From an uncultured archaeon (lineage in GTDB: Archaea > Micrarchaeota > Micrarchaeia > Anstonellales > Anstonellaceae): DNA of 64,000 nt. The translations under genes and the position numbers were made by a program. The stretch lies in NCBI GenBank assembly GCA_902384555.1, contig CABMCD010000002.1:1151-65150 (forward strand), given 5' to 3'. Positions 1 through 64,000 of the stretch are shown in pieces (position 1 is the stretch's first letter; the number at the start of each line of letters is the position of its first letter). Under the pieces are notes generated by a model. That model saw nothing but the letters and a program-made list of their open reading frames with translations, was not told the origin of the DNA and ran no database searches.

Positions 1-16
1 CCGCGCCCCAGTACGA

Positions 17-301
17 TTAGCCGGGGAAATCCGAGACAAATTCGGCCTGCAAATCCGACCAGGTCTGGGGATTTTTCTCCGCTTCGGCCGCCTTGCGGCA
101 GCGGGCCGCATCCTCTTTGCGGCCCAGCGAGTCGAAGAGGAGGGCCGCCTTTTCATATGCCCCGCCGTTTTCCAAAGCCAGGGCCGCCTTGTCCTTCTGG
201 CCGATTGTTTCGTAGATTTCGGCCGCCTTCACAAAGAGTTTCTTGCCCTCGAGGCGCTGGGCCTTGGCCATGAGTTCGTCAGATGAGAGCGCGTCTGCCA
301 T
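17..301 (-). CDS. Small helical-repeat (TPR-like) hypothetical protein
   Basis: 94 aa; repeated KAAEIYE/KAALLFD-type helices; shares a divergent promoter region (TTTTTATAT at ~321-329) with the next gene. Confidence 0.6.
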   Translation of the reverse strand: MADALSSDELMAKAQRLEGKKLFVKAAEIYETIGQKDKAALALENGGAYEKAALLFDSLGRKEDAARCRKAAEAEKNPQTWSDLQAEFVSDFPG

Positions 302-360
302 GGGCGGATATGGGATGCTCTTTTTATATGGCTTATCGCCCTTTATCGGACGTGATACTC

Positions 361-1749
361 ATGGTCCGAAAAGAGCGCGATTTCTTAGGCGAAGTGGAAG
401 TGCCCGAAGACGTGTATTGGGGCGTTTTCACCAAGCGGGCGGCGGGCAATTTCACCCTCAGCGGGCGCAAGGCGCGGCCGGTGCTGATTCATGCGCTTGG
501 GCGCATCAAGGAGGCGGCCGCGCAGGTGCACGGCGAGCTGGGGCAGCTGCCGGCCAACAAGGCGCAGGCGATTGAGCAGGCCGCGCGCGAGGTGGCGGAA
601 GGCAAGTTCGACGACCAGTTCCCGCTCGACGCGATTCAGGCCGGGGCGGGCACGCCCTTCAACATGAACTGCAATGAGGTAATCGCCAACCGCGCGCTGG
701 AAATTCTGGGCCGCGGCCGCGGAGATTATGACTACATCCACCCCAACAACGACGTCAACAAGAGCCAGTCCTCCAACGACGTCATTCCGACCGCGATTCG
801 CCTCGCGGTGCTGATGGGCAACCCCTCGCTGGATGCGGCCGGCCTGAAATTGCAGGAGTCGCTCAAGGCCAAGGCCAAGCAGTACGAACACGTGGTGATG
901 ACGGGGCGCACGCATTTGCAGGATGCCGTGCCGATTACCATGGGCCAGATTTTCGACGCCTATGCCCTCTCGATTGAGCACGACCGAAACGAGCTGGCGC
1001 ACGCCTGCATCCGCGTGGGAGTCTTGGGCATCGGCGGCACGGCCGTGGGCACGGGCCTGAACACGCACCCGAAATTCCGCGCGCTGATGGTCAAGCACCT
1101 GGCGAAGAACACCGGCGTGCGCGTGACGCCCGCCATCTCCCCGGTGGAGCTGACCTCGAGCATGAACGCCTTCTTGGTCTACGGCTCGGCGCTGGAGCAG
1201 ATGGCCACCACCCTGCACCGCATTTCCATGGACCTGCAAATCCTCTCCTCCGGCCCGCGCGCCGGCATCGGCGAAATCCGGCTTCCGGAAGTGGAGCCCG
1301 GCTCCTCCATCATGCCCGGCAAAATCAACCCGTCCATTGCGGAGGCGGCCGAGATGGCGGCCCTGCAAATCGTGGGGCGCGTGCGCACGGCGGCCGACGG
1401 CTGCCGGGGCGGGCGGCTGCAGCTCAACGTGCTCACCCCCCTCATCATGCACAACCTGCTCTCGGCCCAGCGCCTGGCGGCGCACACCTGCGACATGATG
1501 CGCACCCAGTGCATCGACGGCCTGTCGCCCAACGAGGAGCGCATCCGCAAGCATCTGGAGGACGGGCTGATGATTGCGACCTCCCTCGCGCCCAAATTCG
1601 GCTACAACCAAGTGTCGGAGTGGGTGAAGGAGGCCGACAAGCGCGGGCTGGCCATCAAAACGGTGATTTTGGAAAAGAAAGTGATTTCCGAAAAAGAGCT
1701 GGACAAGCTTTTGGACCCCTCGAAGCTGGTGGGGCCCAGCGAGAAGTAG
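361..1749 (+). CDS. Class II fumarate hydratase / aspartate ammonia-lyase family protein
   Basis: GRTHLQDAVP, GSSIMPGKINP signature loop, HPNNDVNKSQSSND; start moved to ATG 361; motifs do not separate fumC from aspA. Confidence 0.9.
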   Translation: MVRKERDFLGEVEVPEDVYWGVFTKRAAGNFTLSGRKARPVLIHALGRIKEAAAQVHGELGQLPANKAQAIEQAAREVAEGKFDDQFPLDAIQAGAGTPFNMNCNEVIANRALEILGRGRGDYDYIHPNNDVNKSQSSNDVIPTAIRLAVLMGNPSLDAAGLKLQESLKAKAKQYEHVVMTGRTHLQDAVPITMGQIFDAYALSIEHDRNELAHACIRVGVLGIGGTAVGTGLNTHPKFRALMVKHLAKNTGVRVTPAISPVELTSSMNAFLVYGSALEQMATTLHRISMDLQILSSGPRAGIGEIRLPEVEPGSSIMPGKINPSIAEAAEMAALQIVGRVRTAADGCRGGRLQLNVLTPLIMHNLLSAQRLAAHTCDMMRTQCIDGLSPNEERIRKHLEDGLMIATSLAPKFGYNQVSEWVKEADKRGLAIKTVILEKKVISEKELDKLLDPSKLVGPSEK

Positions 1750-1779
1750 AAAAAGCGGCCCCGCGCGCTTCTTTTGGCG

Positions 1780-2958
1780 CTAAGCCCGCGCCAATCCTTC
1801 CTTTTTCGCCGCCTTCATCACGGCTTTGGCCACCACTTTGGCCAGCTTCTTGTCGAAGGGGTCGGGCACGATTTTCTGCGCGGACAGGCCCTCCTTTTGG
1901 GCCAGCTTGGCGATGGCCTGCGCGGCCGCCAGCTTCATGCCCATGCTCACGCGCTTGGCGCGGCAGTCCAGAAGGCCGCGGAAGATGCCGGGGAAGCCCA
2001 GCGCATTGTTGATTTGGTTGGGCAAATCCGAGCGGCCGGAGCCGTAGATGAACGCGCCGCCGGCCTGCGCGGCTTCGGGAGAGATTTCGGGAGTGGGATT
2101 GGATAATGCGAAGACGATGGGCTTTTCCGCCATCGTTTTGATGTCTTCGGCTTTCAAGATGTTGGGAGCCGAGGCGCCCACGAACACGTCCGCGCCGGCC
2201 AGCAATTGCTTGAGAGAAACGGGCTCGGACGGCTCCAAAATGGGCAGCAGCTCCTTTTTGTATTCCTCGAGGTCGCTTCGCGGGCGGCATACGGCGCCCT
2301 TTGAATCGGCAATCGAGATTTTCCTAAAGCCGTAGGCATGGAAGAGGCGCGCAATCGCCACCCCGGCCGCGCCGCAGCCGGAAATGACAATCTTGACCGA
2401 TTTCTTGTCCTCTCTTGCAGTCAGTTTCAAGGCATTAATCAGCCCGGCCAGCGCCACGATGGCGGTGCCGTGCTGGTCGTCATGGAAGACGGGCACGTCC
2501 AGCATGGATTCGAGCCGCTTCTCAATCGCGAAGCATTTGGGGGAGGAGAAGTCCTCGAGCAGGATGGCGCCGAAGGAGGGGGCGATGGCTTTGACCACGG
2601 CCACGATTTCATCCTCGTTTTTGGTGTCCAGGCACAGCGGCACCGCATCCACGTTTCCGAAGGACTTGAGCAGCATGCACTTGCCCTCCATCACCGGCAG
2701 GGCTCCGAGCGGGCCGATGTCGCCCAGCCCCAACACGCGCGTGCCGTCCGACACCACGCAGGCCAGCCTCCCCTTGCAGGTGAGGTCGAAGGCCGTTTCG
2801 GGATGGTCGCGCACGTGCAGCGACACGTCGGCCACGCCCGGCGTGTAGGCCAGCGCGAGGGTGTGCCGGTCCGCCACCTTGTAGAGGGATTTGACGGCGA
2901 TTTTGCCCATGAATTTCTTGTGCAGTTCGATGGCTTCCTTGCCCAAATCAGACACCAT
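1780..2958 (-). CDS. mae: NAD(P)-dependent malic enzyme (short prokaryotic type)
   Basis: AYTPGVA, VSDGTRVLGLGDIGP, PVMEGK, FHDDQHGTA, GAAG, SNPTPEI, NQINNALGFPGIFRG. Confidence 0.93.
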   Translation of the reverse strand: MVSDLGKEAIELHKKFMGKIAVKSLYKVADRHTLALAYTPGVADVSLHVRDHPETAFDLTCKGRLACVVSDGTRVLGLGDIGPLGALPVMEGKCMLLKSFGNVDAVPLCLDTKNEDEIVAVVKAIAPSFGAILLEDFSSPKCFAIEKRLESMLDVPVFHDDQHGTAIVALAGLINALKLTAREDKKSVKIVISGCGAAGVAIARLFHAYGFRKISIADSKGAVCRPRSDLEEYKKELLPILEPSEPVSLKQLLAGADVFVGASAPNILKAEDIKTMAEKPIVFALSNPTPEISPEAAQAGGAFIYGSGRSDLPNQINNALGFPGIFRGLLDCRAKRVSMGMKLAAAQAIAKLAQKEGLSAQKIVPDPFDKKLAKVVAKAVMKAAKKEGLARA

Positions 2959-2981
2959 AGCGATACCTTACCATCCGGGGA

Positions 2982-3770
2982 TTACCATTCGATTTGAGTG
3001 CAAATCGTTTTCTTTCCCTGCAAAAGGGCTTCGAGCCGCTCGGGCTGGAGGGCATTGGCCACATAGGCCGACACCTTGACGGAGAGCAGCTCTTTCACCT
3101 TGCCGGCCATGCCGCCCGTGACATCGGGGGAATCGGACGGGCGCAGGTGGGATTCGTATTTGGCGAAATTCTGGCTGGTGATGAGCGGGATGACTTTTCC
3201 GTCCGCCAGCACGCCGTCCACGTCTGAGCCCAGCACGATTCGCTCGGCCTTTTTGCCCAAGCGGGCCACCAGCTGGTCGCCGGAGCAGACCGAGAAGCCC
3301 AAGGAGGCGTCGGGCACCATGTCGCCGCGCAGGATGGGCAGGTAGCCGGCCGCGAGGCAGGACAGAACCTTCTTTTCATCGAATTTGGAGATGCGCTTGT
3401 TGGTTGAAACCGCCAACAAGCCGGTGGGCAATACCATGGCCGGCACGCCCTCGTCCAGCAGGGCTTGGGCCACGATGGCGCTCAGTTTGGCGCAGGCGGC
3501 GCGCGTCTGGGCACAGGCCAGCTTCTGCGCCTCGGTTTTCACGCCGTTGTCGAGCCGGTGCTGGATGACAAGAGCATGCCCGAACGAGCCGGCGCCATGC
3601 ACCAGCACGATGTCGCGCACCCCGGATTTCCACAAGCCGCCCAGCATCTTGGCGAGGCGGCGGATGGCTTCCAAGTCCGCAGTCTGGGGCCGGTCTTTTT
3701 GGGTGATGACGCTGCCGCCGAGCTTGAGGATTTGCATAAGGGGAACTGGAAGAAATGGGTTAATAATCAC
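2982..3770 (-). CDS. ipk: Isopentenyl phosphate kinase (amino-acid kinase family)
   Basis: LKLGGSVIT, VHGAGSFGH (IPK His), GDMV, SGDQ, DVTGGMAGKV; start is GTG 3770 (GTGA overlap with upstream stop) or ATG 3737. Confidence 0.88.
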   Translation of the reverse strand: MIINPFLPVPLMQILKLGGSVITQKDRPQTADLEAIRRLAKMLGGLWKSGVRDIVLVHGAGSFGHALVIQHRLDNGVKTEAQKLACAQTRAACAKLSAIVAQALLDEGVPAMVLPTGLLAVSTNKRISKFDEKKVLSCLAAGYLPILRGDMVPDASLGFSVCSGDQLVARLGKKAERIVLGSDVDGVLADGKVIPLITSQNFAKYESHLRPSDSPDVTGGMAGKVKELLSVKVSAYVANALQPERLEALLQGKKTICTQIEW

Positions 3771-4744
3771 AATCCCAACTGACAGGCGTATTCGGCTATG
3801 AACGAAGCCATGCCCACCCGCTCCACCACCGGAATTTCAGCTTTCTCGGCCTGCCGATAGTGCAAATCAAAGGCATAGCCGCCCTTGACGATGAAGATGG
3901 TGTTGAAGCCGGCGGCGCGCATGCCGGCCACCTCGTCGGCGTTGTACATGTCGTCCAAGCGCCACACGCGCCGGGGCGGGACGCCTTCCAGCTCGGCGCT
4001 GATTTCCAGCTGCCCGGCCTTGCTCTTCTTGTCGCCCATGCGCTCCTTGCCGATGATGCACTCGCGGCGAATCATGCACTTGCGGGCCCCGAACATGACG
4101 CGGTCTTCTTCGCTGAGCGCGATGTCGTGCGCTTCCAGAAAGCCGGCGAGGGGGCTGCTGTAGGCCCGGCACAAATCCCAGGTGGATTGCTCGTCCTTGC
4201 TGGTGACCAGGTGAATGGTGTAGCCATGCTGGTTGAGAATCCGCAGCTCGGAGAGAGTGTCTATGAACGGCTCCTGCAGCAGGAACCACTCGGCCTCGCT
4301 CTGGGCTTGGCGGGCCTTGCGCTCATCGTAGAAATATTGGTCGAAAATCAAGCGCTCGGGTGCGGTTTGCGCCTTCTTTTCCTCGAATTTTTTGGTGAAG
4401 AAGGCCACAACCGCATCGTCTTTGGATTGGATGATGTGGCGGGCTTCGTTGGGCCAATCCGAAATCAATTGCAGGATGTTGAGATAATCGGCCGCCTTTT
4501 TCACCAGCGGGCGCAGGGCCACGAAGGCCTGCACCGTCTCGGACTGGTTGATGGCCTCGACTTCGCGGAACTCCTTCATGTCCAGCATGCGCCCGAAAAA
4601 GGACGGACCCTTGAGCAATTTTTCGGCCAGCATCCGCTGGTGCGCGTTGAGCGAGATGTAGGCGCATTCGCGCACGCCGTTGTTGAAAACGCCCTCGATG
4701 GAGGAGGCGATGACCAGATTGCCTTTGGGCCGGTAGATGGCCAT
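3767..4744 (-). CDS. HAD-like fold protein with degenerate motif I
   Basis: SSIEGVFNNG where DxDG is expected, IHLVTSK (motif II-like), RLDD (motif IV-like), KGGY. Confidence 0.5.
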   Translation of the reverse strand: MAIYRPKGNLVIASSIEGVFNNGVRECAYISLNAHQRMLAEKLLKGPSFFGRMLDMKEFREVEAINQSETVQAFVALRPLVKKAADYLNILQLISDWPNEARHIIQSKDDAVVAFFTKKFEEKKAQTAPERLIFDQYFYDERKARQAQSEAEWFLLQEPFIDTLSELRILNQHGYTIHLVTSKDEQSTWDLCRAYSSPLAGFLEAHDIALSEEDRVMFGARKCMIRRECIIGKERMGDKKSKAGQLEISAELEGVPPRRVWRLDDMYNADEVAGMRAAGFNTIFIVKGGYAFDLHYRQAEKAEIPVVERVGMASFIAEYACQLGL

Positions 4745-4819
4745 AAGTTGTCCCGCTAGGGTTTGATGCGTTTATTGGGGATTTGGGGGTTTTAAATTTC
4801 GCCTGCCCAAAAGGAGACC

Positions 4820-5353
4820 ATGCGCATTCTTCTTTGCATCACCGGCGCGTCCGGCCTTGTGTATGGGACACGGCTGGCCCAGCATTTGCGCGAAGCCAAA
4901 CAAGATGTTAGAATAGTCATTTCTTCTGGAGCCAAGGAAGTGGCCAAGGCCGAAAAAGCAGTCCTGCCCGCGCCCGATTTCTCTGAATCCGATTTCTCCT
5001 GCCCCTATGCTTCGGGCTCCAATGCGGCCGATGCCGTGGTGGTGTGCCCCTGCTCGCTCAAAACACTTGGAGAAATAGCCCATGGCGTCGGCTCCTCGCT
5101 CACCACCCGCGCGGCCGAGGTGGCGCTCAAAGAGAGGAAAAAGCTGGTTTTGGTGGTGCGCGAAACGCCTTATTCGCTTATTGCGATAGAGAACATGAAA
5201 CTCGTCACGCTGGCGGGCGGCATCATCCTGCCCGCCTCGCCCGGCTTCTACCACCAGCCGCAGACCATCGAGCAATTGGTGGATTTCATCTGCGGCAAAG
5301 TGATGGACCAGATAGGGGTGGAGCACAAGCTGTTCAAGAGATGGAAGGAATAG
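4820..5353 (+). CDS. ubiX: Flavin prenyltransferase UbiX
   Basis: CITGASG, ASGS, CPCSLKTL, RAAEVALKERKKLVLVVRETP, PASPGFY. Confidence 0.95.
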   Translation: MRILLCITGASGLVYGTRLAQHLREAKQDVRIVISSGAKEVAKAEKAVLPAPDFSESDFSCPYASGSNAADAVVVCPCSLKTLGEIAHGVGSSLTTRAAEVALKERKKLVLVVRETPYSLIAIENMKLVTLAGGIILPASPGFYHQPQTIEQLVDFICGKVMDQIGVEHKLFKRWKE

Positions 5354-5443
5354 GGCCGGGCGCACGGAACAAATACTGGCTGCCCGCAATGCCTGAAAAT
5401 CACGTCATACAAATCATTATTAACATCCGAATCCCTCGCGAAT

Positions 5444-6637
5444 GTGGGCCGAATTTTCCTCCCGGCGAATGTGATGGATGAAATCAGCGAAGGAAGCATC
5501 AGTTGGGGAGAGGTCATCGGCCCCGGCGTGCGCATGCGGCGCGGGGGCAAGCTCCTGCCGCCCCTGATTCCGAACCGGGAACTCAAGTTTTCCGATTTGC
5601 AGAAAAACCGCCCCATTCTGGAGGACGGCGACTCCATCCTTACGGGCCCCGGCTCGATGACTTCCCTGAGCGCCAGCGGCTATGAGGACCGGACGAAGAA
5701 GCTCCCGGCCTCCACCATGCTCTCCATTTTCCCCAACAGCGAGTTGAAACTGGGCGTCGGCGGATACGAATACACGGCCAAGAATGAACACCGCGTCTGC
5801 CGGACGATTACCCGCGTCGAGCTGGTGCGGGGCATTTTCGCGGTGGACACCACCGGCGAGCTGCTCACACCCCGGGCCGAATTCCGCCATCCGCTGGAGG
5901 GGCGCTATGCGTCCGACCGCAGCACCGGCTTCCTCTCCATCGAGGCACTGGCAGACGGTTCCACTTACTTCTACACCCACACCTTCTGCACATACGGCGG
6001 GCTTGACGTGGCGGCGCGCAAGGGGGGCCGGCATTTCATGGTGGTGCCGCCCCGCGACCCCAAGCGGGACGTGCCGGTTTTCCAGAAAGAGGGGGCCGTG
6101 ATGGCGGAGGGCATCTATGTCAAGCCCTTCACCCAGACCGACGAGCGGATGCAGAAAATCGCCAAATACGCCCTAACGGCCGGCCGTGACGTGTATGGCG
6201 TCAAGGACGCAGATGAGATTATCCACCAAGGCGAGCAGAACGCGCGCAACATGCCGCAAAACATCGATATGCAGGCCGCCAGCATCGGGGCGGCGATGGA
6301 GATGGCACTCAAGCTCAAGGGCATGAACAAGGCGGAGCTGATGGCCTTGGGCGTGTCGGCCGAACAGGCTGAACAGATGCAGAAAAGCGCGGCCGGCATG
6401 GACGAGGCCAAGATGAAGGAAATGTCGGCCAAAATGCAGGAAGGCTTTGGACAGATGCAGGAGAGCATGAAAAAAATGCAGGCCCAAGGATACGATTTTG
6501 GGGAAATGGCGCGCAAGGGAGCCATCGGCGCCAAGCGGATGTCGGACCGCAACCAGAAGCTCACCCAAGAGGCACTGGCCGAGCTGGCCGCCCTGCCGCC
6601 CTACCCGCCGCTCAAGGCCGAGTGGAAGAAAGCGTGA
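5444..6637 (+). CDS. Hypothetical protein with FecR-like beta domain and helical Met/Gln-rich C-terminus
   Basis: LEDGDSILTGPGS, IFPNSELKL, VELVRG, LTPRA resemble the FecR pattern; no signal peptide or TM helix seen. Confidence 0.55.
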   Translation: MGRIFLPANVMDEISEGSISWGEVIGPGVRMRRGGKLLPPLIPNRELKFSDLQKNRPILEDGDSILTGPGSMTSLSASGYEDRTKKLPASTMLSIFPNSELKLGVGGYEYTAKNEHRVCRTITRVELVRGIFAVDTTGELLTPRAEFRHPLEGRYASDRSTGFLSIEALADGSTYFYTHTFCTYGGLDVAARKGGRHFMVVPPRDPKRDVPVFQKEGAVMAEGIYVKPFTQTDERMQKIAKYALTAGRDVYGVKDADEIIHQGEQNARNMPQNIDMQAASIGAAMEMALKLKGMNKAELMALGVSAEQAEQMQKSAAGMDEAKMKEMSAKMQEGFGQMQESMKKMQAQGYDFGEMARKGAIGAKRMSDRNQKLTQEALAELAALPPYPPLKAEWKKA

Positions 6638-6648
6638 GGAATGAGCCG

Positions 6649-8220
6649 ATGGCCCGAAAAAACAAGAAAGAAAAAACCGCGCAGCCCCCGAAAGCCGCGG
6701 CGGCTTCCTTGTCGAAAAACCGGCAGGCGCCGGCCGGGCTTGACCTGACTTCCCTCCCGCCCGGCGTGGACAAAAAGAAGATGGCCGAACTCGTGGAGCT
6801 GGCCAAAAAGCTCAATCCAGTGCAGCAGAAGATGGCCGATATGCAGGCCAAGAACAAGGCCGAGCCGACCCCCGACTACCGCAAGCTCGCGCGCGAGGAG
6901 GACGCGGCCGAATATCAGAAGAAGCTGGCCGCCCCGCCGCGCATCATCCATTTCGTGAACGGCGGCTCCGTCGAGCCGGACGGCCGGGGCAAGGAAAAAC
7001 CGGGCGGCGGCGGGTTCGAGCCGGGCCCCAAGCTGCAGTTCGTGCAGGATTATGACGCGCGCGAATACCGCGTGTTCGGCGAAGCGCATATCGTGCGGGG
7101 CGGGGCGCGCATCCGCCTCTACGATTATTACTTCGACCGGGGCAAGGGGCCCGTGACGCCCGTCCGGGATGGGGACGTCATCGAAACCAAGGCCGGCTCG
7201 TATGTGTGGGGCCTCAAGAGCGTGCGCAACCCCATGCGGGGGGAAGGCGAGGACGAGGACTATTTCTCCATCGACATCTTCCCGAGCAGCCGCGTGCGCT
7301 TCTCGGTGGGCCACAAGAGCGGGCACCCGGACAGCAAGAACCAGGGCAGCCAATACGTCACCAACAACGTGGACGCCATTTCGTCGGCCGAACTTATGGA
7401 GGGGCTGTTCTTCATCGACATCCGCTCGAGAAAGCGGGTGGACGACCAGCTGGCCGGGGGGCCGGGATGCCCGAAATTCGAGGTGGGCCCGCCGCTAAGC
7501 CCGGCCGGGAACGAGGTGGGCAAGAGCCTGGAAAAAGTGCTGAAGGCCGGCCTCAACCTCCCGGCCGGCGTGCGGGCCAAATACGAGGACATGCTCACGC
7601 AGGCCAAGGAGGCGTCCTCCGGCCGGGGTTCGGGCAGGACCTTCCGCGGCTTTGTCGAGGTGAAGGGCGGCACGGTGTCTTTCATCGGATGCCTCAACTC
7701 GATTCGCGACCCGGCAGGCGGCAAAACGGCCACCGGCTACGCCTTCAGCCCCCAGATTTCGCGCGGGCTGGGGCGGGGCGAGCCGCTGCTGGCCAGCCTC
7801 TCCAATGCCATGAAAGTGGCCCTCGGCCCCGGCGGGCTGGTCGAAACCGACCTCTCCAAAAACCCGGACGGGCGGTGCACCGCCATTGCGCGCCGCCACG
7901 ACGTGGCGCTGCCCGGATACGTGGCGGCGGTGGAGGCCCGCGAGGAACTCAAGAAGTTCAAGCAGATAACGCCAGTCGAGCAGAAGGCGCAGCAGGAGCG
8001 CGGCATCCAAGAAGCGGAGGACATGCTGCGGGACGCCAAGGCCATGGACGAGCCGGAGCTGGTGAAGACGGCCCAAATCATGCTGGAGCAGGCCAAACGC
8101 GGCGGGTTCGCCGAAGTGAACGCGGCCGAGGTGCAAATGTCGGCCAAGAAGAAACAGATGCTGCAGGAGCAGGCGGACAAGGAGGAAGAATGGGCCCGCG
8201 AACTGCGCTCGCCGCTTTGA
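6649..8220 (+). CDS. Hypothetical protein, FecR-like paralog with coiled-coil C-terminus
   Basis: VRDGDVIETKAGS, IFPSSRVRF, AELMEGLFFI; ATG 6649 lies 12 nt after the upstream stop. Confidence 0.55.
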   Translation: MARKNKKEKTAQPPKAAAASLSKNRQAPAGLDLTSLPPGVDKKKMAELVELAKKLNPVQQKMADMQAKNKAEPTPDYRKLAREEDAAEYQKKLAAPPRIIHFVNGGSVEPDGRGKEKPGGGGFEPGPKLQFVQDYDAREYRVFGEAHIVRGGARIRLYDYYFDRGKGPVTPVRDGDVIETKAGSYVWGLKSVRNPMRGEGEDEDYFSIDIFPSSRVRFSVGHKSGHPDSKNQGSQYVTNNVDAISSAELMEGLFFIDIRSRKRVDDQLAGGPGCPKFEVGPPLSPAGNEVGKSLEKVLKAGLNLPAGVRAKYEDMLTQAKEASSGRGSGRTFRGFVEVKGGTVSFIGCLNSIRDPAGGKTATGYAFSPQISRGLGRGEPLLASLSNAMKVALGPGGLVETDLSKNPDGRCTAIARRHDVALPGYVAAVEAREELKKFKQITPVEQKAQQERGIQEAEDMLRDAKAMDEPELVKTAQIMLEQAKRGGFAEVNAAEVQMSAKKKQMLQEQADKEEEWARELRSPL

Positions 8221-8235
8221 TGAAGGGGGGAGAAT

Positions 8236-8523
8236 ATGGCAGACAAAAACAAACCGGATGCCGCGCCGTTTTGCATGACAGTGCAGGCCGTATTCATGCT
8301 GGCCGGGAAAGCCGTGGTGGCGGGTTCCATCATGTCCGGCACGCTGAAGGCCGGGCAGAAAGTCAAGGCCGAGGGGGGCCGCAAGGTTTTTGTGGTGGAA
8401 AAAATCGAAATCGCCAACAAAAGCCTGCCCTCCGCCCAAGCCGGACAGATGGTGGGCTTGACGCTGGTCGGGGCAGATGCGGCGGCCCTGCCGGCCGGGA
8501 TGACGATTAAAAACGCGGACTGA
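8236..8523 (+). CDS. Stand-alone EF-Tu domain II-like beta-barrel protein
   Basis: VQAVFMLAGKAVVAGSIMSGTLKAGQKV...IEIANKSLPSAQAGQMVGLTL mirrors EF-Tu/SelB domain II; no GTPase domain. Confidence 0.7.
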   Translation: MADKNKPDAAPFCMTVQAVFMLAGKAVVAGSIMSGTLKAGQKVKAEGGRKVFVVEKIEIANKSLPSAQAGQMVGLTLVGADAAALPAGMTIKNAD

Positions 8524-8541
8524 AAATCCGCTCAAAGAGGG

Positions 8542-8832
8542 ATGCAAATGGGAATTTTGGATGGAGTCGCGAACCGCGTGAAATACGAGATGGAATGGAA
8601 GGCCGGGAATGTTATTTCGGATAAGATAGCGCAGGGGGCCGGCAAGGTGCTCAAGCCGGGCGAAGCAGACAAGGGCAAATGCCCCAAGTGCAAGAAGCCC
8701 GTCACCGACAGCAGCCTCAAATTCTGCCCCAACTGCGGCCAGAAGCTGCAGATTACCTGCGCCAAATGCAATGCCAGCTTCCCATGGGGTACGAAATTCT
8801 GCGCCCAGTGCGGCGGGGCGCTCAAGGAATAG
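8542..8832 (+). CDS. Double zinc-ribbon protein
   Basis: Four CxxC motifs: CPKC, CPNC, CAKC, CAQC. Confidence 0.8.
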   Translation: MQMGILDGVANRVKYEMEWKAGNVISDKIAQGAGKVLKPGEADKGKCPKCKKPVTDSSLKFCPNCGQKLQITCAKCNASFPWGTKFCAQCGGALKE

Positions 8833-8999
8833 ACCGCGGCCCGGGGGCAGAAGAGGCGCGAAGAAAAAGAACGCGGCTTTGCGAGCCGGGCGGCAAAAAA
8901 CCGCCCGGAGAGGCGGCGGCCGACAGCTTGGCTTGGCGCCCGAGCCCCGCCTCGCAAACCCATATAATACTCAAGCCGCTTAGCTTGCGTGGTGGGAAC

Positions 9000-10310
9000 A
9001 TGAAGTCATTCCGTGAATTTGTTTCTGAATTGAAAGCCGACGGCACGCTGGTGGAGCTGAAGAAGCCGGTTTCCAAGCATTTGGAGCTGGCCGGGGCGCT
9101 GCATGCGCTGGACGGCAAGCCGGTGCTGACGGCCCATGTGAAGGAGAATCCCGGCGCCGTGGTGGCCGGGAACGTGTTTTCCACCAAAGACATCATTGCC
9201 CGCTATCTGGGATGCAAGAAGGGCGAGCTGGTCGCAAAGCTGGCGCACGCCATCGACCACCCGACGCAGCCCAAAGTGGTGGAGAAAAAACATGCGCCGG
9301 TGTTGGAAATAACCGACTCGACCGTGGACCTCGACACCCTGCCCATCCTTTTCCATGCGCCCAAGGACGGCGGCCCGTATTTCTCGTCCGCCGTTGTGGT
9401 TTCCAAAGACAAAGAGCTGGGCCAGAACTGCTCGTTCCACCGCATGATGCAGATTGGGAAGGACCGCATGGTGGCCCGCATTTTGCATCGGCATCTGGAT
9501 GAATTCATCGCAAGGGCGGGCGGCAAGAGCCTCGACGTGGCCATTGTGATTGGCGCGCCCATCAATTTCCTGCTGGCCTCGGCTGTTTCGACCGGCAAGA
9601 TTGGGGTGGATGAAACCACGATTGCGAATTCGCTGGCTCCGCTGGACGTGGTCGAGTTGCCAAACGGGATTCGGGTGCCGGCGCAGGCCGAATATGTGCT
9701 CGAGGCCACCATCACCGACGAGATGCACGACGAGGGGCCGTTCATTGATTTGACCGAGACCTATGATGTGGTGCGCTCGCAGCGGGTGGTGAAAATCAAC
9801 AAAATTCATCACCGCCAAAATCCTATTTACCATGCCCTTCTTCCGGGCGCGCTGGAGCACAAGCTCTTGATGGGCATGCCCAAAGAGCCCACCATCGTGC
9901 TGGAAGTGAACAAGGTGGCCAAATGCACCGGAGTGAATATCACGCCGGGCGGCACGAGCTGGCTGCACGCCGTGGTGCAAATCGACAAGAAGAACGAAGA
10001 CGATGGAAAGAAGGCCATCGAGGCCGCCTTTGCGGGCCACAAGTCGCTCAAGCATGTGGTGATTGTGGATACTGACATCGACATCTATTCGCCGGATTCG
10101 GTCGAGTGGGCCATTGCCACCCGCGTGCAGGCCGACAAGGACGTGGTGATTAAGAGCAAGCAAAAAGGCAGCTCACTCGACCCGTCCGCCGACCCGCACA
10201 CTTACGAGACCGCGAAGATGGGCTTGGATGCGACCAAGCCCATGGTGGCGCACGGCAAGAACTTTTCCAAGGCCGAATGGACCAAAGTGGATGTCGGCAA
10301 GCTGATGTGA
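9000..10310 (+). CDS. ubiD: UbiD-family prFMN-dependent decarboxylase, likely anhydromevalonate phosphate decarboxylase
   Basis: SFHRM, DEGPF, VDTDIDI, WAIATR, GSSLDPS, KMGLDATKP; ATG 9000; substrate inferred from linkage to ubiX, acnX and ipk. Confidence 0.9.
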   Translation: MKSFREFVSELKADGTLVELKKPVSKHLELAGALHALDGKPVLTAHVKENPGAVVAGNVFSTKDIIARYLGCKKGELVAKLAHAIDHPTQPKVVEKKHAPVLEITDSTVDLDTLPILFHAPKDGGPYFSSAVVVSKDKELGQNCSFHRMMQIGKDRMVARILHRHLDEFIARAGGKSLDVAIVIGAPINFLLASAVSTGKIGVDETTIANSLAPLDVVELPNGIRVPAQAEYVLEATITDEMHDEGPFIDLTETYDVVRSQRVVKINKIHHRQNPIYHALLPGALEHKLLMGMPKEPTIVLEVNKVAKCTGVNITPGGTSWLHAVVQIDKKNEDDGKKAIEAAFAGHKSLKHVVIVDTDIDIYSPDSVEWAIATRVQADKDVVIKSKQKGSSLDPSADPHTYETAKMGLDATKPMVAHGKNFSKAEWTKVDVGKLM

Positions 10311-10320
10311 GCCGGCCGCA

Positions 10321-11436
10321 TTACGCGGGCGTCCAGATGCCCGATGAGGCGGGGACCAGAATATTGCCGGTTGGCGAGGGCGGATACCCGTTTCCATTGG
10401 AGAGCGCCGCTTTTTTGTCCACCCCGTTCGGGGCGCAGATTTGGAACAGGGTGAGCAGGAACTGGTTTTCGATTTCCAAGGCTTGGTGATAGTATTTTTC
10501 CGAACCAAAGATGGTGTGGTGGTAGAGGTGGTGGTTGGCAAAGCTCTTGGCCAGCAGAATATAGAGGTCGGCCACGAACAGCACGCCCTTGTCGGGGTGC
10601 TTGGAGCTGTAGACGATGTTGGCCTCAATCACGTTCTCGAACGAATTGTGGCAGGGCGTGCGGCAGAGCATCACCTGATTCTGGCCGAAGTCCCCGACGC
10701 CTCTCCCGTTGACGTGCTGCTCTTTCGAATACGACTGAAGCTCGTCATGGAACTGCCTGAACGCGCCCTTGGGCAGGATGTGGTGCACCGTCACCTCGCC
10801 GGCTTTGAGCTCTTCGGGCGTGCGCTTGCAGAAGATGCACTCCGAATCCGCCCGGTTGACCGGGAGGAAGAGCTGTTGAAGCAGGACGTCGCGGTATTCC
10901 TCGAAGCTGATTTTCACCTCTCGCGAGCCGGTTTCGCCCTCCTGCAGGTGCCGCTTCTGGGTGAATTTGCGCGAGAGGAAGGGACGGATGGACTCCATCC
11001 GGTACAGAAGCTCGCCGAGCGTGCGCTTGAACCACGGGTAGGCCTCCTTTTCCTCGCTCGCCATGGCCCAGCGGTAAACGGCTGGCACAAAGAAGCTGTT
11101 GAGGCCGACGTAAATATTGGTTTGGCCGTAGTTTTTGTCCAGAAGGTTGCAGATGCGCGCAAAATCAGGGTCGGTGAATTCGTAGGTCTTGCCGGACAGG
11201 AGGCCGATGACTTCGCGCAGAGGAATGACGATGCCGTCCTGATTGGAGTGGGACTTGCTCCAGCCGTCGCGGATGCCGCCCAGAATGGCCCGCTGGCTGG
11301 CCGTCTCCACCTGCCGCTTGAGCGTCTCGCTTGGACTGAGATGCTTGAAAATGAAGAGAGGGGGCTTCTCGATGGAAGAAGTGGCGGAAATGACCCGGTG
11401 CTGATTGCCGGAACGGGGATTTTGTTTTTCGCCCAT
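10321..11436 (-). CDS. HNH endonuclease-like protein with unknown N-terminal region
   Basis: CIFC...TVHHILPKG...NQVMLCRTPCHN, a Zn-binding HNH pattern at ~10637-10840. Confidence 0.65.
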   Translation of the reverse strand: MGEKQNPRSGNQHRVISATSSIEKPPLFIFKHLSPSETLKRQVETASQRAILGGIRDGWSKSHSNQDGIVIPLREVIGLLSGKTYEFTDPDFARICNLLDKNYGQTNIYVGLNSFFVPAVYRWAMASEEKEAYPWFKRTLGELLYRMESIRPFLSRKFTQKRHLQEGETGSREVKISFEEYRDVLLQQLFLPVNRADSECIFCKRTPEELKAGEVTVHHILPKGAFRQFHDELQSYSKEQHVNGRGVGDFGQNQVMLCRTPCHNSFENVIEANIVYSSKHPDKGVLFVADLYILLAKSFANHHLYHHTIFGSEKYYHQALEIENQFLLTLFQICAPNGVDKKAALSNGNGYPPSPTGNILVPASSGIWTPA

Positions 11437-11548
11437 GCAAATAACATCGCATCGTAGTTTTTTTAACCGATTACCACAATCAAAATCTGGGCGCGAACCA
11501 CAAACATTAAATCAACTCGGCGCGTGAGCAGGGCAGGTGGGTTTTGCT

Positions 11549-12733
11549 ATGAAATTGACGGGCGAGCAGCAGAAAATGCTGGACGGCGAGCGCGGCGAGG
11601 CCGTGCAGCAGAGCATGGAAATTCTGGTGGCCTTGGGCAAGATTTACGGCGCGGCAGGAATGGTGCCGGTTTCGTCCGCCCAGATTGCCGGCGTGTCCTA
11701 CAAGACCATTGGAGAGGCCGGCTTGGAATATTTGTCCGACTTGGTCAAGAAAGGAGCCAAAGTGAAAATCCCCACCTTCCTCAACCCCGCCGGCATGGAT
11801 AGGGAGCAATGGGAGAAAATGAGGGTGCCGGCCGATTTCGCCAAAAAGCAAATTTTGGTGCTGGACGCCTTCGCCGCCATGGGCATCAACCCCACCTGCA
11901 CCTGCACGCCCTACTTCATCGGCATCCGGCCCAAAGTGGGCGAGCATGTGGCGTGGGCCGAGAGCTCGGCCGTATCGTTCTGCAATTCGGTGCTGGGCGC
12001 GCGCACCAACCGCGAAGGCGGGCCGTCGGCTTTGGCGGCCGCCATCTGCGGATTCACGCCCGATTATGGCTATCATCTGGATGCGAAAAGAGAGTGCCGG
12101 CTGCTGGTCGATGTTCGCGTCCCCCTCAAAACCAACGCCGATTTCGGGGCGCTGGGCGCCTTTGTCGGGCCGCTGGCCAAAAACAAGAATCCGGCGTTCG
12201 AGGGCTTGAGCAAAGAGACGGCCAATGAGGACAAGCTCAAGGCGCTGGGGGCGGCCATGGCCGCTTCGGGCTCGGTGGCGTTGTACAATGCAAAGGGAAT
12301 AACGCCGGAATGGAACGTGAGTGGAGAGGCGGAGCGAGTTTCCTTCGGTCCTGAAGAGCTGGCCGCTTCGCGCAAATCGCTGACTTCGGCCGACTCTCCC
12401 CCGCAGCTGATTGCGATTGGCTGCCCGCACGCCAGCTTGGCTGAAATCGAAGAAGTGGCGCACCGGGTGAAGGGCAAGAAGGTGGCGCACCAGCTGTGGG
12501 TTTGCACCGCCAAAGAGACCAAGCAAAAGGCCGACAAGGCCGGCTACACGGCCATCATTGAAGCGGCGGGCGGCCTCGTGGTGGCCGACACCTGCATGGT
12601 GGTCTGCCCGCTCAAGGAGATGGGCTTCAGCTGCACCTCCACCAATTCGGGCAAGGCAGGCAAATATTTGGCCTCCATGCAGCAGCAGAAAGTGGTGTAT
12701 GGAGACGTGGACGACATAATTGTTGTGAAGTGA
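11549..12733 (+). CDS. Aconitase X catalytic subunit / phosphomevalonate dehydratase large subunit
   Basis: SAQIAGVSY, TCTCTPY, WAESSAVSFCNSVLGARTNREGGPSAL, IGCPH, DTCMVVCP. Confidence 0.92.
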   Translation: MKLTGEQQKMLDGERGEAVQQSMEILVALGKIYGAAGMVPVSSAQIAGVSYKTIGEAGLEYLSDLVKKGAKVKIPTFLNPAGMDREQWEKMRVPADFAKKQILVLDAFAAMGINPTCTCTPYFIGIRPKVGEHVAWAESSAVSFCNSVLGARTNREGGPSALAAAICGFTPDYGYHLDAKRECRLLVDVRVPLKTNADFGALGAFVGPLAKNKNPAFEGLSKETANEDKLKALGAAMAASGSVALYNAKGITPEWNVSGEAERVSFGPEELAASRKSLTSADSPPQLIAIGCPHASLAEIEEVAHRVKGKKVAHQLWVCTAKETKQKADKAGYTAIIEAAGGLVVADTCMVVCPLKEMGFSCTSTNSGKAGKYLASMQQQKVVYGDVDDIIVVK

Positions 12734-12745
12734 GGAGGACGGCAG

Positions 12746-13159
12746 GTGAAAGGTATGGTTACTACTCTACATGGTCGTTCCATTTCGCGCGGGATTGGCG
12801 AGGGCGAAGTTCTCATTTGCAAGGATGCGATTTCGTTTTTGGGCGACATCGACCCCAAGAGCGGCACCTGCGTGGCGCCCAAGCACGCGATTGAGGGCAA
12901 AAACATTGCCGGCAAGGTGCTGGTGTTTCCCCAAGGCAAAGGTTCCACCGTGGGTTCCTATGTGCTGCTTCAGCTGGCGAAGAACGGGAAGGCCCCGGCC
13001 GCCATGGTGAATTTGGAGGCCGAACCCATCATCGTGGTGGGAGCCATCATTTCCAAAATCCCGATGGTGGACAAGTTGGAGAAAAACCCGCTGGAATTGC
13101 TAAAAGACGGGATGCGCGTGAAAGTGGATGGGGAAAAGGGGACGCTGGCGCTAGGATAG
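12746..13159 (+). CDS. Aconitase X swivel subunit / phosphomevalonate dehydratase small subunit (DUF126)
   Basis: ISFLGDIDPKSG, GKVLVFPQGKGSTVGSYVL; GAGGAGG RBS at 12732-12738. Confidence 0.92.
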   Translation: MKGMVTTLHGRSISRGIGEGEVLICKDAISFLGDIDPKSGTCVAPKHAIEGKNIAGKVLVFPQGKGSTVGSYVLLQLAKNGKAPAAMVNLEAEPIIVVGAIISKIPMVDKLEKNPLELLKDGMRVKVDGEKGTLALG

Positions 13160-14194
13160 AAGGCGCTTGAGGAGCTGCTTTGTTTTTTTCGGGGTTTCGA
13201 CCGCTTTCGAGCCTTCGCCCACGCCGGCCATGATGACGCGCTGAACGCCGGGAATCTTCTTGAGCATGCGCGCAATCTTGCCGGCCTCTTTTCGAGTGGT
13301 GATGATGTGGGCATTGGGGCCCGCGTCAAAGGTGTAGGCGGCCTTGGTTTGGCCGCTCTTTTCGTTGTATTCGTGCACCGCATACACGATAGCCCTTGAA
13401 ATGTCGTTCATGTACATGACGGGAGGCCACGTGTCGAGCATGGTGGCGTGCATGGCATTGGAGTCGCGCATGGTGAGGGTGGCCATGGTGGAAAAGTCGC
13501 GCGAGCGGATGGCGCGCGTCACCGCATCGGCCCGTTTCCCAACGATGCCCAATCGGCAGTGGCACAAGTCGGAGGTGCGCATGGTGCGCTCCATGCCGTC
13601 TTTGGAGCTGACTTTCTTTCGCTCGGGATTGGTGATGGCAATCACGTCCACCACCTCGGGCCATTTGGAGCGGGGCGCGATTTGCACGGCATGGCTGTCG
13701 TTGCCGTCTTTGTTCCTGCCCGCCTTCCAGCGCGCGAAGCCTCCGAAAACCGAGCGCGAGGCCGAGCCGGAACCGAGGCGGGCGAGAATGGAAATCTCCT
13801 TCTTGTCCTTGATTCCAAAGGCAGCCGCGACCGCCTGCGCCAGAGCCGCGAAGCCGGAGGCCGAGGAGGCAATGCCGGCGGCCGTGGGGAAGTTGTTGGA
13901 TGAGAGGAGGAGGACGGGTTTTTTGATGAGAGGATATTTCTTGCCCAGCCGGCGGCGGATGAGCAGGAGGGCTTCCGCGATGTGGGAGTCCGGCCCCTCT
14001 TTTCCATTGAGAATGAAGCGGTCTTTGCCCAATTTGGCGCCCAGCACCAGCGTAGTGGTGCTGGCCAGCGTCTTCTCGTCCAGCGTAATCGACACGCTGT
14101 CGTTGAGCGGCAGTTTGAGCAAATCGTCGCGCTTGCCCCAGTACTTGATGAGGGCGATGTTGGGCGGCGCGACAGAGGATACGATGGTTTCCAT
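13151..14194 (-). CDS. mvaD: GHMP-family (di)phosphomevalonate decarboxylase
   Basis: NIALIKYWGKRD, NNFPTAAGIASSASG, RLGSGSASRS, TFDAGPN; converges on and overlaps the 3' end of the small dehydratase subunit. Confidence 0.92.
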   Translation of the reverse strand: METIVSSVAPPNIALIKYWGKRDDLLKLPLNDSVSITLDEKTLASTTTLVLGAKLGKDRFILNGKEGPDSHIAEALLLIRRRLGKKYPLIKKPVLLLSSNNFPTAAGIASSASGFAALAQAVAAAFGIKDKKEISILARLGSGSASRSVFGGFARWKAGRNKDGNDSHAVQIAPRSKWPEVVDVIAITNPERKKVSSKDGMERTMRTSDLCHCRLGIVGKRADAVTRAIRSRDFSTMATLTMRDSNAMHATMLDTWPPVMYMNDISRAIVYAVHEYNEKSGQTKAAYTFDAGPNAHIITTRKEAGKIARMLKKIPGVQRVIMAGVGEGSKAVETPKKTKQLLKRLLS

Positions 14195-14231
14195 GGGAAG
14201 ATGACCTGCTTATGATTTATAATTCATTTTA

Positions 14232-14507
14232 TCAGCCGAATTGGTATTTTTTGCGGATGGCCTTGGAGATGGTCCAGACGCATTGCAGGCCGGCGGGGAA
14301 CACCACCCAGTCGCCGGGGCCGAAAGAGACGGATTGGGAGCCGTCTTTGGATTTGACGCTGGCCGAGCCTTCCAAAATCAGGCAGGTTTCTTGCTCGTCA
14401 TAGCTCCACTCGAAGGCGGAGGGCTCCTTGGACCATTCGCCCCACAGGGCGGCCTCTTTGCGCTCGGCCGCCGTGGGCTTGCGCACGATGATTTTGGGAG
14501 ATGCCAT
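14232..14507 (-). CDS. Cupin domain protein (DUF861/EutQ-like)
   Basis: WSKEPSAFEWSYDEQETCLILEG, FGPGDWVVFPAGLQCVW; start moved to ATG 14507. Confidence 0.85.
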   Translation of the reverse strand: MASPKIIVRKPTAAERKEAALWGEWSKEPSAFEWSYDEQETCLILEGSASVKSKDGSQSVSFGPGDWVVFPAGLQCVWTISKAIRKKYQFG

Positions 14508-14539
14508 GCGAATACCCCGCATAGCCCCAAGGCACGAGT

Positions 14540-14548
14540 CTATAAAAA
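14540..14548 (+). promoter_or_regulatory. TATA box between the divergent cupin and rbgA genes
   Basis: CTATAAAAA about 25-30 nt upstream of ATG 14571, consistent with a leaderless transcript. Confidence 0.55.
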
Positions 14549-14570
14549 GGCGGCCAATCCCTCTCTGCAC

Positions 14571-15398
14571 ATGGGCATTCCCAATTTCAAGCTCCGCTCA
14601 TGGGCCACGGCGCAGCGCCTCGTGCGCTCCTGCCAGATGGTGCTCTTGGTGGTGGACGGCCGGCACATGTCGGCCGGGCGGATTCCGCGCCTCGAGCGCG
14701 AAGCCGGAACCAAGCTGGTGCTGGCGTCCGCCAAGTCGGATTTGCTGCCCGGAAAACCGTCCGGACTGCAGGTGCAGAAAAACGGGCTGACGGTTTTCTA
14801 CGTGTCCTCCAAGACCAAAGACGGAGTGGAGGATTTGCGCAAATGGATTGCCACCAAAGCGTATGAGCGCTTCGCGCGCCGGGGCAAGCCCTACATGCGC
14901 GGCGGCGAGTGGTGCAACACCTTCGACATCCTGATTCTGGGCATCCCCAACGTGGGCAAAAGCTCGCTCATCAATTCCATGACCGGCCGGCGGGCGGCCG
15001 CCACCGGATTCCGCGCCGGCGTGACGCGCGGCGTGCAGTGGATTAATTTGGCGGAGGGCATACGCTTCGTGGACGCGCCCGGCGTGGTGGATTTCGCCAT
15101 GCAGGACGAGGGCCTCGCGCTGGCCGGCTCGCTGGACGTGGAAAAGCTGCGCGACCCGCTCTCGACGGCTGAGAAGCTGATTGAGAAGTTCGATTTGGCG
15201 CGCGACGCCGGCCTGGTGGAATATTTCGGCGTGGAGCCGGCCGAGGACGCGGAAGACCTGCTCACAGCCATCGCCCTGCGGCGCGGCAAGCTGCTCAAAG
15301 GCGGGGAGCCGAATCTGGAGGAGGCGGCCAAAATCGTGCTGCGCGAATACCAGAAGGGCAAATACGGGATGAAGGGAAAATCTTTTCCGTCCGATTAA
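14571..15398 (+). CDS. rbgA: Circularly permuted ribosome-biogenesis GTPase (RbgA/YlqF family)
   Basis: KSDL (G4) precedes GIPNVGKSS (G1), GVTRGVQW (G2), DAPG (G3). Confidence 0.9.
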   Translation: MGIPNFKLRSWATAQRLVRSCQMVLLVVDGRHMSAGRIPRLEREAGTKLVLASAKSDLLPGKPSGLQVQKNGLTVFYVSSKTKDGVEDLRKWIATKAYERFARRGKPYMRGGEWCNTFDILILGIPNVGKSSLINSMTGRRAAATGFRAGVTRGVQWINLAEGIRFVDAPGVVDFAMQDEGLALAGSLDVEKLRDPLSTAEKLIEKFDLARDAGLVEYFGVEPAEDAEDLLTAIALRRGKLLKGGEPNLEEAAKIVLREYQKGKYGMKGKSFPSD

Positions 15399-15434
15399 TT
15401 AATCTTGTTCGCCCATCCGGCCCTTGTGGGAGCC

Positions 15435-17057
15435 ATGGACGAATTCACGCCCGAGCAGAAGGCTATTTTGTCGAGGTTTTGCACCAATACCGACAAGCCG
15501 ACTTTTGGATTGGTTAATCTGCCGCAGGTGGTTTGCGGCGCGCTGTTTTCAAGATATTCGAGAAGCACCAAGAGCGCGAGGCGGGTGCTGCTGGAAGAGT
15601 TCATCCAGAATCCGGAGATGCAGTTCGACCAAATCGTGGGTTCCTCATCCGCTTCCGCCGCCAATCAGCTGGTCGCCACCCAGAAGGCCGAGCAGTTCTA
15701 TGACCGGGTGCTGGTGGGCTATGGCGACGATTCGGTCGCCGAATTGGGCGGGGCGCATCTGGCCTGCGAGGAAGTCTCGAATTTGGCCACCAAGTTCATA
15801 CAGGACGCGCGCATCGGGCTCTCGCCTTTGGAGAAAAGCACGCGCTATGTCTATTTCCACCAAAAAGACAAGGACGGCAGATACAGATATTACCGCGGCA
15901 AGGAATTGGCCGATTCTCTCGAATACATCCGCATCTGCGACATGCTCTTCGACACCTATGTGAAACTGCAGGAGCCGCTCATCGCCTTCATCAAAAAGAA
16001 ATACCCCAAGCCGGCCGACATCACCGACCGCGGCTACGAATCGACCGTGCGGGCCAAGGTGTGCGATTTGCTGCGCGGCCTGCTTCCGGCCTCGACGCTG
16101 ACCAACACCGGCCTGTACGGGAACGGCCGGGCGTTCGAATATCTGCTCACGCGGATGTATGCCTCGGACTTGCCGGAAGTGCAGGTGCTGGCGGGCGGGA
16201 TGCAGGAGGAGCTGGCCAAGGCCATTCCCTCGTTTGTGAAAAGAGCGAATGACAAGCACGGGCAGGCCACGCAGGCCTATTGGATGGAGTGCAGGAAAGA
16301 AAGTGCGGTGCAGGCGGGGAAATTCGCCCCTGCTCCCGCTTCTTCCGTTCCCGAAGTCGAATTGATTGAATACGACTCCCATGCAGAACAGAAGATTTGC
16401 GCGGCCATTTTGTTTTCATACGGCGGGCTGGATTATGCCGCCGCCAAAAAGAAGGCCGACGCGATGTCCGAGGCCGACCGCCTCGCCCTGCTCTCCGCCT
16501 ATGCCGGCCCGCGCGGCAACCGCCGCCACAAGCCCGGAAGAGCATTCGAACACGCGCATTACACCTTCGCCATTTGCGGCAATTTCGGCCAGTTCCGCGA
16601 CCTGCACCGCCACCGCATGCTGACGCAGGAAAGACAGATGCTGTCCTGCGACTGGGGCTACGACGTGCCCGAAGAGTTGAAGGAGGCCGGGCTGGCGGGC
16701 GAGTTTGAGGAGGCCATGAAGGAGGCCAAGGCCGCCTTCGACCATCTCCGCTCCGCCAAGGGCCCGGAGCTGGCCCAGTATGCCGTGCCGATGGCGTATC
16801 GCCTGCGCTGGTATTTCCACCTCACCCTGCGCGAGTGCTTCCACCTCATCGAATTGAGAAGCATGCCGCAGGGGCACGAGGACTACCGCAGAGTGGCGGT
16901 GAAGATGGCGGACGAGCTGGCGCGCGTGCATCCGAGGCTGGCCAGCTTCATGAAATTCGTCAATCGGGAGAACATCGGCCTCGAGCGCCTTGAAGCGGAA
17001 AAGAAGATTGACCAAAAACTGGCCAAGTTCGAGCACCCGCGCGCGCCGCCCGCTTGA
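15435..17057 (+). CDS. thyX: FAD-dependent thymidylate synthase, long two-domain type
   Basis: ALFSRYSRS, LEKSTRY in the N-terminal half; DLHRHRM in the C-terminal half. Confidence 0.85.
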   Translation: MDEFTPEQKAILSRFCTNTDKPTFGLVNLPQVVCGALFSRYSRSTKSARRVLLEEFIQNPEMQFDQIVGSSSASAANQLVATQKAEQFYDRVLVGYGDDSVAELGGAHLACEEVSNLATKFIQDARIGLSPLEKSTRYVYFHQKDKDGRYRYYRGKELADSLEYIRICDMLFDTYVKLQEPLIAFIKKKYPKPADITDRGYESTVRAKVCDLLRGLLPASTLTNTGLYGNGRAFEYLLTRMYASDLPEVQVLAGGMQEELAKAIPSFVKRANDKHGQATQAYWMECRKESAVQAGKFAPAPASSVPEVELIEYDSHAEQKICAAILFSYGGLDYAAAKKKADAMSEADRLALLSAYAGPRGNRRHKPGRAFEHAHYTFAICGNFGQFRDLHRHRMLTQERQMLSCDWGYDVPEELKEAGLAGEFEEAMKEAKAAFDHLRSAKGPELAQYAVPMAYRLRWYFHLTLRECFHLIELRSMPQGHEDYRRVAVKMADELARVHPRLASFMKFVNRENIGLERLEAEKKIDQKLAKFEHPRAPPA

Positions 17058-17171
17058 AGCAGGAAAGCGGCATCATTAAAAATGCGCTCTTCTTTTTCCA
17101 TGCCATCGGTGTGGGAGGAAGCGCAAGCCATCGGGCTTTGCGCTTTTTAGAATTCATGGAGGTTTGGTTGA

Positions 17172-18038
17172 ATGGCAATGAAAACGGATGATTCCAACCC
17201 GCTCCAGATGCTGGCCATCGCCATCGTGCTGGCCAGCCTGGTGCTCTCGGCTTCGGTTTATTTCTCGGCCGATTTGCTGTCGCGCACGATTGAGCAGAAA
17301 CCCTTCACGGTCAGCCTCCCCCCCATGAACATCCAGCCGGTGCTTAACATCACCACGCTGGGCGGTGCGGCCCCGAGCTATCCGAGCGCGGCCCCCGTGC
17401 AGGCGCCCAGCGCGGCCCCGGGATGCGGCGTGCAGGCCCCGTCGGCCCCCTCCGGCTGCGGAGCGGTTGCGCCGGGCGGCTCCGGCACGGGCGGCACGGT
17501 GAAAGCGGCCGTCAACGTCAGCGGCCTGCCCCCCAAGGGGTCGGCCAAGGCCCGCGTCACGGTGGTGATTTTCTCCGACTACCTCTGCCCCTTCTGCAAG
17601 CGGGCCGAGTCCACCAATGCCCAGCTGCTCTCGCAGTATGACGGCAAAATCAACCTCGTGCACATGAACCTCGTCATCCATGGGCAGCCGGCCCATGTCA
17701 TGGCCGAGGCGGCCGAGTGCGCGGGCGCACAGGGCAAGTTCTGGGAGATGCATGACGCCATCTTCGCCGACCAGAAATCGGACGCGGCCAGCCTCAAGGC
17801 CAAGGCCGCGGCCATTGCCGGCATCGACACGGCCAAGTTCAACACCTGTCTCGACTCCGGCGCCATGGCGTCGAGAGTGGATGCCCAGAATGCGGCGGCC
17901 GGCGCGATTGGCGCAGGCGGAACCCCGACCTTCGTCATCGGCGTGCGCAACGGCGACATGGTGAACGGCCAGATGGTGGTGGGCGCGCAGGACATCGGCG
18001 TGTTCCAGCAGGCCGTGAACACCGCGCTCAACAGCTAG
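17172..18038 (+). CDS. Membrane-anchored DsbA-family thiol-disulfide oxidoreductase 1
   Basis: N-terminal TM, FSDYLCPFC, GTPTF; extra Cys pair in the Pro/Ala linker. Confidence 0.88.
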   Translation: MAMKTDDSNPLQMLAIAIVLASLVLSASVYFSADLLSRTIEQKPFTVSLPPMNIQPVLNITTLGGAAPSYPSAAPVQAPSAAPGCGVQAPSAPSGCGAVAPGGSGTGGTVKAAVNVSGLPPKGSAKARVTVVIFSDYLCPFCKRAESTNAQLLSQYDGKINLVHMNLVIHGQPAHVMAEAAECAGAQGKFWEMHDAIFADQKSDAASLKAKAAAIAGIDTAKFNTCLDSGAMASRVDAQNAAAGAIGAGGTPTFVIGVRNGDMVNGQMVVGAQDIGVFQQAVNTALNS

Positions 18039-18221
18039 AACGAAAAGGAGAAGCGGGCGGGCGGCGGTCGAAAGACCTCCGCGGCAGGAGCGCGCCCCCT
18101 CTTTTTTCCTTCATTTATTTACTTTTTCCCAAATCCGGCCCGGACGAAATTCAGAGCGTTTTTATATCCCGGGCCCGATATGGGTGGCGGTATTTTTCAT
18201 TCATAAATGGGAGGTCGTGAT

Positions 18222-18980
18222 ATGACAGGCAGTTCTGCATCCCCGGAAGAGAGCACGCTGTACATGCTGGCCAGCCTCGTGCTGCTGGGGTTCCTTGTGG
18301 GCTCGGCTATGGTCTGGTTCAGCTTCGACAACATGAAGAGCACGGCCGTGCTCGCGCTGCAGCGCGCGCCGGCCGGCGGAAACGGCGGCGCGGCCGGCGG
18401 AGCGGGAACGGGCGATTCGGGCGCGGGCGTGAGCGGAAACACCCTGACTTTCACACTGGGCGGGCAGAGCTTCAGCCGCGAAATCGAGGGCGACCCGAAC
18501 GCGACCGTCACCATCGCCGAATTCTCGGACTACGAGTGCCCGTATTGCATGCAGGCGCTGCCCACCATCCAGCAGCTGATGGAGGAATACCGGGGCAAGG
18601 TGAGGCTGGTGCACATGAACTTCGTGGTGCACCCCGACGCCCATCTGGCGGCCCTCGCGGGCGAATGCGCCGGCGAGCAGGGCAAGTACTGGGAAATGCA
18701 TGACGCCATCTTCTCGCAGAAGAAGTACGACAACGCGGGGTTGGCGCAGACGGCCCAGAGCATCGGGCTGGACGGGGCGAAATTCTCGGCCTGCCTCTCC
18801 AGCGGCAAGTACGAGCCGGCGCTGACGGCCCAGCAGGCGGCCGGCAGCAGCGCGGGCGTGGAGGGCACGCCCACGTTCATCATCGGCAAGATTCAGAACG
18901 GCCAGCTGGTCGGCACGCCCGTGGTGGGCGCCGTGCCGCTGAGCCAATTCGAGAGCGCGGTCAAGGCCGCCATGAATTAA
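18222..18980 (+). CDS. Membrane-anchored DsbA-family oxidoreductase 2
   Basis: TM, EFSDYECPYC, GTPTF; GGAGGT RBS favours ATG 18222. Confidence 0.88.
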   Translation: MTGSSASPEESTLYMLASLVLLGFLVGSAMVWFSFDNMKSTAVLALQRAPAGGNGGAAGGAGTGDSGAGVSGNTLTFTLGGQSFSREIEGDPNATVTIAEFSDYECPYCMQALPTIQQLMEEYRGKVRLVHMNFVVHPDAHLAALAGECAGEQGKYWEMHDAIFSQKKYDNAGLAQTAQSIGLDGAKFSACLSSGKYEPALTAQQAAGSSAGVEGTPTFIIGKIQNGQLVGTPVVGAVPLSQFESAVKAAMN

Positions 18981-18992
18981 GGAGGGAATGAC

Positions 18993-20378
18993 ATGAACGA
19001 GACATCGGATTCATCGGGCGGCTCAACGCCCTCATCAGGCGGTGCGGGCGGGGCGAAAAGCCCGACGCATGCGGCCAAACCCGCCGGCCCGGGCCAGGGC
19101 TATTATGCCATCGGCCTGGCGCTGGTGGTGGGCCTGGTGATTTTGCTCGGCACCGTGTGGCTGGCCAACCAGAACTTCAACACCGCCGTGTCGCAGTACC
19201 CCCCGGCCGGGAACGGAAGCATGGCTCCGAACAACCCGGCCCCGAACACGGGCTCGAACAATGCGGCCAGCGGCGGAACCGGCACCAATTCGGGAAGCGG
19301 GACCAATAATCCCTCCGCCCCCCTGCCGACCATCGACCTGAGCACCCGCCCGGTGCGCGGCTCCCCGAATGCCCCCGTCACCATCTTTGAAATCGCGGAC
19401 TTCCAGTGCCCGTACTGCGTGCAGGCCTACCCGACCGTGGAGCAGGTGATGGCCAAGTACAACGGCAGCGTGAAGCTCATCTTCGTGCACTTCCCGCTCA
19501 CGTCCATCCACCCGCTCGCGCAGAAGGCGGCCGAAGCGGCCGAGTGCGCGAATGACCAGGGCAAGTTCTGGGAGATGTATGATTCGCTGTTCACGACCAA
19601 CAAGCTGGAAGTGAGCGACCTCAAGGCGCAGGCCAAGACGCTGGGATTGGACACGGCCAAGTTCAACACCTGTCTCGACTCCGGCGCCAAGGCCCCGCTG
19701 ATTCAGGCGTTCAGCAACCTCGCGACCCAGAACGGCATCAGTTCCACGCCCACCTTCATCGTCAACGGACAGGAACTGCAGGACCGCTCGCTGGCCGGCT
19801 TCTCGACGGCCATCGACAACGTCCTCAACCCCCCGCGCGCGGTGATTAACGTCACCGGACGGCCCACGCGCGGCAACGCCTCGGCGCCGCTGCAGATTGT
19901 GGAGTTCTCGGACTTCGAGTGCCCCTACTGCGAGATGGCGTACGGCGTGGTCAAGCAGGCCGAGAAGGACTACGGCAGCCAGATGAGCCTCACCTACATG
20001 GAATTCCCGCTCTCCATCCACCCCGACGCCCAGAAGGCGGCGGAGGCGGCCGAGTGCGCGTACCGGCAGAAACCGGCGGCCTTCTGGTCATACTATGACT
20101 GGATGTTCACCAACCGCAGCCTCGACGTGCCCTCGCTGAAAGGCTATGCCGGCGAGATTGGCCTGAACACCACGCAGTTCAACGCCTGCCTCGACGGCGG
20201 GCAGGCGGCGGCGCAGGTGTCGGCGGATGAGGCCCAGGGAGGAGCCAACGGCGTGCAGGGCACGCCCGGCTTCTTCATCAACGGCCTGCCGATTCGCGGC
20301 TATTTGCCCTACGAGCAGTTCAAGGCGGTGCTGGACCGCGAGCTGGCCCGGGCGAAGAACGGGACGGCCGCGTCCTGA
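18993..20378 (+). CDS. Membrane-anchored DsbA-family oxidoreductase 3 with two thioredoxin domains
   Basis: DFQCPYC/STPTF and DFECPYC/GTPGF; Asn/Gly/Pro-rich linker after the TM. Confidence 0.88.
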   Translation: MNETSDSSGGSTPSSGGAGGAKSPTHAAKPAGPGQGYYAIGLALVVGLVILLGTVWLANQNFNTAVSQYPPAGNGSMAPNNPAPNTGSNNAASGGTGTNSGSGTNNPSAPLPTIDLSTRPVRGSPNAPVTIFEIADFQCPYCVQAYPTVEQVMAKYNGSVKLIFVHFPLTSIHPLAQKAAEAAECANDQGKFWEMYDSLFTTNKLEVSDLKAQAKTLGLDTAKFNTCLDSGAKAPLIQAFSNLATQNGISSTPTFIVNGQELQDRSLAGFSTAIDNVLNPPRAVINVTGRPTRGNASAPLQIVEFSDFECPYCEMAYGVVKQAEKDYGSQMSLTYMEFPLSIHPDAQKAAEAAECAYRQKPAAFWSYYDWMFTNRSLDVPSLKGYAGEIGLNTTQFNACLDGGQAAAQVSADEAQGGANGVQGTPGFFINGLPIRGYLPYEQFKAVLDRELARAKNGTAAS

Positions 20379-20451
20379 TTTTTTCTTTTTCTTCTTTCTT
20401 TTTCCTTACCAATTGCCATACGTTTTTATAGAATCGGCCTTACCGCCTATC

Positions 20452-21480
20452 ATGCGCACTTACCGAGGCCAAATTGGCGGGGGGCTGATGATTGGCAGCT
20501 CGTTGGACTGGCTCTTTCGCATACCCTTCGTGATAATCGAGACCATCGTCCGCGTGGCCATCCTCGTTTTGCTGAACAGGAAGCTGGCGCCATACCTCAA
20601 GAGGCATTTTCCGAAAATCGATGAGAAGACGCGCCATTACGGCCTTTTGGCCGTCTTGGCCATTCTCCTGCTCTGGCCGGTTTTTGTCCTTCCCCAGCCC
20701 ATTGATGCGCTCGGGCAGGTGGACCCGGGCTTCTGCACGCTGCACCGCTTGCAGATGTGGGGCAACCTGCTCAACGACAAGACCGGCGATTTCGAAATGA
20801 CGGAAACACGCTGCATGGGCCGGTATTATCTCGCCCAGGCGCTGGCCAAGAATGAGTATATGGCGTGCCGGGAGGCCTACCCGTTTGCCGGCGTGTGCGA
20901 ATATCAAATCGCCCAAAAAAGCGGAAATGCGAAATACTGCGAGTTCGTCAGCACCGATTCGTCAAGCCCCTATGAAGACCAGACTTACAGCTCGGCCCAA
21001 TGCCGGATTGACCTGCTCAGAAGCCAAGCCGCGAATTGTTCGGACAGTGCCTGCCGAAAATCGGTGGCCGACCAGTGCCGGACGCTGGCCGGGAGCGGCA
21101 GCACCGAATTCTACCAATATTCGTGCAGGCGCAGCGTAATGGCGGCGGGCGGCGACTTGGAGGCCTGTGCGCTTTACGCCGCAAGCCAGCGGACGGATTG
21201 TGTCAACAGCATTGTTCGGCCCGGCGCCACGGCAGATGCCTGCGCGAAGATTCGGGACGCGGGAGTGCGCCAGGAATGCCTGGACTTGGTTGCGCTCTAC
21301 CCCGGCCTGTGCCAAACCAAGCGTTTTGAGGAGCAGGTCAAGCCGGGGGGACCGCACGTTTGCGCCTTGAACCAGCAATGGCTTTGCCAGACGCCGCCCC
21401 AACGGCTGGTTTCCGAATACTTTGAGCCCGAGGTCAACCTCACGGCCGCGCAGAGTTGTGCGCGCAGCGGCGCGCCATGA
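20452..21480 (+). CDS. Membrane-anchored cysteine-rich exported protein
   Basis: Two N-terminal hydrophobic segments, then 18 Cys; TTTTTATA box about 25 nt upstream of ATG 20452. Confidence 0.7.
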   Translation: MRTYRGQIGGGLMIGSSLDWLFRIPFVIIETIVRVAILVLLNRKLAPYLKRHFPKIDEKTRHYGLLAVLAILLLWPVFVLPQPIDALGQVDPGFCTLHRLQMWGNLLNDKTGDFEMTETRCMGRYYLAQALAKNEYMACREAYPFAGVCEYQIAQKSGNAKYCEFVSTDSSSPYEDQTYSSAQCRIDLLRSQAANCSDSACRKSVADQCRTLAGSGSTEFYQYSCRRSVMAAGGDLEACALYAASQRTDCVNSIVRPGATADACAKIRDAGVRQECLDLVALYPGLCQTKRFEEQVKPGGPHVCALNQQWLCQTPPQRLVSEYFEPEVNLTAAQSCARSGAP

Positions 21481-21587
21481 AACGCACCGAAACGGAGCGT
21501 TTATCGTCGATGGAGCGGAAAGCCGCCCTTACAATATTATAAACCCCAAGCCGGCCTAATGCAAATTCACCTACAAGAGGCCCGCCC

Positions 21588-23963
21588 ATGCAGCTGATTA
21601 TCGCCGAAAAACCCAAAGTGGCCGAGAAAATAGCGCAAGCCCTCGCCGAAGGGCCGGTGCTGCGCGAGAAGGGCAGGGGGCAGGCGTCCTATTTCATCAT
21701 CCGCCGCCATGGGCAGGAAATCGCCATCACCCCGGCGGTCGGCCACATTTATGGGCTGGCCGAGAAAAACAAGACCGGCTATACCTATCCCGTTTTCGAC
21801 ATCGAGTGGAAGCCGGCCTATGAGGCCGAGAAAGAGGCCGATTACACCAAGGGCTATGTGCAAACCCTCGAGATGCTGGGCAAGAAGGCGGACGAAGTGA
21901 TTGTGGCCTGCGACTACGACATCGAGGGCTCGCTCATTGGGTATAATGCGCTGCGCTATGCCTGCAAAAAGAAGGACGAGCAGGGCCGGCGCATGAAGTT
22001 CTCGGCCCTCACGGCCGGCGATTTGGTGGGCGCGTACGAGAGCCGCGAGCCGCTGGACGTGCCCAACGCGCAGGCGGGCGAGGCGCGCCACATTCTCGAC
22101 TGGTATTATGGTATCAATCTTTCGCGCGCGCTCATGGGCGCGATTAAGGCGGCCGGCAAATTCCAGGTGATGTCGATTGGCCGCGTGCAGGGCCCGGCCC
22201 TCAAATTATTGGCCGACCGCGAGAAGGCCATCGAGGCCTTCGTGCCCTCGCCGTATTGGGAACTGACGTGCAAAATCGACGGCGTGGAATTCAAGCACGA
22301 GAAAGATAGGTTCCTCAAAAAAGAGGAGGCCACAGCCGCGCTGGCCGGCTCCAAGCCGGGGCCGCATTCCATCGCCTCGGTGGAGCGCAAGCCCTTTGAG
22401 CAGCAGCCCAACCCGCCCTTTGATTTGACTTCGCTGCAGGTGGAAGCCTACCGCCAATTCAAGTTCGCGCCCACCCAAACGCTGGAAATGGCGCAGACGC
22501 TCTATGAGCAGTCCATGATTTCCTATCCGCGCACCTCTTCGCAGAAATTGCCCGAGAAATTGGGGTTGGAGCGCATCGTGAAAGCGCTGGCCGGCCAGCC
22601 CGAATACGCGCCGTTGTGCAAGCAATTGGCGGACGCCAAGCGCTTCAAGCCGCACGAGGGCAAGAAGGACGACCCGGCGCATCCGGCCATCCACCCCACC
22701 GGCCAGAAAGGGGCGGTGGGCGAGAGAGAAAGAAAGCTTTACGATTTGATTGTGCGCCGGTTCTTGGCCTGCATGGCGCCCAATGCCCAGCGCGAGAGCG
22801 CCAAGGTGAAGGCCAAGTGCGGGAGCGAGGGGTATGCGACCACCGGCTCGCGCACCACCTCGCCGGGCTGGTTCGAGTTCTACAAACCTTATGTCAAGCT
22901 CGAAGAAATCACCCTGCCGGGCTGGAAGGAGGGGCAGAGCGTGGAGGCCAAGGAATTCTCCATGGCCGACAAGATGACCCAGCCGCCCAAGCGCCTCACG
23001 CCCGCCTCGGTGATTTCCGAATTGGAGGACCATGACTTGGGCACCAAGGCCACGCGGGCCGTGGTGGTGGACACGCTCTTCAAGCGCGGCTATCTCACGG
23101 GAAAGACCTCGATTACCGTCACGCCGTTTGGCCGCTCGGTCTGCGACATCATGGGCAAATATGCGCCCGAAATACTGGATGAGGAGCTCACGCGCGGCAT
23201 TGAGAAGGAGATGGAAGCGATTCAGGAAAAGCACATCCACCCCAACACCGTGGTGGATGACGGCAAGAAGATTCTCACCAAAATCTTGGACCAGTTCAAG
23301 CAGAAGGAGGAGGCCATCGGCGGCGATTTGTCGGTGGCCCTGACCGGCGCGCGCGAGGCGGCCGCCAAACTCGGCCCCTGCCCGGCCTGCGGACAGGACC
23401 TCAAGAAAATTCACCTGCGCGGCGGGCGGCAATTCGTGGGCTGCTCGGGCTATCCCACTTGCAAACAGACTTATCCGCTGCCGCAGGGCGCGCTCATCGA
23501 GGCGGTTGGAAAAACGTGCGAGAAATGCAACACGCCGCAGATTCGCGTCATCCGCAAGGGCCGGAGGCCCTTTGAGATGTGCCTCTCACCCACGTGCGAG
23601 ACGAAAAAGGCGTGGGGGTTCAACTCGTCTTCATCCTCCTCTTCGGGCGGCGGAGGCTCGGTGCGCTTCGAGTCGGAAGTGAAGAAGGAAGAAGCGGAGA
23701 AAAAGAAAGAGGCCAAGGCCGCAAAACCGCCGGCTCCTCCACCTTCGGCCCCGACTCCGCTTCCCGGCACCTTCAAGCCGGCTGGCGAAGAAAAGAACCC
23801 GGCCTCAAAACCTTCCCCGCCCGCTTCCTCGTTCTTCAAGGGCACCGGCGCGCCGGGAGAGAAAATGGAGCTGAAAGAGGATGCCGTGAAAAAGAAGGCT
23901 CCGGCCAAGAAGGCGGCGGCCCCCAAGAAGAAAGCCGCTGCTTCGAAAAAGAAGAAGGAGTAG
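21588..23963 (+). CDS. topA: DNA topoisomerase IA with C-terminal Zn fingers and Lys/Ala/Pro-rich tail
   Basis: IAEKP, DYDIEG (TOPRIM), GRVQ, ISYPRT (catalytic Tyr), GTKATR, C4 zinc ribbons. Confidence 0.95.
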   Translation: MQLIIAEKPKVAEKIAQALAEGPVLREKGRGQASYFIIRRHGQEIAITPAVGHIYGLAEKNKTGYTYPVFDIEWKPAYEAEKEADYTKGYVQTLEMLGKKADEVIVACDYDIEGSLIGYNALRYACKKKDEQGRRMKFSALTAGDLVGAYESREPLDVPNAQAGEARHILDWYYGINLSRALMGAIKAAGKFQVMSIGRVQGPALKLLADREKAIEAFVPSPYWELTCKIDGVEFKHEKDRFLKKEEATAALAGSKPGPHSIASVERKPFEQQPNPPFDLTSLQVEAYRQFKFAPTQTLEMAQTLYEQSMISYPRTSSQKLPEKLGLERIVKALAGQPEYAPLCKQLADAKRFKPHEGKKDDPAHPAIHPTGQKGAVGERERKLYDLIVRRFLACMAPNAQRESAKVKAKCGSEGYATTGSRTTSPGWFEFYKPYVKLEEITLPGWKEGQSVEAKEFSMADKMTQPPKRLTPASVISELEDHDLGTKATRAVVVDTLFKRGYLTGKTSITVTPFGRSVCDIMGKYAPEILDEELTRGIEKEMEAIQEKHIHPNTVVDDGKKILTKILDQFKQKEEAIGGDLSVALTGAREAAAKLGPCPACGQDLKKIHLRGGRQFVGCSGYPTCKQTYPLPQGALIEAVGKTCEKCNTPQIRVIRKGRRPFEMCLSPTCETKKAWGFNSSSSSSSGGGGSVRFESEVKKEEAEKKKEAKAAKPPAPPPSAPTPLPGTFKPAGEEKNPASKPSPPASSFFKGTGAPGEKMELKEDAVKKKAPAKKAAAPKKKAAASKKKKE

Positions 23964-24097
23964 GCGCAACCAAAAAGAAAAAGGCAGGGAATAAGCAAGA
24001 ACCGGCCTCTTACGGAGTTATAAAATTGTCAGTTGATAATAAAGCGTGTAGCGATAGGCGCACCCCCATACAGCTTCCGTGAGCGGCAGGTCGTGGA

Positions 24098-25117
24098 ATG
24101 ATAACCATACAACAGCAATTAGACACGTCCCTGTTTTTGAAAAAAATAGCGCCGGTTTTGAAAAAAAACCAAGCCGTCGGCCGGATAGATGCGGGAGGCA
24201 CGCGCGGATTCGACCGCATTGTCGATCTGGGTGAAACGGCCAAGGTGCTGAACAACGCCATCTCCGGCTCGCGCCTGAATTTGATTGAAGTCTTCCGGCT
24301 CAACCCGGTTGTGGACGTTATTCTCTACCATTTTGAAGGCGCCATCCTGCTCGACCTCTGCACCAAGAACGCCCCGATTTCCATCCGTTTCGGCCGGGGG
24401 CACGAATACACGGCCTGCTGCACCGAGACGGACGGGTCGGACGCCTCGCAGTTTGAAAAAATGGCCAACCTGCTGCGGCATATGCCCGACGGCCAAATCC
24501 GGACCCTGCGCGAGGCGTACCGCCAAAACCTCCGGCTCGGGAACGGAAACGGGTCGGCCATACTGCTGCTGGGAGACGGAGGAATTGAATTCAAGGAAGC
24601 CCGCTACGGCCCCCGCGACGAGCTGTTCTCGCACTACAAGCGCGCATGGGTGGCGGAGCTGCGCGAGCACGTGCCCGAAGTGAAATACCACAAGAACTTC
24701 GGCCTGCTGGGGGCGGAGTTTGACGACACGGCCGAGCAGACCACGTATGTAAAACATCTGGGAGCGCATGAAATTCTGCCGCTGGAGCTGGAGTCCCGGG
24801 CCGAAAAGCTTACGGCGGTGTATGCTGCGGAGGCGGAGCTGACCATCAAATTCCTCAACAACGACCGCCTTGTCACGCGCATGGACAACGCCGAAATCAA
24901 GGCTGAAAACGACCCCGACAACCCCGCGCTCTATCGCGGCCATGTCGCATTCGTCCTGATAGAGCCGGATTCTTTCCAGATGCTGCGCACCGCCCGCTTG
25001 ACCCAAGACGGCCATTGCGAATACATCCAGCTCCCCCCGGCGTTCGAGTTTGGAGAAACAGGCGGACCGTTGGCCGGGTTGCCCGGAATGCTGCTTCCGG
25101 CCGGCGCTGGCGAATGA
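24098..25117 (+). CDS. Hypothetical soluble protein
   Basis: 339 aa ORF filling the gap after topA; no recognisable motif. Confidence 0.6.
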   Translation: MITIQQQLDTSLFLKKIAPVLKKNQAVGRIDAGGTRGFDRIVDLGETAKVLNNAISGSRLNLIEVFRLNPVVDVILYHFEGAILLDLCTKNAPISIRFGRGHEYTACCTETDGSDASQFEKMANLLRHMPDGQIRTLREAYRQNLRLGNGNGSAILLLGDGGIEFKEARYGPRDELFSHYKRAWVAELREHVPEVKYHKNFGLLGAEFDDTAEQTTYVKHLGAHEILPLELESRAEKLTAVYAAEAELTIKFLNNDRLVTRMDNAEIKAENDPDNPALYRGHVAFVLIEPDSFQMLRTARLTQDGHCEYIQLPPAFEFGETGGPLAGLPGMLLPAGAGE

Positions 25118-25175
25118 GCCCTTGCGCCGGGGCCAAGCTTTGGATTTATTAGCACTTTTGCGCATATTATGCAAC

Positions 25176-26228
25176 ATGAAGGCAGGACGCTTTCTCATAG
25201 CCGCCACCATAGCCTTCAATTTGAGCACCGTCAAAGTGAATACTTACGACCCCTTCTTCTTCAAGCACGAGCCGCCCGCGCGGGCAGCGGTGCAGAGTAT
25301 AATCCAGAACGACCCCCTCCAGCCCAAGGGAGCGGCGCTGCAGAACCTGACGCCGGCGGCCAGCACGCAAACCCGGCAGGCGGAAAAAATCAACATGGCC
25401 CAGATTCCGCTTAATGCGGCCCAAGCGGCGGGACTCTCCAAGCTTCCCCTGCCGCACGAGGCGCCGGTGGAAAAAGACCGCCAGAGCGAGTGGGCCGGGC
25501 AAATCGCCCTGCTTATGAGCTGCCTCGCGTTCGGCATGCAGCTGGGGCGCAACTGGAGGATGGAGAAGGCGGGGAAAAAGCAGGAGGACATCTCCCTGCG
25601 GGCGTGGGTGACGTCGTTTTTCGTGGATGCGGGCTGGGCCGCCTACGGCGCGGGAACCCGGCTTTACACCGTCGTGGCTTCCAACTGCCTCGCGCTGGTT
25701 CCGCGCGGCTATGGGATATACCAAATCCTCAAAGGCCATGCCAGCTCTATCCAAGCGGCGTACGGCATGGCCGGCGTTGAAGCCGCGCGCGTCGGATACA
25801 AGATAATCGACAAGAGCGGCCTCGCCAACGCCTGGCTCTATGCGGCCGTGGGCGACCCGCTCAACACCCTCGCGCTGGCCGCCACCATGCCGCCCTATTT
25901 GCAGTTCATGAAGACCATGAAAGACCTCAAAACCGAGGGCATCTCGCTGGGCTCGCAGGCGCTCTACACGCTGGCGTCGGTATTTTGGGGGCTGAACGGA
26001 TTCTTGTTTGAGAAATGGGCGATTGTGGCATCCAGCATGGCGGGGCTGCTGCTGTATGGAAGCGTGGCGGGGGCCAAATACAGCCAGATTCGGGCGGCGG
26101 GCGGGAGCGTGGCGCGCATGCTCGCGGGCGAAATAGCAGACACTTTCAAGTTCGCATGGGAGAAGGCCGGCAAAGTGTGGCGGCTGATATGGGCCGCCCG
26201 CGCGGAAAAAAGAATGGAGCCGAATTGA
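25176..26228 (+). CDS. SWEET/PQ-loop-like transporter with two repeats
   Basis: EDISL...WAAYG...VVASN and EGISL...WGLNG...IVASS; about 7 TM helices; start moved to ATG 25176. Confidence 0.6.
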   Translation: MKAGRFLIAATIAFNLSTVKVNTYDPFFFKHEPPARAAVQSIIQNDPLQPKGAALQNLTPAASTQTRQAEKINMAQIPLNAAQAAGLSKLPLPHEAPVEKDRQSEWAGQIALLMSCLAFGMQLGRNWRMEKAGKKQEDISLRAWVTSFFVDAGWAAYGAGTRLYTVVASNCLALVPRGYGIYQILKGHASSIQAAYGMAGVEAARVGYKIIDKSGLANAWLYAAVGDPLNTLALAATMPPYLQFMKTMKDLKTEGISLGSQALYTLASVFWGLNGFLFEKWAIVASSMAGLLLYGSVAGAKYSQIRAAGGSVARMLAGEIADTFKFAWEKAGKVWRLIWAARAEKRMEPN

Positions 26229-26278
26229 AGCCAGATTGGCGCTCAAATTGCGGGACTAGTTTTCAACGACGGAAGTAT

Positions 26279-26315
26279 GTAAAGCATTATATACTTTTAG
26301 TAAAGAATACTTTAC
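26279..26315. promoter_or_regulatory. Tandem palindromic operator(s) over the promoter of DUF2178/XRE module 1
   Basis: Perfect GTAAAG-N4-CTTTAC at 26300-26315; imperfect copy GTAAAG-catt-ATATAC at 26279-26294 overlapping TTATATA. Confidence 0.6.
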
Positions 26316-26336
26316 ATCCTCCCGCAGGGAGGGGTG

Positions 26337-26786
26337 ATGGATATGTTGGCAAAGGCGGAGTGGTTCTGCCCCCGCAAGTTTGGCTGGGGCATGGGGATAA
26401 AGAGCTGGCAGGGCGTGGCCTATATTCTGGGGGTCATGGCGCTCTTCCTGCTGCCCGGCATCCTGCCCATGTCAGGCGACATGCGGCTGGCGTTCATGGT
26501 GCTGGTGGCCATGGTCTTTACGATTGACATGCTGATGGTGATGCCCAAGGTGTATTCCAAACTGGACGAGCGCGAGCAGAAGCACCAGCTCATCGCCGAG
26601 CGCAATGCCTCGTTCGTGGCCGTGATTTTTCTGGTGGGATACGGCGCATATGCGGCCGCGGCGCTGACGGCAAAAGGGGCCAGTCAGGCCGAGATGATGG
26701 CGGGTTTGGGCCCGCTGATTGTGCTGGCGCTGTGCATGGCGGCGGCCAAGGGCGGCACGCTGATGTGGCTCGAGCACAAGAGTTAG
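26337..26786 (+). CDS. DUF2178-like membrane protein
   Basis: 4 TM helices with KLDERE...AERNAS; adjacent to an XRE gene. Confidence 0.65.
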   Translation: MDMLAKAEWFCPRKFGWGMGIKSWQGVAYILGVMALFLLPGILPMSGDMRLAFMVLVAMVFTIDMLMVMPKVYSKLDEREQKHQLIAERNASFVAVIFLVGYGAYAAAALTAKGASQAEMMAGLGPLIVLALCMAAAKGGTLMWLEHKS

Positions 26787-26796
26787 GGGCGGATTT

Positions 26797-26985
26797 ATGA
26801 AAAACCATCTGCGCGAACTGCGCGCGCGCCTGCGCATGACGCAGGACGAGCTGGCGGCCAAATGCGGGGTGAGCCGGCAGACCGTCAACGCGATTGAGAC
26901 GGAAAAATACGACCCGTCGCTGCCGCTGGCGTTCAAATTAGCGGGCGTGTTCAAAAAGAAAATAGAAGACGTGTTTGAGCCGTGA
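26797..26985 (+). CDS. XRE/Cro-family HTH regulator
   Basis: MTQDELAAKCGVSRQTVNAIETEKYDPSLPLAFKLA. Confidence 0.92.
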   Translation: MKNHLRELRARLRMTQDELAAKCGVSRQTVNAIETEKYDPSLPLAFKLAGVFKKKIEDVFEP

Positions 26986-27015
26986 AAAAATGGCGGCTCA
27001 AACCATTTTTTCTTA

Positions 27016-27717
27016 TCAAGCCACTTTCTTCGGTTGGCTGGCCTCGACACGGGAGACCAGGGCCTTGAAATCGGAATCCGACATCTCCAGCGTGTTTTGC
27101 AGGTCGCGAAGGGCGGCGGCCGCCTCGCCCGGATAGAGGGCGTTGAGCAGGACGATGCTGACGCTCTCCTCAGGCGTGCGGCGATCCGGGAGCATCTGCA
27201 TAATCACCGGCCTTGGAGGCTCAAACTTGTGCTCCGCCGCCTTGAGAGGCGAGTCCGGCGTCGCGCCCAGCAGTTTTTGGTAGAACGGCTTGCGAAGGTT
27301 GGCGGCGAAGTGCAGGTAGAACACATCCTGCAATTCGTAGTTGGTGATGCGGGCGCCCTGCTTCACCAAGTATTGGGCGATTTCGCGCTGGTCGTGGTGG
27401 ATGGCGTAGGCCAGCAGGTTGTTGTGCAGATGGGAAACTTCTTTTCCGCCGAACTCGAACATGGCCGTAAAGCCGCGCAGGTTTCCGCGAATGATGAGGC
27501 GCTCGAGGTTTTGGGCGATGGTGTTGCGCAGCTCTTTTCCGGAGAGGCCCAAGTAGGGGTCGGACGAAAACTTGAGGATGGCCTTGTCAGTAGTTCCGTT
27601 TCCGGGCAGGAAATTGGAAATCACGGCCGTGCCGTTCGTGGCGTTTCCATTGGTCGGAAGAACGCCATTGACCTTGACCTTGTTGCTCACAGCGATAGTT
27701 TCTACCATAGGAATCAC
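27016..27717 (-). CDS. Hypothetical protein with one ankyrin-like repeat
   Basis: LLAYAIHHDQREIAQYLVKQGA. Confidence 0.5.
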   Translation of the reverse strand: MIPMVETIAVSNKVKVNGVLPTNGNATNGTAVISNFLPGNGTTDKAILKFSSDPYLGLSGKELRNTIAQNLERLIIRGNLRGFTAMFEFGGKEVSHLHNNLLAYAIHHDQREIAQYLVKQGARITNYELQDVFYLHFAANLRKPFYQKLLGATPDSPLKAAEHKFEPPRPVIMQMLPDRRTPEESVSIVLLNALYPGEAAAALRDLQNTLEMSDSDFKALVSRVEASQPKKVA

Positions 27718-27815
27718 TGGGAATGACCGCTGTTCAAGCCGTATTTAAATCTTGCTTTTTGACGCAAAAAAACACGACACGTGACGCAAAATGGGGGAAA
27801 AGTGGGAGCGAAAAC

Positions 27816-28037
27816 TCAGTCGTCGTCCCCCTTCTCGTCGTCGAAAAGGAAGACCTCCTCGATTTTTTCGCCCAGCGCCTTGGCCACCGCATGCGCCAAT
27901 TCGAGGGAGGGGTTGTATTTGCCGGCTTCCAGAAAGACGATGGTCTCCCGCCGGGCCCCCACGCGGCGGGCCAGCTCTTCCTGCGTCAGCTTGTGGCGCG
28001 CGCGCAATTCCTTGATGCGGGTGGCGAAGGCGGCCAT
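27816..28037 (-). CDS. XRE/Cro-family HTH regulator
   Basis: [36 protein letters not shown]. Confidence 0.92.
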
Positions 28038-28463
28038 CTACAAATCCTCCTTTTGCTGGAAATAGAGGCGCGCCGCCAGCTGGCTGAGCAGCATGAAGAA
28101 GAACACCAAGCCCAGCGCGGCCTGCGTCTCAAGCGGGATGAGGCCGGCCTGCTGGTTGAGAATCAGCAGCGCGATGAAGGCGTAGGTGAAGAACCACGAG
28201 GCGGAGGCCGCCTTCTGGCGCACCTTGACGTCGCGCTCGTCAAAGCGCAGCCCGCCCTTGCGGCGGCGGTAGGCGATGACACTGAGAATGAAGAAGGCGA
28301 TGGCGGCCGTGAGCAGGTAATCGCCCCACCAGCCCTGCGCGCCGCCCGCCAGGCTGAGACTGGCGAGCAGGATGAGCAGCGCGCAGACGGCCCACGTGAC
28401 GGTCCAGCGGTCGAGCTTGAATGCGGATTTGGGCGGAGAGGGGCGTTTGGGTTTGGAAGCCAT
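28038..28463 (-). CDS. DUF2178-like membrane protein
   Basis: RFDERDVKVRQKAAS between TM pairs; its stop abuts the XRE start. Confidence 0.7.
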   Translation of the reverse strand: MASKPKRPSPPKSAFKLDRWTVTWAVCALLILLASLSLAGGAQGWWGDYLLTAAIAFFILSVIAYRRRKGGLRFDERDVKVRQKAASASWFFTYAFIALLILNQQAGLIPLETQAALGLVFFFMLLSQLAARLYFQQKEDL

Positions 28464-28489
28464 GATATCACCATAGTTCTATTTTTCGC

Positions 28490-28519
28490 ACATTTTGTTC
28501 GTTTAAACGAACATAATGT
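28490..28519. promoter_or_regulatory. 30-bp near-perfect palindrome, putative operator of DUF2178/XRE module 2
   Basis: ACATTTTGTTCGTTTAAACGAACATAATGT, one mismatched pair; just downstream of a minus-strand TATA (TTTTAAAT, 28541-28548). Confidence 0.6.
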
Positions 28520-28632
28520 TAGAAATAGATAACAAGTTCTATTTAAAACTATGGGGCGGACGCGCTGCCCACGGCGATGGGACAGAACCGAACATTGCCT
28601 TTAAAATAAAGTTCCTCTCCTAAATAATAAAC

Positions 28633-30183
28633 GTGAAAATCACCCGAGCCCTAATCAGCGTCTTTGACAAGACCGGTTTGCTGGACCTCGCCCAGGTGCT
28701 CAACCGCCACGGCGTGGAAATTCTCTCCTCCGGCGGGACGGCCGCTACTTTGCGCAAGGCCGACATCCCCGTCACCGAAGTGAGCACTTACACCGCCTCG
28801 CCCGAATTGTTTGGGGGCCGGGTGAAGACCCTGCACCCCAAAATCCACGGCGGAATTCTCATGCGCCGGGACAACCCCAAGGACGTGGCGGACGCGAAAG
28901 CCGCCGGCATCCAGCCCATTGATTTGGTGGTGGTGAGCCTCTACCCCTTCGAGAAGACGGTCGCCAAGAAGGACGTCAGCAACGACGAGGCGATTGAGAA
29001 CATCGACATCGGCGGCGTGGCGCTCATTCGCGCGGCCGCCAAGAACTCCAAATTCGTCGGCGTGGTGGTGGACCCGGAGGACTATGCCGGCGTCATCCGC
29101 GAGCTGGACGAGACGGGCGGGATGTCGGATTCCAAGCGCCACAACCTCATGATCAAGGCCTTCGAGCGCACCAGCCACTACGACTGGGCCATCTCGCGGC
29201 ATTTCGGCGGCGAGGGCGAGGAGAAGTTCCCGCACCGCATGAAGATGGTGTTCGAGCGGGCATATCCCTTGCGCTACGGCGAGAACCCGCACCAGCAGGC
29301 GGCGGCCTACCGCCTCGTGGGCCAGCGCTCGCTGTTTGACGCGCGCATCTTCTCGGGCAAACAGATGAGCTACAACAACTTCCTCGACTCCGATTCGGCC
29401 CTGCATCTCATTCGCGAGTTCTACGGACGCAACGCCTGCGTCATCCTCAAGCACAACAACCCCTGCGGCGTGGCGACGGGCCACCGCCTCAAGGAAGCGT
29501 ACGAGCGCGCCTACGCCTCCGACCCCATGTCGGCGTTCGGCGGCATCATCGCCTTCTCCTCCCGCCTCGATGCCGAGACGGCCGAATCGATGGGCAAGCA
29601 GTTCATCGAGGTGGTGCTGGCACCCGGATATGAGCCCGAGGCGCTGGAAATCCTCAAGGCCAAGCCCAGCCGCCGCATCTTGGACATCAGCGACTTGTGG
29701 CACCCCGTGCATGCGGGCGACGTGACTTTCCGGCACATCACCGGCGGCATGCTCTACCAGCACGAGGACGCTTCCGTGTACGACCTCAAGGAGGCCAAGG
29801 TGGCCACCCAGCGCACGCCGACGGATGCCGAATGGCGCGATTTGCATTTCGCCATGGTGGTGGCCAAGCACGTCAAGAGCAACGCGATTACCATCGCGCG
29901 CAACGAGCAGATTCTGGGCGTGGGCGCGGGGCAGATGAGCCGCATCGACTCCACGCGCATGGCGATTTCCAAGGCGCGCGCCAACGGCTTCGATTTGAAG
30001 GGCGCGTCGGCCGCATCCGACGCGTTCCTGCCATTCTCCGACACCAGCGACGAGCTGAGCGACGCGGGCGTAGGCGCGCTGGCGCAGCCGGGCGGCTCGA
30101 TTAACGACGAAAAAGTGATTGAGTCGGCGAACCGGCGGCAGATGGCGCTCGTTTTCACCGGCATTAGGCACTTCAAACACTAG
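28633..30183 (+). CDS. purH: Bifunctional AICAR transformylase / IMP cyclohydrolase
   Basis: ALISVFDKTG, GRVKTLHPKIHGG, ENIDIGG, LRYGENPHQ, KHNNPCG, SDAFLPF, FTGIRHFKH. Confidence 0.97.
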   Translation: MKITRALISVFDKTGLLDLAQVLNRHGVEILSSGGTAATLRKADIPVTEVSTYTASPELFGGRVKTLHPKIHGGILMRRDNPKDVADAKAAGIQPIDLVVVSLYPFEKTVAKKDVSNDEAIENIDIGGVALIRAAAKNSKFVGVVVDPEDYAGVIRELDETGGMSDSKRHNLMIKAFERTSHYDWAISRHFGGEGEEKFPHRMKMVFERAYPLRYGENPHQQAAAYRLVGQRSLFDARIFSGKQMSYNNFLDSDSALHLIREFYGRNACVILKHNNPCGVATGHRLKEAYERAYASDPMSAFGGIIAFSSRLDAETAESMGKQFIEVVLAPGYEPEALEILKAKPSRRILDISDLWHPVHAGDVTFRHITGGMLYQHEDASVYDLKEAKVATQRTPTDAEWRDLHFAMVVAKHVKSNAITIARNEQILGVGAGQMSRIDSTRMAISKARANGFDLKGASAASDAFLPFSDTSDELSDAGVGALAQPGGSINDEKVIESANRRQMALVFTGIRHFKH

Positions 30184-30236
30184 GTGTTTTGGCCCCGGCC
30201 TGCCGGCAAGCCGGATAACGAGGCCGCATTTTCTCA

Positions 30237-31442
30237 TTAGGCCGGCAGGGCCGGGTTTTCGTCTTTGCTTCCCAGCCAGTCCGGCCCCAGCGCCAGGGAC
30301 TTGTTCTGCCGGCGCAAACCTTCCATGAGCAGGCGCGTGGCCTCCTCGCGCTCAGCCCCGCTGAAGCCGCGCGCGCCCCACTCGCTGCCGAACAGCCGCA
30401 GCTCCTCCTTGACGTATTCGGGGAAGAACTCCATGCAGAGCATGAAGCACTTGAGGGTGGCGGCCATGGCATAGCGCTGGACCGCGCGCTCGAAGCGGCG
30501 GGCCAGCTGGTCCTCGTGCCGCTCGTTTTCGGACATCAGCTGCTTTTCGCGCCGCAGGCCATCGTCCCGGGCCTTGTCCATCTCGGCCTTCTGCTCGCCC
30601 GTGGCGCGGCGGATGCGCCGGCGCACGTAGTTGCGGAAGGCGAAGGCTCCGCCGGTCAGAATCCCGACGGCGCCGGCCACCAGTCCGGCCTTGCCGACCG
30701 GCGGCCAGGCGGAGAGCCATTCGGTGATGGTGGTGTAGACGGCGACGGCCGCGGCGCCGACGGAGGGCACCACGAAGCGCAGCAGCGTGCCGAAGTTGAG
30801 CATGTCGAGATAGCCCTGCAGCTTGTCGAGCGTGCGGTTGGCCTTGTCTCGCGCGATGCCGGCCATGTCGTCGGCCTCTTTCTGCGCGCGCTGGCGGCCC
30901 AGCTCCAGGTTGTCGGAGAGGGACTTGAGGCCCTGCTCCATCAGCTTGCGGGCCGAGCGCACCGGGCCCAGCGCCTCGTTGAGGATGCGCGCCCCGTTCT
31001 CCAGATAGCGCGCCGAGTGCAGGTCGTCCAGCTCGCGGCACTCGGACAGCTTGGATTCGAGCACGGCGGGCAAATCGCCGTAGGAATTGCCGCCGTTGGC
31101 ATAGGCCATGGACACCACCAGGTTGCCGATTTCGCGCGGCGAGAGGGGCGGATAGAGGCTGTCGGGGCCTTTCTTGAGGATGTCCTGCCACACCAGCTTG
31201 ATTTCGTCGCGGCTGTCCAGAAGAAGGGTGGCCGGGTCCGGCGGATAGGGCAGGGCCTTCACGTTGCCGTCGCTGAGGAAGATGCGCTGCACGCCCTCGG
31301 GGTCGCGGCCGATTTTCTTGAGAATGGCCGAGAGGCGGGCGGGGGAAACGGCAGCCTGCTGGCCGGTGCCGAAATTGTAGACTGGCACCCGCCCTTGCGG
31401 CCCCGCATCGAGCAGGGCCGCCCCGTTTGAGCCCGCGCCCAT
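30237..31442 (-). CDS. Orphan coiled-coil protein with central hydrophobic hairpin
   Basis: Two TM-like segments between long charged helices; GAGGTGA RBS supports ATG 31442. Confidence 0.65.
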   Translation of the reverse strand: MGAGSNGAALLDAGPQGRVPVYNFGTGQQAAVSPARLSAILKKIGRDPEGVQRIFLSDGNVKALPYPPDPATLLLDSRDEIKLVWQDILKKGPDSLYPPLSPREIGNLVVSMAYANGGNSYGDLPAVLESKLSECRELDDLHSARYLENGARILNEALGPVRSARKLMEQGLKSLSDNLELGRQRAQKEADDMAGIARDKANRTLDKLQGYLDMLNFGTLLRFVVPSVGAAAVAVYTTITEWLSAWPPVGKAGLVAGAVGILTGGAFAFRNYVRRRIRRATGEQKAEMDKARDDGLRREKQLMSENERHEDQLARRFERAVQRYAMAATLKCFMLCMEFFPEYVKEELRLFGSEWGARGFSGAEREEATRLLMEGLRRQNKSLALGPDWLGSKDENPALPA

Positions 31443-31605
31443 TCCAATCACCTCACCGATGATTTGAATGACTATGGCCGACGGCCGACCACCTCACACA
31501 CGGATTGAAATTACAACATTCCAGCGTATATAGCTGATGGTGGAAAAATAGGAAAAAAAGCTCGAACAATGGGTTATTTATTCCAAACGGGCGTTAGGGG
31601 CGTGA

Positions 31606-32178
31606 ATGATGCGCAAAAAACGCCGCAGCGTGCTGTTCATCGGCCGATTCCAGCCCTTCCACATGGGCCATGACAAACTGCTGCGCTATCTGGTGAAAAA
31701 ATACGACCGCATCGTGGTCGGCATCGGCTCCTCCCAATTCAGGCGCACGCCAGAGAATCCCTTCTCGGCCGGCGAGCGCAAGAGCGCGATAAAGCGGGTG
31801 ATGGCCGACTATCCGGCCGGCTCGCGCAACAAAATCACCTTCGCGCATTTGGTGGACCACACCCGCAACGCGGACTGGGTGGCGCAGGTGGTGGCGCGCT
31901 TCCCGCCCGGCGAGTTTGCCGTGGCCTCGGCCAATCCGCTGGTGAGGCGGCTGCTGGGCGGGGCGGACTATGAGCTGGACCCCTCGCCGCTGTTTAACCG
32001 CGAGAAGTGGGAGGGAACCAAAATCCGCCAAGAGGTGCGCCGGACGGGCGCGGCGGCCGGGGCACCCCCATCCCAGCCGGGCAGGCCGGGGCGAGGAGCG
32101 TCCATCCCGCGCGCGCTGGGCCAGTGGATGGAAAAGCGGGGAAAGAAAGTGCTGATTGGAACAAAAGGGAAAAAATAG
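31606..32178 (+). CDS. nadM: Archaeal-type nicotinamide-nucleotide adenylyltransferase
   Basis: FIGRFQPFHMGH, GIGSSQ, TPENPFSAGER, GTKIR. Confidence 0.9.
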   Translation: MMRKKRRSVLFIGRFQPFHMGHDKLLRYLVKKYDRIVVGIGSSQFRRTPENPFSAGERKSAIKRVMADYPAGSRNKITFAHLVDHTRNADWVAQVVARFPPGEFAVASANPLVRRLLGGADYELDPSPLFNREKWEGTKIRQEVRRTGAAAGAPPSQPGRPGRGASIPRALGQWMEKRGKKVLIGTKGKK

Positions 32179-32184
32179 GGCGTT

Positions 32185-32829
32185 TTAGGATTCGACTTGG
32201 ATTTGGGCTTCCTCGCCCAGCGACGCCTTGAGCTGCGCGATGAGCCCGCGGGCGCGGCCGGCTTCCAAAGCCTTGGGAACCACGACCGAGATGTGGCCGG
32301 ATTTCTTCTCCAGCTGCAGCACGGCCTGATACTCGTCGCCCAGCGCCTTGGCCTTGGTCATGGGGTCGGAGATGACCTCGAGGAGGTTGAGGTGGTAGGT
32401 GAGGTTCTGCTGGGCAAGCGGGTGGTTGAAGTCCAGCACCACGCGCCCCGACGAGACCGATTTGACGCGCGCCTGCACGCCCTCGATGTTGAGCAGCTGC
32501 CCCGCGCGGGGAGTCACGCCGCCGCGCGCGAGCTGCTTCTCGCTCATGACGCGCACCAAATCGGGAATCTTGGGGCCGAAGGCCTTCTCGAAGGGAATGC
32601 CGATGCGCGCCGACTGGCCCGCCTCCAGCTGGGAGAGGCCCTCCTCGAGGCCGGGAATCATGAAGCCGCGGCCGAAGAGGACCAGGCGCGGGCCGTAGGG
32701 CAGCTGCGGAGAATAGATGCCGCTGGAGCGCGCCACGCCCTCGTCGGTGCTTTCAAAGACGGACTGGTCGGAATCCAGAACGCCGGTAAAGGTGATGCGA
32801 ACCAGGTCGCCAGCTTTGGGTTTAGCCAT
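32185..32829 (-). CDS. FKBP-type peptidyl-prolyl isomerase (archaeal long/SlyD-like)
   Basis: GDLVRITFTG, IPGLEEGL, PFEKAFG, GRVVLDFNHPLA. Confidence 0.9.
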   Translation of the reverse strand: MAKPKAGDLVRITFTGVLDSDQSVFESTDEGVARSSGIYSPQLPYGPRLVLFGRGFMIPGLEEGLSQLEAGQSARIGIPFEKAFGPKIPDLVRVMSEKQLARGGVTPRAGQLLNIEGVQARVKSVSSGRVVLDFNHPLAQQNLTYHLNLLEVISDPMTKAKALGDEYQAVLQLEKKSGHISVVVPKALEAGRARGLIAQLKASLGEEAQIQVES

Positions 32830-32962
32830 AAATCAATCCGCCATATCCTCGATGCTGGATTTTTTAAAAGTTCGCAGTGAAAGGGTGCCTATAGGCGCCG
32901 AGCCAAAAGGCTGTCCGGGAGGGCGGCCGGCATCCGCCCGTCCCGTTTTGGAGGCCGATATC

Positions 32963-34468
32963 ATGTTTGACAACATCAAGAAAGAGGACAAAATCCGCTA
33001 TGCCACCATCGCCGTCATCCTGCTGTTCATCTTCTCCACCATCGCCATCTACATGAGCACGGCCGCCAACAACGGCGGCGGCACCCGGACCCCCTCGCCG
33101 GCCACCAACAGCACGGCCGGCTACACCTTCACCGGCCGCGGAGTGGCCAACGCCACCCTGACGGGCTGGGACCCGGTGCTGTTCGTGCGCGGGCCGGACC
33201 CCAACCTCCTGCCGGCGCTGGAACAGCTTCAGCAGGCGGGCATCGTCACCAAGCAGGTGCCCCAGGCGGGCGGATACATCCTCACCCTCTCGGACTCCAG
33301 GCAGGTGTACAACACCACGCGCGGCCTGCTGGGCCTCAACGTCAGCATTCAGGGCAGCGGCACCATTTCCATCCCCCAGGCCTCGGTGACCGACCCGGCC
33401 GGCGCCGTGCACACGGTTTCGGGCGGCACGTATTCCTACACCGCCACCCCGGCCTTCGACCAGGGCGACACCCTGCCGGTGGCTTTCGACACCTATGTGG
33501 AGGGCTCGCGCATGCCCTACAACCCGGCGAATCTCGTGGTGCTGCCGGGCCCCATCGTGGACGCGGAAATCGCTGCGCTGAACGTGACGATTAACCAGAA
33601 CTACTGGAGGGGGCTGCTGCCCTGGAGCCAGCGCAACCTGGCGCTCAACCAGTTCCAGGCCAACCTCATCGGCGGGGACAGGCTGAAGTTCCGCCAGCGC
33701 TCGGTCGTGATTTTCCCCCGGCTTATCAGCCCGGCCCAAATCGCGCAGCTCAAGGCCTCCCCGCCCGCCTGGTCCACCGGAGACGTGGAGGAAGGGCTCG
33801 CCGGCGTCAAGCCGGAATTTAGCGACGAGACCGCCGTGGCCAACGACCTGATTTCGTACGGCGTGACGCCGCTCTTCCCCGCCTCGGTGATGGAGGTCTA
33901 CCCCAACCCCTTCAAGTACCTGCCCAACTCCAGCGAGCCGCTGAACCGCAGCAACGAGAGCATCTCGGCCGACATCGCGCGCATCTGGAACGCGACATAC
34001 CCGGACACGGCCGTGGAGTTCAGGCCGGCTTACTTCCTTACCATCGACCTGCCGTCCACCATCGAAACGGGCGGGCAGACCTACCGCCTGCTCAAGACCG
34101 AATACAACGTCAGCTCCAACTACGCGCCGATGGAGAACGGCACGCTGAAAATCAGCTTCCAGCCCGTCGGACGGCAGGTGCTGGATTTGGTGAGCGCATC
34201 CTATTCGCCCAAGGGCATGGTGGAGCTGGTGGAGGCCGAGCTGGCGCCAAAGAGCGGCGCTTCGGGCAATGAAAATGCGGCAAGCCCCGCATCCGCTCCG
34301 GCGATGAATGAGAGCGCAGCCCCGGCCATGAATGAAAGCGCCGGCGCGAGCGCGGCCAATGCGTCCGCCGAAACGCCGGCCGCCAATGCCCCGGCCGCCA
34401 TGAACGAAAGCCCGGCTGCAGGCGCTAATTCCACCATGAACGCCACGGCGCAGAACGCGAGCGGATAA
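32963..34468 (+). CDS. Membrane-anchored exported hypothetical protein with low-complexity tail
   Basis: N-terminal TM; Ala/Asn/Ser tail with three AMNES repeats; ATG 32963 after GGAGG. Confidence 0.7.
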   Translation: MFDNIKKEDKIRYATIAVILLFIFSTIAIYMSTAANNGGGTRTPSPATNSTAGYTFTGRGVANATLTGWDPVLFVRGPDPNLLPALEQLQQAGIVTKQVPQAGGYILTLSDSRQVYNTTRGLLGLNVSIQGSGTISIPQASVTDPAGAVHTVSGGTYSYTATPAFDQGDTLPVAFDTYVEGSRMPYNPANLVVLPGPIVDAEIAALNVTINQNYWRGLLPWSQRNLALNQFQANLIGGDRLKFRQRSVVIFPRLISPAQIAQLKASPPAWSTGDVEEGLAGVKPEFSDETAVANDLISYGVTPLFPASVMEVYPNPFKYLPNSSEPLNRSNESISADIARIWNATYPDTAVEFRPAYFLTIDLPSTIETGGQTYRLLKTEYNVSSNYAPMENGTLKISFQPVGRQVLDLVSASYSPKGMVELVEAELAPKSGASGNENAASPASAPAMNESAAPAMNESAGASAANASAETPAANAPAAMNESPAAGANSTMNATAQNASG

Positions 34469-34537
34469 GCGGGTGTTTTTTAAGCTTTGAGCCGCCTATG
34501 CCAAGTGGCATTTGAATTTTTTTATGAGGTGTTTTGA

Positions 34538-34762
34538 ATGGGAGAAAGACGTCCATTTGATATTCTGAATTCGTCGCTGAACAACACCGTGGTGGTGGGG
34601 CTCAAGGGCGGAACGGAGATGCGCGGGCTCATGGTGAGCTACGACGTGCACATGAACCTGGTGCTGGAGAAGGCCGAGCAGCTCAAAGACGGCGAGGTCA
34701 AGCGCGGCATCGGCACGGTGCTGCTGCGCGGCGACTCGGTCGTCTATATCTCCCCCTCGTAA
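34538..34762 (+). CDS. lsm: Sm-like archaeal protein (Lsm/SmAP1)
   Basis: RPFDIL, GLMVSYDVHMNLVL, VLLRGDSVVYISP. Confidence 0.95.
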   Translation: MGERRPFDILNSSLNNTVVVGLKGGTEMRGLMVSYDVHMNLVLEKAEQLKDGEVKRGIGTVLLRGDSVVYISPS

Positions 34763-34803
34763 GGAGAGCCTTTTATTCTTGTTTCTCTTTCTTTTTTCCC
34801 AGG

Positions 34804-34839
34804 TTTTTTCTTTCTCTTTCGCAAAAGAGAAAGAAAAAA
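34804..34839. repeat. Perfect 16-bp inverted repeat with 4-nt loop
   Basis: TTTTTTCTTTCTCTTT-CGCA-AAAGAGAAAGAAAAAA, ending 6 nt before the tRNA. Confidence 0.85.
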
Positions 34840-34845
34840 GCTGAA

Positions 34846-34917
34846 GGGCGTTTGGCGCAACGGTAGCGCGCCTGCATGGCATGCAGGAGGCTGAGGGTTC
34901 GAATCCCTCAACGTCCA
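34846..34917 (+). tRNA. tRNA-Ala(GGC), no encoded CCA
   Basis: Full cloverleaf; acceptor GGGCGTT/AACGTCC with the G3:U70 Ala determinant; anticodon stem CCTGC/GCAGG; loop ATGGCAT (A32-U38); GGTTCGAATCC. Confidence 0.95.
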
Positions 34918-35098
34918 TTCCCATATGGGGAACACAGGAATTATCCATGTCCCCCTGAGGGTTTCACCCCCTCAGAATTATCTTGCGCTTTTTGGCCGGC
35001 CGAAGGCGTCAGCGAGAGTCCATTTTTAAGCCCCCAGCGAAAGCAGGATGAAGGGAGGGCTGCGAACATTTAATAATAACTTTAACCACATAATTTGC

Positions 35099-35587
35099 AT
35101 GAATAAACTCGCCTTGCAGACGAAAACCGTTCCCGAGCAGGACGGGAATCGGACCCGTTCGAGCTTCAAGAACCGGCTGATGGCCGGAATAACCTACACT
35201 ATGATGGGGCTCTCGTTCGCCGGCGGACTGAGCGGGTGCGAGAGCCTCGGGAAAGCCCTGATGGAGTCGCACGCGTTCGGCTACTCGTTTAGGGAAAAAC
35301 AATATGAGGAAGTAAGAAAGATGTTCCCCTTCTGCGTCGAATCCGGAACCATCCTATACAAAAGAGAGCGGATTCGCAATACCGAATTCGTCATCGTGGA
35401 CACGGACGCCAACCGCAGCACGGTGACGCTCGAAAACAACTTCACCGGCAGCCAGCGGGAGCTCAAAGAAGGGCAGTATGTCATTTCCTATGACGGGCAA
35501 TATCTGGCCTTCATCGAGCATGTCGACATCTATCTTGGCCAGGGCATTTCTCACGCCCGCGTGAGCGTATACTCGAGATACCCGTAG
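35099..35587 (+). CDS. Putative lipoprotein
   Basis: Hydrophobic stretch ending LSGC; TTTAATAA about 25 nt upstream. Confidence 0.6.
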   Translation: MNKLALQTKTVPEQDGNRTRSSFKNRLMAGITYTMMGLSFAGGLSGCESLGKALMESHAFGYSFREKQYEEVRKMFPFCVESGTILYKRERIRNTEFVIVDTDANRSTVTLENNFTGSQRELKEGQYVISYDGQYLAFIEHVDIYLGQGISHARVSVYSRYP

Positions 35588-35618
35588 AAGACGGGAAAGC
35601 GAGAGTTTGGGCGCGCGC

Positions 35619-36827
35619 TCATCCGAACGTGAAGCTGTAAGCCCGCAAACCGGACCCCGTAATGTGAATCCGGGCCGTGTGCGTCTCATAGCCCGAAGTC
35701 AATACCATCGTGTAGAGGCGGGAGGGGCCGATAGCAATCGAGCCTGAAGAACCGGCTTCCGGACCCGAATAGGGCTGGCCGTCGAGGAAGACCTGCACCG
35801 ACGATTTGTTGTCCATCGAGTCGGCCACCAGATGCACGGCTTTCGCGTGGTAGGTAATCAAGATGTCGCCCGTTTCGGATGCGAGGCGCATGTCCTCGCC
35901 ATCATCGGCCCAGCTGCCGTTGAGGTAGATGCGGTTGGCTTCCATGGAGGAGGGCGGCGTGTAAGACAAGGCCGCGCCGGGCACCCCCACGGGGGGCGAA
36001 TTGCCCAAGGGCGCGCGCCGTGACGAGCCGCCGAAATACAACTCCGGCGAGCCGACTTGGGTGAAGTCCACGGTGTTCGCGCCGGAGACGGAGATGGGGG
36101 AAGCGGAGGTCATGTTCATGCTCTTGTTTTGCTCCTCCAAAAGCGCGCGAATCTGGCTCTCGGTCTGGTCATAGCTGCCCTCGCCGATGTGGTCGTAGCG
36201 GATGAAGCCGTCGGCGTGGATGAGGTACATGTGCGGCCAGTGCTGGTTGCCGAACGCGCTCCAGATGCGGTGCTCGCCGTCCAGCACATTGATGGTGGTG
36301 AGGTTGAGGCGCTTGACGGCCATCTCGACGTTGCCGCGGTTTTTCTCGAAATCGAACTCGGGCGCGTGGATGTCCACAATCAGAAGGCCCTGCGGGCCGT
36401 AGCGCTGCTCCCACGCCTCCACATAGGGAATGGTGCGCAGGCAGTTGATGCAGGAGTAGGTCCAGAAGTCCACCAGCGCCACCTTGCCCTTCAAATCCTC
36501 GGAGGAGAAGGTGTCGCCTCTGGGCCCATTAATCACGCCCTGATAGCTCGACCAGGAGGGGGCGCGCGGATATTGCAGCTCCTTGAGCGCAATGTTGGAA
36601 GAGGAGCCCGAGCCGGCGGCTGGAGCGCCGGAAGCGGAATTGGAATTCGGAGTGGCCGGAGAGCCGGAAGCGGAAGGATTGCCACCGGCAGAGGAGGAGG
36701 GCGAAGCCGGCGGAAGCGGATTTCCGTTTGTTCCCGCCTTCAGGGCGTCGCTGACGGCGAAGAAGGCCACGCCGCCAATCAGCAGCACGGCCAGCACCGC
36801 AATCCAGGCGTTCTCTTTGAAGTCCAT
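35619..36827 (-). CDS. Membrane-anchored redoxin (DipZ C-terminal-like)
   Basis: DFWTYSCINC, IHAPEFDFEK, NQHWP, IGEGSY, SPELYFG, YSFTFG; real start ATG 36827. Confidence 0.88.
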   Translation of the reverse strand: MDFKENAWIAVLAVLLIGGVAFFAVSDALKAGTNGNPLPPASPSSSAGGNPSASGSPATPNSNSASGAPAAGSGSSSNIALKELQYPRAPSWSSYQGVINGPRGDTFSSEDLKGKVALVDFWTYSCINCLRTIPYVEAWEQRYGPQGLLIVDIHAPEFDFEKNRGNVEMAVKRLNLTTINVLDGEHRIWSAFGNQHWPHMYLIHADGFIRYDHIGEGSYDQTESQIRALLEEQNKSMNMTSASPISVSGANTVDFTQVGSPELYFGGSSRRAPLGNSPPVGVPGAALSYTPPSSMEANRIYLNGSWADDGEDMRLASETGDILITYHAKAVHLVADSMDNKSSVQVFLDGQPYSGPEAGSSGSIAIGPSRLYTMVLTSGYETHTARIHITGSGLRAYSFTFG

Positions 36828-36837
36828 GCAAATCCCC

Positions 36838-37647
36838 CTAAAGCCCGCCGCCGTTGAGCGTGGCGAGCAATGCTTGCGGAATGATGAAGTTGGCCAGCGC
36901 CACCAGCTGCTGCGTGGCCACCAGCACGCCCAGAATGATGAGCAGGATGCCGGCGACGGCGTTGAAGTAGGGCAGGAAGCCCCTGAAGCGCTTGAGCACC
37001 CCCAGCGCCTCGCTGCCCAGCGCGCCCACCAGCAGGAAGGGCACCGCCAGGCCGGCCGCGTAGGCCAGCATGGGCCCCAGCGCGCCGCCCGCGTCGGTGG
37101 CGGCGAGGGTGAGGATGGAGCCCAGCACCGCGCCCACGCAGGGGCTCCAGCCCACCGCGAAAGTGGCGCCAAACACCATCGAAGTCAGGTATTGGTAGCG
37201 CGTGTGCATGGGATTGAGCTTGTGCTCGCTCTCCAGGAAGGGGATGCGGACGACGCCCAGCGTGAAGAGGCCGAAGAAGATGATGAACAGGCCGCCGACG
37301 CGCGAGAGCCAGAGGCGCACGACGGCGCCGGCCGGGGCCAGCACGCCGGAGAGCAGCACGCCCAGCACGGCGAAGGCGATGGAGAAGCCCAGCACGAAGA
37401 ATACGGAGTGCAGGAACATCTGCCACCGGGTGCGCGGCATGGGGGCGGAGGCTGGAGGCGAAACGGATTTCGCCTCCGAAGAGCGGGTCCGGCCTTGGGG
37501 CGCTTTTTGCGCAACCTTTGGAGCCGCCCCCATGGCGGAGACGCCGGAGAGGTAGCCCAAAAATCCGGGCAGAATCGGCAGCACGCAGGGTGAGAGGAAG
37601 GACAGCAGGCCGGCCGCGAAGGCGATGATGAGGGAGATGGGGGTCAT
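36838..37647 (-). CDS. ccdA: CcdA-family transmembrane electron transporter
   Basis: FLSPCVLPILP, FAVGWSPCVGAVLGSIL. Confidence 0.92.
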   Translation of the reverse strand: MTPISLIIAFAAGLLSFLSPCVLPILPGFLGYLSGVSAMGAAPKVAQKAPQGRTRSSEAKSVSPPASAPMPRTRWQMFLHSVFFVLGFSIAFAVLGVLLSGVLAPAGAVVRLWLSRVGGLFIIFFGLFTLGVVRIPFLESEHKLNPMHTRYQYLTSMVFGATFAVGWSPCVGAVLGSILTLAATDAGGALGPMLAYAAGLAVPFLLVGALGSEALGVLKRFRGFLPYFNAVAGILLIILGVLVATQQLVALANFIIPQALLATLNGGGL

Positions 37648-37692
37648 GGGATACCTCTTGCAAGGGTTACAAAGAAAAGAAAGAAAAACAAA

Positions 37693-38289
37693 TCATTGGT
37701 CGTCGTTCACCATAGACGAGCCGTTCTCAGTTTTGTTCATGACGGCAGAGCCCTTGTTCGCGGCCGAGGAGTTGTCCTCCATCATGTCCGAAGCGCTGGC
37801 ATTTTGGTCCATTATGGAGCCGTTCCCGGATTCGTTCATCGCCGAGCCGATTTCGGTTTTGTTCATCGTGGCGCCGGATGCGTCTTCGCCCCCGTTCATC
37901 ACAGGGCCGGACTCGCTTTCATTCGTCATGGCCGAGCCGTTCTTTCCGCCCGGAGCGGTCCCGCTTTGGTTCATCCGGGTGCCGGTTTCGGTCTTGTTCG
38001 TGGCGGCGGAAGCGTTGTTCTCCATCATGGAGTTGGACTCGCTGCGGTTCGGCGCGGAGCCGGTTTCCTCCTTCATCGCGCCGCCGGTCTTGGCCGGCAT
38101 GGCGCCCTCGCCCCCCGTAGAGCCGGACGCGGGCTTGGTGCCCGTGTCCTTCATGGCGCCCGATGTGGAGGCCGTTGCATTCATCGCGTTGGCCGACGCA
38201 TTGGCCGCGGATGGCGGGGAATTGACGCATCCGCCCAGCAGGAGGGCGGCGCAGACCATGGCCAAGACGGCCAGCAAAATCATTCGCAT
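37693..38289 (-). CDS. Met/Asn/Ser-rich low-complexity lipoprotein
   Basis: Lipobox LLGGC; 19 Met and 15 N-x-S/T sequons in 198 aa. Confidence 0.7.
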   Translation of the reverse strand: MRMILLAVLAMVCAALLLGGCVNSPPSAANASANAMNATASTSGAMKDTGTKPASGSTGGEGAMPAKTGGAMKEETGSAPNRSESNSMMENNASAATNKTETGTRMNQSGTAPGGKNGSAMTNESESGPVMNGGEDASGATMNKTEIGSAMNESGNGSIMDQNASASDMMEDNSSAANKGSAVMNKTENGSSMVNDDQ

Positions 38290-38385
38290 TTGTTTGCACC
38301 TCGAATAATGTAACTCTCTGGGTCGAAGGGCGATATATAAACTTTCTACCTAATTTCTTCCCAATACGACCGGGGCGAGGTGGAA

Positions 38386-38691
38386 ATGGCCGTGCTGCGT
38401 TTTGACATGGAGGGTGTGCTGTGGCACCTGCTGGCCGGCACCCGCGGCGGACCCAACCGGGCCGCTATCCTGCGCCTGCTGGCCAAGCGGCCCTACAACC
38501 TGCACCAGATGGCGCGCAGCCTCAACGTCGGCTACAAGACGATTATCCACCATGTCGAGGTGCTGGTTCGCAACGATTTGGTGGAATGCACGCCAGAGAA
38601 GCGATATGGGGAAATGTATTACCTCACGCCGCTGGCGCGCGAGCATTTGGCGCACATCGAGCGCATTGTGCAGGATTTGGAGAAATCTTAA
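38386..38691 (+). CDS. ArsR-like winged-helix regulator
   Basis: LLAGTRGGPNRAAIL, YKTIIHHVEVL, YGEMY; divergent from the ccdA operon. Confidence 0.85.
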   Translation: MAVLRFDMEGVLWHLLAGTRGGPNRAAILRLLAKRPYNLHQMARSLNVGYKTIIHHVEVLVRNDLVECTPEKRYGEMYYLTPLAREHLAHIERIVQDLEKS

Positions 38692-38720
38692 TTAAGGCAA
38701 ACTGATGCGGAGATGAACGA

Positions 38721-39008
38721 ATGGACCCGTTTATGACGCTCTCGCTGGCGCTGGATGCCTGTTCGGTGCTCCTGCTGCTGCTTCTGCTTTACGTGTATGC
38801 CCAGAACTGGGTGCGCACGCGCATGAAATTCGCGCTGGGTCTGCTGTTTTTCAGCCTCTTTCTGCTGGCCCACAACCTGCTTTCCATCTGGGCCAACGTC
38901 CAGATGATGGAGATTTTGCCGGCGCTGGGAAATCAGGCCAGTTTCGCCCTGTCTTTGATGCAGGTTCTGGGCCTGGGCGCGTTGGCTTGGATTACATACC
39001 GACCCTGA
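38721..39008 (+). CDS. Small 3-TM membrane protein
   Basis: Three hydrophobic helices; follows the regulator. Confidence 0.7.
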   Translation: MDPFMTLSLALDACSVLLLLLLLYVYAQNWVRTRMKFALGLLFFSLFLLAHNLLSIWANVQMMEILPALGNQASFALSLMQVLGLGALAWITYRP

Positions 39009-39091
39009 AGCCGGAGGCGGGCGCGGGCGCTCCTTTTGGGCCCCCAACGGCGCGTTTAAATACCTGCTGGACGAGGCTTAGGCGATAGGAA

Positions 39092-39334
39092 ATGATAACG
39101 TTCCATTATATCGCCGTGGCCGGGCTGGCGCTCACCATCCTGGCTTGGACCCTGCAATACCAGCGCATGCGCGAGGGAAAAATGCGCATCAACCGCCAAT
39201 TCACCGGCCTGGTGGCCATGGGGCTGGTGATGCTGGTCATCGACAATATCCAAAACGGAGTCTATGACACGGGGCTGACCTATGCCCTGCTCTTTGCGGT
39301 CACCATGATGACCTTCTTCTTGACCAAGGAGTAA
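39092..39334 (+). CDS. Small 3-TM membrane protein
   Basis: 80 aa, mostly hydrophobic. Confidence 0.6.
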   Translation: MITFHYIAVAGLALTILAWTLQYQRMREGKMRINRQFTGLVAMGLVMLVIDNIQNGVYDTGLTYALLFAVTMMTFFLTKE

Positions 39335-39366
39335 GAATCGGGGTTTTGGGCCGGATTTGCCGCCTT

Positions 39367-39720
39367 TTATCCCCAGGTTTGGGTGCCGCAGCTGACCGGG
39401 CCGTTGGTCAGGCTTTGGATGATGGTGGGTACCAGCAGCACGATGATTAGGCACATCACCGCCCCGACCAGCGCGCCGGCGGCCATGTTGGTGGCCTTGT
39501 TGGAAAATTCGGCGTTGGGCATGAGCTTGCCGCTGCCGTAGAACACGGCCGCCAGCACCACCAGCAGGATGGAGAGGGGCGGCAGGAGCATCATGAACTG
39601 GCCACAGACGGAGTTGATGGCGTCATTGAGCCCGCCCATGACGGGCTGGGGCTGGGCCAGAACGGCGCCTGAGAGGAGCAGAAGAGAACCGGCTTGCGCA
39701 GAGAGGGGGATACTGGGCAT
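39367..39720 (-). CDS. TrbC/VirB2-like pilin candidate
   Basis: Signal-like N-terminus ending VLA-Q, two TM helices joined by a short basic loop, flanking Cys pair; start moved to ATG 39720. Confidence 0.5.
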   Translation of the reverse strand: MPSIPLSAQAGSLLLLSGAVLAQPQPVMGGLNDAINSVCGQFMMLLPPLSILLVVLAAVFYGSGKLMPNAEFSNKATNMAAGALVGAVMCLIIVLLVPTIIQSLTNGPVSCGTQTWG

Positions 39721-39781
39721 AAAGTCCACCGGGACGGAATTGAATTGAAGAAAAATAGGGAAAGAAAAAAAGAAAAAGGGC

Positions 39782-40462
39782 TCAGATGTCCAAGCCCTTG
39801 CGCACCTTCTTGATGAGGTCGGACGCGTCCTTCTGTCCGCCCAAGCCGAACGCCAGGCCGAACGCAATCGCGACGCCATAGACGATGCCCTGCAGCAGGA
39901 GGGTGAGCACTTCGCGCACGAACTCCATCTTGAAGCCCACGGTCTCAAGGCCAACCACGATGGCCATGATGATGAGCACCCACTTCACGGCCTGCGCAAT
40001 GGTGTACTGGAGGTAGAACTTCTTGAGGTCCAGGATGGCCTCGCGCATCCACTCGCCGACGATGGCGGCCGAGATGATGAGCAGCAGCACCCCGAAGATG
40101 ACCGGCACGTAGAGCAGCACCTGGTTGATGAAGCCCGTCAGGGGCTCCAGCTGCAGCGAGGCGACGGCCAGCTGCAGGAAGATGAGCAGGACATACCAGC
40201 GCGTGAGCGTGGCGAGGATGGGGGTAACCTGGTTGCCGCCCAGCGCATCCTCGATGCGGTATTTCTTGAACGCGCTCTCGATTTGCAGCTGGTCCAGAAG
40301 GGTCTGGATGATGCGCCCGACGATGATGGACACGAAATAGCCCACCAGAAGCAGGATGACGGAGATGACGAGGTTGGGCACGAAGAGGATAATCTTCTGC
40401 ACCGCATCGTTGGCCCCCATCGCCACTGCGTCCGAGAGGGAGGGAATGTTCAGGTCGACCAT
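39782..40462 (-). CDS. MscS/CmpX-like TM-helix-repeat membrane protein
   Basis: FVPNLVISVILLLVGY and YVPVIFGVLLLI repeats; C-terminal AIAFGLAFGLGGQK. Confidence 0.8.
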   Translation of the reverse strand: MVDLNIPSLSDAVAMGANDAVQKIILFVPNLVISVILLLVGYFVSIIVGRIIQTLLDQLQIESAFKKYRIEDALGGNQVTPILATLTRWYVLLIFLQLAVASLQLEPLTGFINQVLLYVPVIFGVLLLIISAAIVGEWMREAILDLKKFYLQYTIAQAVKWVLIIMAIVVGLETVGFKMEFVREVLTLLLQGIVYGVAIAFGLAFGLGGQKDASDLIKKVRKGLDI

Positions 40463-40567
40463 AACGGAATCACCGTCCAGAGGGACGAGCGGATAATTTA
40501 TAAGGGTATTCCCAAATCTCCGAGGTGGAAGGAGTCCGGCTGTGGGGAGGAAAGAGGCGGGAGGCGC

Positions 40568-41443
40568 TCATTTGCGGGCGAGGTAGAAGACGAGCGTGGA
40601 CTTTTTGGGACCGTTGGAATTCGCCGAGAGGCGCTCGATTTTCGCAAATCCGGCGGCGCGCAGGGCGGCTTCGGTTTTCTCTTTCATGCATGGGGGCCAC
40701 TGCTCGCCCGGAGCCTTGACGGGGTGGTAGAGGAGAGCGCCGCCGGGCTTGAGCGCGCGGGCGAAGGAGCGGAAGAACGTTTTGTCGGAGGGGTGGAGGT
40801 TGGAGAAGGAGTGCAGGACCACGTCGAACGAGGCAGGGGGGAAGGGAAGGCGGGAGGCGGAAGAGACGGCAAGATGAGAGGACGGGACAACCCCCGCTCC
40901 AAGCGCCAGCATGCCCTCGCTGAGGTCCGAGCAGAAGACGTCCAAATCCTTTCTTTCTTTTTTCGCCGCCTTGGCGAACGTGCAGTCGCCGGCCGAGGCG
41001 TCGAGGACTTTGGAATCCTTGGAGATGAAATCCAAAAATACGGCCAATTGATGCGCGCGGCCCGGCTCGACGTGGTATTTGTAGCGGGGGGCGATGGAAT
41101 CGTAGAACGAGCGGACTTGGCGCTGAGGTGAGGAGGCGCGCAGGTTGGAATAGAGCCCGCCAATCCAGCGCGAGAGGACGAAGCGAATGGGGCGGGAGGC
41201 GGACGAGGAGCGCACGAACAGATGGATTTTCTTGGGCAGGGCTTTGGTGATGGAGGCTTCGAGGATAAGGATGGAGGAAGCGGGATGGAAAGAAACCGGC
41301 TTTGGGCCCGATATTTGGTATTCGGCCTCTTTCTCGCCATTTCTTTTTTCCAGCTTCAATTTCGCCCATTTCTTCCCGTCGTGGAACTGGACGAACGGGG
41401 GCAGGGGCCAGTAGCCGGGAGTGCGGATGCGGAGAGAGGGCAT
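40568..41443 (-). CDS. Class I SAM-dependent methyltransferase with extra N-terminal region
   Basis: FYDSIAPRY, VLDASAGDC, SDLSEGML, LPFPPASFD, LKPGG. Confidence 0.8.
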   Translation of the reverse strand: MPSLRIRTPGYWPLPPFVQFHDGKKWAKLKLEKRNGEKEAEYQISGPKPVSFHPASSILILEASITKALPKKIHLFVRSSSASRPIRFVLSRWIGGLYSNLRASSPQRQVRSFYDSIAPRYKYHVEPGRAHQLAVFLDFISKDSKVLDASAGDCTFAKAAKKERKDLDVFCSDLSEGMLALGAGVVPSSHLAVSSASRLPFPPASFDVVLHSFSNLHPSDKTFFRSFARALKPGGALLYHPVKAPGEQWPPCMKEKTEAALRAAGFAKIERLSANSNGPKKSTLVFYLARK

Positions 41444-41538
41444 AGGACGTCAGCTAGGAGGAAAACAAAATGAAAATTCAAAAACCGGACTGGATTGTAA
41501 AATTTGGAAATGAAAAATTTAGAAAAATGAAAAAGAAA

Positions 41539-41979
41539 TTATTCGCTCTCCTTGACCGAGAGCGGCTGCTTCTGCCCGCGCTGCATGGCCATCATCTGGC
41601 CGTTGCGCCACATGTCTTTGGGGAAGTGGCGGCCGCGGTTGAAGAAGTTCTTCTCGTACGTCTTGGCCTCCAGCTTGGAGACGATGACGTCGGTGGCCTG
41701 CTCGACATCGAAGTCCTTGCAGGAGAAGATGTCGACCGAGGCGTAGCCCTTCTCGGGGAAGGTGTGAATCGAGATGTGCGATTCGGCAATCAGGACGATG
41801 CCGGACACGCCCCAGTCCTCGGGCTTGAGGCCCGAATAGGAGAACGTGTAGGGGGGCATGATTTTGGTCATACCGACCAGCCCCGGCATCTCGTCCAGGA
41901 AATTGTAAACAAAGCCCACTTCTTTGAGCTTCTTTTTGCTGCATCCGTACAAGTCAAGCGTCAAGTGCGGTCCGAACAT
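41539..41979 (-). CDS. speD: Pyruvoyl-dependent S-adenosylmethionine decarboxylase proenzyme
   Basis: GPHLTLDLYGC, GVSGIVLIAESHISIHTFPE, DIFSC; an arginine-decarboxylase paralog cannot be excluded. Confidence 0.88.
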   Translation of the reverse strand: MFGPHLTLDLYGCSKKKLKEVGFVYNFLDEMPGLVGMTKIMPPYTFSYSGLKPEDWGVSGIVLIAESHISIHTFPEKGYASVDIFSCKDFDVEQATDVIVSKLEAKTYEKNFFNRGRHFPKDMWRNGQMMAMQRGQKQPLSVKESE

Positions 41980-42351
41980 CTTGTTCTTTTCCTCCGTGGT
42001 TCGCTCGGCCCTCTTTGGGTGCCGACGTATTTGTTTGAAACGGGATAAGCTTATAAAACAAATGCAGAATACGACCAATTAGGGGCGATTATAGCGTCTT
42101 TTAGGCAATTAGAAGCTCTATTAATTGATTTGGCCAAAAAAGGGGGCAGATAAACCGTTTTGAATGAATTAGGCATGATTTAAACTTGATATGCCCAAAA
42201 TGCCTATGTTTCCCCTTGTTTTTTTCAATTCGGCTCGATTTAAACTCTTTTTATCGAACAAGGAGGGTTAATAGAGGAGGGAAAAACGGCGAACGACGAA
42301 GAGGGAAAATACAGGGGGCCGGACGCCATGCGGATTTTTTTCGGCGCGGGC

Positions 42352-42687
42352 TCAGGCAGGGCTTTTGGAGGTTTTTCTCTTCAGCCCCGCCACCGTGCCG
42401 GAGATGCGCTCGGATTCGAGGTGCGCGGGCAGGTCTCCGAGGCGGGCGATGAGCGCGAGGCTGGCCGTGAGGCGGCGCTCCGATCCGCGCAGGCAGCGCA
42501 GCACGAACGCGCCGGTCTTGGCGTCGTAGGAAATGAGCGAGGCCTGCGTGGCCTGGATGCCCTCCACGCCGATTTGCCAGGTGAGCGCGCGCATCAGCTC
42601 GGATTTGAAGCGGTTCTCCTCCAACTGGGGGGAGAGGCGGGCGCGGGCGAGGACGTAGCGCCAGTTGGGGGCCAAAGTCGATTTCAT
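42352..42687 (-). CDS. RNase P protein Pop5/Rpp14
   Basis: RYVL, FVLRCLRG, ISGTVAGLK; adjacent to rpp30. Confidence 0.8.
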   Translation of the reverse strand: MKSTLAPNWRYVLARARLSPQLEENRFKSELMRALTWQIGVEGIQATQASLISYDAKTGAFVLRCLRGSERRLTASLALIARLGDLPAHLESERISGTVAGLKRKTSKSPA

Positions 42688-42711
42688 GCAAGAAAAACCT
42701 CATGGACGGAT

Positions 42712-43182
42712 TTAAGCCTTGTCCCCGGCGAGCGGAGATTCGCTTAATGCTTTCATCACCACGCCCGGCGGCAGGCCGAGGCGCTCGCCGACGCAGGCCA
42801 GTTCCAGCGGATTTCTCAATTCGTTTTCGTTTCGGGCCATCGAGGCGAGCCTCACGCTCCCGCCGAAGTGGCGCACCATCTGCGCCATGTGCGCGGTGCG
42901 CGAGAGGCGCTTGCCCATCTCGAGGGGAGGCAGAAGCAGCAAATCGGCCAGCCCGATGACCATGACGGCGCCATGCTCCTTGAACAGGCGCGCCAGACCC
43001 ACGTCGGGCTGCCAAATCGGCATGTGGATGAATTTGGCGCGCTTCATCATCACGCGGGCGCGCTCGACGTCGGGAACGGAGGAGAACACGGAAGGCGGGA
43101 GGGTGCGCACGTCGGTCAGACGGGCGGCGGCATCCTCCCAAGAGGCATCGGGCGAGAAGCGCACCAAATCGAAGGTTTGCAT
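42712..43182 (-). CDS. Short RNase P protein Rpp30-like
   Basis: ASMARNENELRNPLEL...LGL C-terminal motif and gene context; start moved to ATG 43182. Confidence 0.7.
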   Translation of the reverse strand: MQTFDLVRFSPDASWEDAAARLTDVRTLPPSVFSSVPDVERARVMMKRAKFIHMPIWQPDVGLARLFKEHGAVMVIGLADLLLLPPLEMGKRLSRTAHMAQMVRHFGGSVRLASMARNENELRNPLELACVGERLGLPPGVVMKALSESPLAGDKA

Positions 43183-43213
43183 CAAAGCAATGGATGGGAG
43201 ATAGACATAATAA

Positions 43214-44749
43214 ATGCACGCGGGAATGAAACCAAGCATGAAGCAGTGGCTGAACCGCTCCTCAAAGGACACGCGGTGGGGTCAGGCTATTGACGCGGTG
43301 GCCCTTCTCTTCTTCGTCTTTTTCGTGCTCGGCCCCCTCTTCTTCGTCTTCAGCAAGGCCGCCAATCTGGAATTCAGCCCGGCCATGCAGGAGGCGCTCG
43401 TCACCTCGTTCGGCATCGCGGCCGCGGTCACGGCCATCGACCTCTTGATGGGCATTCCCATGGCGTGGATGCTGGCGCGCAAGCGCTTCCCGCTCAAGGA
43501 GCTGGTCGACACCCTCATCGACCTGCCGCTCATCATCCCCACCAGCGCGCTGGGCCTGTCCATCGCCCTTTTCTGGGGCTCCAGCGGACTGGGCCTGCTG
43601 CAGCCCGGCATCGCCATGATTGTGCTGCTGCACATCGCGTTTACCTTCCCCTACGTGGTGCGCACCACGCAGGCCGCCATGCTGGAGCTGGACGGAGATT
43701 TGGCGCGGGCGGCCTCGACCTTGGGCGCCTCGCCCTTCCTCGCCTTCCGAACGGTGTGGCTGCCCTTGGTGCGGGCGGGCGCCGTTTCCGGCGCGCTGCT
43801 GGCCTTCACCCGCTCCTTGGGCGAGACGGGGGCCACCATGCTGGTGGCCGGCGCGGCCAAGACGGTGCCGATTCTCACCGTGTATTACAAGAACGCCGCT
43901 CCCTCGGACCTGAACGCGGCGCTCACCCTCTCGGCCGTCTTCCTCATCGCCTCGGCGCTGATTTTCGTGCTGGTGCGCCAGCAGCTGGGCGTCAAGCGCA
44001 TGCGGCTGGGACAGGTGAACGCGCAGCTGGAGCGGCGCCTCAGCCGCCTGGGACAGGTGTCGGACGGGGCCAGCCTGCTCTTCCTCCTCGCCATCGTGCT
44101 GCTGCCTTCCTTCTATTTCCTCAAGTTTACGGACCTCAATTTCTTCTCCGGCCCCTCCCTGCAGGCCATCGGCATCTCCTTCGCCGTGGCGGGGGCGGCG
44201 ACGGCGCTCTCGTTCGTGTTCGGCATCCCCTTGGCGCTCTTCATCGCCTCCAACAAGCGCGGCAGCGGGCTGGTGAAACTGCTCAATGAGCTGAGCATGA
44301 TCATGCCCACCGTCACCATCGGCCTCTCCCTCGCCCTCTTCTGGGCCGGGCGCGCGCCGGAGGCCGTGGTGCTGGTGCTGGCGCACACGGCCATGATATT
44401 CCCCTATTTCGTCGGCTCGGTGAGCGAGGTGCTGGCCGAGATGGACGAGAACCTCACGCAGGTCGCGCGCACGCTGGGCGCGACGCCGCTGCATGCGTTC
44501 CGCACCGTGGTTCTGCCCCTCATCAAGCCCACGCTCGTCGCGGGGCTGGTGGTGGCCTTCATGCGCTCGGTGAGCGAGACGGGCGGCACGCTGGCGGTCT
44601 CGCAGAACATCCAGACCGTCCCCATCCTGATTGTCAACCTCAGCAAGGCCGGACAGAACGCGCAGGCCGCCTCGGCGGCCGTGCTGCTGCTGGCGCTCTC
44701 CATCGCACTGGTGCTGGTGCTGAGGTGGAGCTCGAAAAAGAAGTGGTGA
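43214..44749 (+). CDS. ABC importer permease with two fused MetI-type domains (ModB/WtpB/FbpB-like)
   Basis: DLPLIIPT, two EAA loops (ASTLGA, ARTLGA), RSLGETG and RSVSETG; start may be 43226 or 43238. Confidence 0.88.
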   Translation: MHAGMKPSMKQWLNRSSKDTRWGQAIDAVALLFFVFFVLGPLFFVFSKAANLEFSPAMQEALVTSFGIAAAVTAIDLLMGIPMAWMLARKRFPLKELVDTLIDLPLIIPTSALGLSIALFWGSSGLGLLQPGIAMIVLLHIAFTFPYVVRTTQAAMLELDGDLARAASTLGASPFLAFRTVWLPLVRAGAVSGALLAFTRSLGETGATMLVAGAAKTVPILTVYYKNAAPSDLNAALTLSAVFLIASALIFVLVRQQLGVKRMRLGQVNAQLERRLSRLGQVSDGASLLFLLAIVLLPSFYFLKFTDLNFFSGPSLQAIGISFAVAGAATALSFVFGIPLALFIASNKRGSGLVKLLNELSMIMPTVTIGLSLALFWAGRAPEAVVLVLAHTAMIFPYFVGSVSEVLAEMDENLTQVARTLGATPLHAFRTVVLPLIKPTLVAGLVVAFMRSVSETGGTLAVSQNIQTVPILIVNLSKAGQNAQAASAAVLLLALSIALVLVLRWSSKKKW

Positions 44750-45786
44750 TGCAAATGCCCCATATCCAAATCCGGAACGTCTCGAAATACTACGGCAGCG
44801 TGAAGGCGCTGCACAACGTCGACCTGGACATCGAGGACGGCGAGTACGTGGTGCTGCTGGGGCCCTCCGGCTGCGGCAAGACGACGCTGTTGAAAATCGT
44901 CGCCGGCACCGTCGAGCCCAGCTCCGGGCACGTATCGCTGGCGGGGCGGGACCTCACCCGCCTGCCGCCCGAAGACCGCGGCATCGGGTTCGTGTTCCAG
45001 AACTACGCGCTCTTCCCCCACCTCTCGGCGCTGGAGAATGCCTCGTACGGGCGCCTCGCGCGGGGGGAGGCGCCGGAGAAGGCGCACCGCATCGGGCAGG
45101 AGATGCTCAAGCTGGTGCACCTCGCCGAGCGCGCGGACGCCATTCCCAAGGAGCTGTCGGGCGGCATGCAGCAGCGCCTCGCCATCGCCCGCGCGCTGGC
45201 CACCGGCTCCAAGCTGCTGCTGCTCGACGAGCCCACCAACGCGCTGGACGCCCACATCCGCACCGAGCTGCGCGAGGAGCTGCGGCGCATGGCCAAGCAG
45301 CTGGGCCTCACCGTGGTCCACGTCACGCACGACCAGGAGGAGGCCATGGCGCTGGCCGACAAAATCGTGATTATGCGCCAGGGCAAGATATTGCAGGCCG
45401 GCACGCCCAAGGAGGTCTATGAGCATCCGGCCACGCCGTTCGTGGCCAACTTCTTGGGCGAGGCCAACTTCCTGCGCGTGACCTTCGAGGACGACCGGGC
45501 GCAGCTTCTGGGCCGGCCGGTGGAGGCGCGCCTGCGCGGGCCGCACATCGCCTGCATCCGCCCCGAGAGCCTGCGCCTCGACGACAAGGGGGCCAAAATC
45601 AGGATTCTGGGCAGCCGCGCGTTCGGGCCCTTCTACAAATACGACGTGGACTACAACGGCCTTTCCCTGCGCGTGCGCGCGACGCACGACAAGAGCGACG
45701 CCACGCACGTGAGCTTCGACCCGGCGGACGTGCTGTATTTCAGCGAGCCGGATGAGGGGCTGGAAAAGGCGCTGTCAGCCGTATAA
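44749..45786 (+). CDS. ABC importer ATPase (PotA/FbpC/WtpC-like)
   Basis: GPSGCGKT, LSGGMQQR, LLDEP, VTHDQ; TGATG coupling with the permease. Confidence 0.93.
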   Translation: MQMPHIQIRNVSKYYGSVKALHNVDLDIEDGEYVVLLGPSGCGKTTLLKIVAGTVEPSSGHVSLAGRDLTRLPPEDRGIGFVFQNYALFPHLSALENASYGRLARGEAPEKAHRIGQEMLKLVHLAERADAIPKELSGGMQQRLAIARALATGSKLLLLDEPTNALDAHIRTELREELRRMAKQLGLTVVHVTHDQEEAMALADKIVIMRQGKILQAGTPKEVYEHPATPFVANFLGEANFLRVTFEDDRAQLLGRPVEARLRGPHIACIRPESLRLDDKGAKIRILGSRAFGPFYKYDVDYNGLSLRVRATHDKSDATHVSFDPADVLYFSEPDEGLEKALSAV

Positions 45787-45864
45787 GCAGGATGGAAAAA
45801 CTTGAAAAAGAGATGAAAAAGAGAACGAAAAAAATCGAGAAAACCAAAAAAACTGTTTTTCTTT

Positions 45865-46377
45865 TTACCTCGACTTCTCCGAGCCGTTGCCCTTGGAGTA
45901 GAGGCCCCGGCCGCGGCGGGCCGACGAGGTCAGGCCGCGGAAGGCGCGGCCGCGCGTGAGCGTGCCGCTGTATTTCTCCGCATCCACGAGGATGATTTCG
46001 AAATACTTGTACTGGCCGTCGGAGCCCACGAAGTAGGAATTGAGCACTTCGAGGTTGGAATAGCGGCGGGCGGCGCGCTCCTCGGCGATGTGCTGCAGCG
46101 ACTTGCCCGGCTGGACGTAAGCGTAATTCTTGCCCGGCTTGCGGCCGCCCCAGGGGTGCGGGCGCTTGCGCATGCCGCGTCCGACGCGGACGCGCACGAT
46201 GCACCAGCCCTGCTTGGCCTTGTAACCCAAGGTGCGGGCGCGGGCGAGGTTGGTGGGGCGCTCGGCGCGCTCAATCGCGCCCTCTTTGCGCCACTTCGAG
46301 AGGCGGGCGCGGTAAATCGCGCTGCGCTCGTGGTACTCGGCCTGGAAAGTCTGTTGGATATGGCTGTACATGCTCAT
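45865..46377 (-). CDS. rpl15e: 50S ribosomal protein L15e
   Basis: RPTNLARARTLGYKAKQG, RYSNLEVLNSYFVGSDGQYKYFEIILVD. Confidence 0.97.
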   Translation of the reverse strand: MSMYSHIQQTFQAEYHERSAIYRARLSKWRKEGAIERAERPTNLARARTLGYKAKQGWCIVRVRVGRGMRKRPHPWGGRKPGKNYAYVQPGKSLQHIAEERAARRYSNLEVLNSYFVGSDGQYKYFEIILVDAEKYSGTLTRGRAFRGLTSSARRGRGLYSKGNGSEKSR

Positions 46378-46608
46378 CGGGTATCACCCAGTGTATTCTT
46401 TTTGGAAGCACCAAAGCTTCGGGACGGATTCGGGATACGACTCCTACATCTCGACGTCTTGAAAGAAGATGGGAAGGCGGAATTTAATAAAGATATGTCG
46501 GGGGCGGATGCGCGGCTCGGATGCGCGCCAAAGACCGGAAAGGGGCAAATAGAACACGAAAATACACTCATTATAAACACAGGCCTGCCTAATAGGAACC
46601 GTGAAAAC

Positions 46609-47067
46609 ATGAACTTGCCTCAAAACATCCGGCTGCAAAAAGACGGCCGAATCCAATACGCGATGCAGCGCCGCGAAATCGGCGTGCTGGCCATCGACTT
46701 GAAGGATACGGGGGCCATTTTCAAGAACCGCAAAAACAGCGAACGCCTCGAATCGGTGCTGGGGCCAGTCGTGAAAAAGGTGGCCGAAACCCACAGAGAC
46801 GGGCTGAATGCCGAGCAAACGAACACCGTGGTTTCCAACGCCGCCTATCTCATACAGAAGCGAAAAGCGTCGAAATTCGATTCGATGGTGCGGCTGGAAA
46901 CGGATAAGGGCGAGGCGCTGGAAGCGGTGAAAGCCCCCAGTCGCCTCGAGGCCTTTGTGCGCTCACCGTTCAAATTCAAATCCGCCTGGCAGAACGCGCG
47001 GCTGCACTATGCATTCCAAATCGAGCAGACCATCAAGCTGCTGATAGACGATGCCGCAGGCTACTGA
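46609..47067 (+). CDS. Hypothetical protein
   Basis: ATG 46609 downstream of TTATAAA (46571-46577); no motif recognised. Confidence 0.55.
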   Translation: MNLPQNIRLQKDGRIQYAMQRREIGVLAIDLKDTGAIFKNRKNSERLESVLGPVVKKVAETHRDGLNAEQTNTVVSNAAYLIQKRKASKFDSMVRLETDKGEALEAVKAPSRLEAFVRSPFKFKSAWQNARLHYAFQIEQTIKLLIDDAAGY

Positions 47068-47086
47068 AGAAAAAAGTCCCTCTTTT

Positions 47087-48034
47087 TTACAGCGAGCAGA
47101 AGAATCTCTGCGGTGAGTAGGACACGCGCCCGTCGCGAATGGCGCGCTCGCCGCCCTCGACGAGCAAGTGGAGCTTCTCGTTGGCCGAGCGCGTCTCGAA
47201 GCGGGCGCTGAACACCACCGCCGGGTCGCGCAGGGTGCCCACGAGGCGCTCGCCATGCTCGCCCATGAGCTGGGCCAGCGCGGCCGCGTGCGGCACGTCG
47301 AGGGTGAATTCGGCCAGCCGGCCGGTGAGGTCGGAGCGCAGCTGGATGACGGTGCCGTCCACGTAGATGCGCCCCGTCATCTGCCGGCAGAAGAAATCGC
47401 GCATCTCGGCGTAGGCCTTGGTTTGCTGCTCCTCGATGAGCGACTGCTGGTGCTGGGCGTGGCGCGCCTGCACGTGCGCTTTGGTCGAGGACATGGCCGA
47501 GCGGACGCGCGAGAGCTGCTGGTGAAGCGGATGGGCCGAAACCGAGTCGCGCGCCTCAAGCGCGGCGCGCACCTCGGCCATGCGGTGCTTGGCGGAGGAG
47601 AGGCGGCCCGCGAGCGCGCGCTCGGCGCGCGCACGCTGCTCGGCAGGCAGATGGGGCAGGCTGAGGGATTCCAAATCCGCCCGCGCGGCATGCAGGGTGG
47701 AGCGCACCGATTCCATCTGCGCGGCCCAGCGCTCCTGCTCGCCGGCGAGAATGGCGTCGGGAAGGAGGCGCATGAGCTGGCCGGCGCGCGCGTCCAGCTC
47801 GTCCATAAAGACGGTTTTTTCCGCCGCCTCGGCCGGGCTGGCGGAATGCAATTCCTCGGCCAGACGGGCGGATACGGAGGCCAACTCGGCAGCGGCCTGG
47901 CTCACCTGCTGCGGCGAGGGGCTGCGGACGAGCGCCTGGGCCAGCTCTTCGAGTAGGACGTTGAGCTCGTGCTCCATTGCGCCGGTCCGCATGGCCAGCT
48001 CGGCGTAATTCACGCCGCCCAGTCGCCCCGCCAT
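47087..48034 (-). CDS. Hypothetical coiled-coil protein with C-terminal alpha/beta domain
   Basis: Long heptad-rich Ala/Glu/Arg region; start uncertain. Confidence 0.6.
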   Translation of the reverse strand: MAGRLGGVNYAELAMRTGAMEHELNVLLEELAQALVRSPSPQQVSQAAAELASVSARLAEELHSASPAEAAEKTVFMDELDARAGQLMRLLPDAILAGEQERWAAQMESVRSTLHAARADLESLSLPHLPAEQRARAERALAGRLSSAKHRMAEVRAALEARDSVSAHPLHQQLSRVRSAMSSTKAHVQARHAQHQQSLIEEQQTKAYAEMRDFFCRQMTGRIYVDGTVIQLRSDLTGRLAEFTLDVPHAAALAQLMGEHGERLVGTLRDPAVVFSARFETRSANEKLHLLVEGGERAIRDGRVSYSPQRFFCSL

Positions 48035-48114
48035 GCGCCTGACTCGGATGGGAAGTATTTAAAGCAGGCAGGTGGGCTTACGGGGAGAAAAAGGAAAAAT
48101 GAAATAAAAGAAGC

Positions 48115-49551
48115 TTATCCTTTCACAACAGCCAGCGGCACCAGCCGCGCCACGATGCTCGAGAGGCCGGCCATCTCGACGGATTTCACCACTTCGTCCA
48201 CGTCCTTGTAGGCGCCGGGCGCCTCCTCGGCCAGCAGCTCGGCCTCGGTGGAGCGGACGAGAATGTTGCGCTCCGCCAGGCCCTTGGAGATGGATTCGCC
48301 CGTCCAGGTGTGCACGGCCTTGGAGCGGCTCATGCGCCGGCCCGCGCCGTGGCAGGTGGAGCCGAACGTTTTCTCCATCGAGCCCTGCGCGCCCACCAGC
48401 ACGTAGGAGGCGGTGCCCATCGAGCCGGGAATGATGACCGGCTGGCCGATGTCGCGGTATTTGTTTGGAATTTCCGGCCGGCCGGCGGCAAAGGCGCGCG
48501 TGGCGCCCTTGCGGTGCACGCACACGTCCTTCTGCTTTCCGTCGACCAGATGCTTCTCGAATTTGGCGATGTTGTGGCACACGTCGTAGAGCAGGTGCAT
48601 GCCCTCCGAGGTGCCTTTTCCAAAGACGGTGTCGAAAGTCTCGCGCACGCCGTGCATCATGATTTGGCGGTTGTTGAAGGCGAAATTGACGGCGCAGCGC
48701 ATGGCGCCGAAATAGTGCTTGGCCTCCGGCGAATTGAGAGGGGCGCAGCACAGCTCGCGGTCGGGCAGGCGGATGTTGTATTTGGCCGCGGCTGAAATCA
48801 TGGACTGCAAATGGTCGGTGCAGACCTGATGCCCAAAACCCCGCGAGCCGGAGTGAATCATGACCACCACTTGCCCGGGGCGCAGGCCGAAGGCCCGGCC
48901 CACCCGCTCGTCGGCGAGCTTTTCGACTTTCTGGATTTCGATGAAATGGTTTCCCGCGCCCACGGTGCCGAACTGCGGCAGGCCGCGCTTGCGCGCCAGG
49001 GGGCTGACGGCCGAGAAGTCGGCGCCCGGCATGCAGCCGTTCTCCTCGCAGGCCTCGATGTCCTCCTCGCGCCCCCAGCCCTGCTCCAGCGCCCAGGGCA
49101 CGCCGCGCGTCACGGCCTGCTCCAATTCGTGCTCCTTGAGGCGCACACGGCCCTTGACGCCGACGCCGGAGGGCACGTTCTTGAACAGCAGTTCGACCAG
49201 CTCGCGCTTTTTTGGAGTGATGTCCTTTTCCTCCAAGTCGGTGAGGATGAGGCGCACGCCGCAGTTGATGTCATAGCCCACCGCGCCGGGGCTTACCACG
49301 CCCCCGAACTCGGGGTCGAAGGCGGCCACGCCGCCGATGGGAAAGCCGTAGCCCTCGTGCGCATCCGGCATGACGCAGGCGGGCGAGACGATGCCGGGCA
49401 GCGAGGCCATGTTCTGCAATTGCCACAAGGTCCGGTCGGACTGGATGTGGGCGAAAATCTTGTCATTGGCCACGATGCGGGCGTCCACGCGCATGTCGCC
49501 GGAGCGCGCGAGCGTCCACAGGGCGGGGCCTGATGGAGTGAGATTGACCAT
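48115..49551 (-). CDS. rtcB: RNA-splicing ligase RtcB
   Basis: MPDAHEGYGFPIGG, GYDINCGVR, GNHFIE, HSGSRG, HRKGAT, CHGAGR, EEAPGAYK. Confidence 0.97.
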   Translation of the reverse strand: MVNLTPSGPALWTLARSGDMRVDARIVANDKIFAHIQSDRTLWQLQNMASLPGIVSPACVMPDAHEGYGFPIGGVAAFDPEFGGVVSPGAVGYDINCGVRLILTDLEEKDITPKKRELVELLFKNVPSGVGVKGRVRLKEHELEQAVTRGVPWALEQGWGREEDIEACEENGCMPGADFSAVSPLARKRGLPQFGTVGAGNHFIEIQKVEKLADERVGRAFGLRPGQVVVMIHSGSRGFGHQVCTDHLQSMISAAAKYNIRLPDRELCCAPLNSPEAKHYFGAMRCAVNFAFNNRQIMMHGVRETFDTVFGKGTSEGMHLLYDVCHNIAKFEKHLVDGKQKDVCVHRKGATRAFAAGRPEIPNKYRDIGQPVIIPGSMGTASYVLVGAQGSMEKTFGSTCHGAGRRMSRSKAVHTWTGESISKGLAERNILVRSTEAELLAEEAPGAYKDVDEVVKSVEMAGLSSIVARLVPLAVVKG

Positions 49552-49620
49552 GAGAGAAGATGGGAAGAAGGAGGTTAAAAAGAGCGACTGGACGGGAAAA
49601 GGAAAAAGGGAAAAAGAAAA

Positions 49621-50754
49621 CTAGTTGAGGCCCGGGTCGGGGAGGTTGCCCGCGAGCTGGTCAGGCTCCTGCGCCGCTTGGGGCGGCTGGTTCACGTTGG
49701 CAGGCGGAATCGGAAGGATATAGGGCTGTCCGTTCGGGCCGATGGCCACCATATTATTGCCATGAGCGGGGGCGGCGATGGGCGCCACGTTGTTCAGCGC
49801 GGTGTCGGCGGCCTGCCGGATGGGTTCCACAATCCAGGCATTGCGCTGGCGCGCGTATTCCGCAATGCTGCGGGACATGCGCCAGACGAAGTAGGCGCCG
49901 ATGGCCGCGCCCGCCACCATGGTCAGGAACGGCGCGGCCGGCGGAACGATGGAGCTGATGAGCGGCAGGTTATTGAGCTGCAGCGCCGACCAGACGCCGA
50001 ACGTCGTCTGGACCGTCTGGACCATCGAGACGCCGAAGACCGAGAGGGCGCCGGCCGTGGCGGCACCCCAGCCGCAAGCGGCAAAGAAGGGGCCGTTGAA
50101 GCGGATGCCCACATGGCGGTCAATGAGGTTGTTCTGGGCCAGGAAGCCAAGCTGGCTGTTCACTTCCTGCAAGCCCGCATTCAGCAGGGCCGCTTTGATA
50201 TCGGCCGGAGCCCGCTCGTAGCGGCCATAGATGTCGGTCAGGTAGTAGTCTTTGAGATACTGGATGACGAGCTGGTTGCGGCGGTCCGTCAGCGCCGCCT
50301 GAGGGTCGGGCGCATCCAGAATCTGAAGGGCTTGGTCATCCAAGGCAGTCGCACGGCGTTCCAGGCGGCGGGCCCGGAAGTTGCGCCAGACATTGGCGAT
50401 AGAGTGGCCCAGATTCGGAATGCCATGGGCCAGATTGGAGAAGAACGCGCCCACCGAGTGCATGAAACGGCCGAAGGCGGAGCCGGCCGGAGCCGCAGCG
50501 TCCGCGGGCTGGACCGGGGCCGCGTTGAGGTCGGCCGCATGGTTGCGCGCGCGCACCTGCGTGGCCTGCGCGCGCAGGTGGTTGGCCTGCTGAAGCATGC
50601 GCTCGGTCTGGGCCTCCACGTCCACGTTGTGGAAGCGGGCCATCTGCTGCGTGATGCGGGCAATCCGCTTGCCCCCGCGAATCAGCGGCACGCGAAAGTA
50701 CTGCTTGGCGGCCGTCTGAACGTCCTGCGGATTCTTGAAGGATTTAACTGCCAC
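49621..50754 (-). CDS. Orphan helical protein with C-terminal hydrophobic hairpin
   Basis: Amphipathic helices, two TM-like segments, Pro/Asn/Gln-rich tail. Confidence 0.65.
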   Translation of the reverse strand: MAVKSFKNPQDVQTAAKQYFRVPLIRGGKRIARITQQMARFHNVDVEAQTERMLQQANHLRAQATQVRARNHAADLNAAPVQPADAAAPAGSAFGRFMHSVGAFFSNLAHGIPNLGHSIANVWRNFRARRLERRATALDDQALQILDAPDPQAALTDRRNQLVIQYLKDYYLTDIYGRYERAPADIKAALLNAGLQEVNSQLGFLAQNNLIDRHVGIRFNGPFFAACGWGAATAGALSVFGVSMVQTVQTTFGVWSALQLNNLPLISSIVPPAAPFLTMVAGAAIGAYFVWRMSRSIAEYARQRNAWIVEPIRQAADTALNNVAPIAAPAHGNNMVAIGPNGQPYILPIPPANVNQPPQAAQEPDQLAGNLPDPGLN

Positions 50755-50849
50755 TAGAGAATCACCTTGTTATTAATTATGGTAAGGCGTATATTTAAAG
50801 GTTGGGGCCGAGGATGATATTATAAAGGCTCGGAGGGCCGAATCAAGGC

Positions 50850-52907
50850 ATGGGGCCGACGAACAAAAGCAAGAGGCCGGAAACCGTTCCGCAACCCCAA
50901 AAAATCGTCTATTTCTCCATGACGGATGCCGCCACGCTCGACCAGCTCGAGGCGGGCCTGCTCAAAATCCGCCAGCAGGTGCAGGCCGCCCCCCTGCCGG
51001 CCAACGTCAAGAACGACGTGACGCAGTGGATTGACAACTGGCTGACCGGGCCGGTGGGGAAGCCGTCCTTCGGCGGGCTGGACAGCCCGTGGAGCGTGCT
51101 GCAGGCCAACGCGCCGTTCGGCACCCAGCCGCCCCGCGGCGTGATGGTTGAAATCCCGCACAGCCAGCAGGTCGGCTACCTCTTCGCAAAAAACCTCTCC
51201 GGCGTCGCAGGCATGCAGGTGGAGACGCAGGCCCCGCCCCAGTTCGGGCCCATGGTGTATTCGCTGCGCTTCGAGATGCCGGCCGCGCCTTCCCGCCCGA
51301 TGTTCATCGACAATCCCTTCGACACCAGCACCATGAAATCCTTCAATACCATCTTCAATCCCCCGCAGGAAATCTCGGACTACCTGCCCAAGACGCGCGT
51401 GCAGATGGAGAACGAGAACCGCACCGCCATCAACATGGGAATCAAGCGGGCGGAGCACAAGAAGGAGGAAGAGCACGAGCAGCAGCTCGAATACATGAAG
51501 GACAAGAACAGCCCCAACTACTACATGAAGCCGGTCACCATCGCCGAAACGGTGAAGCGCAGCGTCAAGCCCAGCATGACCTATGACCAGGAGAGCGACA
51601 CCTATACCGAGACGTATGTGGATTCGCACGGGCAGGTGCAGGCCCGCGTCATCCTGCCCTCCGAGCTGGTGGCCGGCGACGGGACCGGCTCGTTCAACTA
51701 CTCCATTGACGGCATGGCCGAATGGATGATGCGCCTCGTCCTGCCCATTGATTCCTTCGAGAACATCCTGCTCAAGTACCAGAACGGCCAGACGCCGGGC
51801 GTATGGGACTGGACGTGGCTGGCGCTGGACGTGGGGCTCACCTTCACCGAATTCAAGGCCGTCTACAAAGTCGCCAAAGCGGGAAGGGGCGCGAAATACC
51901 TGCTGGACAAGGAGCTGCGCGATCAGGTGGACCTGCAGCTGGAAAAGCAGTTTGCCCAAGACCCCGCGAAGATGTGGGCGGCCAAGCGCTACTGGAGGCG
52001 CAAGGCCATCACCCAGCCCGTCAAGGCCGCGACCGAGGAAGAATTCGTGGAGAAGATGGTGAAGAAGGGCATCCAGGGCGGGGAGAAATACCTCACCAAA
52101 GACGTGATAAAAGAGGGCGTCAAGGTCGGCACCAAGGCCACGGCGAAGCAGAAGCTGATCAACACCGGCTTCGTGGCCATCAACACCTTCATCGGCGCCC
52201 AGACCATCCAGAGCATCACCGACAGCGCCGAAATCGCGTTCTCCAAAGAAGTGCCCGAATGGGTGTACGAGGGGCATCCCGAATGGCGCGGGATGGATTC
52301 GGACATGGTGCGCAAGATGGCGCAAATGAACCTGCGCCTGAATATGGCCGAGTTCTGGTTCATGTACGAGGCCTTCGGCCTCACCATGCGGGGCATGGAA
52401 AAGGCCATGCCCTACATCACCCGCATGTATGGCCGGATTTTCCAGGCCATCCGCACCAACGGCGACGTGGCGGCCATCATCACCGAGGACATGCCGGCCA
52501 TCGCGCGGGCGGGCGGCGTGAAGAAGCTGCCGGAATTCTTCAACACCACCGGCGTCAAGCAGATGGTGAACTTCTTCAACAAGACCTATGCCGCGCTGTC
52601 CAAGACCCTGCCGGAGCCCAGAATCATGGCGACGTTCATGAACGGCTACGCGCTCTACAAAATGTTCCAGCTCGACGACAACCTGCGCAGCTCGATGACG
52701 GACATGGTCCAAAGCCAGATGAACCGGCTGACGAGCGAGAAGATATTCGCGCCGCATATGCAGACCAAGCAGATGGACGCGCAGGGGCACGGGGTGGCGG
52801 ATTCGGGCGAGGCCAAAAAGCAGCTCTACGCCAGCCTCTTGGGCAGCCATTCCCACACCGTGCAGGTGCCGGTGGAAAAGGGCGGCTCCAAAGAGGGCCC
52901 CATCTAG
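50850..52907 (+). CDS. Large orphan protein
   Basis: 685 aa with strong coding-like GC3 bias; hydrophobic segments followed by Lys-rich amphipathic helices. Confidence 0.7.
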   Translation: MGPTNKSKRPETVPQPQKIVYFSMTDAATLDQLEAGLLKIRQQVQAAPLPANVKNDVTQWIDNWLTGPVGKPSFGGLDSPWSVLQANAPFGTQPPRGVMVEIPHSQQVGYLFAKNLSGVAGMQVETQAPPQFGPMVYSLRFEMPAAPSRPMFIDNPFDTSTMKSFNTIFNPPQEISDYLPKTRVQMENENRTAINMGIKRAEHKKEEEHEQQLEYMKDKNSPNYYMKPVTIAETVKRSVKPSMTYDQESDTYTETYVDSHGQVQARVILPSELVAGDGTGSFNYSIDGMAEWMMRLVLPIDSFENILLKYQNGQTPGVWDWTWLALDVGLTFTEFKAVYKVAKAGRGAKYLLDKELRDQVDLQLEKQFAQDPAKMWAAKRYWRRKAITQPVKAATEEEFVEKMVKKGIQGGEKYLTKDVIKEGVKVGTKATAKQKLINTGFVAINTFIGAQTIQSITDSAEIAFSKEVPEWVYEGHPEWRGMDSDMVRKMAQMNLRLNMAEFWFMYEAFGLTMRGMEKAMPYITRMYGRIFQAIRTNGDVAAIITEDMPAIARAGGVKKLPEFFNTTGVKQMVNFFNKTYAALSKTLPEPRIMATFMNGYALYKMFQLDDNLRSSMTDMVQSQMNRLTSEKIFAPHMQTKQMDAQGHGVADSGEAKKQLYASLLGSHSHTVQVPVEKGGSKEGPI

Positions 52908-52928
52908 GCCTTCGACGCGGTCCTGAAC

Positions 52929-53453
52929 ATGCTGCGCATTGACCCGCAGGATCCCCATCAGGCCGGACAGATAACAACGGAGGGGCTGACCTACGAGCGC
53001 TACCAGCTCATGGTCTCGGCCATCCGCAGTCTGGCCCCCGAATTCGGCAACTCCAATGGCGGAAGCGATAACGGTTCCATCCGCCACCTGCTGGTTTCCG
53101 TTCCCTACGATGAGGAGCGCAAAAAGAAGCTGGACAGACTGGTAAGCACGTATGCCGCCAACAGCGTGGGATTCTGGCTGGACGTCGAGGCGCTGGCCGA
53201 GCGCTGGAAGGACATCGAAGTGATGAAACAGGACGTCTCGGGCCTGCCGGCCGCCGAGGAGATGGTGAAGCGCTGGCAGGGCGTGCTGGCCAACCTCTAC
53301 CCGCCCGGCTCGGAAGGGAAGGTGCCGGCCACTCCGCAGCAGGAGAGCGAATACGCCGTCAGCGCCATGGCCGAGCTGGTCCGCTACGCGCTCTGGGGAT
53401 TCGTTTCCACGGCGCAGCTCAAGGCCGGCGTGACGGCGAACGCAAATCCTTAA
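52929..53453 (+). CDS. Orphan helical protein
   Basis: 174 aa; 21 nt after the upstream stop. Confidence 0.65.
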   Translation: MLRIDPQDPHQAGQITTEGLTYERYQLMVSAIRSLAPEFGNSNGGSDNGSIRHLLVSVPYDEERKKKLDRLVSTYAANSVGFWLDVEALAERWKDIEVMKQDVSGLPAAEEMVKRWQGVLANLYPPGSEGKVPATPQQESEYAVSAMAELVRYALWGFVSTAQLKAGVTANANP

Positions 53454-53478
53454 ATAATGTGATTTGCAATATCAAAAC

Positions 53479-55746
53479 ATGAAATTCAAGTATTTTAGAC
53501 TCAAAGACTATCAGGTCCCTTTTCCTTCCAAAGAAGACGTCGTGCAGCAGCGCATTAACAATATAAACAATGCGTCCGACAGCAGGCTGACGCGCATCAT
53601 ATTCAAAGGGGTGACTTTGATGGCAGGACCGGCGATGAAGGGAGCAACGGATCCGCAGACTTGGCAGAAGATGGACCAGCAGAGGTTCTGGGTCACGTAC
53701 AACATGGACAGCGCCGGCAAGGTCATCTCCACCGAGGTGTCGTTCCCGCTTTTCACTTCCCAGCCCTACAAGGACTTGTGGACCAACGCGGCGGCCAAGC
53801 TGCTGACCATGTCCAACTTCGAGGGCCTGAAGAACTGGCTGGTTTCGCCCGTTGACGCCGGCATGCAGACCTACAGCGGCTTCTTCGGAAGCGGCGACTG
53901 GGGCAGCGGCGTCGTCGGTGCGGCGGCCATCTACATGTTCGTCAAGAAATACTCGGACCGCAACAGCATCGTGCTCAACGGCTATGTGGACAAGGGCACC
54001 ATCACCCGCTTCATAGATGAAGTGGCCCCTCTGAATCCCACCACGCCCCTGGCAGGCAAGGACGGCGCCACCACCACCCTCAACGAACTGGGAGACAAGG
54101 CCAAGCGGGAATATGTCAAGAGCCGCGTGGATGCGGTGGAGGGCGTCCGCGTGACCGATGCCGGCAAGCAGTACCGCTTCTTTGACCAAGAAGGAGATGG
54201 AATTTACAGCGAAGCGACCGCCACGGGCGGGCGGCGCGCCACGGTCAACATCAACATCACCGGCGGGACGGCCAGCGGCAATGTCAAGTTTGTAGGTGAA
54301 AGCGGCTTTGAGCAGCTGCTCAGCGTGCGCGCGCCCGAAATAGAAGAGACGGTGAACGCGGCCTTCAAGAACGCGTTCGGCAAGGACCCCGGCGGCGTGG
54401 GCATGGCCTTCACTCTGGACCGCGACGCCCTGATGGAGGTGGCGCGGACCAACCGGGCCAGCGCCGACCGGCCGGGCATTTTCCTCAAACTGCTGGACAG
54501 TGAGGTAAACCGCCAAATCAAGGTTTACACCGGAACGATTGCCGGATACGACGGCACCACCGTGACGGCTTACGCCTACAGCGTCCTTCCCAAATCGTAT
54601 GTCGAACTCTCCAACCTCTCCGAATCCATGGTCAAGCGCTCGGACAAGATGGAGAAGGAGCTGCGCAAGCTTCTGGCCGAGAAGTACAAGACGCTGGGTC
54701 CGGGAGAATCCATTCTGGCCACAGACATCGAGGAGATGCGCATCCGCGCCATCTGGAACGTGCTGAGCGAGAGTGAGAAGAGGCCCTATGGCGGCGCGAA
54801 GGGAGGCGACGAGGCCTTCGTGACCTTCAAGAAAGCCGTGCAGGAAATCGGCCTCGACCTCAGCGAGGAAGTCAAGATTTCGCGCGGCATCCGCATCCCG
54901 TTCTCCCGCGGCAAGCGCATTCCGCTGCCCCTGCCGGAGTTCATGGAGAATTTCCTGGAAAAGCCCAATGTGCGCAAGGTGGTTTACAACGCCAAGGGCT
55001 ATGCGTGGGGCGCGCTCTGGTGCGCCGTGGTGCTCTACGGCGGCAACTGGCTGAAGAATGACGTCATTTCCCCCACTTGGGACTGGGCCTTGCACCGCAA
55101 CGACGTCATCACCAAGAAGGTGGACGCGCCGAACAACACGGCACCGGGCAGCCTGCTGACGGCCGAGCTTTCGGAGCAGGAAGTTGCCGTGCTCAAGAAC
55201 GCCCACATCTTCAAGGCTCCGGTGCAGGACTACAGCCGCAACGCAGTGGCGGTCAACGAGCAGTCGCCGCCCGACTACTTCGTGCCCGGAAAGGCGGCCG
55301 ACGGAGCCAACACCTTCTCGGTCAACGGCGAGTTCAAGATTGACAACACCTCGGCCCCCGGCAGCGCGTGGGCGGTGGTGGTGGCCTACAAGACCAACCC
55401 GGCCGACTACACCAAGTTCTTCGGCCTGCCGGGCGTGGAAATCAGCGACGGCATCGTCAAGGTCGGCGCTTATGGCCCCACTCCGGCATATGACGCGGCC
55501 GGCAAGGCCGTGGAGGCCGGGCCGGGCACCTACAAGCTGGGCATCTACAACATCAACTTCAAGGCCGGCACCTACGACATTCTGGTGGAGAAGCTGGACG
55601 AGAACACCAACCAGTACAAGATATTCTACCAGCACGCCGGCACGCCCATCGAGCCCCTCGCCATGAAGGGCGCGGCCGAGAACGGCGTGGCCAGCACCAA
55701 CAACTACGTGGCCGGCAAGTTCTACCTCCACCCGCTGGGCAAGTGA
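53479..55746 (+). CDS. Large orphan membrane protein with beta-rich C-terminal domain
   Basis: Two separated TM-like segments (WGSGVVGAAAIYMF, AWGALWCAVVLYGG); ATG 53479. Confidence 0.7.
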   Translation: MKFKYFRLKDYQVPFPSKEDVVQQRINNINNASDSRLTRIIFKGVTLMAGPAMKGATDPQTWQKMDQQRFWVTYNMDSAGKVISTEVSFPLFTSQPYKDLWTNAAAKLLTMSNFEGLKNWLVSPVDAGMQTYSGFFGSGDWGSGVVGAAAIYMFVKKYSDRNSIVLNGYVDKGTITRFIDEVAPLNPTTPLAGKDGATTTLNELGDKAKREYVKSRVDAVEGVRVTDAGKQYRFFDQEGDGIYSEATATGGRRATVNINITGGTASGNVKFVGESGFEQLLSVRAPEIEETVNAAFKNAFGKDPGGVGMAFTLDRDALMEVARTNRASADRPGIFLKLLDSEVNRQIKVYTGTIAGYDGTTVTAYAYSVLPKSYVELSNLSESMVKRSDKMEKELRKLLAEKYKTLGPGESILATDIEEMRIRAIWNVLSESEKRPYGGAKGGDEAFVTFKKAVQEIGLDLSEEVKISRGIRIPFSRGKRIPLPLPEFMENFLEKPNVRKVVYNAKGYAWGALWCAVVLYGGNWLKNDVISPTWDWALHRNDVITKKVDAPNNTAPGSLLTAELSEQEVAVLKNAHIFKAPVQDYSRNAVAVNEQSPPDYFVPGKAADGANTFSVNGEFKIDNTSAPGSAWAVVVAYKTNPADYTKFFGLPGVEISDGIVKVGAYGPTPAYDAAGKAVEAGPGTYKLGIYNINFKAGTYDILVEKLDENTNQYKIFYQHAGTPIEPLAMKGAAENGVASTNNYVAGKFYLHPLGK

Positions 55747-55799
55747 GCGGGCCTTTCTTTTATTTTTAAAAATCCCAAATTGGGAGAGGCGGCGAGTGC

Positions 55800-57383
55800 G
55801 TGATGGACGTGGACAAAAGACTGCTCATTGCCCTTATCGTCGCCGTCTCCATTTTGCCGCTGTGGATTATCCCCATCGCGCCGCTGGCCGATTGGCCGGT
55901 CTATTTGTCGATTTCGCGCGAGGCGTATCTCATTAACGCGGGCCAGGTCGCCAACCCCTATTACCATGTGGAATTTTCCTTCTTGGGCTCGTCACTGGTG
56001 CATCTTCTGCTGGTGGCCCTCCAGTCGTTCGTGAGCTTGGAGCTGGCCGGCAAGCTGGTGCTCAGCCTGCTCTTCGTTATTGCGCCACTGGGATGGTGGG
56101 CGTTTTTCCATTTTCTGGACCCGGCAAAAGAGGAGTGGTGCCTCATCGGCACGCTGGTGAATTATTCCATCTATTTCTATTACGGGGCCATCAACTACCT
56201 CTTCGCGATTCCGCTGGGGCTGGCCTGGCTGGCCATGGGCATCCGGGCGTTCCGAAAGGGCGAGCAGGCGCACCCGGCCTTCTTTTGGCTGGGCATTCTC
56301 ACCTACTTGGCCCACGGCTATGTGTTCTTCTTGGCGGCCGGCCTTTTGCTGCTGGCATATTTGCACCGGCGCCTGTGGCTGAACAAGCCGGCCGAGCTGA
56401 TGCCGTTTTTGATGGTGGTGCTCCTGCTGCTGGGCGCCCTCATCAATACCATAATGAATCCCATCCAGACGCGCGATTTGGGCTATTACCTCCAAGTGAA
56501 CGGGTGCGCGGCCGATGAGCTGATACGCTCGGTGGACTCGCAGTTCAGAAGCAGCGCGTTTCTGGCCACCCAATACATATCAAGGCTGGCCGAGCACTTG
56601 GGCAGCATCAACCCGTTCTTTTTCCTGCAAACCGTCTTCCCGCTCCCGATTGCGCTGGCGGGGTTGCTGCTGCTTGGAGCAGGCTGGCTTTTGATGCAGG
56701 TGCAGCAGGCCCGCCAAGAGGGGCGCCCCTTGCGTGAAATCGTCAGCCTGAACAAATCAGGGGTAAGCTGGGACCGCTTCTATCTGGCCATTTCCGCCCT
56801 GTTGCTGCTGCACTTCCTGCTGCTGCCCTCCGTGGTGCTGGTGCCCAGCCTCTATGACCGCAGCGCGGTGCTGATGTTTGCGTTCCTTTTGCTGGCCCTG
56901 CACGCGCCCAAATACAAAACCCATATTTTCTGGCTGGTGGCCGGACTGGTGCTGCTCAATGCCGGATACCAGCTGATTCTCTTTGCCGGGCATGCGCCCG
57001 TGCAGGCCGAGGCCTTGCAGCGCGTGGGCGCGGCCGCGGCGCAGATGCCGGCGAACAGCACGCTCTTTGTCCTGCCCACCAACTGGACGGCCCGCTACGT
57101 GTATCCGCTCAATGCCTATTACCACGCGTTTGTGCTGGTGGACAATCCGCACGCCTATGTGTCCAGCATGTTCCTCTATCAGGACACCTTCATTTTGCGC
57201 GCTGATTTCCCGCTGGTGGACGATTTGGTGACCTGGGGGCCGGCGCCGTCCATGTTCCAGACCAATTACCCGAAAGCGAATGTGAGCAAGTGCTATGCGC
57301 AGGTGCCGGGGCAATTTGATTATTATCTGGACGAGGACATGGTGCTGCACCAAAACCCGGCCGCGAACCGGACCGTGCGCTGA
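55800..57383 (+). CDS. Multi-pass membrane protein, GT-C-fold glycosyltransferase candidate
   Basis: First-loop PLADWP motif, YYGAINY, AHG, about 11 TM helices and a soluble C-terminal domain. Confidence 0.6.
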   Translation: MMDVDKRLLIALIVAVSILPLWIIPIAPLADWPVYLSISREAYLINAGQVANPYYHVEFSFLGSSLVHLLLVALQSFVSLELAGKLVLSLLFVIAPLGWWAFFHFLDPAKEEWCLIGTLVNYSIYFYYGAINYLFAIPLGLAWLAMGIRAFRKGEQAHPAFFWLGILTYLAHGYVFFLAAGLLLLAYLHRRLWLNKPAELMPFLMVVLLLLGALINTIMNPIQTRDLGYYLQVNGCAADELIRSVDSQFRSSAFLATQYISRLAEHLGSINPFFFLQTVFPLPIALAGLLLLGAGWLLMQVQQARQEGRPLREIVSLNKSGVSWDRFYLAISALLLLHFLLLPSVVLVPSLYDRSAVLMFAFLLLALHAPKYKTHIFWLVAGLVLLNAGYQLILFAGHAPVQAEALQRVGAAAAQMPANSTLFVLPTNWTARYVYPLNAYYHAFVLVDNPHAYVSSMFLYQDTFILRADFPLVDDLVTWGPAPSMFQTNYPKANVSKCYAQVPGQFDYYLDEDMVLHQNPAANRTVR

Positions 57384-57398
57384 GAGCAAAAAACGCGT

Positions 57399-64000: not shown

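Follow-up and report, generated by a model that had tools for sequence, protein, structure and literature searches.

In the archaeal mevalonate (MVA) pathway, known from Aeropyrum pernix and Methanosarcina mazei, the enzyme set consists of MVK, PMDh, AMPD, UbiX and IPK; PMDh is sensitive to oxygen and H2O2, and the reconstituted pathway functions only under nearly anaerobic conditions. The route of haloarchaea and Chloroflexi (Haloferax volcanii, Roseiflexus castenholzii, Anaerolinea thermophila) uses MVK, PMD/MPD and IPK, and the classical route (Sulfolobales and some DPANN) uses MVK, PMK and DMD. Mixed gene sets have also been tabulated (Zhu et al. 2024, Microorganisms 12:707): in Hodarchaeales PMK, DMD, AcnX and AMPD share one contig, several Bathyarchaeia and Thermoplasmata have PMD together with AcnX and AMPD, and Table S3 of that study includes three Micrarchaeota genomes (Anstonella, Bilamarchaeum and Burarchaeum, 91-94% complete) for which MVK, IPK, DMD, AcnX1, AcnX2 and AMPD are each scored 1 and PMK is scored 0. 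A 2025 study credits Anstonellales with 'complete MVA pathways' and lists PMVK in an ancestral reconstruction; the legend of a pathway figure in a 2025 paper names intermediates of both routes.

The window analyzed here is a 64-kb stretch of DNA from the genome of an uncultured archaeon of the Micrarchaeota (DPANN), near Anstonellaceae. Family profile matches placed all six genes named in the original prediction – IPK, UbiX, UbiD, the large and small subunits of AcnX, and MvaD (DMD family) – where that prediction had located them, within 2982-14194, together with four additional ORFs (Table 1). The locus shares with the mixed gene sets the presence of two lower-MVA solutions in one genome. With the archaeal pathway it shares the whole enzyme set, including a heterodimeric AcnX, and in the window's relatives the UbiX, UbiD, AcnX and IPK genes form a single operon-like string. 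It differs in two respects: every member of the window clade keeps a DMD-family decarboxylase alongside, and in the window genome the UbiX-UbiD-AcnX string, contiguous in relatives, is split by three unrelated ORFs.

Table 1. Features of the lower-mevalonate locus, in positions of the 64-kb window.
Feature	Position	Strand	Basis or remark
IPK (isopentenyl phosphate kinase)	2982-3770	-	NCBIfam NF040647 (IPPK_Arch), 178 bits (cut-off 120); PF00696 match
Conserved HAD-superfamily-fold protein, 325 aa, family-less	3767-4744	-	Predicted structure and Foldseek
UbiX-type flavin prenyltransferase (prFMN for UbiD)	4820-5353	+	PF02441, E = 3.5e-43; in relatives, synteny with UbiD and AcnX
Family-less ORF, 397 aa, K/E/M-rich C-terminus	5444-6637	+	Between UbiX and UbiD, in the window genome only
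Family-less ORF, 532 aa, partner of the 5444-6637 ORF	6622-8220	+	Also inserted into the operon
UbiD-family decarboxylase, presumed AMPD (anhydromevalonate phosphate decarboxylase)	8997-10310	+	TIGR00148, 322 bits; UbiD_N, UbiD and UbiD_C matches
Family-less ORF, 371 aa	10321-11436	-	Inserted between UbiD and AcnX-L
AcnX large subunit (AcnX-L), phosphomevalonate dehydratase, AcnX type II	11537-12733	+	PF04412, 505 bits
AcnX small subunit (AcnX-S), phosphomevalonate dehydratase swivel domain	12746-13159	+	PF01989; NF003046, 181 bits (cut-off 163)
Convergent 3' overlap of AcnX-S and MvaD, 9 nt, CTAGGATAG	13151-13159		Read from sequence; both stop codons inside
MvaD, DMD-family GHMP decarboxylase without linked PMK	13151-14194	-	TIGR01240, 281 bits (cut-off 171)

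The predicted coexistence of an Fe-S/prFMN route (PMDh, AMPD, UbiX and IPK, all complete) with an ATP-dependent GHMP decarboxylase that has all its catalytic residues was borne out. The accompanying premise that organisms normally use one route is too strong: within this lineage, having both is the norm. Since published supplementary tables already record such co-occurrence, the novelty is moderate; those sources do not take up the synteny or the lack of PMK. Three points go beyond what Zhu et al. (2024) discuss: the DMD is an orphan, it stands in conserved synteny, or in an operon, with UbiX-UbiD-AcnX and IPK, and pyrophosphate ligands show a coupled loss.

At least 13 related assemblies have MvaD adjoining UbiX-UbiD-AcnX(-IPK). 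Throughout the window clade (L001/L009, L004/L012, L006, L007, L010, L011 and L013, with L006 and L010 classified as Anstonellaceae) it lies beside AcnX-S/L, UbiD, UbiX and IPK, at MvaD identities of 54-73%; these MvaDs fall into a single clade of a neighbor-joining tree. In Burarchaeum (L041, L062) and in L036, MvaD directly precedes UbiX-UbiD-AcnXL-AcnXS in the same orientation and so heads the string, and in L041 IPK and MVK are likewise adjacent to the string. In Anstonella the arrangement is a co-directional string, IPK-HAD-MvaD, with AcnX nowhere near MvaD. Because synteny of these genes recurs in 13 related loci, taken from assemblies that are independent, the linkage of MvaD with archaeal-route genes is far beyond chance, and no accident of one genome; that linkage to AcnX/UbiD or to IPK recurs across several separate clades in differing gene orders, including a co-directional string, argues for selection.

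Our preferred reading, to which we give about even chances, is that the locus is a lower-mevalonate module with two parallel branches from MVA5P to IP, converging on IPK, and no classical route; the substrate of MvaD is one that we infer. In the first, archaeal, branch the [4Fe-4S] dehydratase AcnX-L/S would turn MVA5P into trans-anhydromevalonate phosphate, which UbiD (as AMPD) would decarboxylate with prFMN supplied by UbiX, at no cost in ATP. In the second, MvaD, its partner kinase PMK lost, would most likely act on MVA5P directly, using ATP to phosphorylate and decarboxylate it in the manner of the haloarchaeal and Chloroflexi route. The two branches would meet at the single IPK, which yields IPP. 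One possible reason for keeping both is that MvaD may serve as an oxygen-tolerant, cofactor-free back-up of an oxygen-sensitive route, one that would also need its own product to make prFMN. These ideas, an oxygen switch and a bootstrap, were raised in the original prediction and appear plausible, because PMDh is oxygen-sensitive.

Five full-length Micrarchaeota PMK queries matched neither the 64-kb window nor any of 12 AcnX-linked loci; in 42 other loci they did detect a PMK, which usually lies just downstream of MvaD. For the window genome this covers 64 kb, leaving room for a PMK elsewhere or for a non-homologous kinase; the zero scores of the three near-complete relatives, which have the same gene set, extend the pattern. 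With no partner kinase in sight, MvaD probably provides a second, shorter path that starts from the intermediate used by AcnX, rather than a full classical pathway. PMK is also missing from the sequence covered in three other Micrarchaeota loci (L060, L068, L078), in which MvaD adjoins IPK and mostly MVK as well; in L078 the full-length queries give only a weak PMK-like match. One genome tabulated by Zhu et al. (2024) has MVK, two IPKs and DMD, and neither PMK nor AcnX. In these cases the pathway would be completed only by PMD activity.

The best-placed competitor, which we hold to be possible if rather unlikely, is that MvaD is a true DMD supplied with MVA-5-PP by a PMK encoded elsewhere, so that MVK-PMK-DMD operates beside AcnX, UbiD and IPK, as in Hodarchaeales with their single-contig gene set. 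Family membership speaks for it: the window MvaD is a close relative of classical-route DMDs, scoring above the TIGR01240 cut-off, with eukaryotic and Sulfolobus DMDs as its best PDB matches and only 121 bits against the haloarchaeal PMD model NF040704 (cut-off 475). PMK-DMD operons, including MVK-DMD-PMK, exist in other Micrarchaeota, and the 'complete' pathways of the 2025 study would agree. The residues that contact the substrate give a more divided picture. In S. epidermidis numbering the window protein has Y18, K21, K27, S107, S139, S141, R144, S192, K193 and D283, of which Tyr18, Lys21, Ser139, Ser141 and Ser192 are DMD-like, and the change of Arg193 to Lys retains the charge. In the E. 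faecalis MDD the pyrophosphate of MVAPP is bound by Ser191 and Arg192, which correspond, with an offset of one residue, to Ser192 and Arg193 of S. epidermidis; Lys21 is among the diphosphate-binding residues of MDDs, MPDs having Leu, Met or Tyr instead (Dellas 2013).

Retention of this pair follows PMK. Among 61 assessable species representatives, Lys21 and Arg193 are kept in 40 of the 41 with PMK nearby (altered in 1) and altered in 19 of the 20 without (kept in 1); Fisher's test gives p = 1e-13, a value uncorrected for phylogeny, and the correlation is carried by roughly four or five independent clades. Arg193 is replaced in every member of the window clade, and the basic helix-α1 residue of PMK-linked forms is missing; Anstonella MvaD has K21Q and R193A. 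Among PMK-less forms the window MvaD has changed least, with Lys21 kept and Arg193 changed to Lys, and Lys193 could still bind a β-phosphate. Against a classical role, then, stand the replaced Arg193 and the lack of a linked or reported PMK, together with the presence of IPK. The original prediction had assigned MvaD-family enzymes to the classical or the haloarchaeal routes; here the first of these is unlikely, and a haloarchaeal-type step from MVA5P to IP that shares IPK fits better. The proposed logic would be the same, a GHMP decarboxylase and IPK without PMK, and position 27 is basic in both: Lys in the window MvaD, a new residue there, Arg in MPDs, and Ile or Asn in DMDs. The likeness has limits: the window MvaD sorts with DMDs, not with the NF040704 family, and keeps Lys21.

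Less probable still is that MvaD is dual-specific, or a minor leftover of a lost classical pathway, with flux running through AcnX and UbiD and the linkage reflecting inherited gene order that has no functional significance. The Chloroflexota DMD is reported to have additional PMD activity (Zhu et al. 2024), one lineage shows PMK in decay (L008, where PMK is truncated to 234 aa), and three inserted ORFs break up the window cluster. However, the MvaD ORF is full length, with all the catalytic residues (Ser107, Arg144, Lys188 and Asp283) invariant across 88 loci (including 80 species representatives), and the recurrence of the linkage in separate clades with different gene orders argues, as noted above, for selection.

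The overlap of MvaD with the 3' end of the small-subunit gene, reported at the outset, is real. The suggestion that it causes interference between acnX and mvaD transcripts, and hence either/or expression of the branches, is very doubtful. No G+C-rich hairpin terminator lies between AcnX-S and MvaD, and oligo-T tracts, possible archaeal terminators, lie within the opposite gene, as interference would have it. But relatives do not share this layout: the two genes are separated by 5 nt in L001 and 33 nt in L010, overlap by 14 nt in L007, and have a whole ORF between them in L004; in L036, L041 and L062 they are co-directional, and in Anstonella MvaD is far from AcnX.

As the original prediction had supposed, both AcnX subunits belong by sequence to the isoprenoid (MVA5P dehydratase) clade; they do not group with the hydroxyproline clade. 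The best PDB matches are the two chains of the heterodimeric Thermococcus kodakarensis enzyme: 7CNR_A (TkAcnX-L) for the large subunit, at 351 bits as against 196 bits for hydroxyproline dehydratase, and 7CNR_B (TK1248) for the small. AcnX-L keeps Cys110, Cys283, Cys342, Glu129 and Lys361, so that all Fe-S ligands of the archaeal mevalonate-5-phosphate dehydratase are present, along with the TkAcnX substrate residues. UbiD is presumed to be AMPD from its family membership, operon context and the published table; its mechanical ORF is 8679-10310, with a probable start at 8997, and in relatives it measures 434-436 aa within the string UbiX-UbiD-AcnXL-AcnXS. That AcnX and UbiD instead serve hydroxyproline or aromatic-acid metabolism, leaving MvaD and IPK as the sole lower MVA route, is scarcely credible: the only NCBIfam match of AcnX-L is a hydroxyproline dehydratase model, below cut-off, and the nearest solved UbiD structure (6H6V/6H6X) is deposited as '3-polyprenyl-4-hydroxybenzoate decarboxylase and related decarboxylases' and not as AMPD, but the string adjoins IPK (and MVK in L041), and AMPD, AcnX1 and AcnX2 are scored present in these orders by Zhu et al. 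(2024).

Of the ORFs inserted into the window string, neither of the first two (5444-6637 and 6622-8220) has a family match; the former has a homologue in L004 about 5 kb outside the cluster, and the latter shares 58% identity with a gene of L004 that also lies outside it. The third (10321-11436) has SplA as its sole family match, below threshold, and no homologue was found in the related loci.

The IPK translation shows the GAGSFGH motif, including the IPK-specific His; translation may begin at the ATG at 3737 instead of the GTG at 3770. Directly upstream, overlapping IPK by 4 nt as called and divergent from UbiX, is the HAD-fold gene, with which IPK forms an operon. Its product gave no sequence match in Pfam, NCBIfam or the PDB; the AF2 model (pLDDT 93.5) finds HAD hydrolases as its best Foldseek matches (E = 1e-5), and motif I is non-canonical. 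The family is rare and always found beside MVA genes, accompanying IPK and MvaD.

Family scans of the open reading frames recovered every gene that the original prediction had placed in 2982-14194, in a window of ~61% G+C where genuine genes are recognisable by a GC3 of ~0.8. The translation of the isopentenyl phosphate kinase (IPK) gene contains HGAGSFGH, that is, the IPK-specific His in the G-x-G-S-F-G-H motif, whose role is taken from Dellas 2013. The true start of UbiD is probably Met107 at 8997, giving a protein of 437 aa as in relatives. Elsewhere the window encodes ribosomal protein L15e, RtcB, fibrillarin, ThyX, topoisomerase I and PurH; mevalonate kinase (MVK), phosphomevalonate kinase (PMK), HMG-CoA enzymes and IDI were not found within its 64 kb.

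Coordinates of the features discussed (window positions, unless a locus from a related genome is named)
Feature	Position	Strand	Evidence or remark
IPK	2982-3770	-	NF040647, 178 bits vs cut-off 120
Conserved HAD-fold protein	3767-4744	-	directly upstream of IPK
UbiX	4820-5353	+	PF02441, E = 3.5e-43
Inserted ORF	5444-6637	+	first of pair between UbiX and UbiD
Inserted ORF	6622-8220	+	second of pair (pair 5444-8220)
UbiD (ORF)	8679-10310	+	TIGR00148, 322 bits vs cut-off 245; UbiD_N, UbiD and UbiD_C match
Inserted ORF	10321-11436	-	
AcnX-L	11537-12733	+	PF04412 (DUF521/AcnX)
AcnX-S (swivel)	12746-13159	+	PF01989; separate subunit encoded beside AcnX-L
MvaD	13151-14194	-	TIGR01240, 281 bits vs cut-off 171
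AcnX-S/MvaD overlap	13151-13159		CTAGGATAG
ThyX	15405-17057	+	550 aa; best Thy1-domain match at residues 319-510
Disulfide-handling genes	17172-20378	+	
Disulfide-handling genes	35619-37647	-	
tRNA	60160-60270	-	111 nt; Rfam, 55 bits
ORF with Por_Secre_tail domain	62219-63325	+	domain C-terminal
Short PMK, locus L008 (L023 identical)	11070-11774		234 aa
Mevalonate cluster, locus L007	854-4645		
HAD-fold family member, locus L089	10001-11050		
HAD-fold family member, locus L090	8001-8981		
HAD-fold family member, locus L091	825-1814		

The AcnX subunits resemble enzymes of isoprenoid synthesis. AcnX-L matches the mevalonate-5-phosphate dehydratase of T. kodakarensis (7CNR_A) with 351 bits, as against 196 bits for bacterial hydroxyproline dehydratase (7D2R/7CNP), and the best PDB match of AcnX-S is 7CNR_B. 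Pairwise alignment shows that the Fe-S ligands Cys110, Cys283 and Cys342 of TkAcnX-L, together with Glu129 and Lys361, are all kept; the roles of these five residues are those described by Watanabe 2021. Judged by sequence, the pair is a heterodimeric AcnX of type II, predicted to dehydrate mevalonate 5-phosphate (MVA5P) to trans-anhydromevalonate phosphate. For UbiD the best PDB match is a UbiD-family entry (6H6V/6H6X, 252 bits); to our knowledge no AMPD structure exists. We regard UbiD as a putative AMPD because it has the full UbiD architecture, shares an operon with the phosphomevalonate dehydratase (PMDh) and UbiX genes, and belongs to an order, Anstonellales, in which AMPD is scored present (AMPD = 1; Zhu et al. 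2024).

By its whole sequence the window MvaD is a diphosphomevalonate decarboxylase (DMD): the model for the haloarchaeal phosphomevalonate decarboxylase (PMD), NF040704, stays at 121 bits where its cut-off is 475, and among PDB entries the protein is closest to eukaryotic DMDs and to that of Sulfolobus. The GHMP fold and the catalytic residues Ser107, Arg144, Lys188 and Asp283 are all present (S. epidermidis numbering throughout, from a ruler 100% identical to PDB 3QT5). The phosphate-binding positions are Tyr18, Lys21, position 27, Ser139, Ser141 and Ser192; in MPDs Lys21, a beta-phosphate ligand, is replaced by Leu, Met or Tyr, and position 27 is Arg (Dellas 2013, Table 4). Chen et al. 2020 showed the pyrophosphate of MVA-5-PP to be bound in E. 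faecalis by Ser191 and Arg192; allowing for a shift of one residue, their counterparts are Ser192 and Arg193. The window enzyme keeps Y18, K21, S139, S141 and S192; Lys replaces Arg193 and also fills position 27, in place of Ile or Asn. The basic residue of helix alpha1 (E. faecalis Lys71) is missing in the window's clade, in a stretch where the alignment is ambiguous by one residue.

The original prediction named a search for PMK as a check: five full-length Micrarchaeota PMK queries found nothing, either in the window's 64 kb or in 12 syntenic loci linked to AcnX. Three relatives of 91-94% completeness, Anstonella, Bilamarchaeum and Burarchaeum, are scored PMK 0 but MVK 1, IPK 1, DMD 1, AcnX1 1, AcnX2 1 and AMPD 1, in a table that does detect PMK in other Micrarchaeota (Zhu et al. 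2024, Table S3); the Burarchaeum genome listed there is our locus L041. Set beside PMD/MPD systems, the window locus holds IPK itself, and the window has no MVK, which is adjacent in L041 and is scored present in the relatives. That MvaD is a classical DMD whose PMK is encoded elsewhere in the genome would suit its whole-sequence assignment; given the scores of these relatives, we think it rather unlikely. In one Micrarchaeota lineage, represented by L008 and the identical L023, the PMK behind MvaD lacks its C-terminal half and the next gene leaves it no room, which looks like PMK decay under way; the same cluster also encodes two IPKs, IDI1, MVK and a pair of polyprenyl synthases.

Look-ups of identical proteins and a single scan through GTDB species representatives yielded 88 MvaD loci, which were typed by tblastn; the queries were the window proteins and the MVK, PMK and IDI of Micrarchaeota. 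The closest MvaD homologues carry the label Candidatus Micrarchaeota. Two of the loci syntenic with the window, L010 (A14_bin-2075; MvaD identity 71%) and L006 (CG10_big_fil_rev_8_21_14_0_10_45_29), are placed in o__Anstonellales, f__Anstonellaceae by the supplementary data of a Micrarchaeota study from 2025. In the window's clade (L001/L009, L004/L012, L006, L007, L010, L011 and L013), whose MvaDs group together in a neighbour-joining tree, MvaD adjoins AcnX-S/L, UbiD and UbiX, and IPK is also there wherever the contig extends far enough. The string UbiX-UbiD-AcnXL-AcnXS is intact in L001, L004 and L007; in L006 the AcnX-S gene stands apart. The same order is found on the opposite strand in L036 and in the two Burarchaeum loci, L041 and L062, and in these three MvaD lies directly upstream and co-directional, an arrangement more telling than that of the window's clade; in L041 the string is followed by IPK and MVK.

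In the window, three inserted ORFs split the string that is contiguous in relatives. Two of the three occur as a pair in L004, ~5 kb outside the cluster. This conserved pair, which in the window sits between UbiX and UbiD, is rich in K, E, Q and M and lends its stretch of DNA a strong A-over-T skew of 0.19-0.27. Cas1, Cas2 and a Cas12f/TnpB-like gene are found ~5 kb away from the mevalonate cluster of L007.

Two further arrangements occur. In 42 classical clusters PMK is present, usually right behind MvaD, its identity confirmed by NCBIfam. A third group has MvaD beside IPK, without PMK, and in most cases MVK too. Among Micrarchaeaceae-like loci, MvaD adjoins IPK without PMK in L051, L056, L060, L068 and L078, where Ser replaces Arg193, and MVK is likewise adjacent in L060, L068 and L078; the arrangement is that of a haloarchaeal-type operon made from a DMD-clade enzyme. 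Outside the archaea, planctomycete chromosomes of Candidatus Uabimicrobium (L042, L079) encode a DMD 45-47% identical to the window MvaD. It ranks within the top 80 of 510 genome matches, the rest of that set being archaeal MAGs, nearly all labelled Micrarchaeota, and suggests gene transfer between planctomycete and archaeal groups.

The presence of PMK is mirrored in the substrate-binding residues. An unsupervised comparison of PMK-linked with PMK-less MvaDs put positions 193, 194, 197, 198 and 27 near the top. Among 61 species representatives with flanks long enough to judge, Lys21 and Arg193 are kept in 40 and altered in 1 where PMK lies nearby, and kept in 1 and altered in 19 where it does not (Fisher p = 1e-13, uncorrected for shared ancestry, with some four or five clades carrying the signal). 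The PMK-less forms differ in how they depart: R193K with I27K in the window's clade; in the Anstonellaceae-like clade whose position 27 is Asn, one of Ala, Ser, Asp and Asn at 193; Ser at 193 in the IPK-linked clade; K21N in Burarchaeum; K21Q with R193A in Anstonella. Both residues are retained in an Aenigmarchaeota DMD whose operon has a bona fide PMK. As far as its residues can tell, the window MvaD is the mildest alteration among the PMK-less forms.

A scheme in which MVK, encoded outside the window, makes MVA5P would then have two branches leading to isopentenyl phosphate (IP). In the first, AcnX and then UbiD with prFMN would act without ATP; the branch would rely on an oxygen-labile [4Fe-4S] enzyme, and the prenyl group of its cofactor would come from the pathway's own product. 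In the second, MvaD would convert MVA5P using one ATP and no special cofactor. IPK would make IPP from the IP of either branch. The cost per IPP is two ATP via the AcnX/UbiD branch and three via the MvaD branch. We give an even chance to such parallel branches from MVA5P to IP, joining at IPK. What weight is left, once a classical DMD has been allowed for, goes to a dual-specific or marginal MvaD. Between the two parallel branches, an oxygen-dependent division of labour would be reasonable, because PMDh is oxygen-sensitive and the reconstituted archaeal pathway fails in air, as the literature documents. The 'bootstrap' idea, by which the MvaD branch would prime prFMN synthesis, may be reasonable as well.

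The family of the HAD-fold protein beside IPK is rare: it forms 13 clusters at 90% identity, and in a set of 1.84 billion proteins ~27 representative clusters reach E < 1e-30. The window member is predicted, with a pLDDT of 93.5, to adopt a HAD-superfamily fold that bears a large helical cap. Across the family the usual Asp nucleophile motif is changed to an invariant Ser-Ser-x-Glu-Gly, and three Cys are invariant. In Micrarchaeota and Aenigmarchaeota the gene is always beside mevalonate-related genes (IPK, MvaD, UbiX or IDI). It lies between IPK and UbiX in the window's clade, with UbiX divergent on the opposite strand, and in Anstonella the order is IPK, HAD-fold gene, MvaD. A classical cluster of Aenigmarchaeota runs IDI2 (opposite strand), HAD-fold gene, a 117-aa ORF, DMD, HAD hydrolase, a Nudix/IDI1 fusion, PMK and then MVK (opposite strand). 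That the HAD-fold protein is itself a non-homologous PMK is ruled out: this cluster has both it and a bona fide PMK, and the fold of the candidate substitute is HAD-like, not kinase-like.

A broader evolutionary reading is put forward tentatively. Anstonellaceae and their neighbours may have reverted a eukaryote-type DMD to a PMD, PMK being lost and Lys21/Arg193 shed or remodelled independently in several clades; this would provide an ATP-driven, oxygen-tolerant, cofactor-free step parallel to the Fe-S/prFMN route, as a switch or a prFMN primer, with the HAD-fold protein as a hitherto unrecognised component of the module. The four known variants of the mevalonate pathway are usually taken as alternatives, and how they followed one another in evolution is disputed; in one proposal the archaeal route came first, then the haloarchaeal PMD route and finally the eukaryotic PMK/DMD route. 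The lineage stably combines the archaeal route with a PMK-less DMD-family enzyme and is therefore a natural intermediate, or reversal, for testing that order.

Genes of two lower routes do co-occur in one lineage, as the three Micrarchaeota rows attest; their co-occurrence as such is not new, because it is already contained in published tables and a figure legend. PMK, DMD, AcnX and AMPD lie on a single contig in Hodarchaeales, and PMD is tabulated alongside AcnX and AMPD in several Bathyarchaeia and Thermoplasmata (Zhu et al. 2024); the legend to the pathway figure of a 2025 Micrarchaeota paper defines both Mevalonate-5-PP and trans-anhydromevalonate phosphate. Hoshino and Gaucher 2018 reported MVK/PMVK/DPMD in a few Micrarchaeota and M3K-route genes in others. 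In the literature searched we found no description of the orphan status of DMD, of its conserved synteny or operon with UbiX-UbiD-AcnX and IPK, or of the coupled change in pyrophosphate ligands. The rule that Lys21 and Arg193 are kept only beside PMK is a simple, checkable predictor of substrate specificity, and would apply to thousands of database proteins annotated 'diphosphomevalonate decarboxylase'. For engineering there is practical interest in a natural design that joins the ATP-saving archaeal route, which fails in air, to a bypass tolerant of oxygen.

The originally predicted overlap of the converging AcnX-S and MvaD genes is real and measures 9 nt, but the antisense interference proposed for it is a weak idea, the junction not being conserved: in relatives the two genes are 5 nt or 33 nt apart, overlap by 14 nt, have another gene between them, run co-directionally or are not close at all. 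The overlap is no feature under selection. Scans with bacterial promoter and terminator models gave counts near shuffle expectation and are uninformative for an archaeon.

Further features of the window deserve mention. The tRNA found by Rfam, not called by ARAGORN, is probably an intron-containing archaeal tRNA. In ThyX the best-matching part of the Thy1 domain lies behind a long N-terminal region. Three tandem DsbA/thioredoxin-like genes, a DsbD-like membrane protein and a thioredoxin-like protein make up a disulfide-handling set that is unusually large for a small archaeal genome and may hint at an oxic lifestyle. Finally, one archaeal ORF ends in a Por_Secre_tail (type IX secretion sorting) domain, normally a feature of Bacteroidota.
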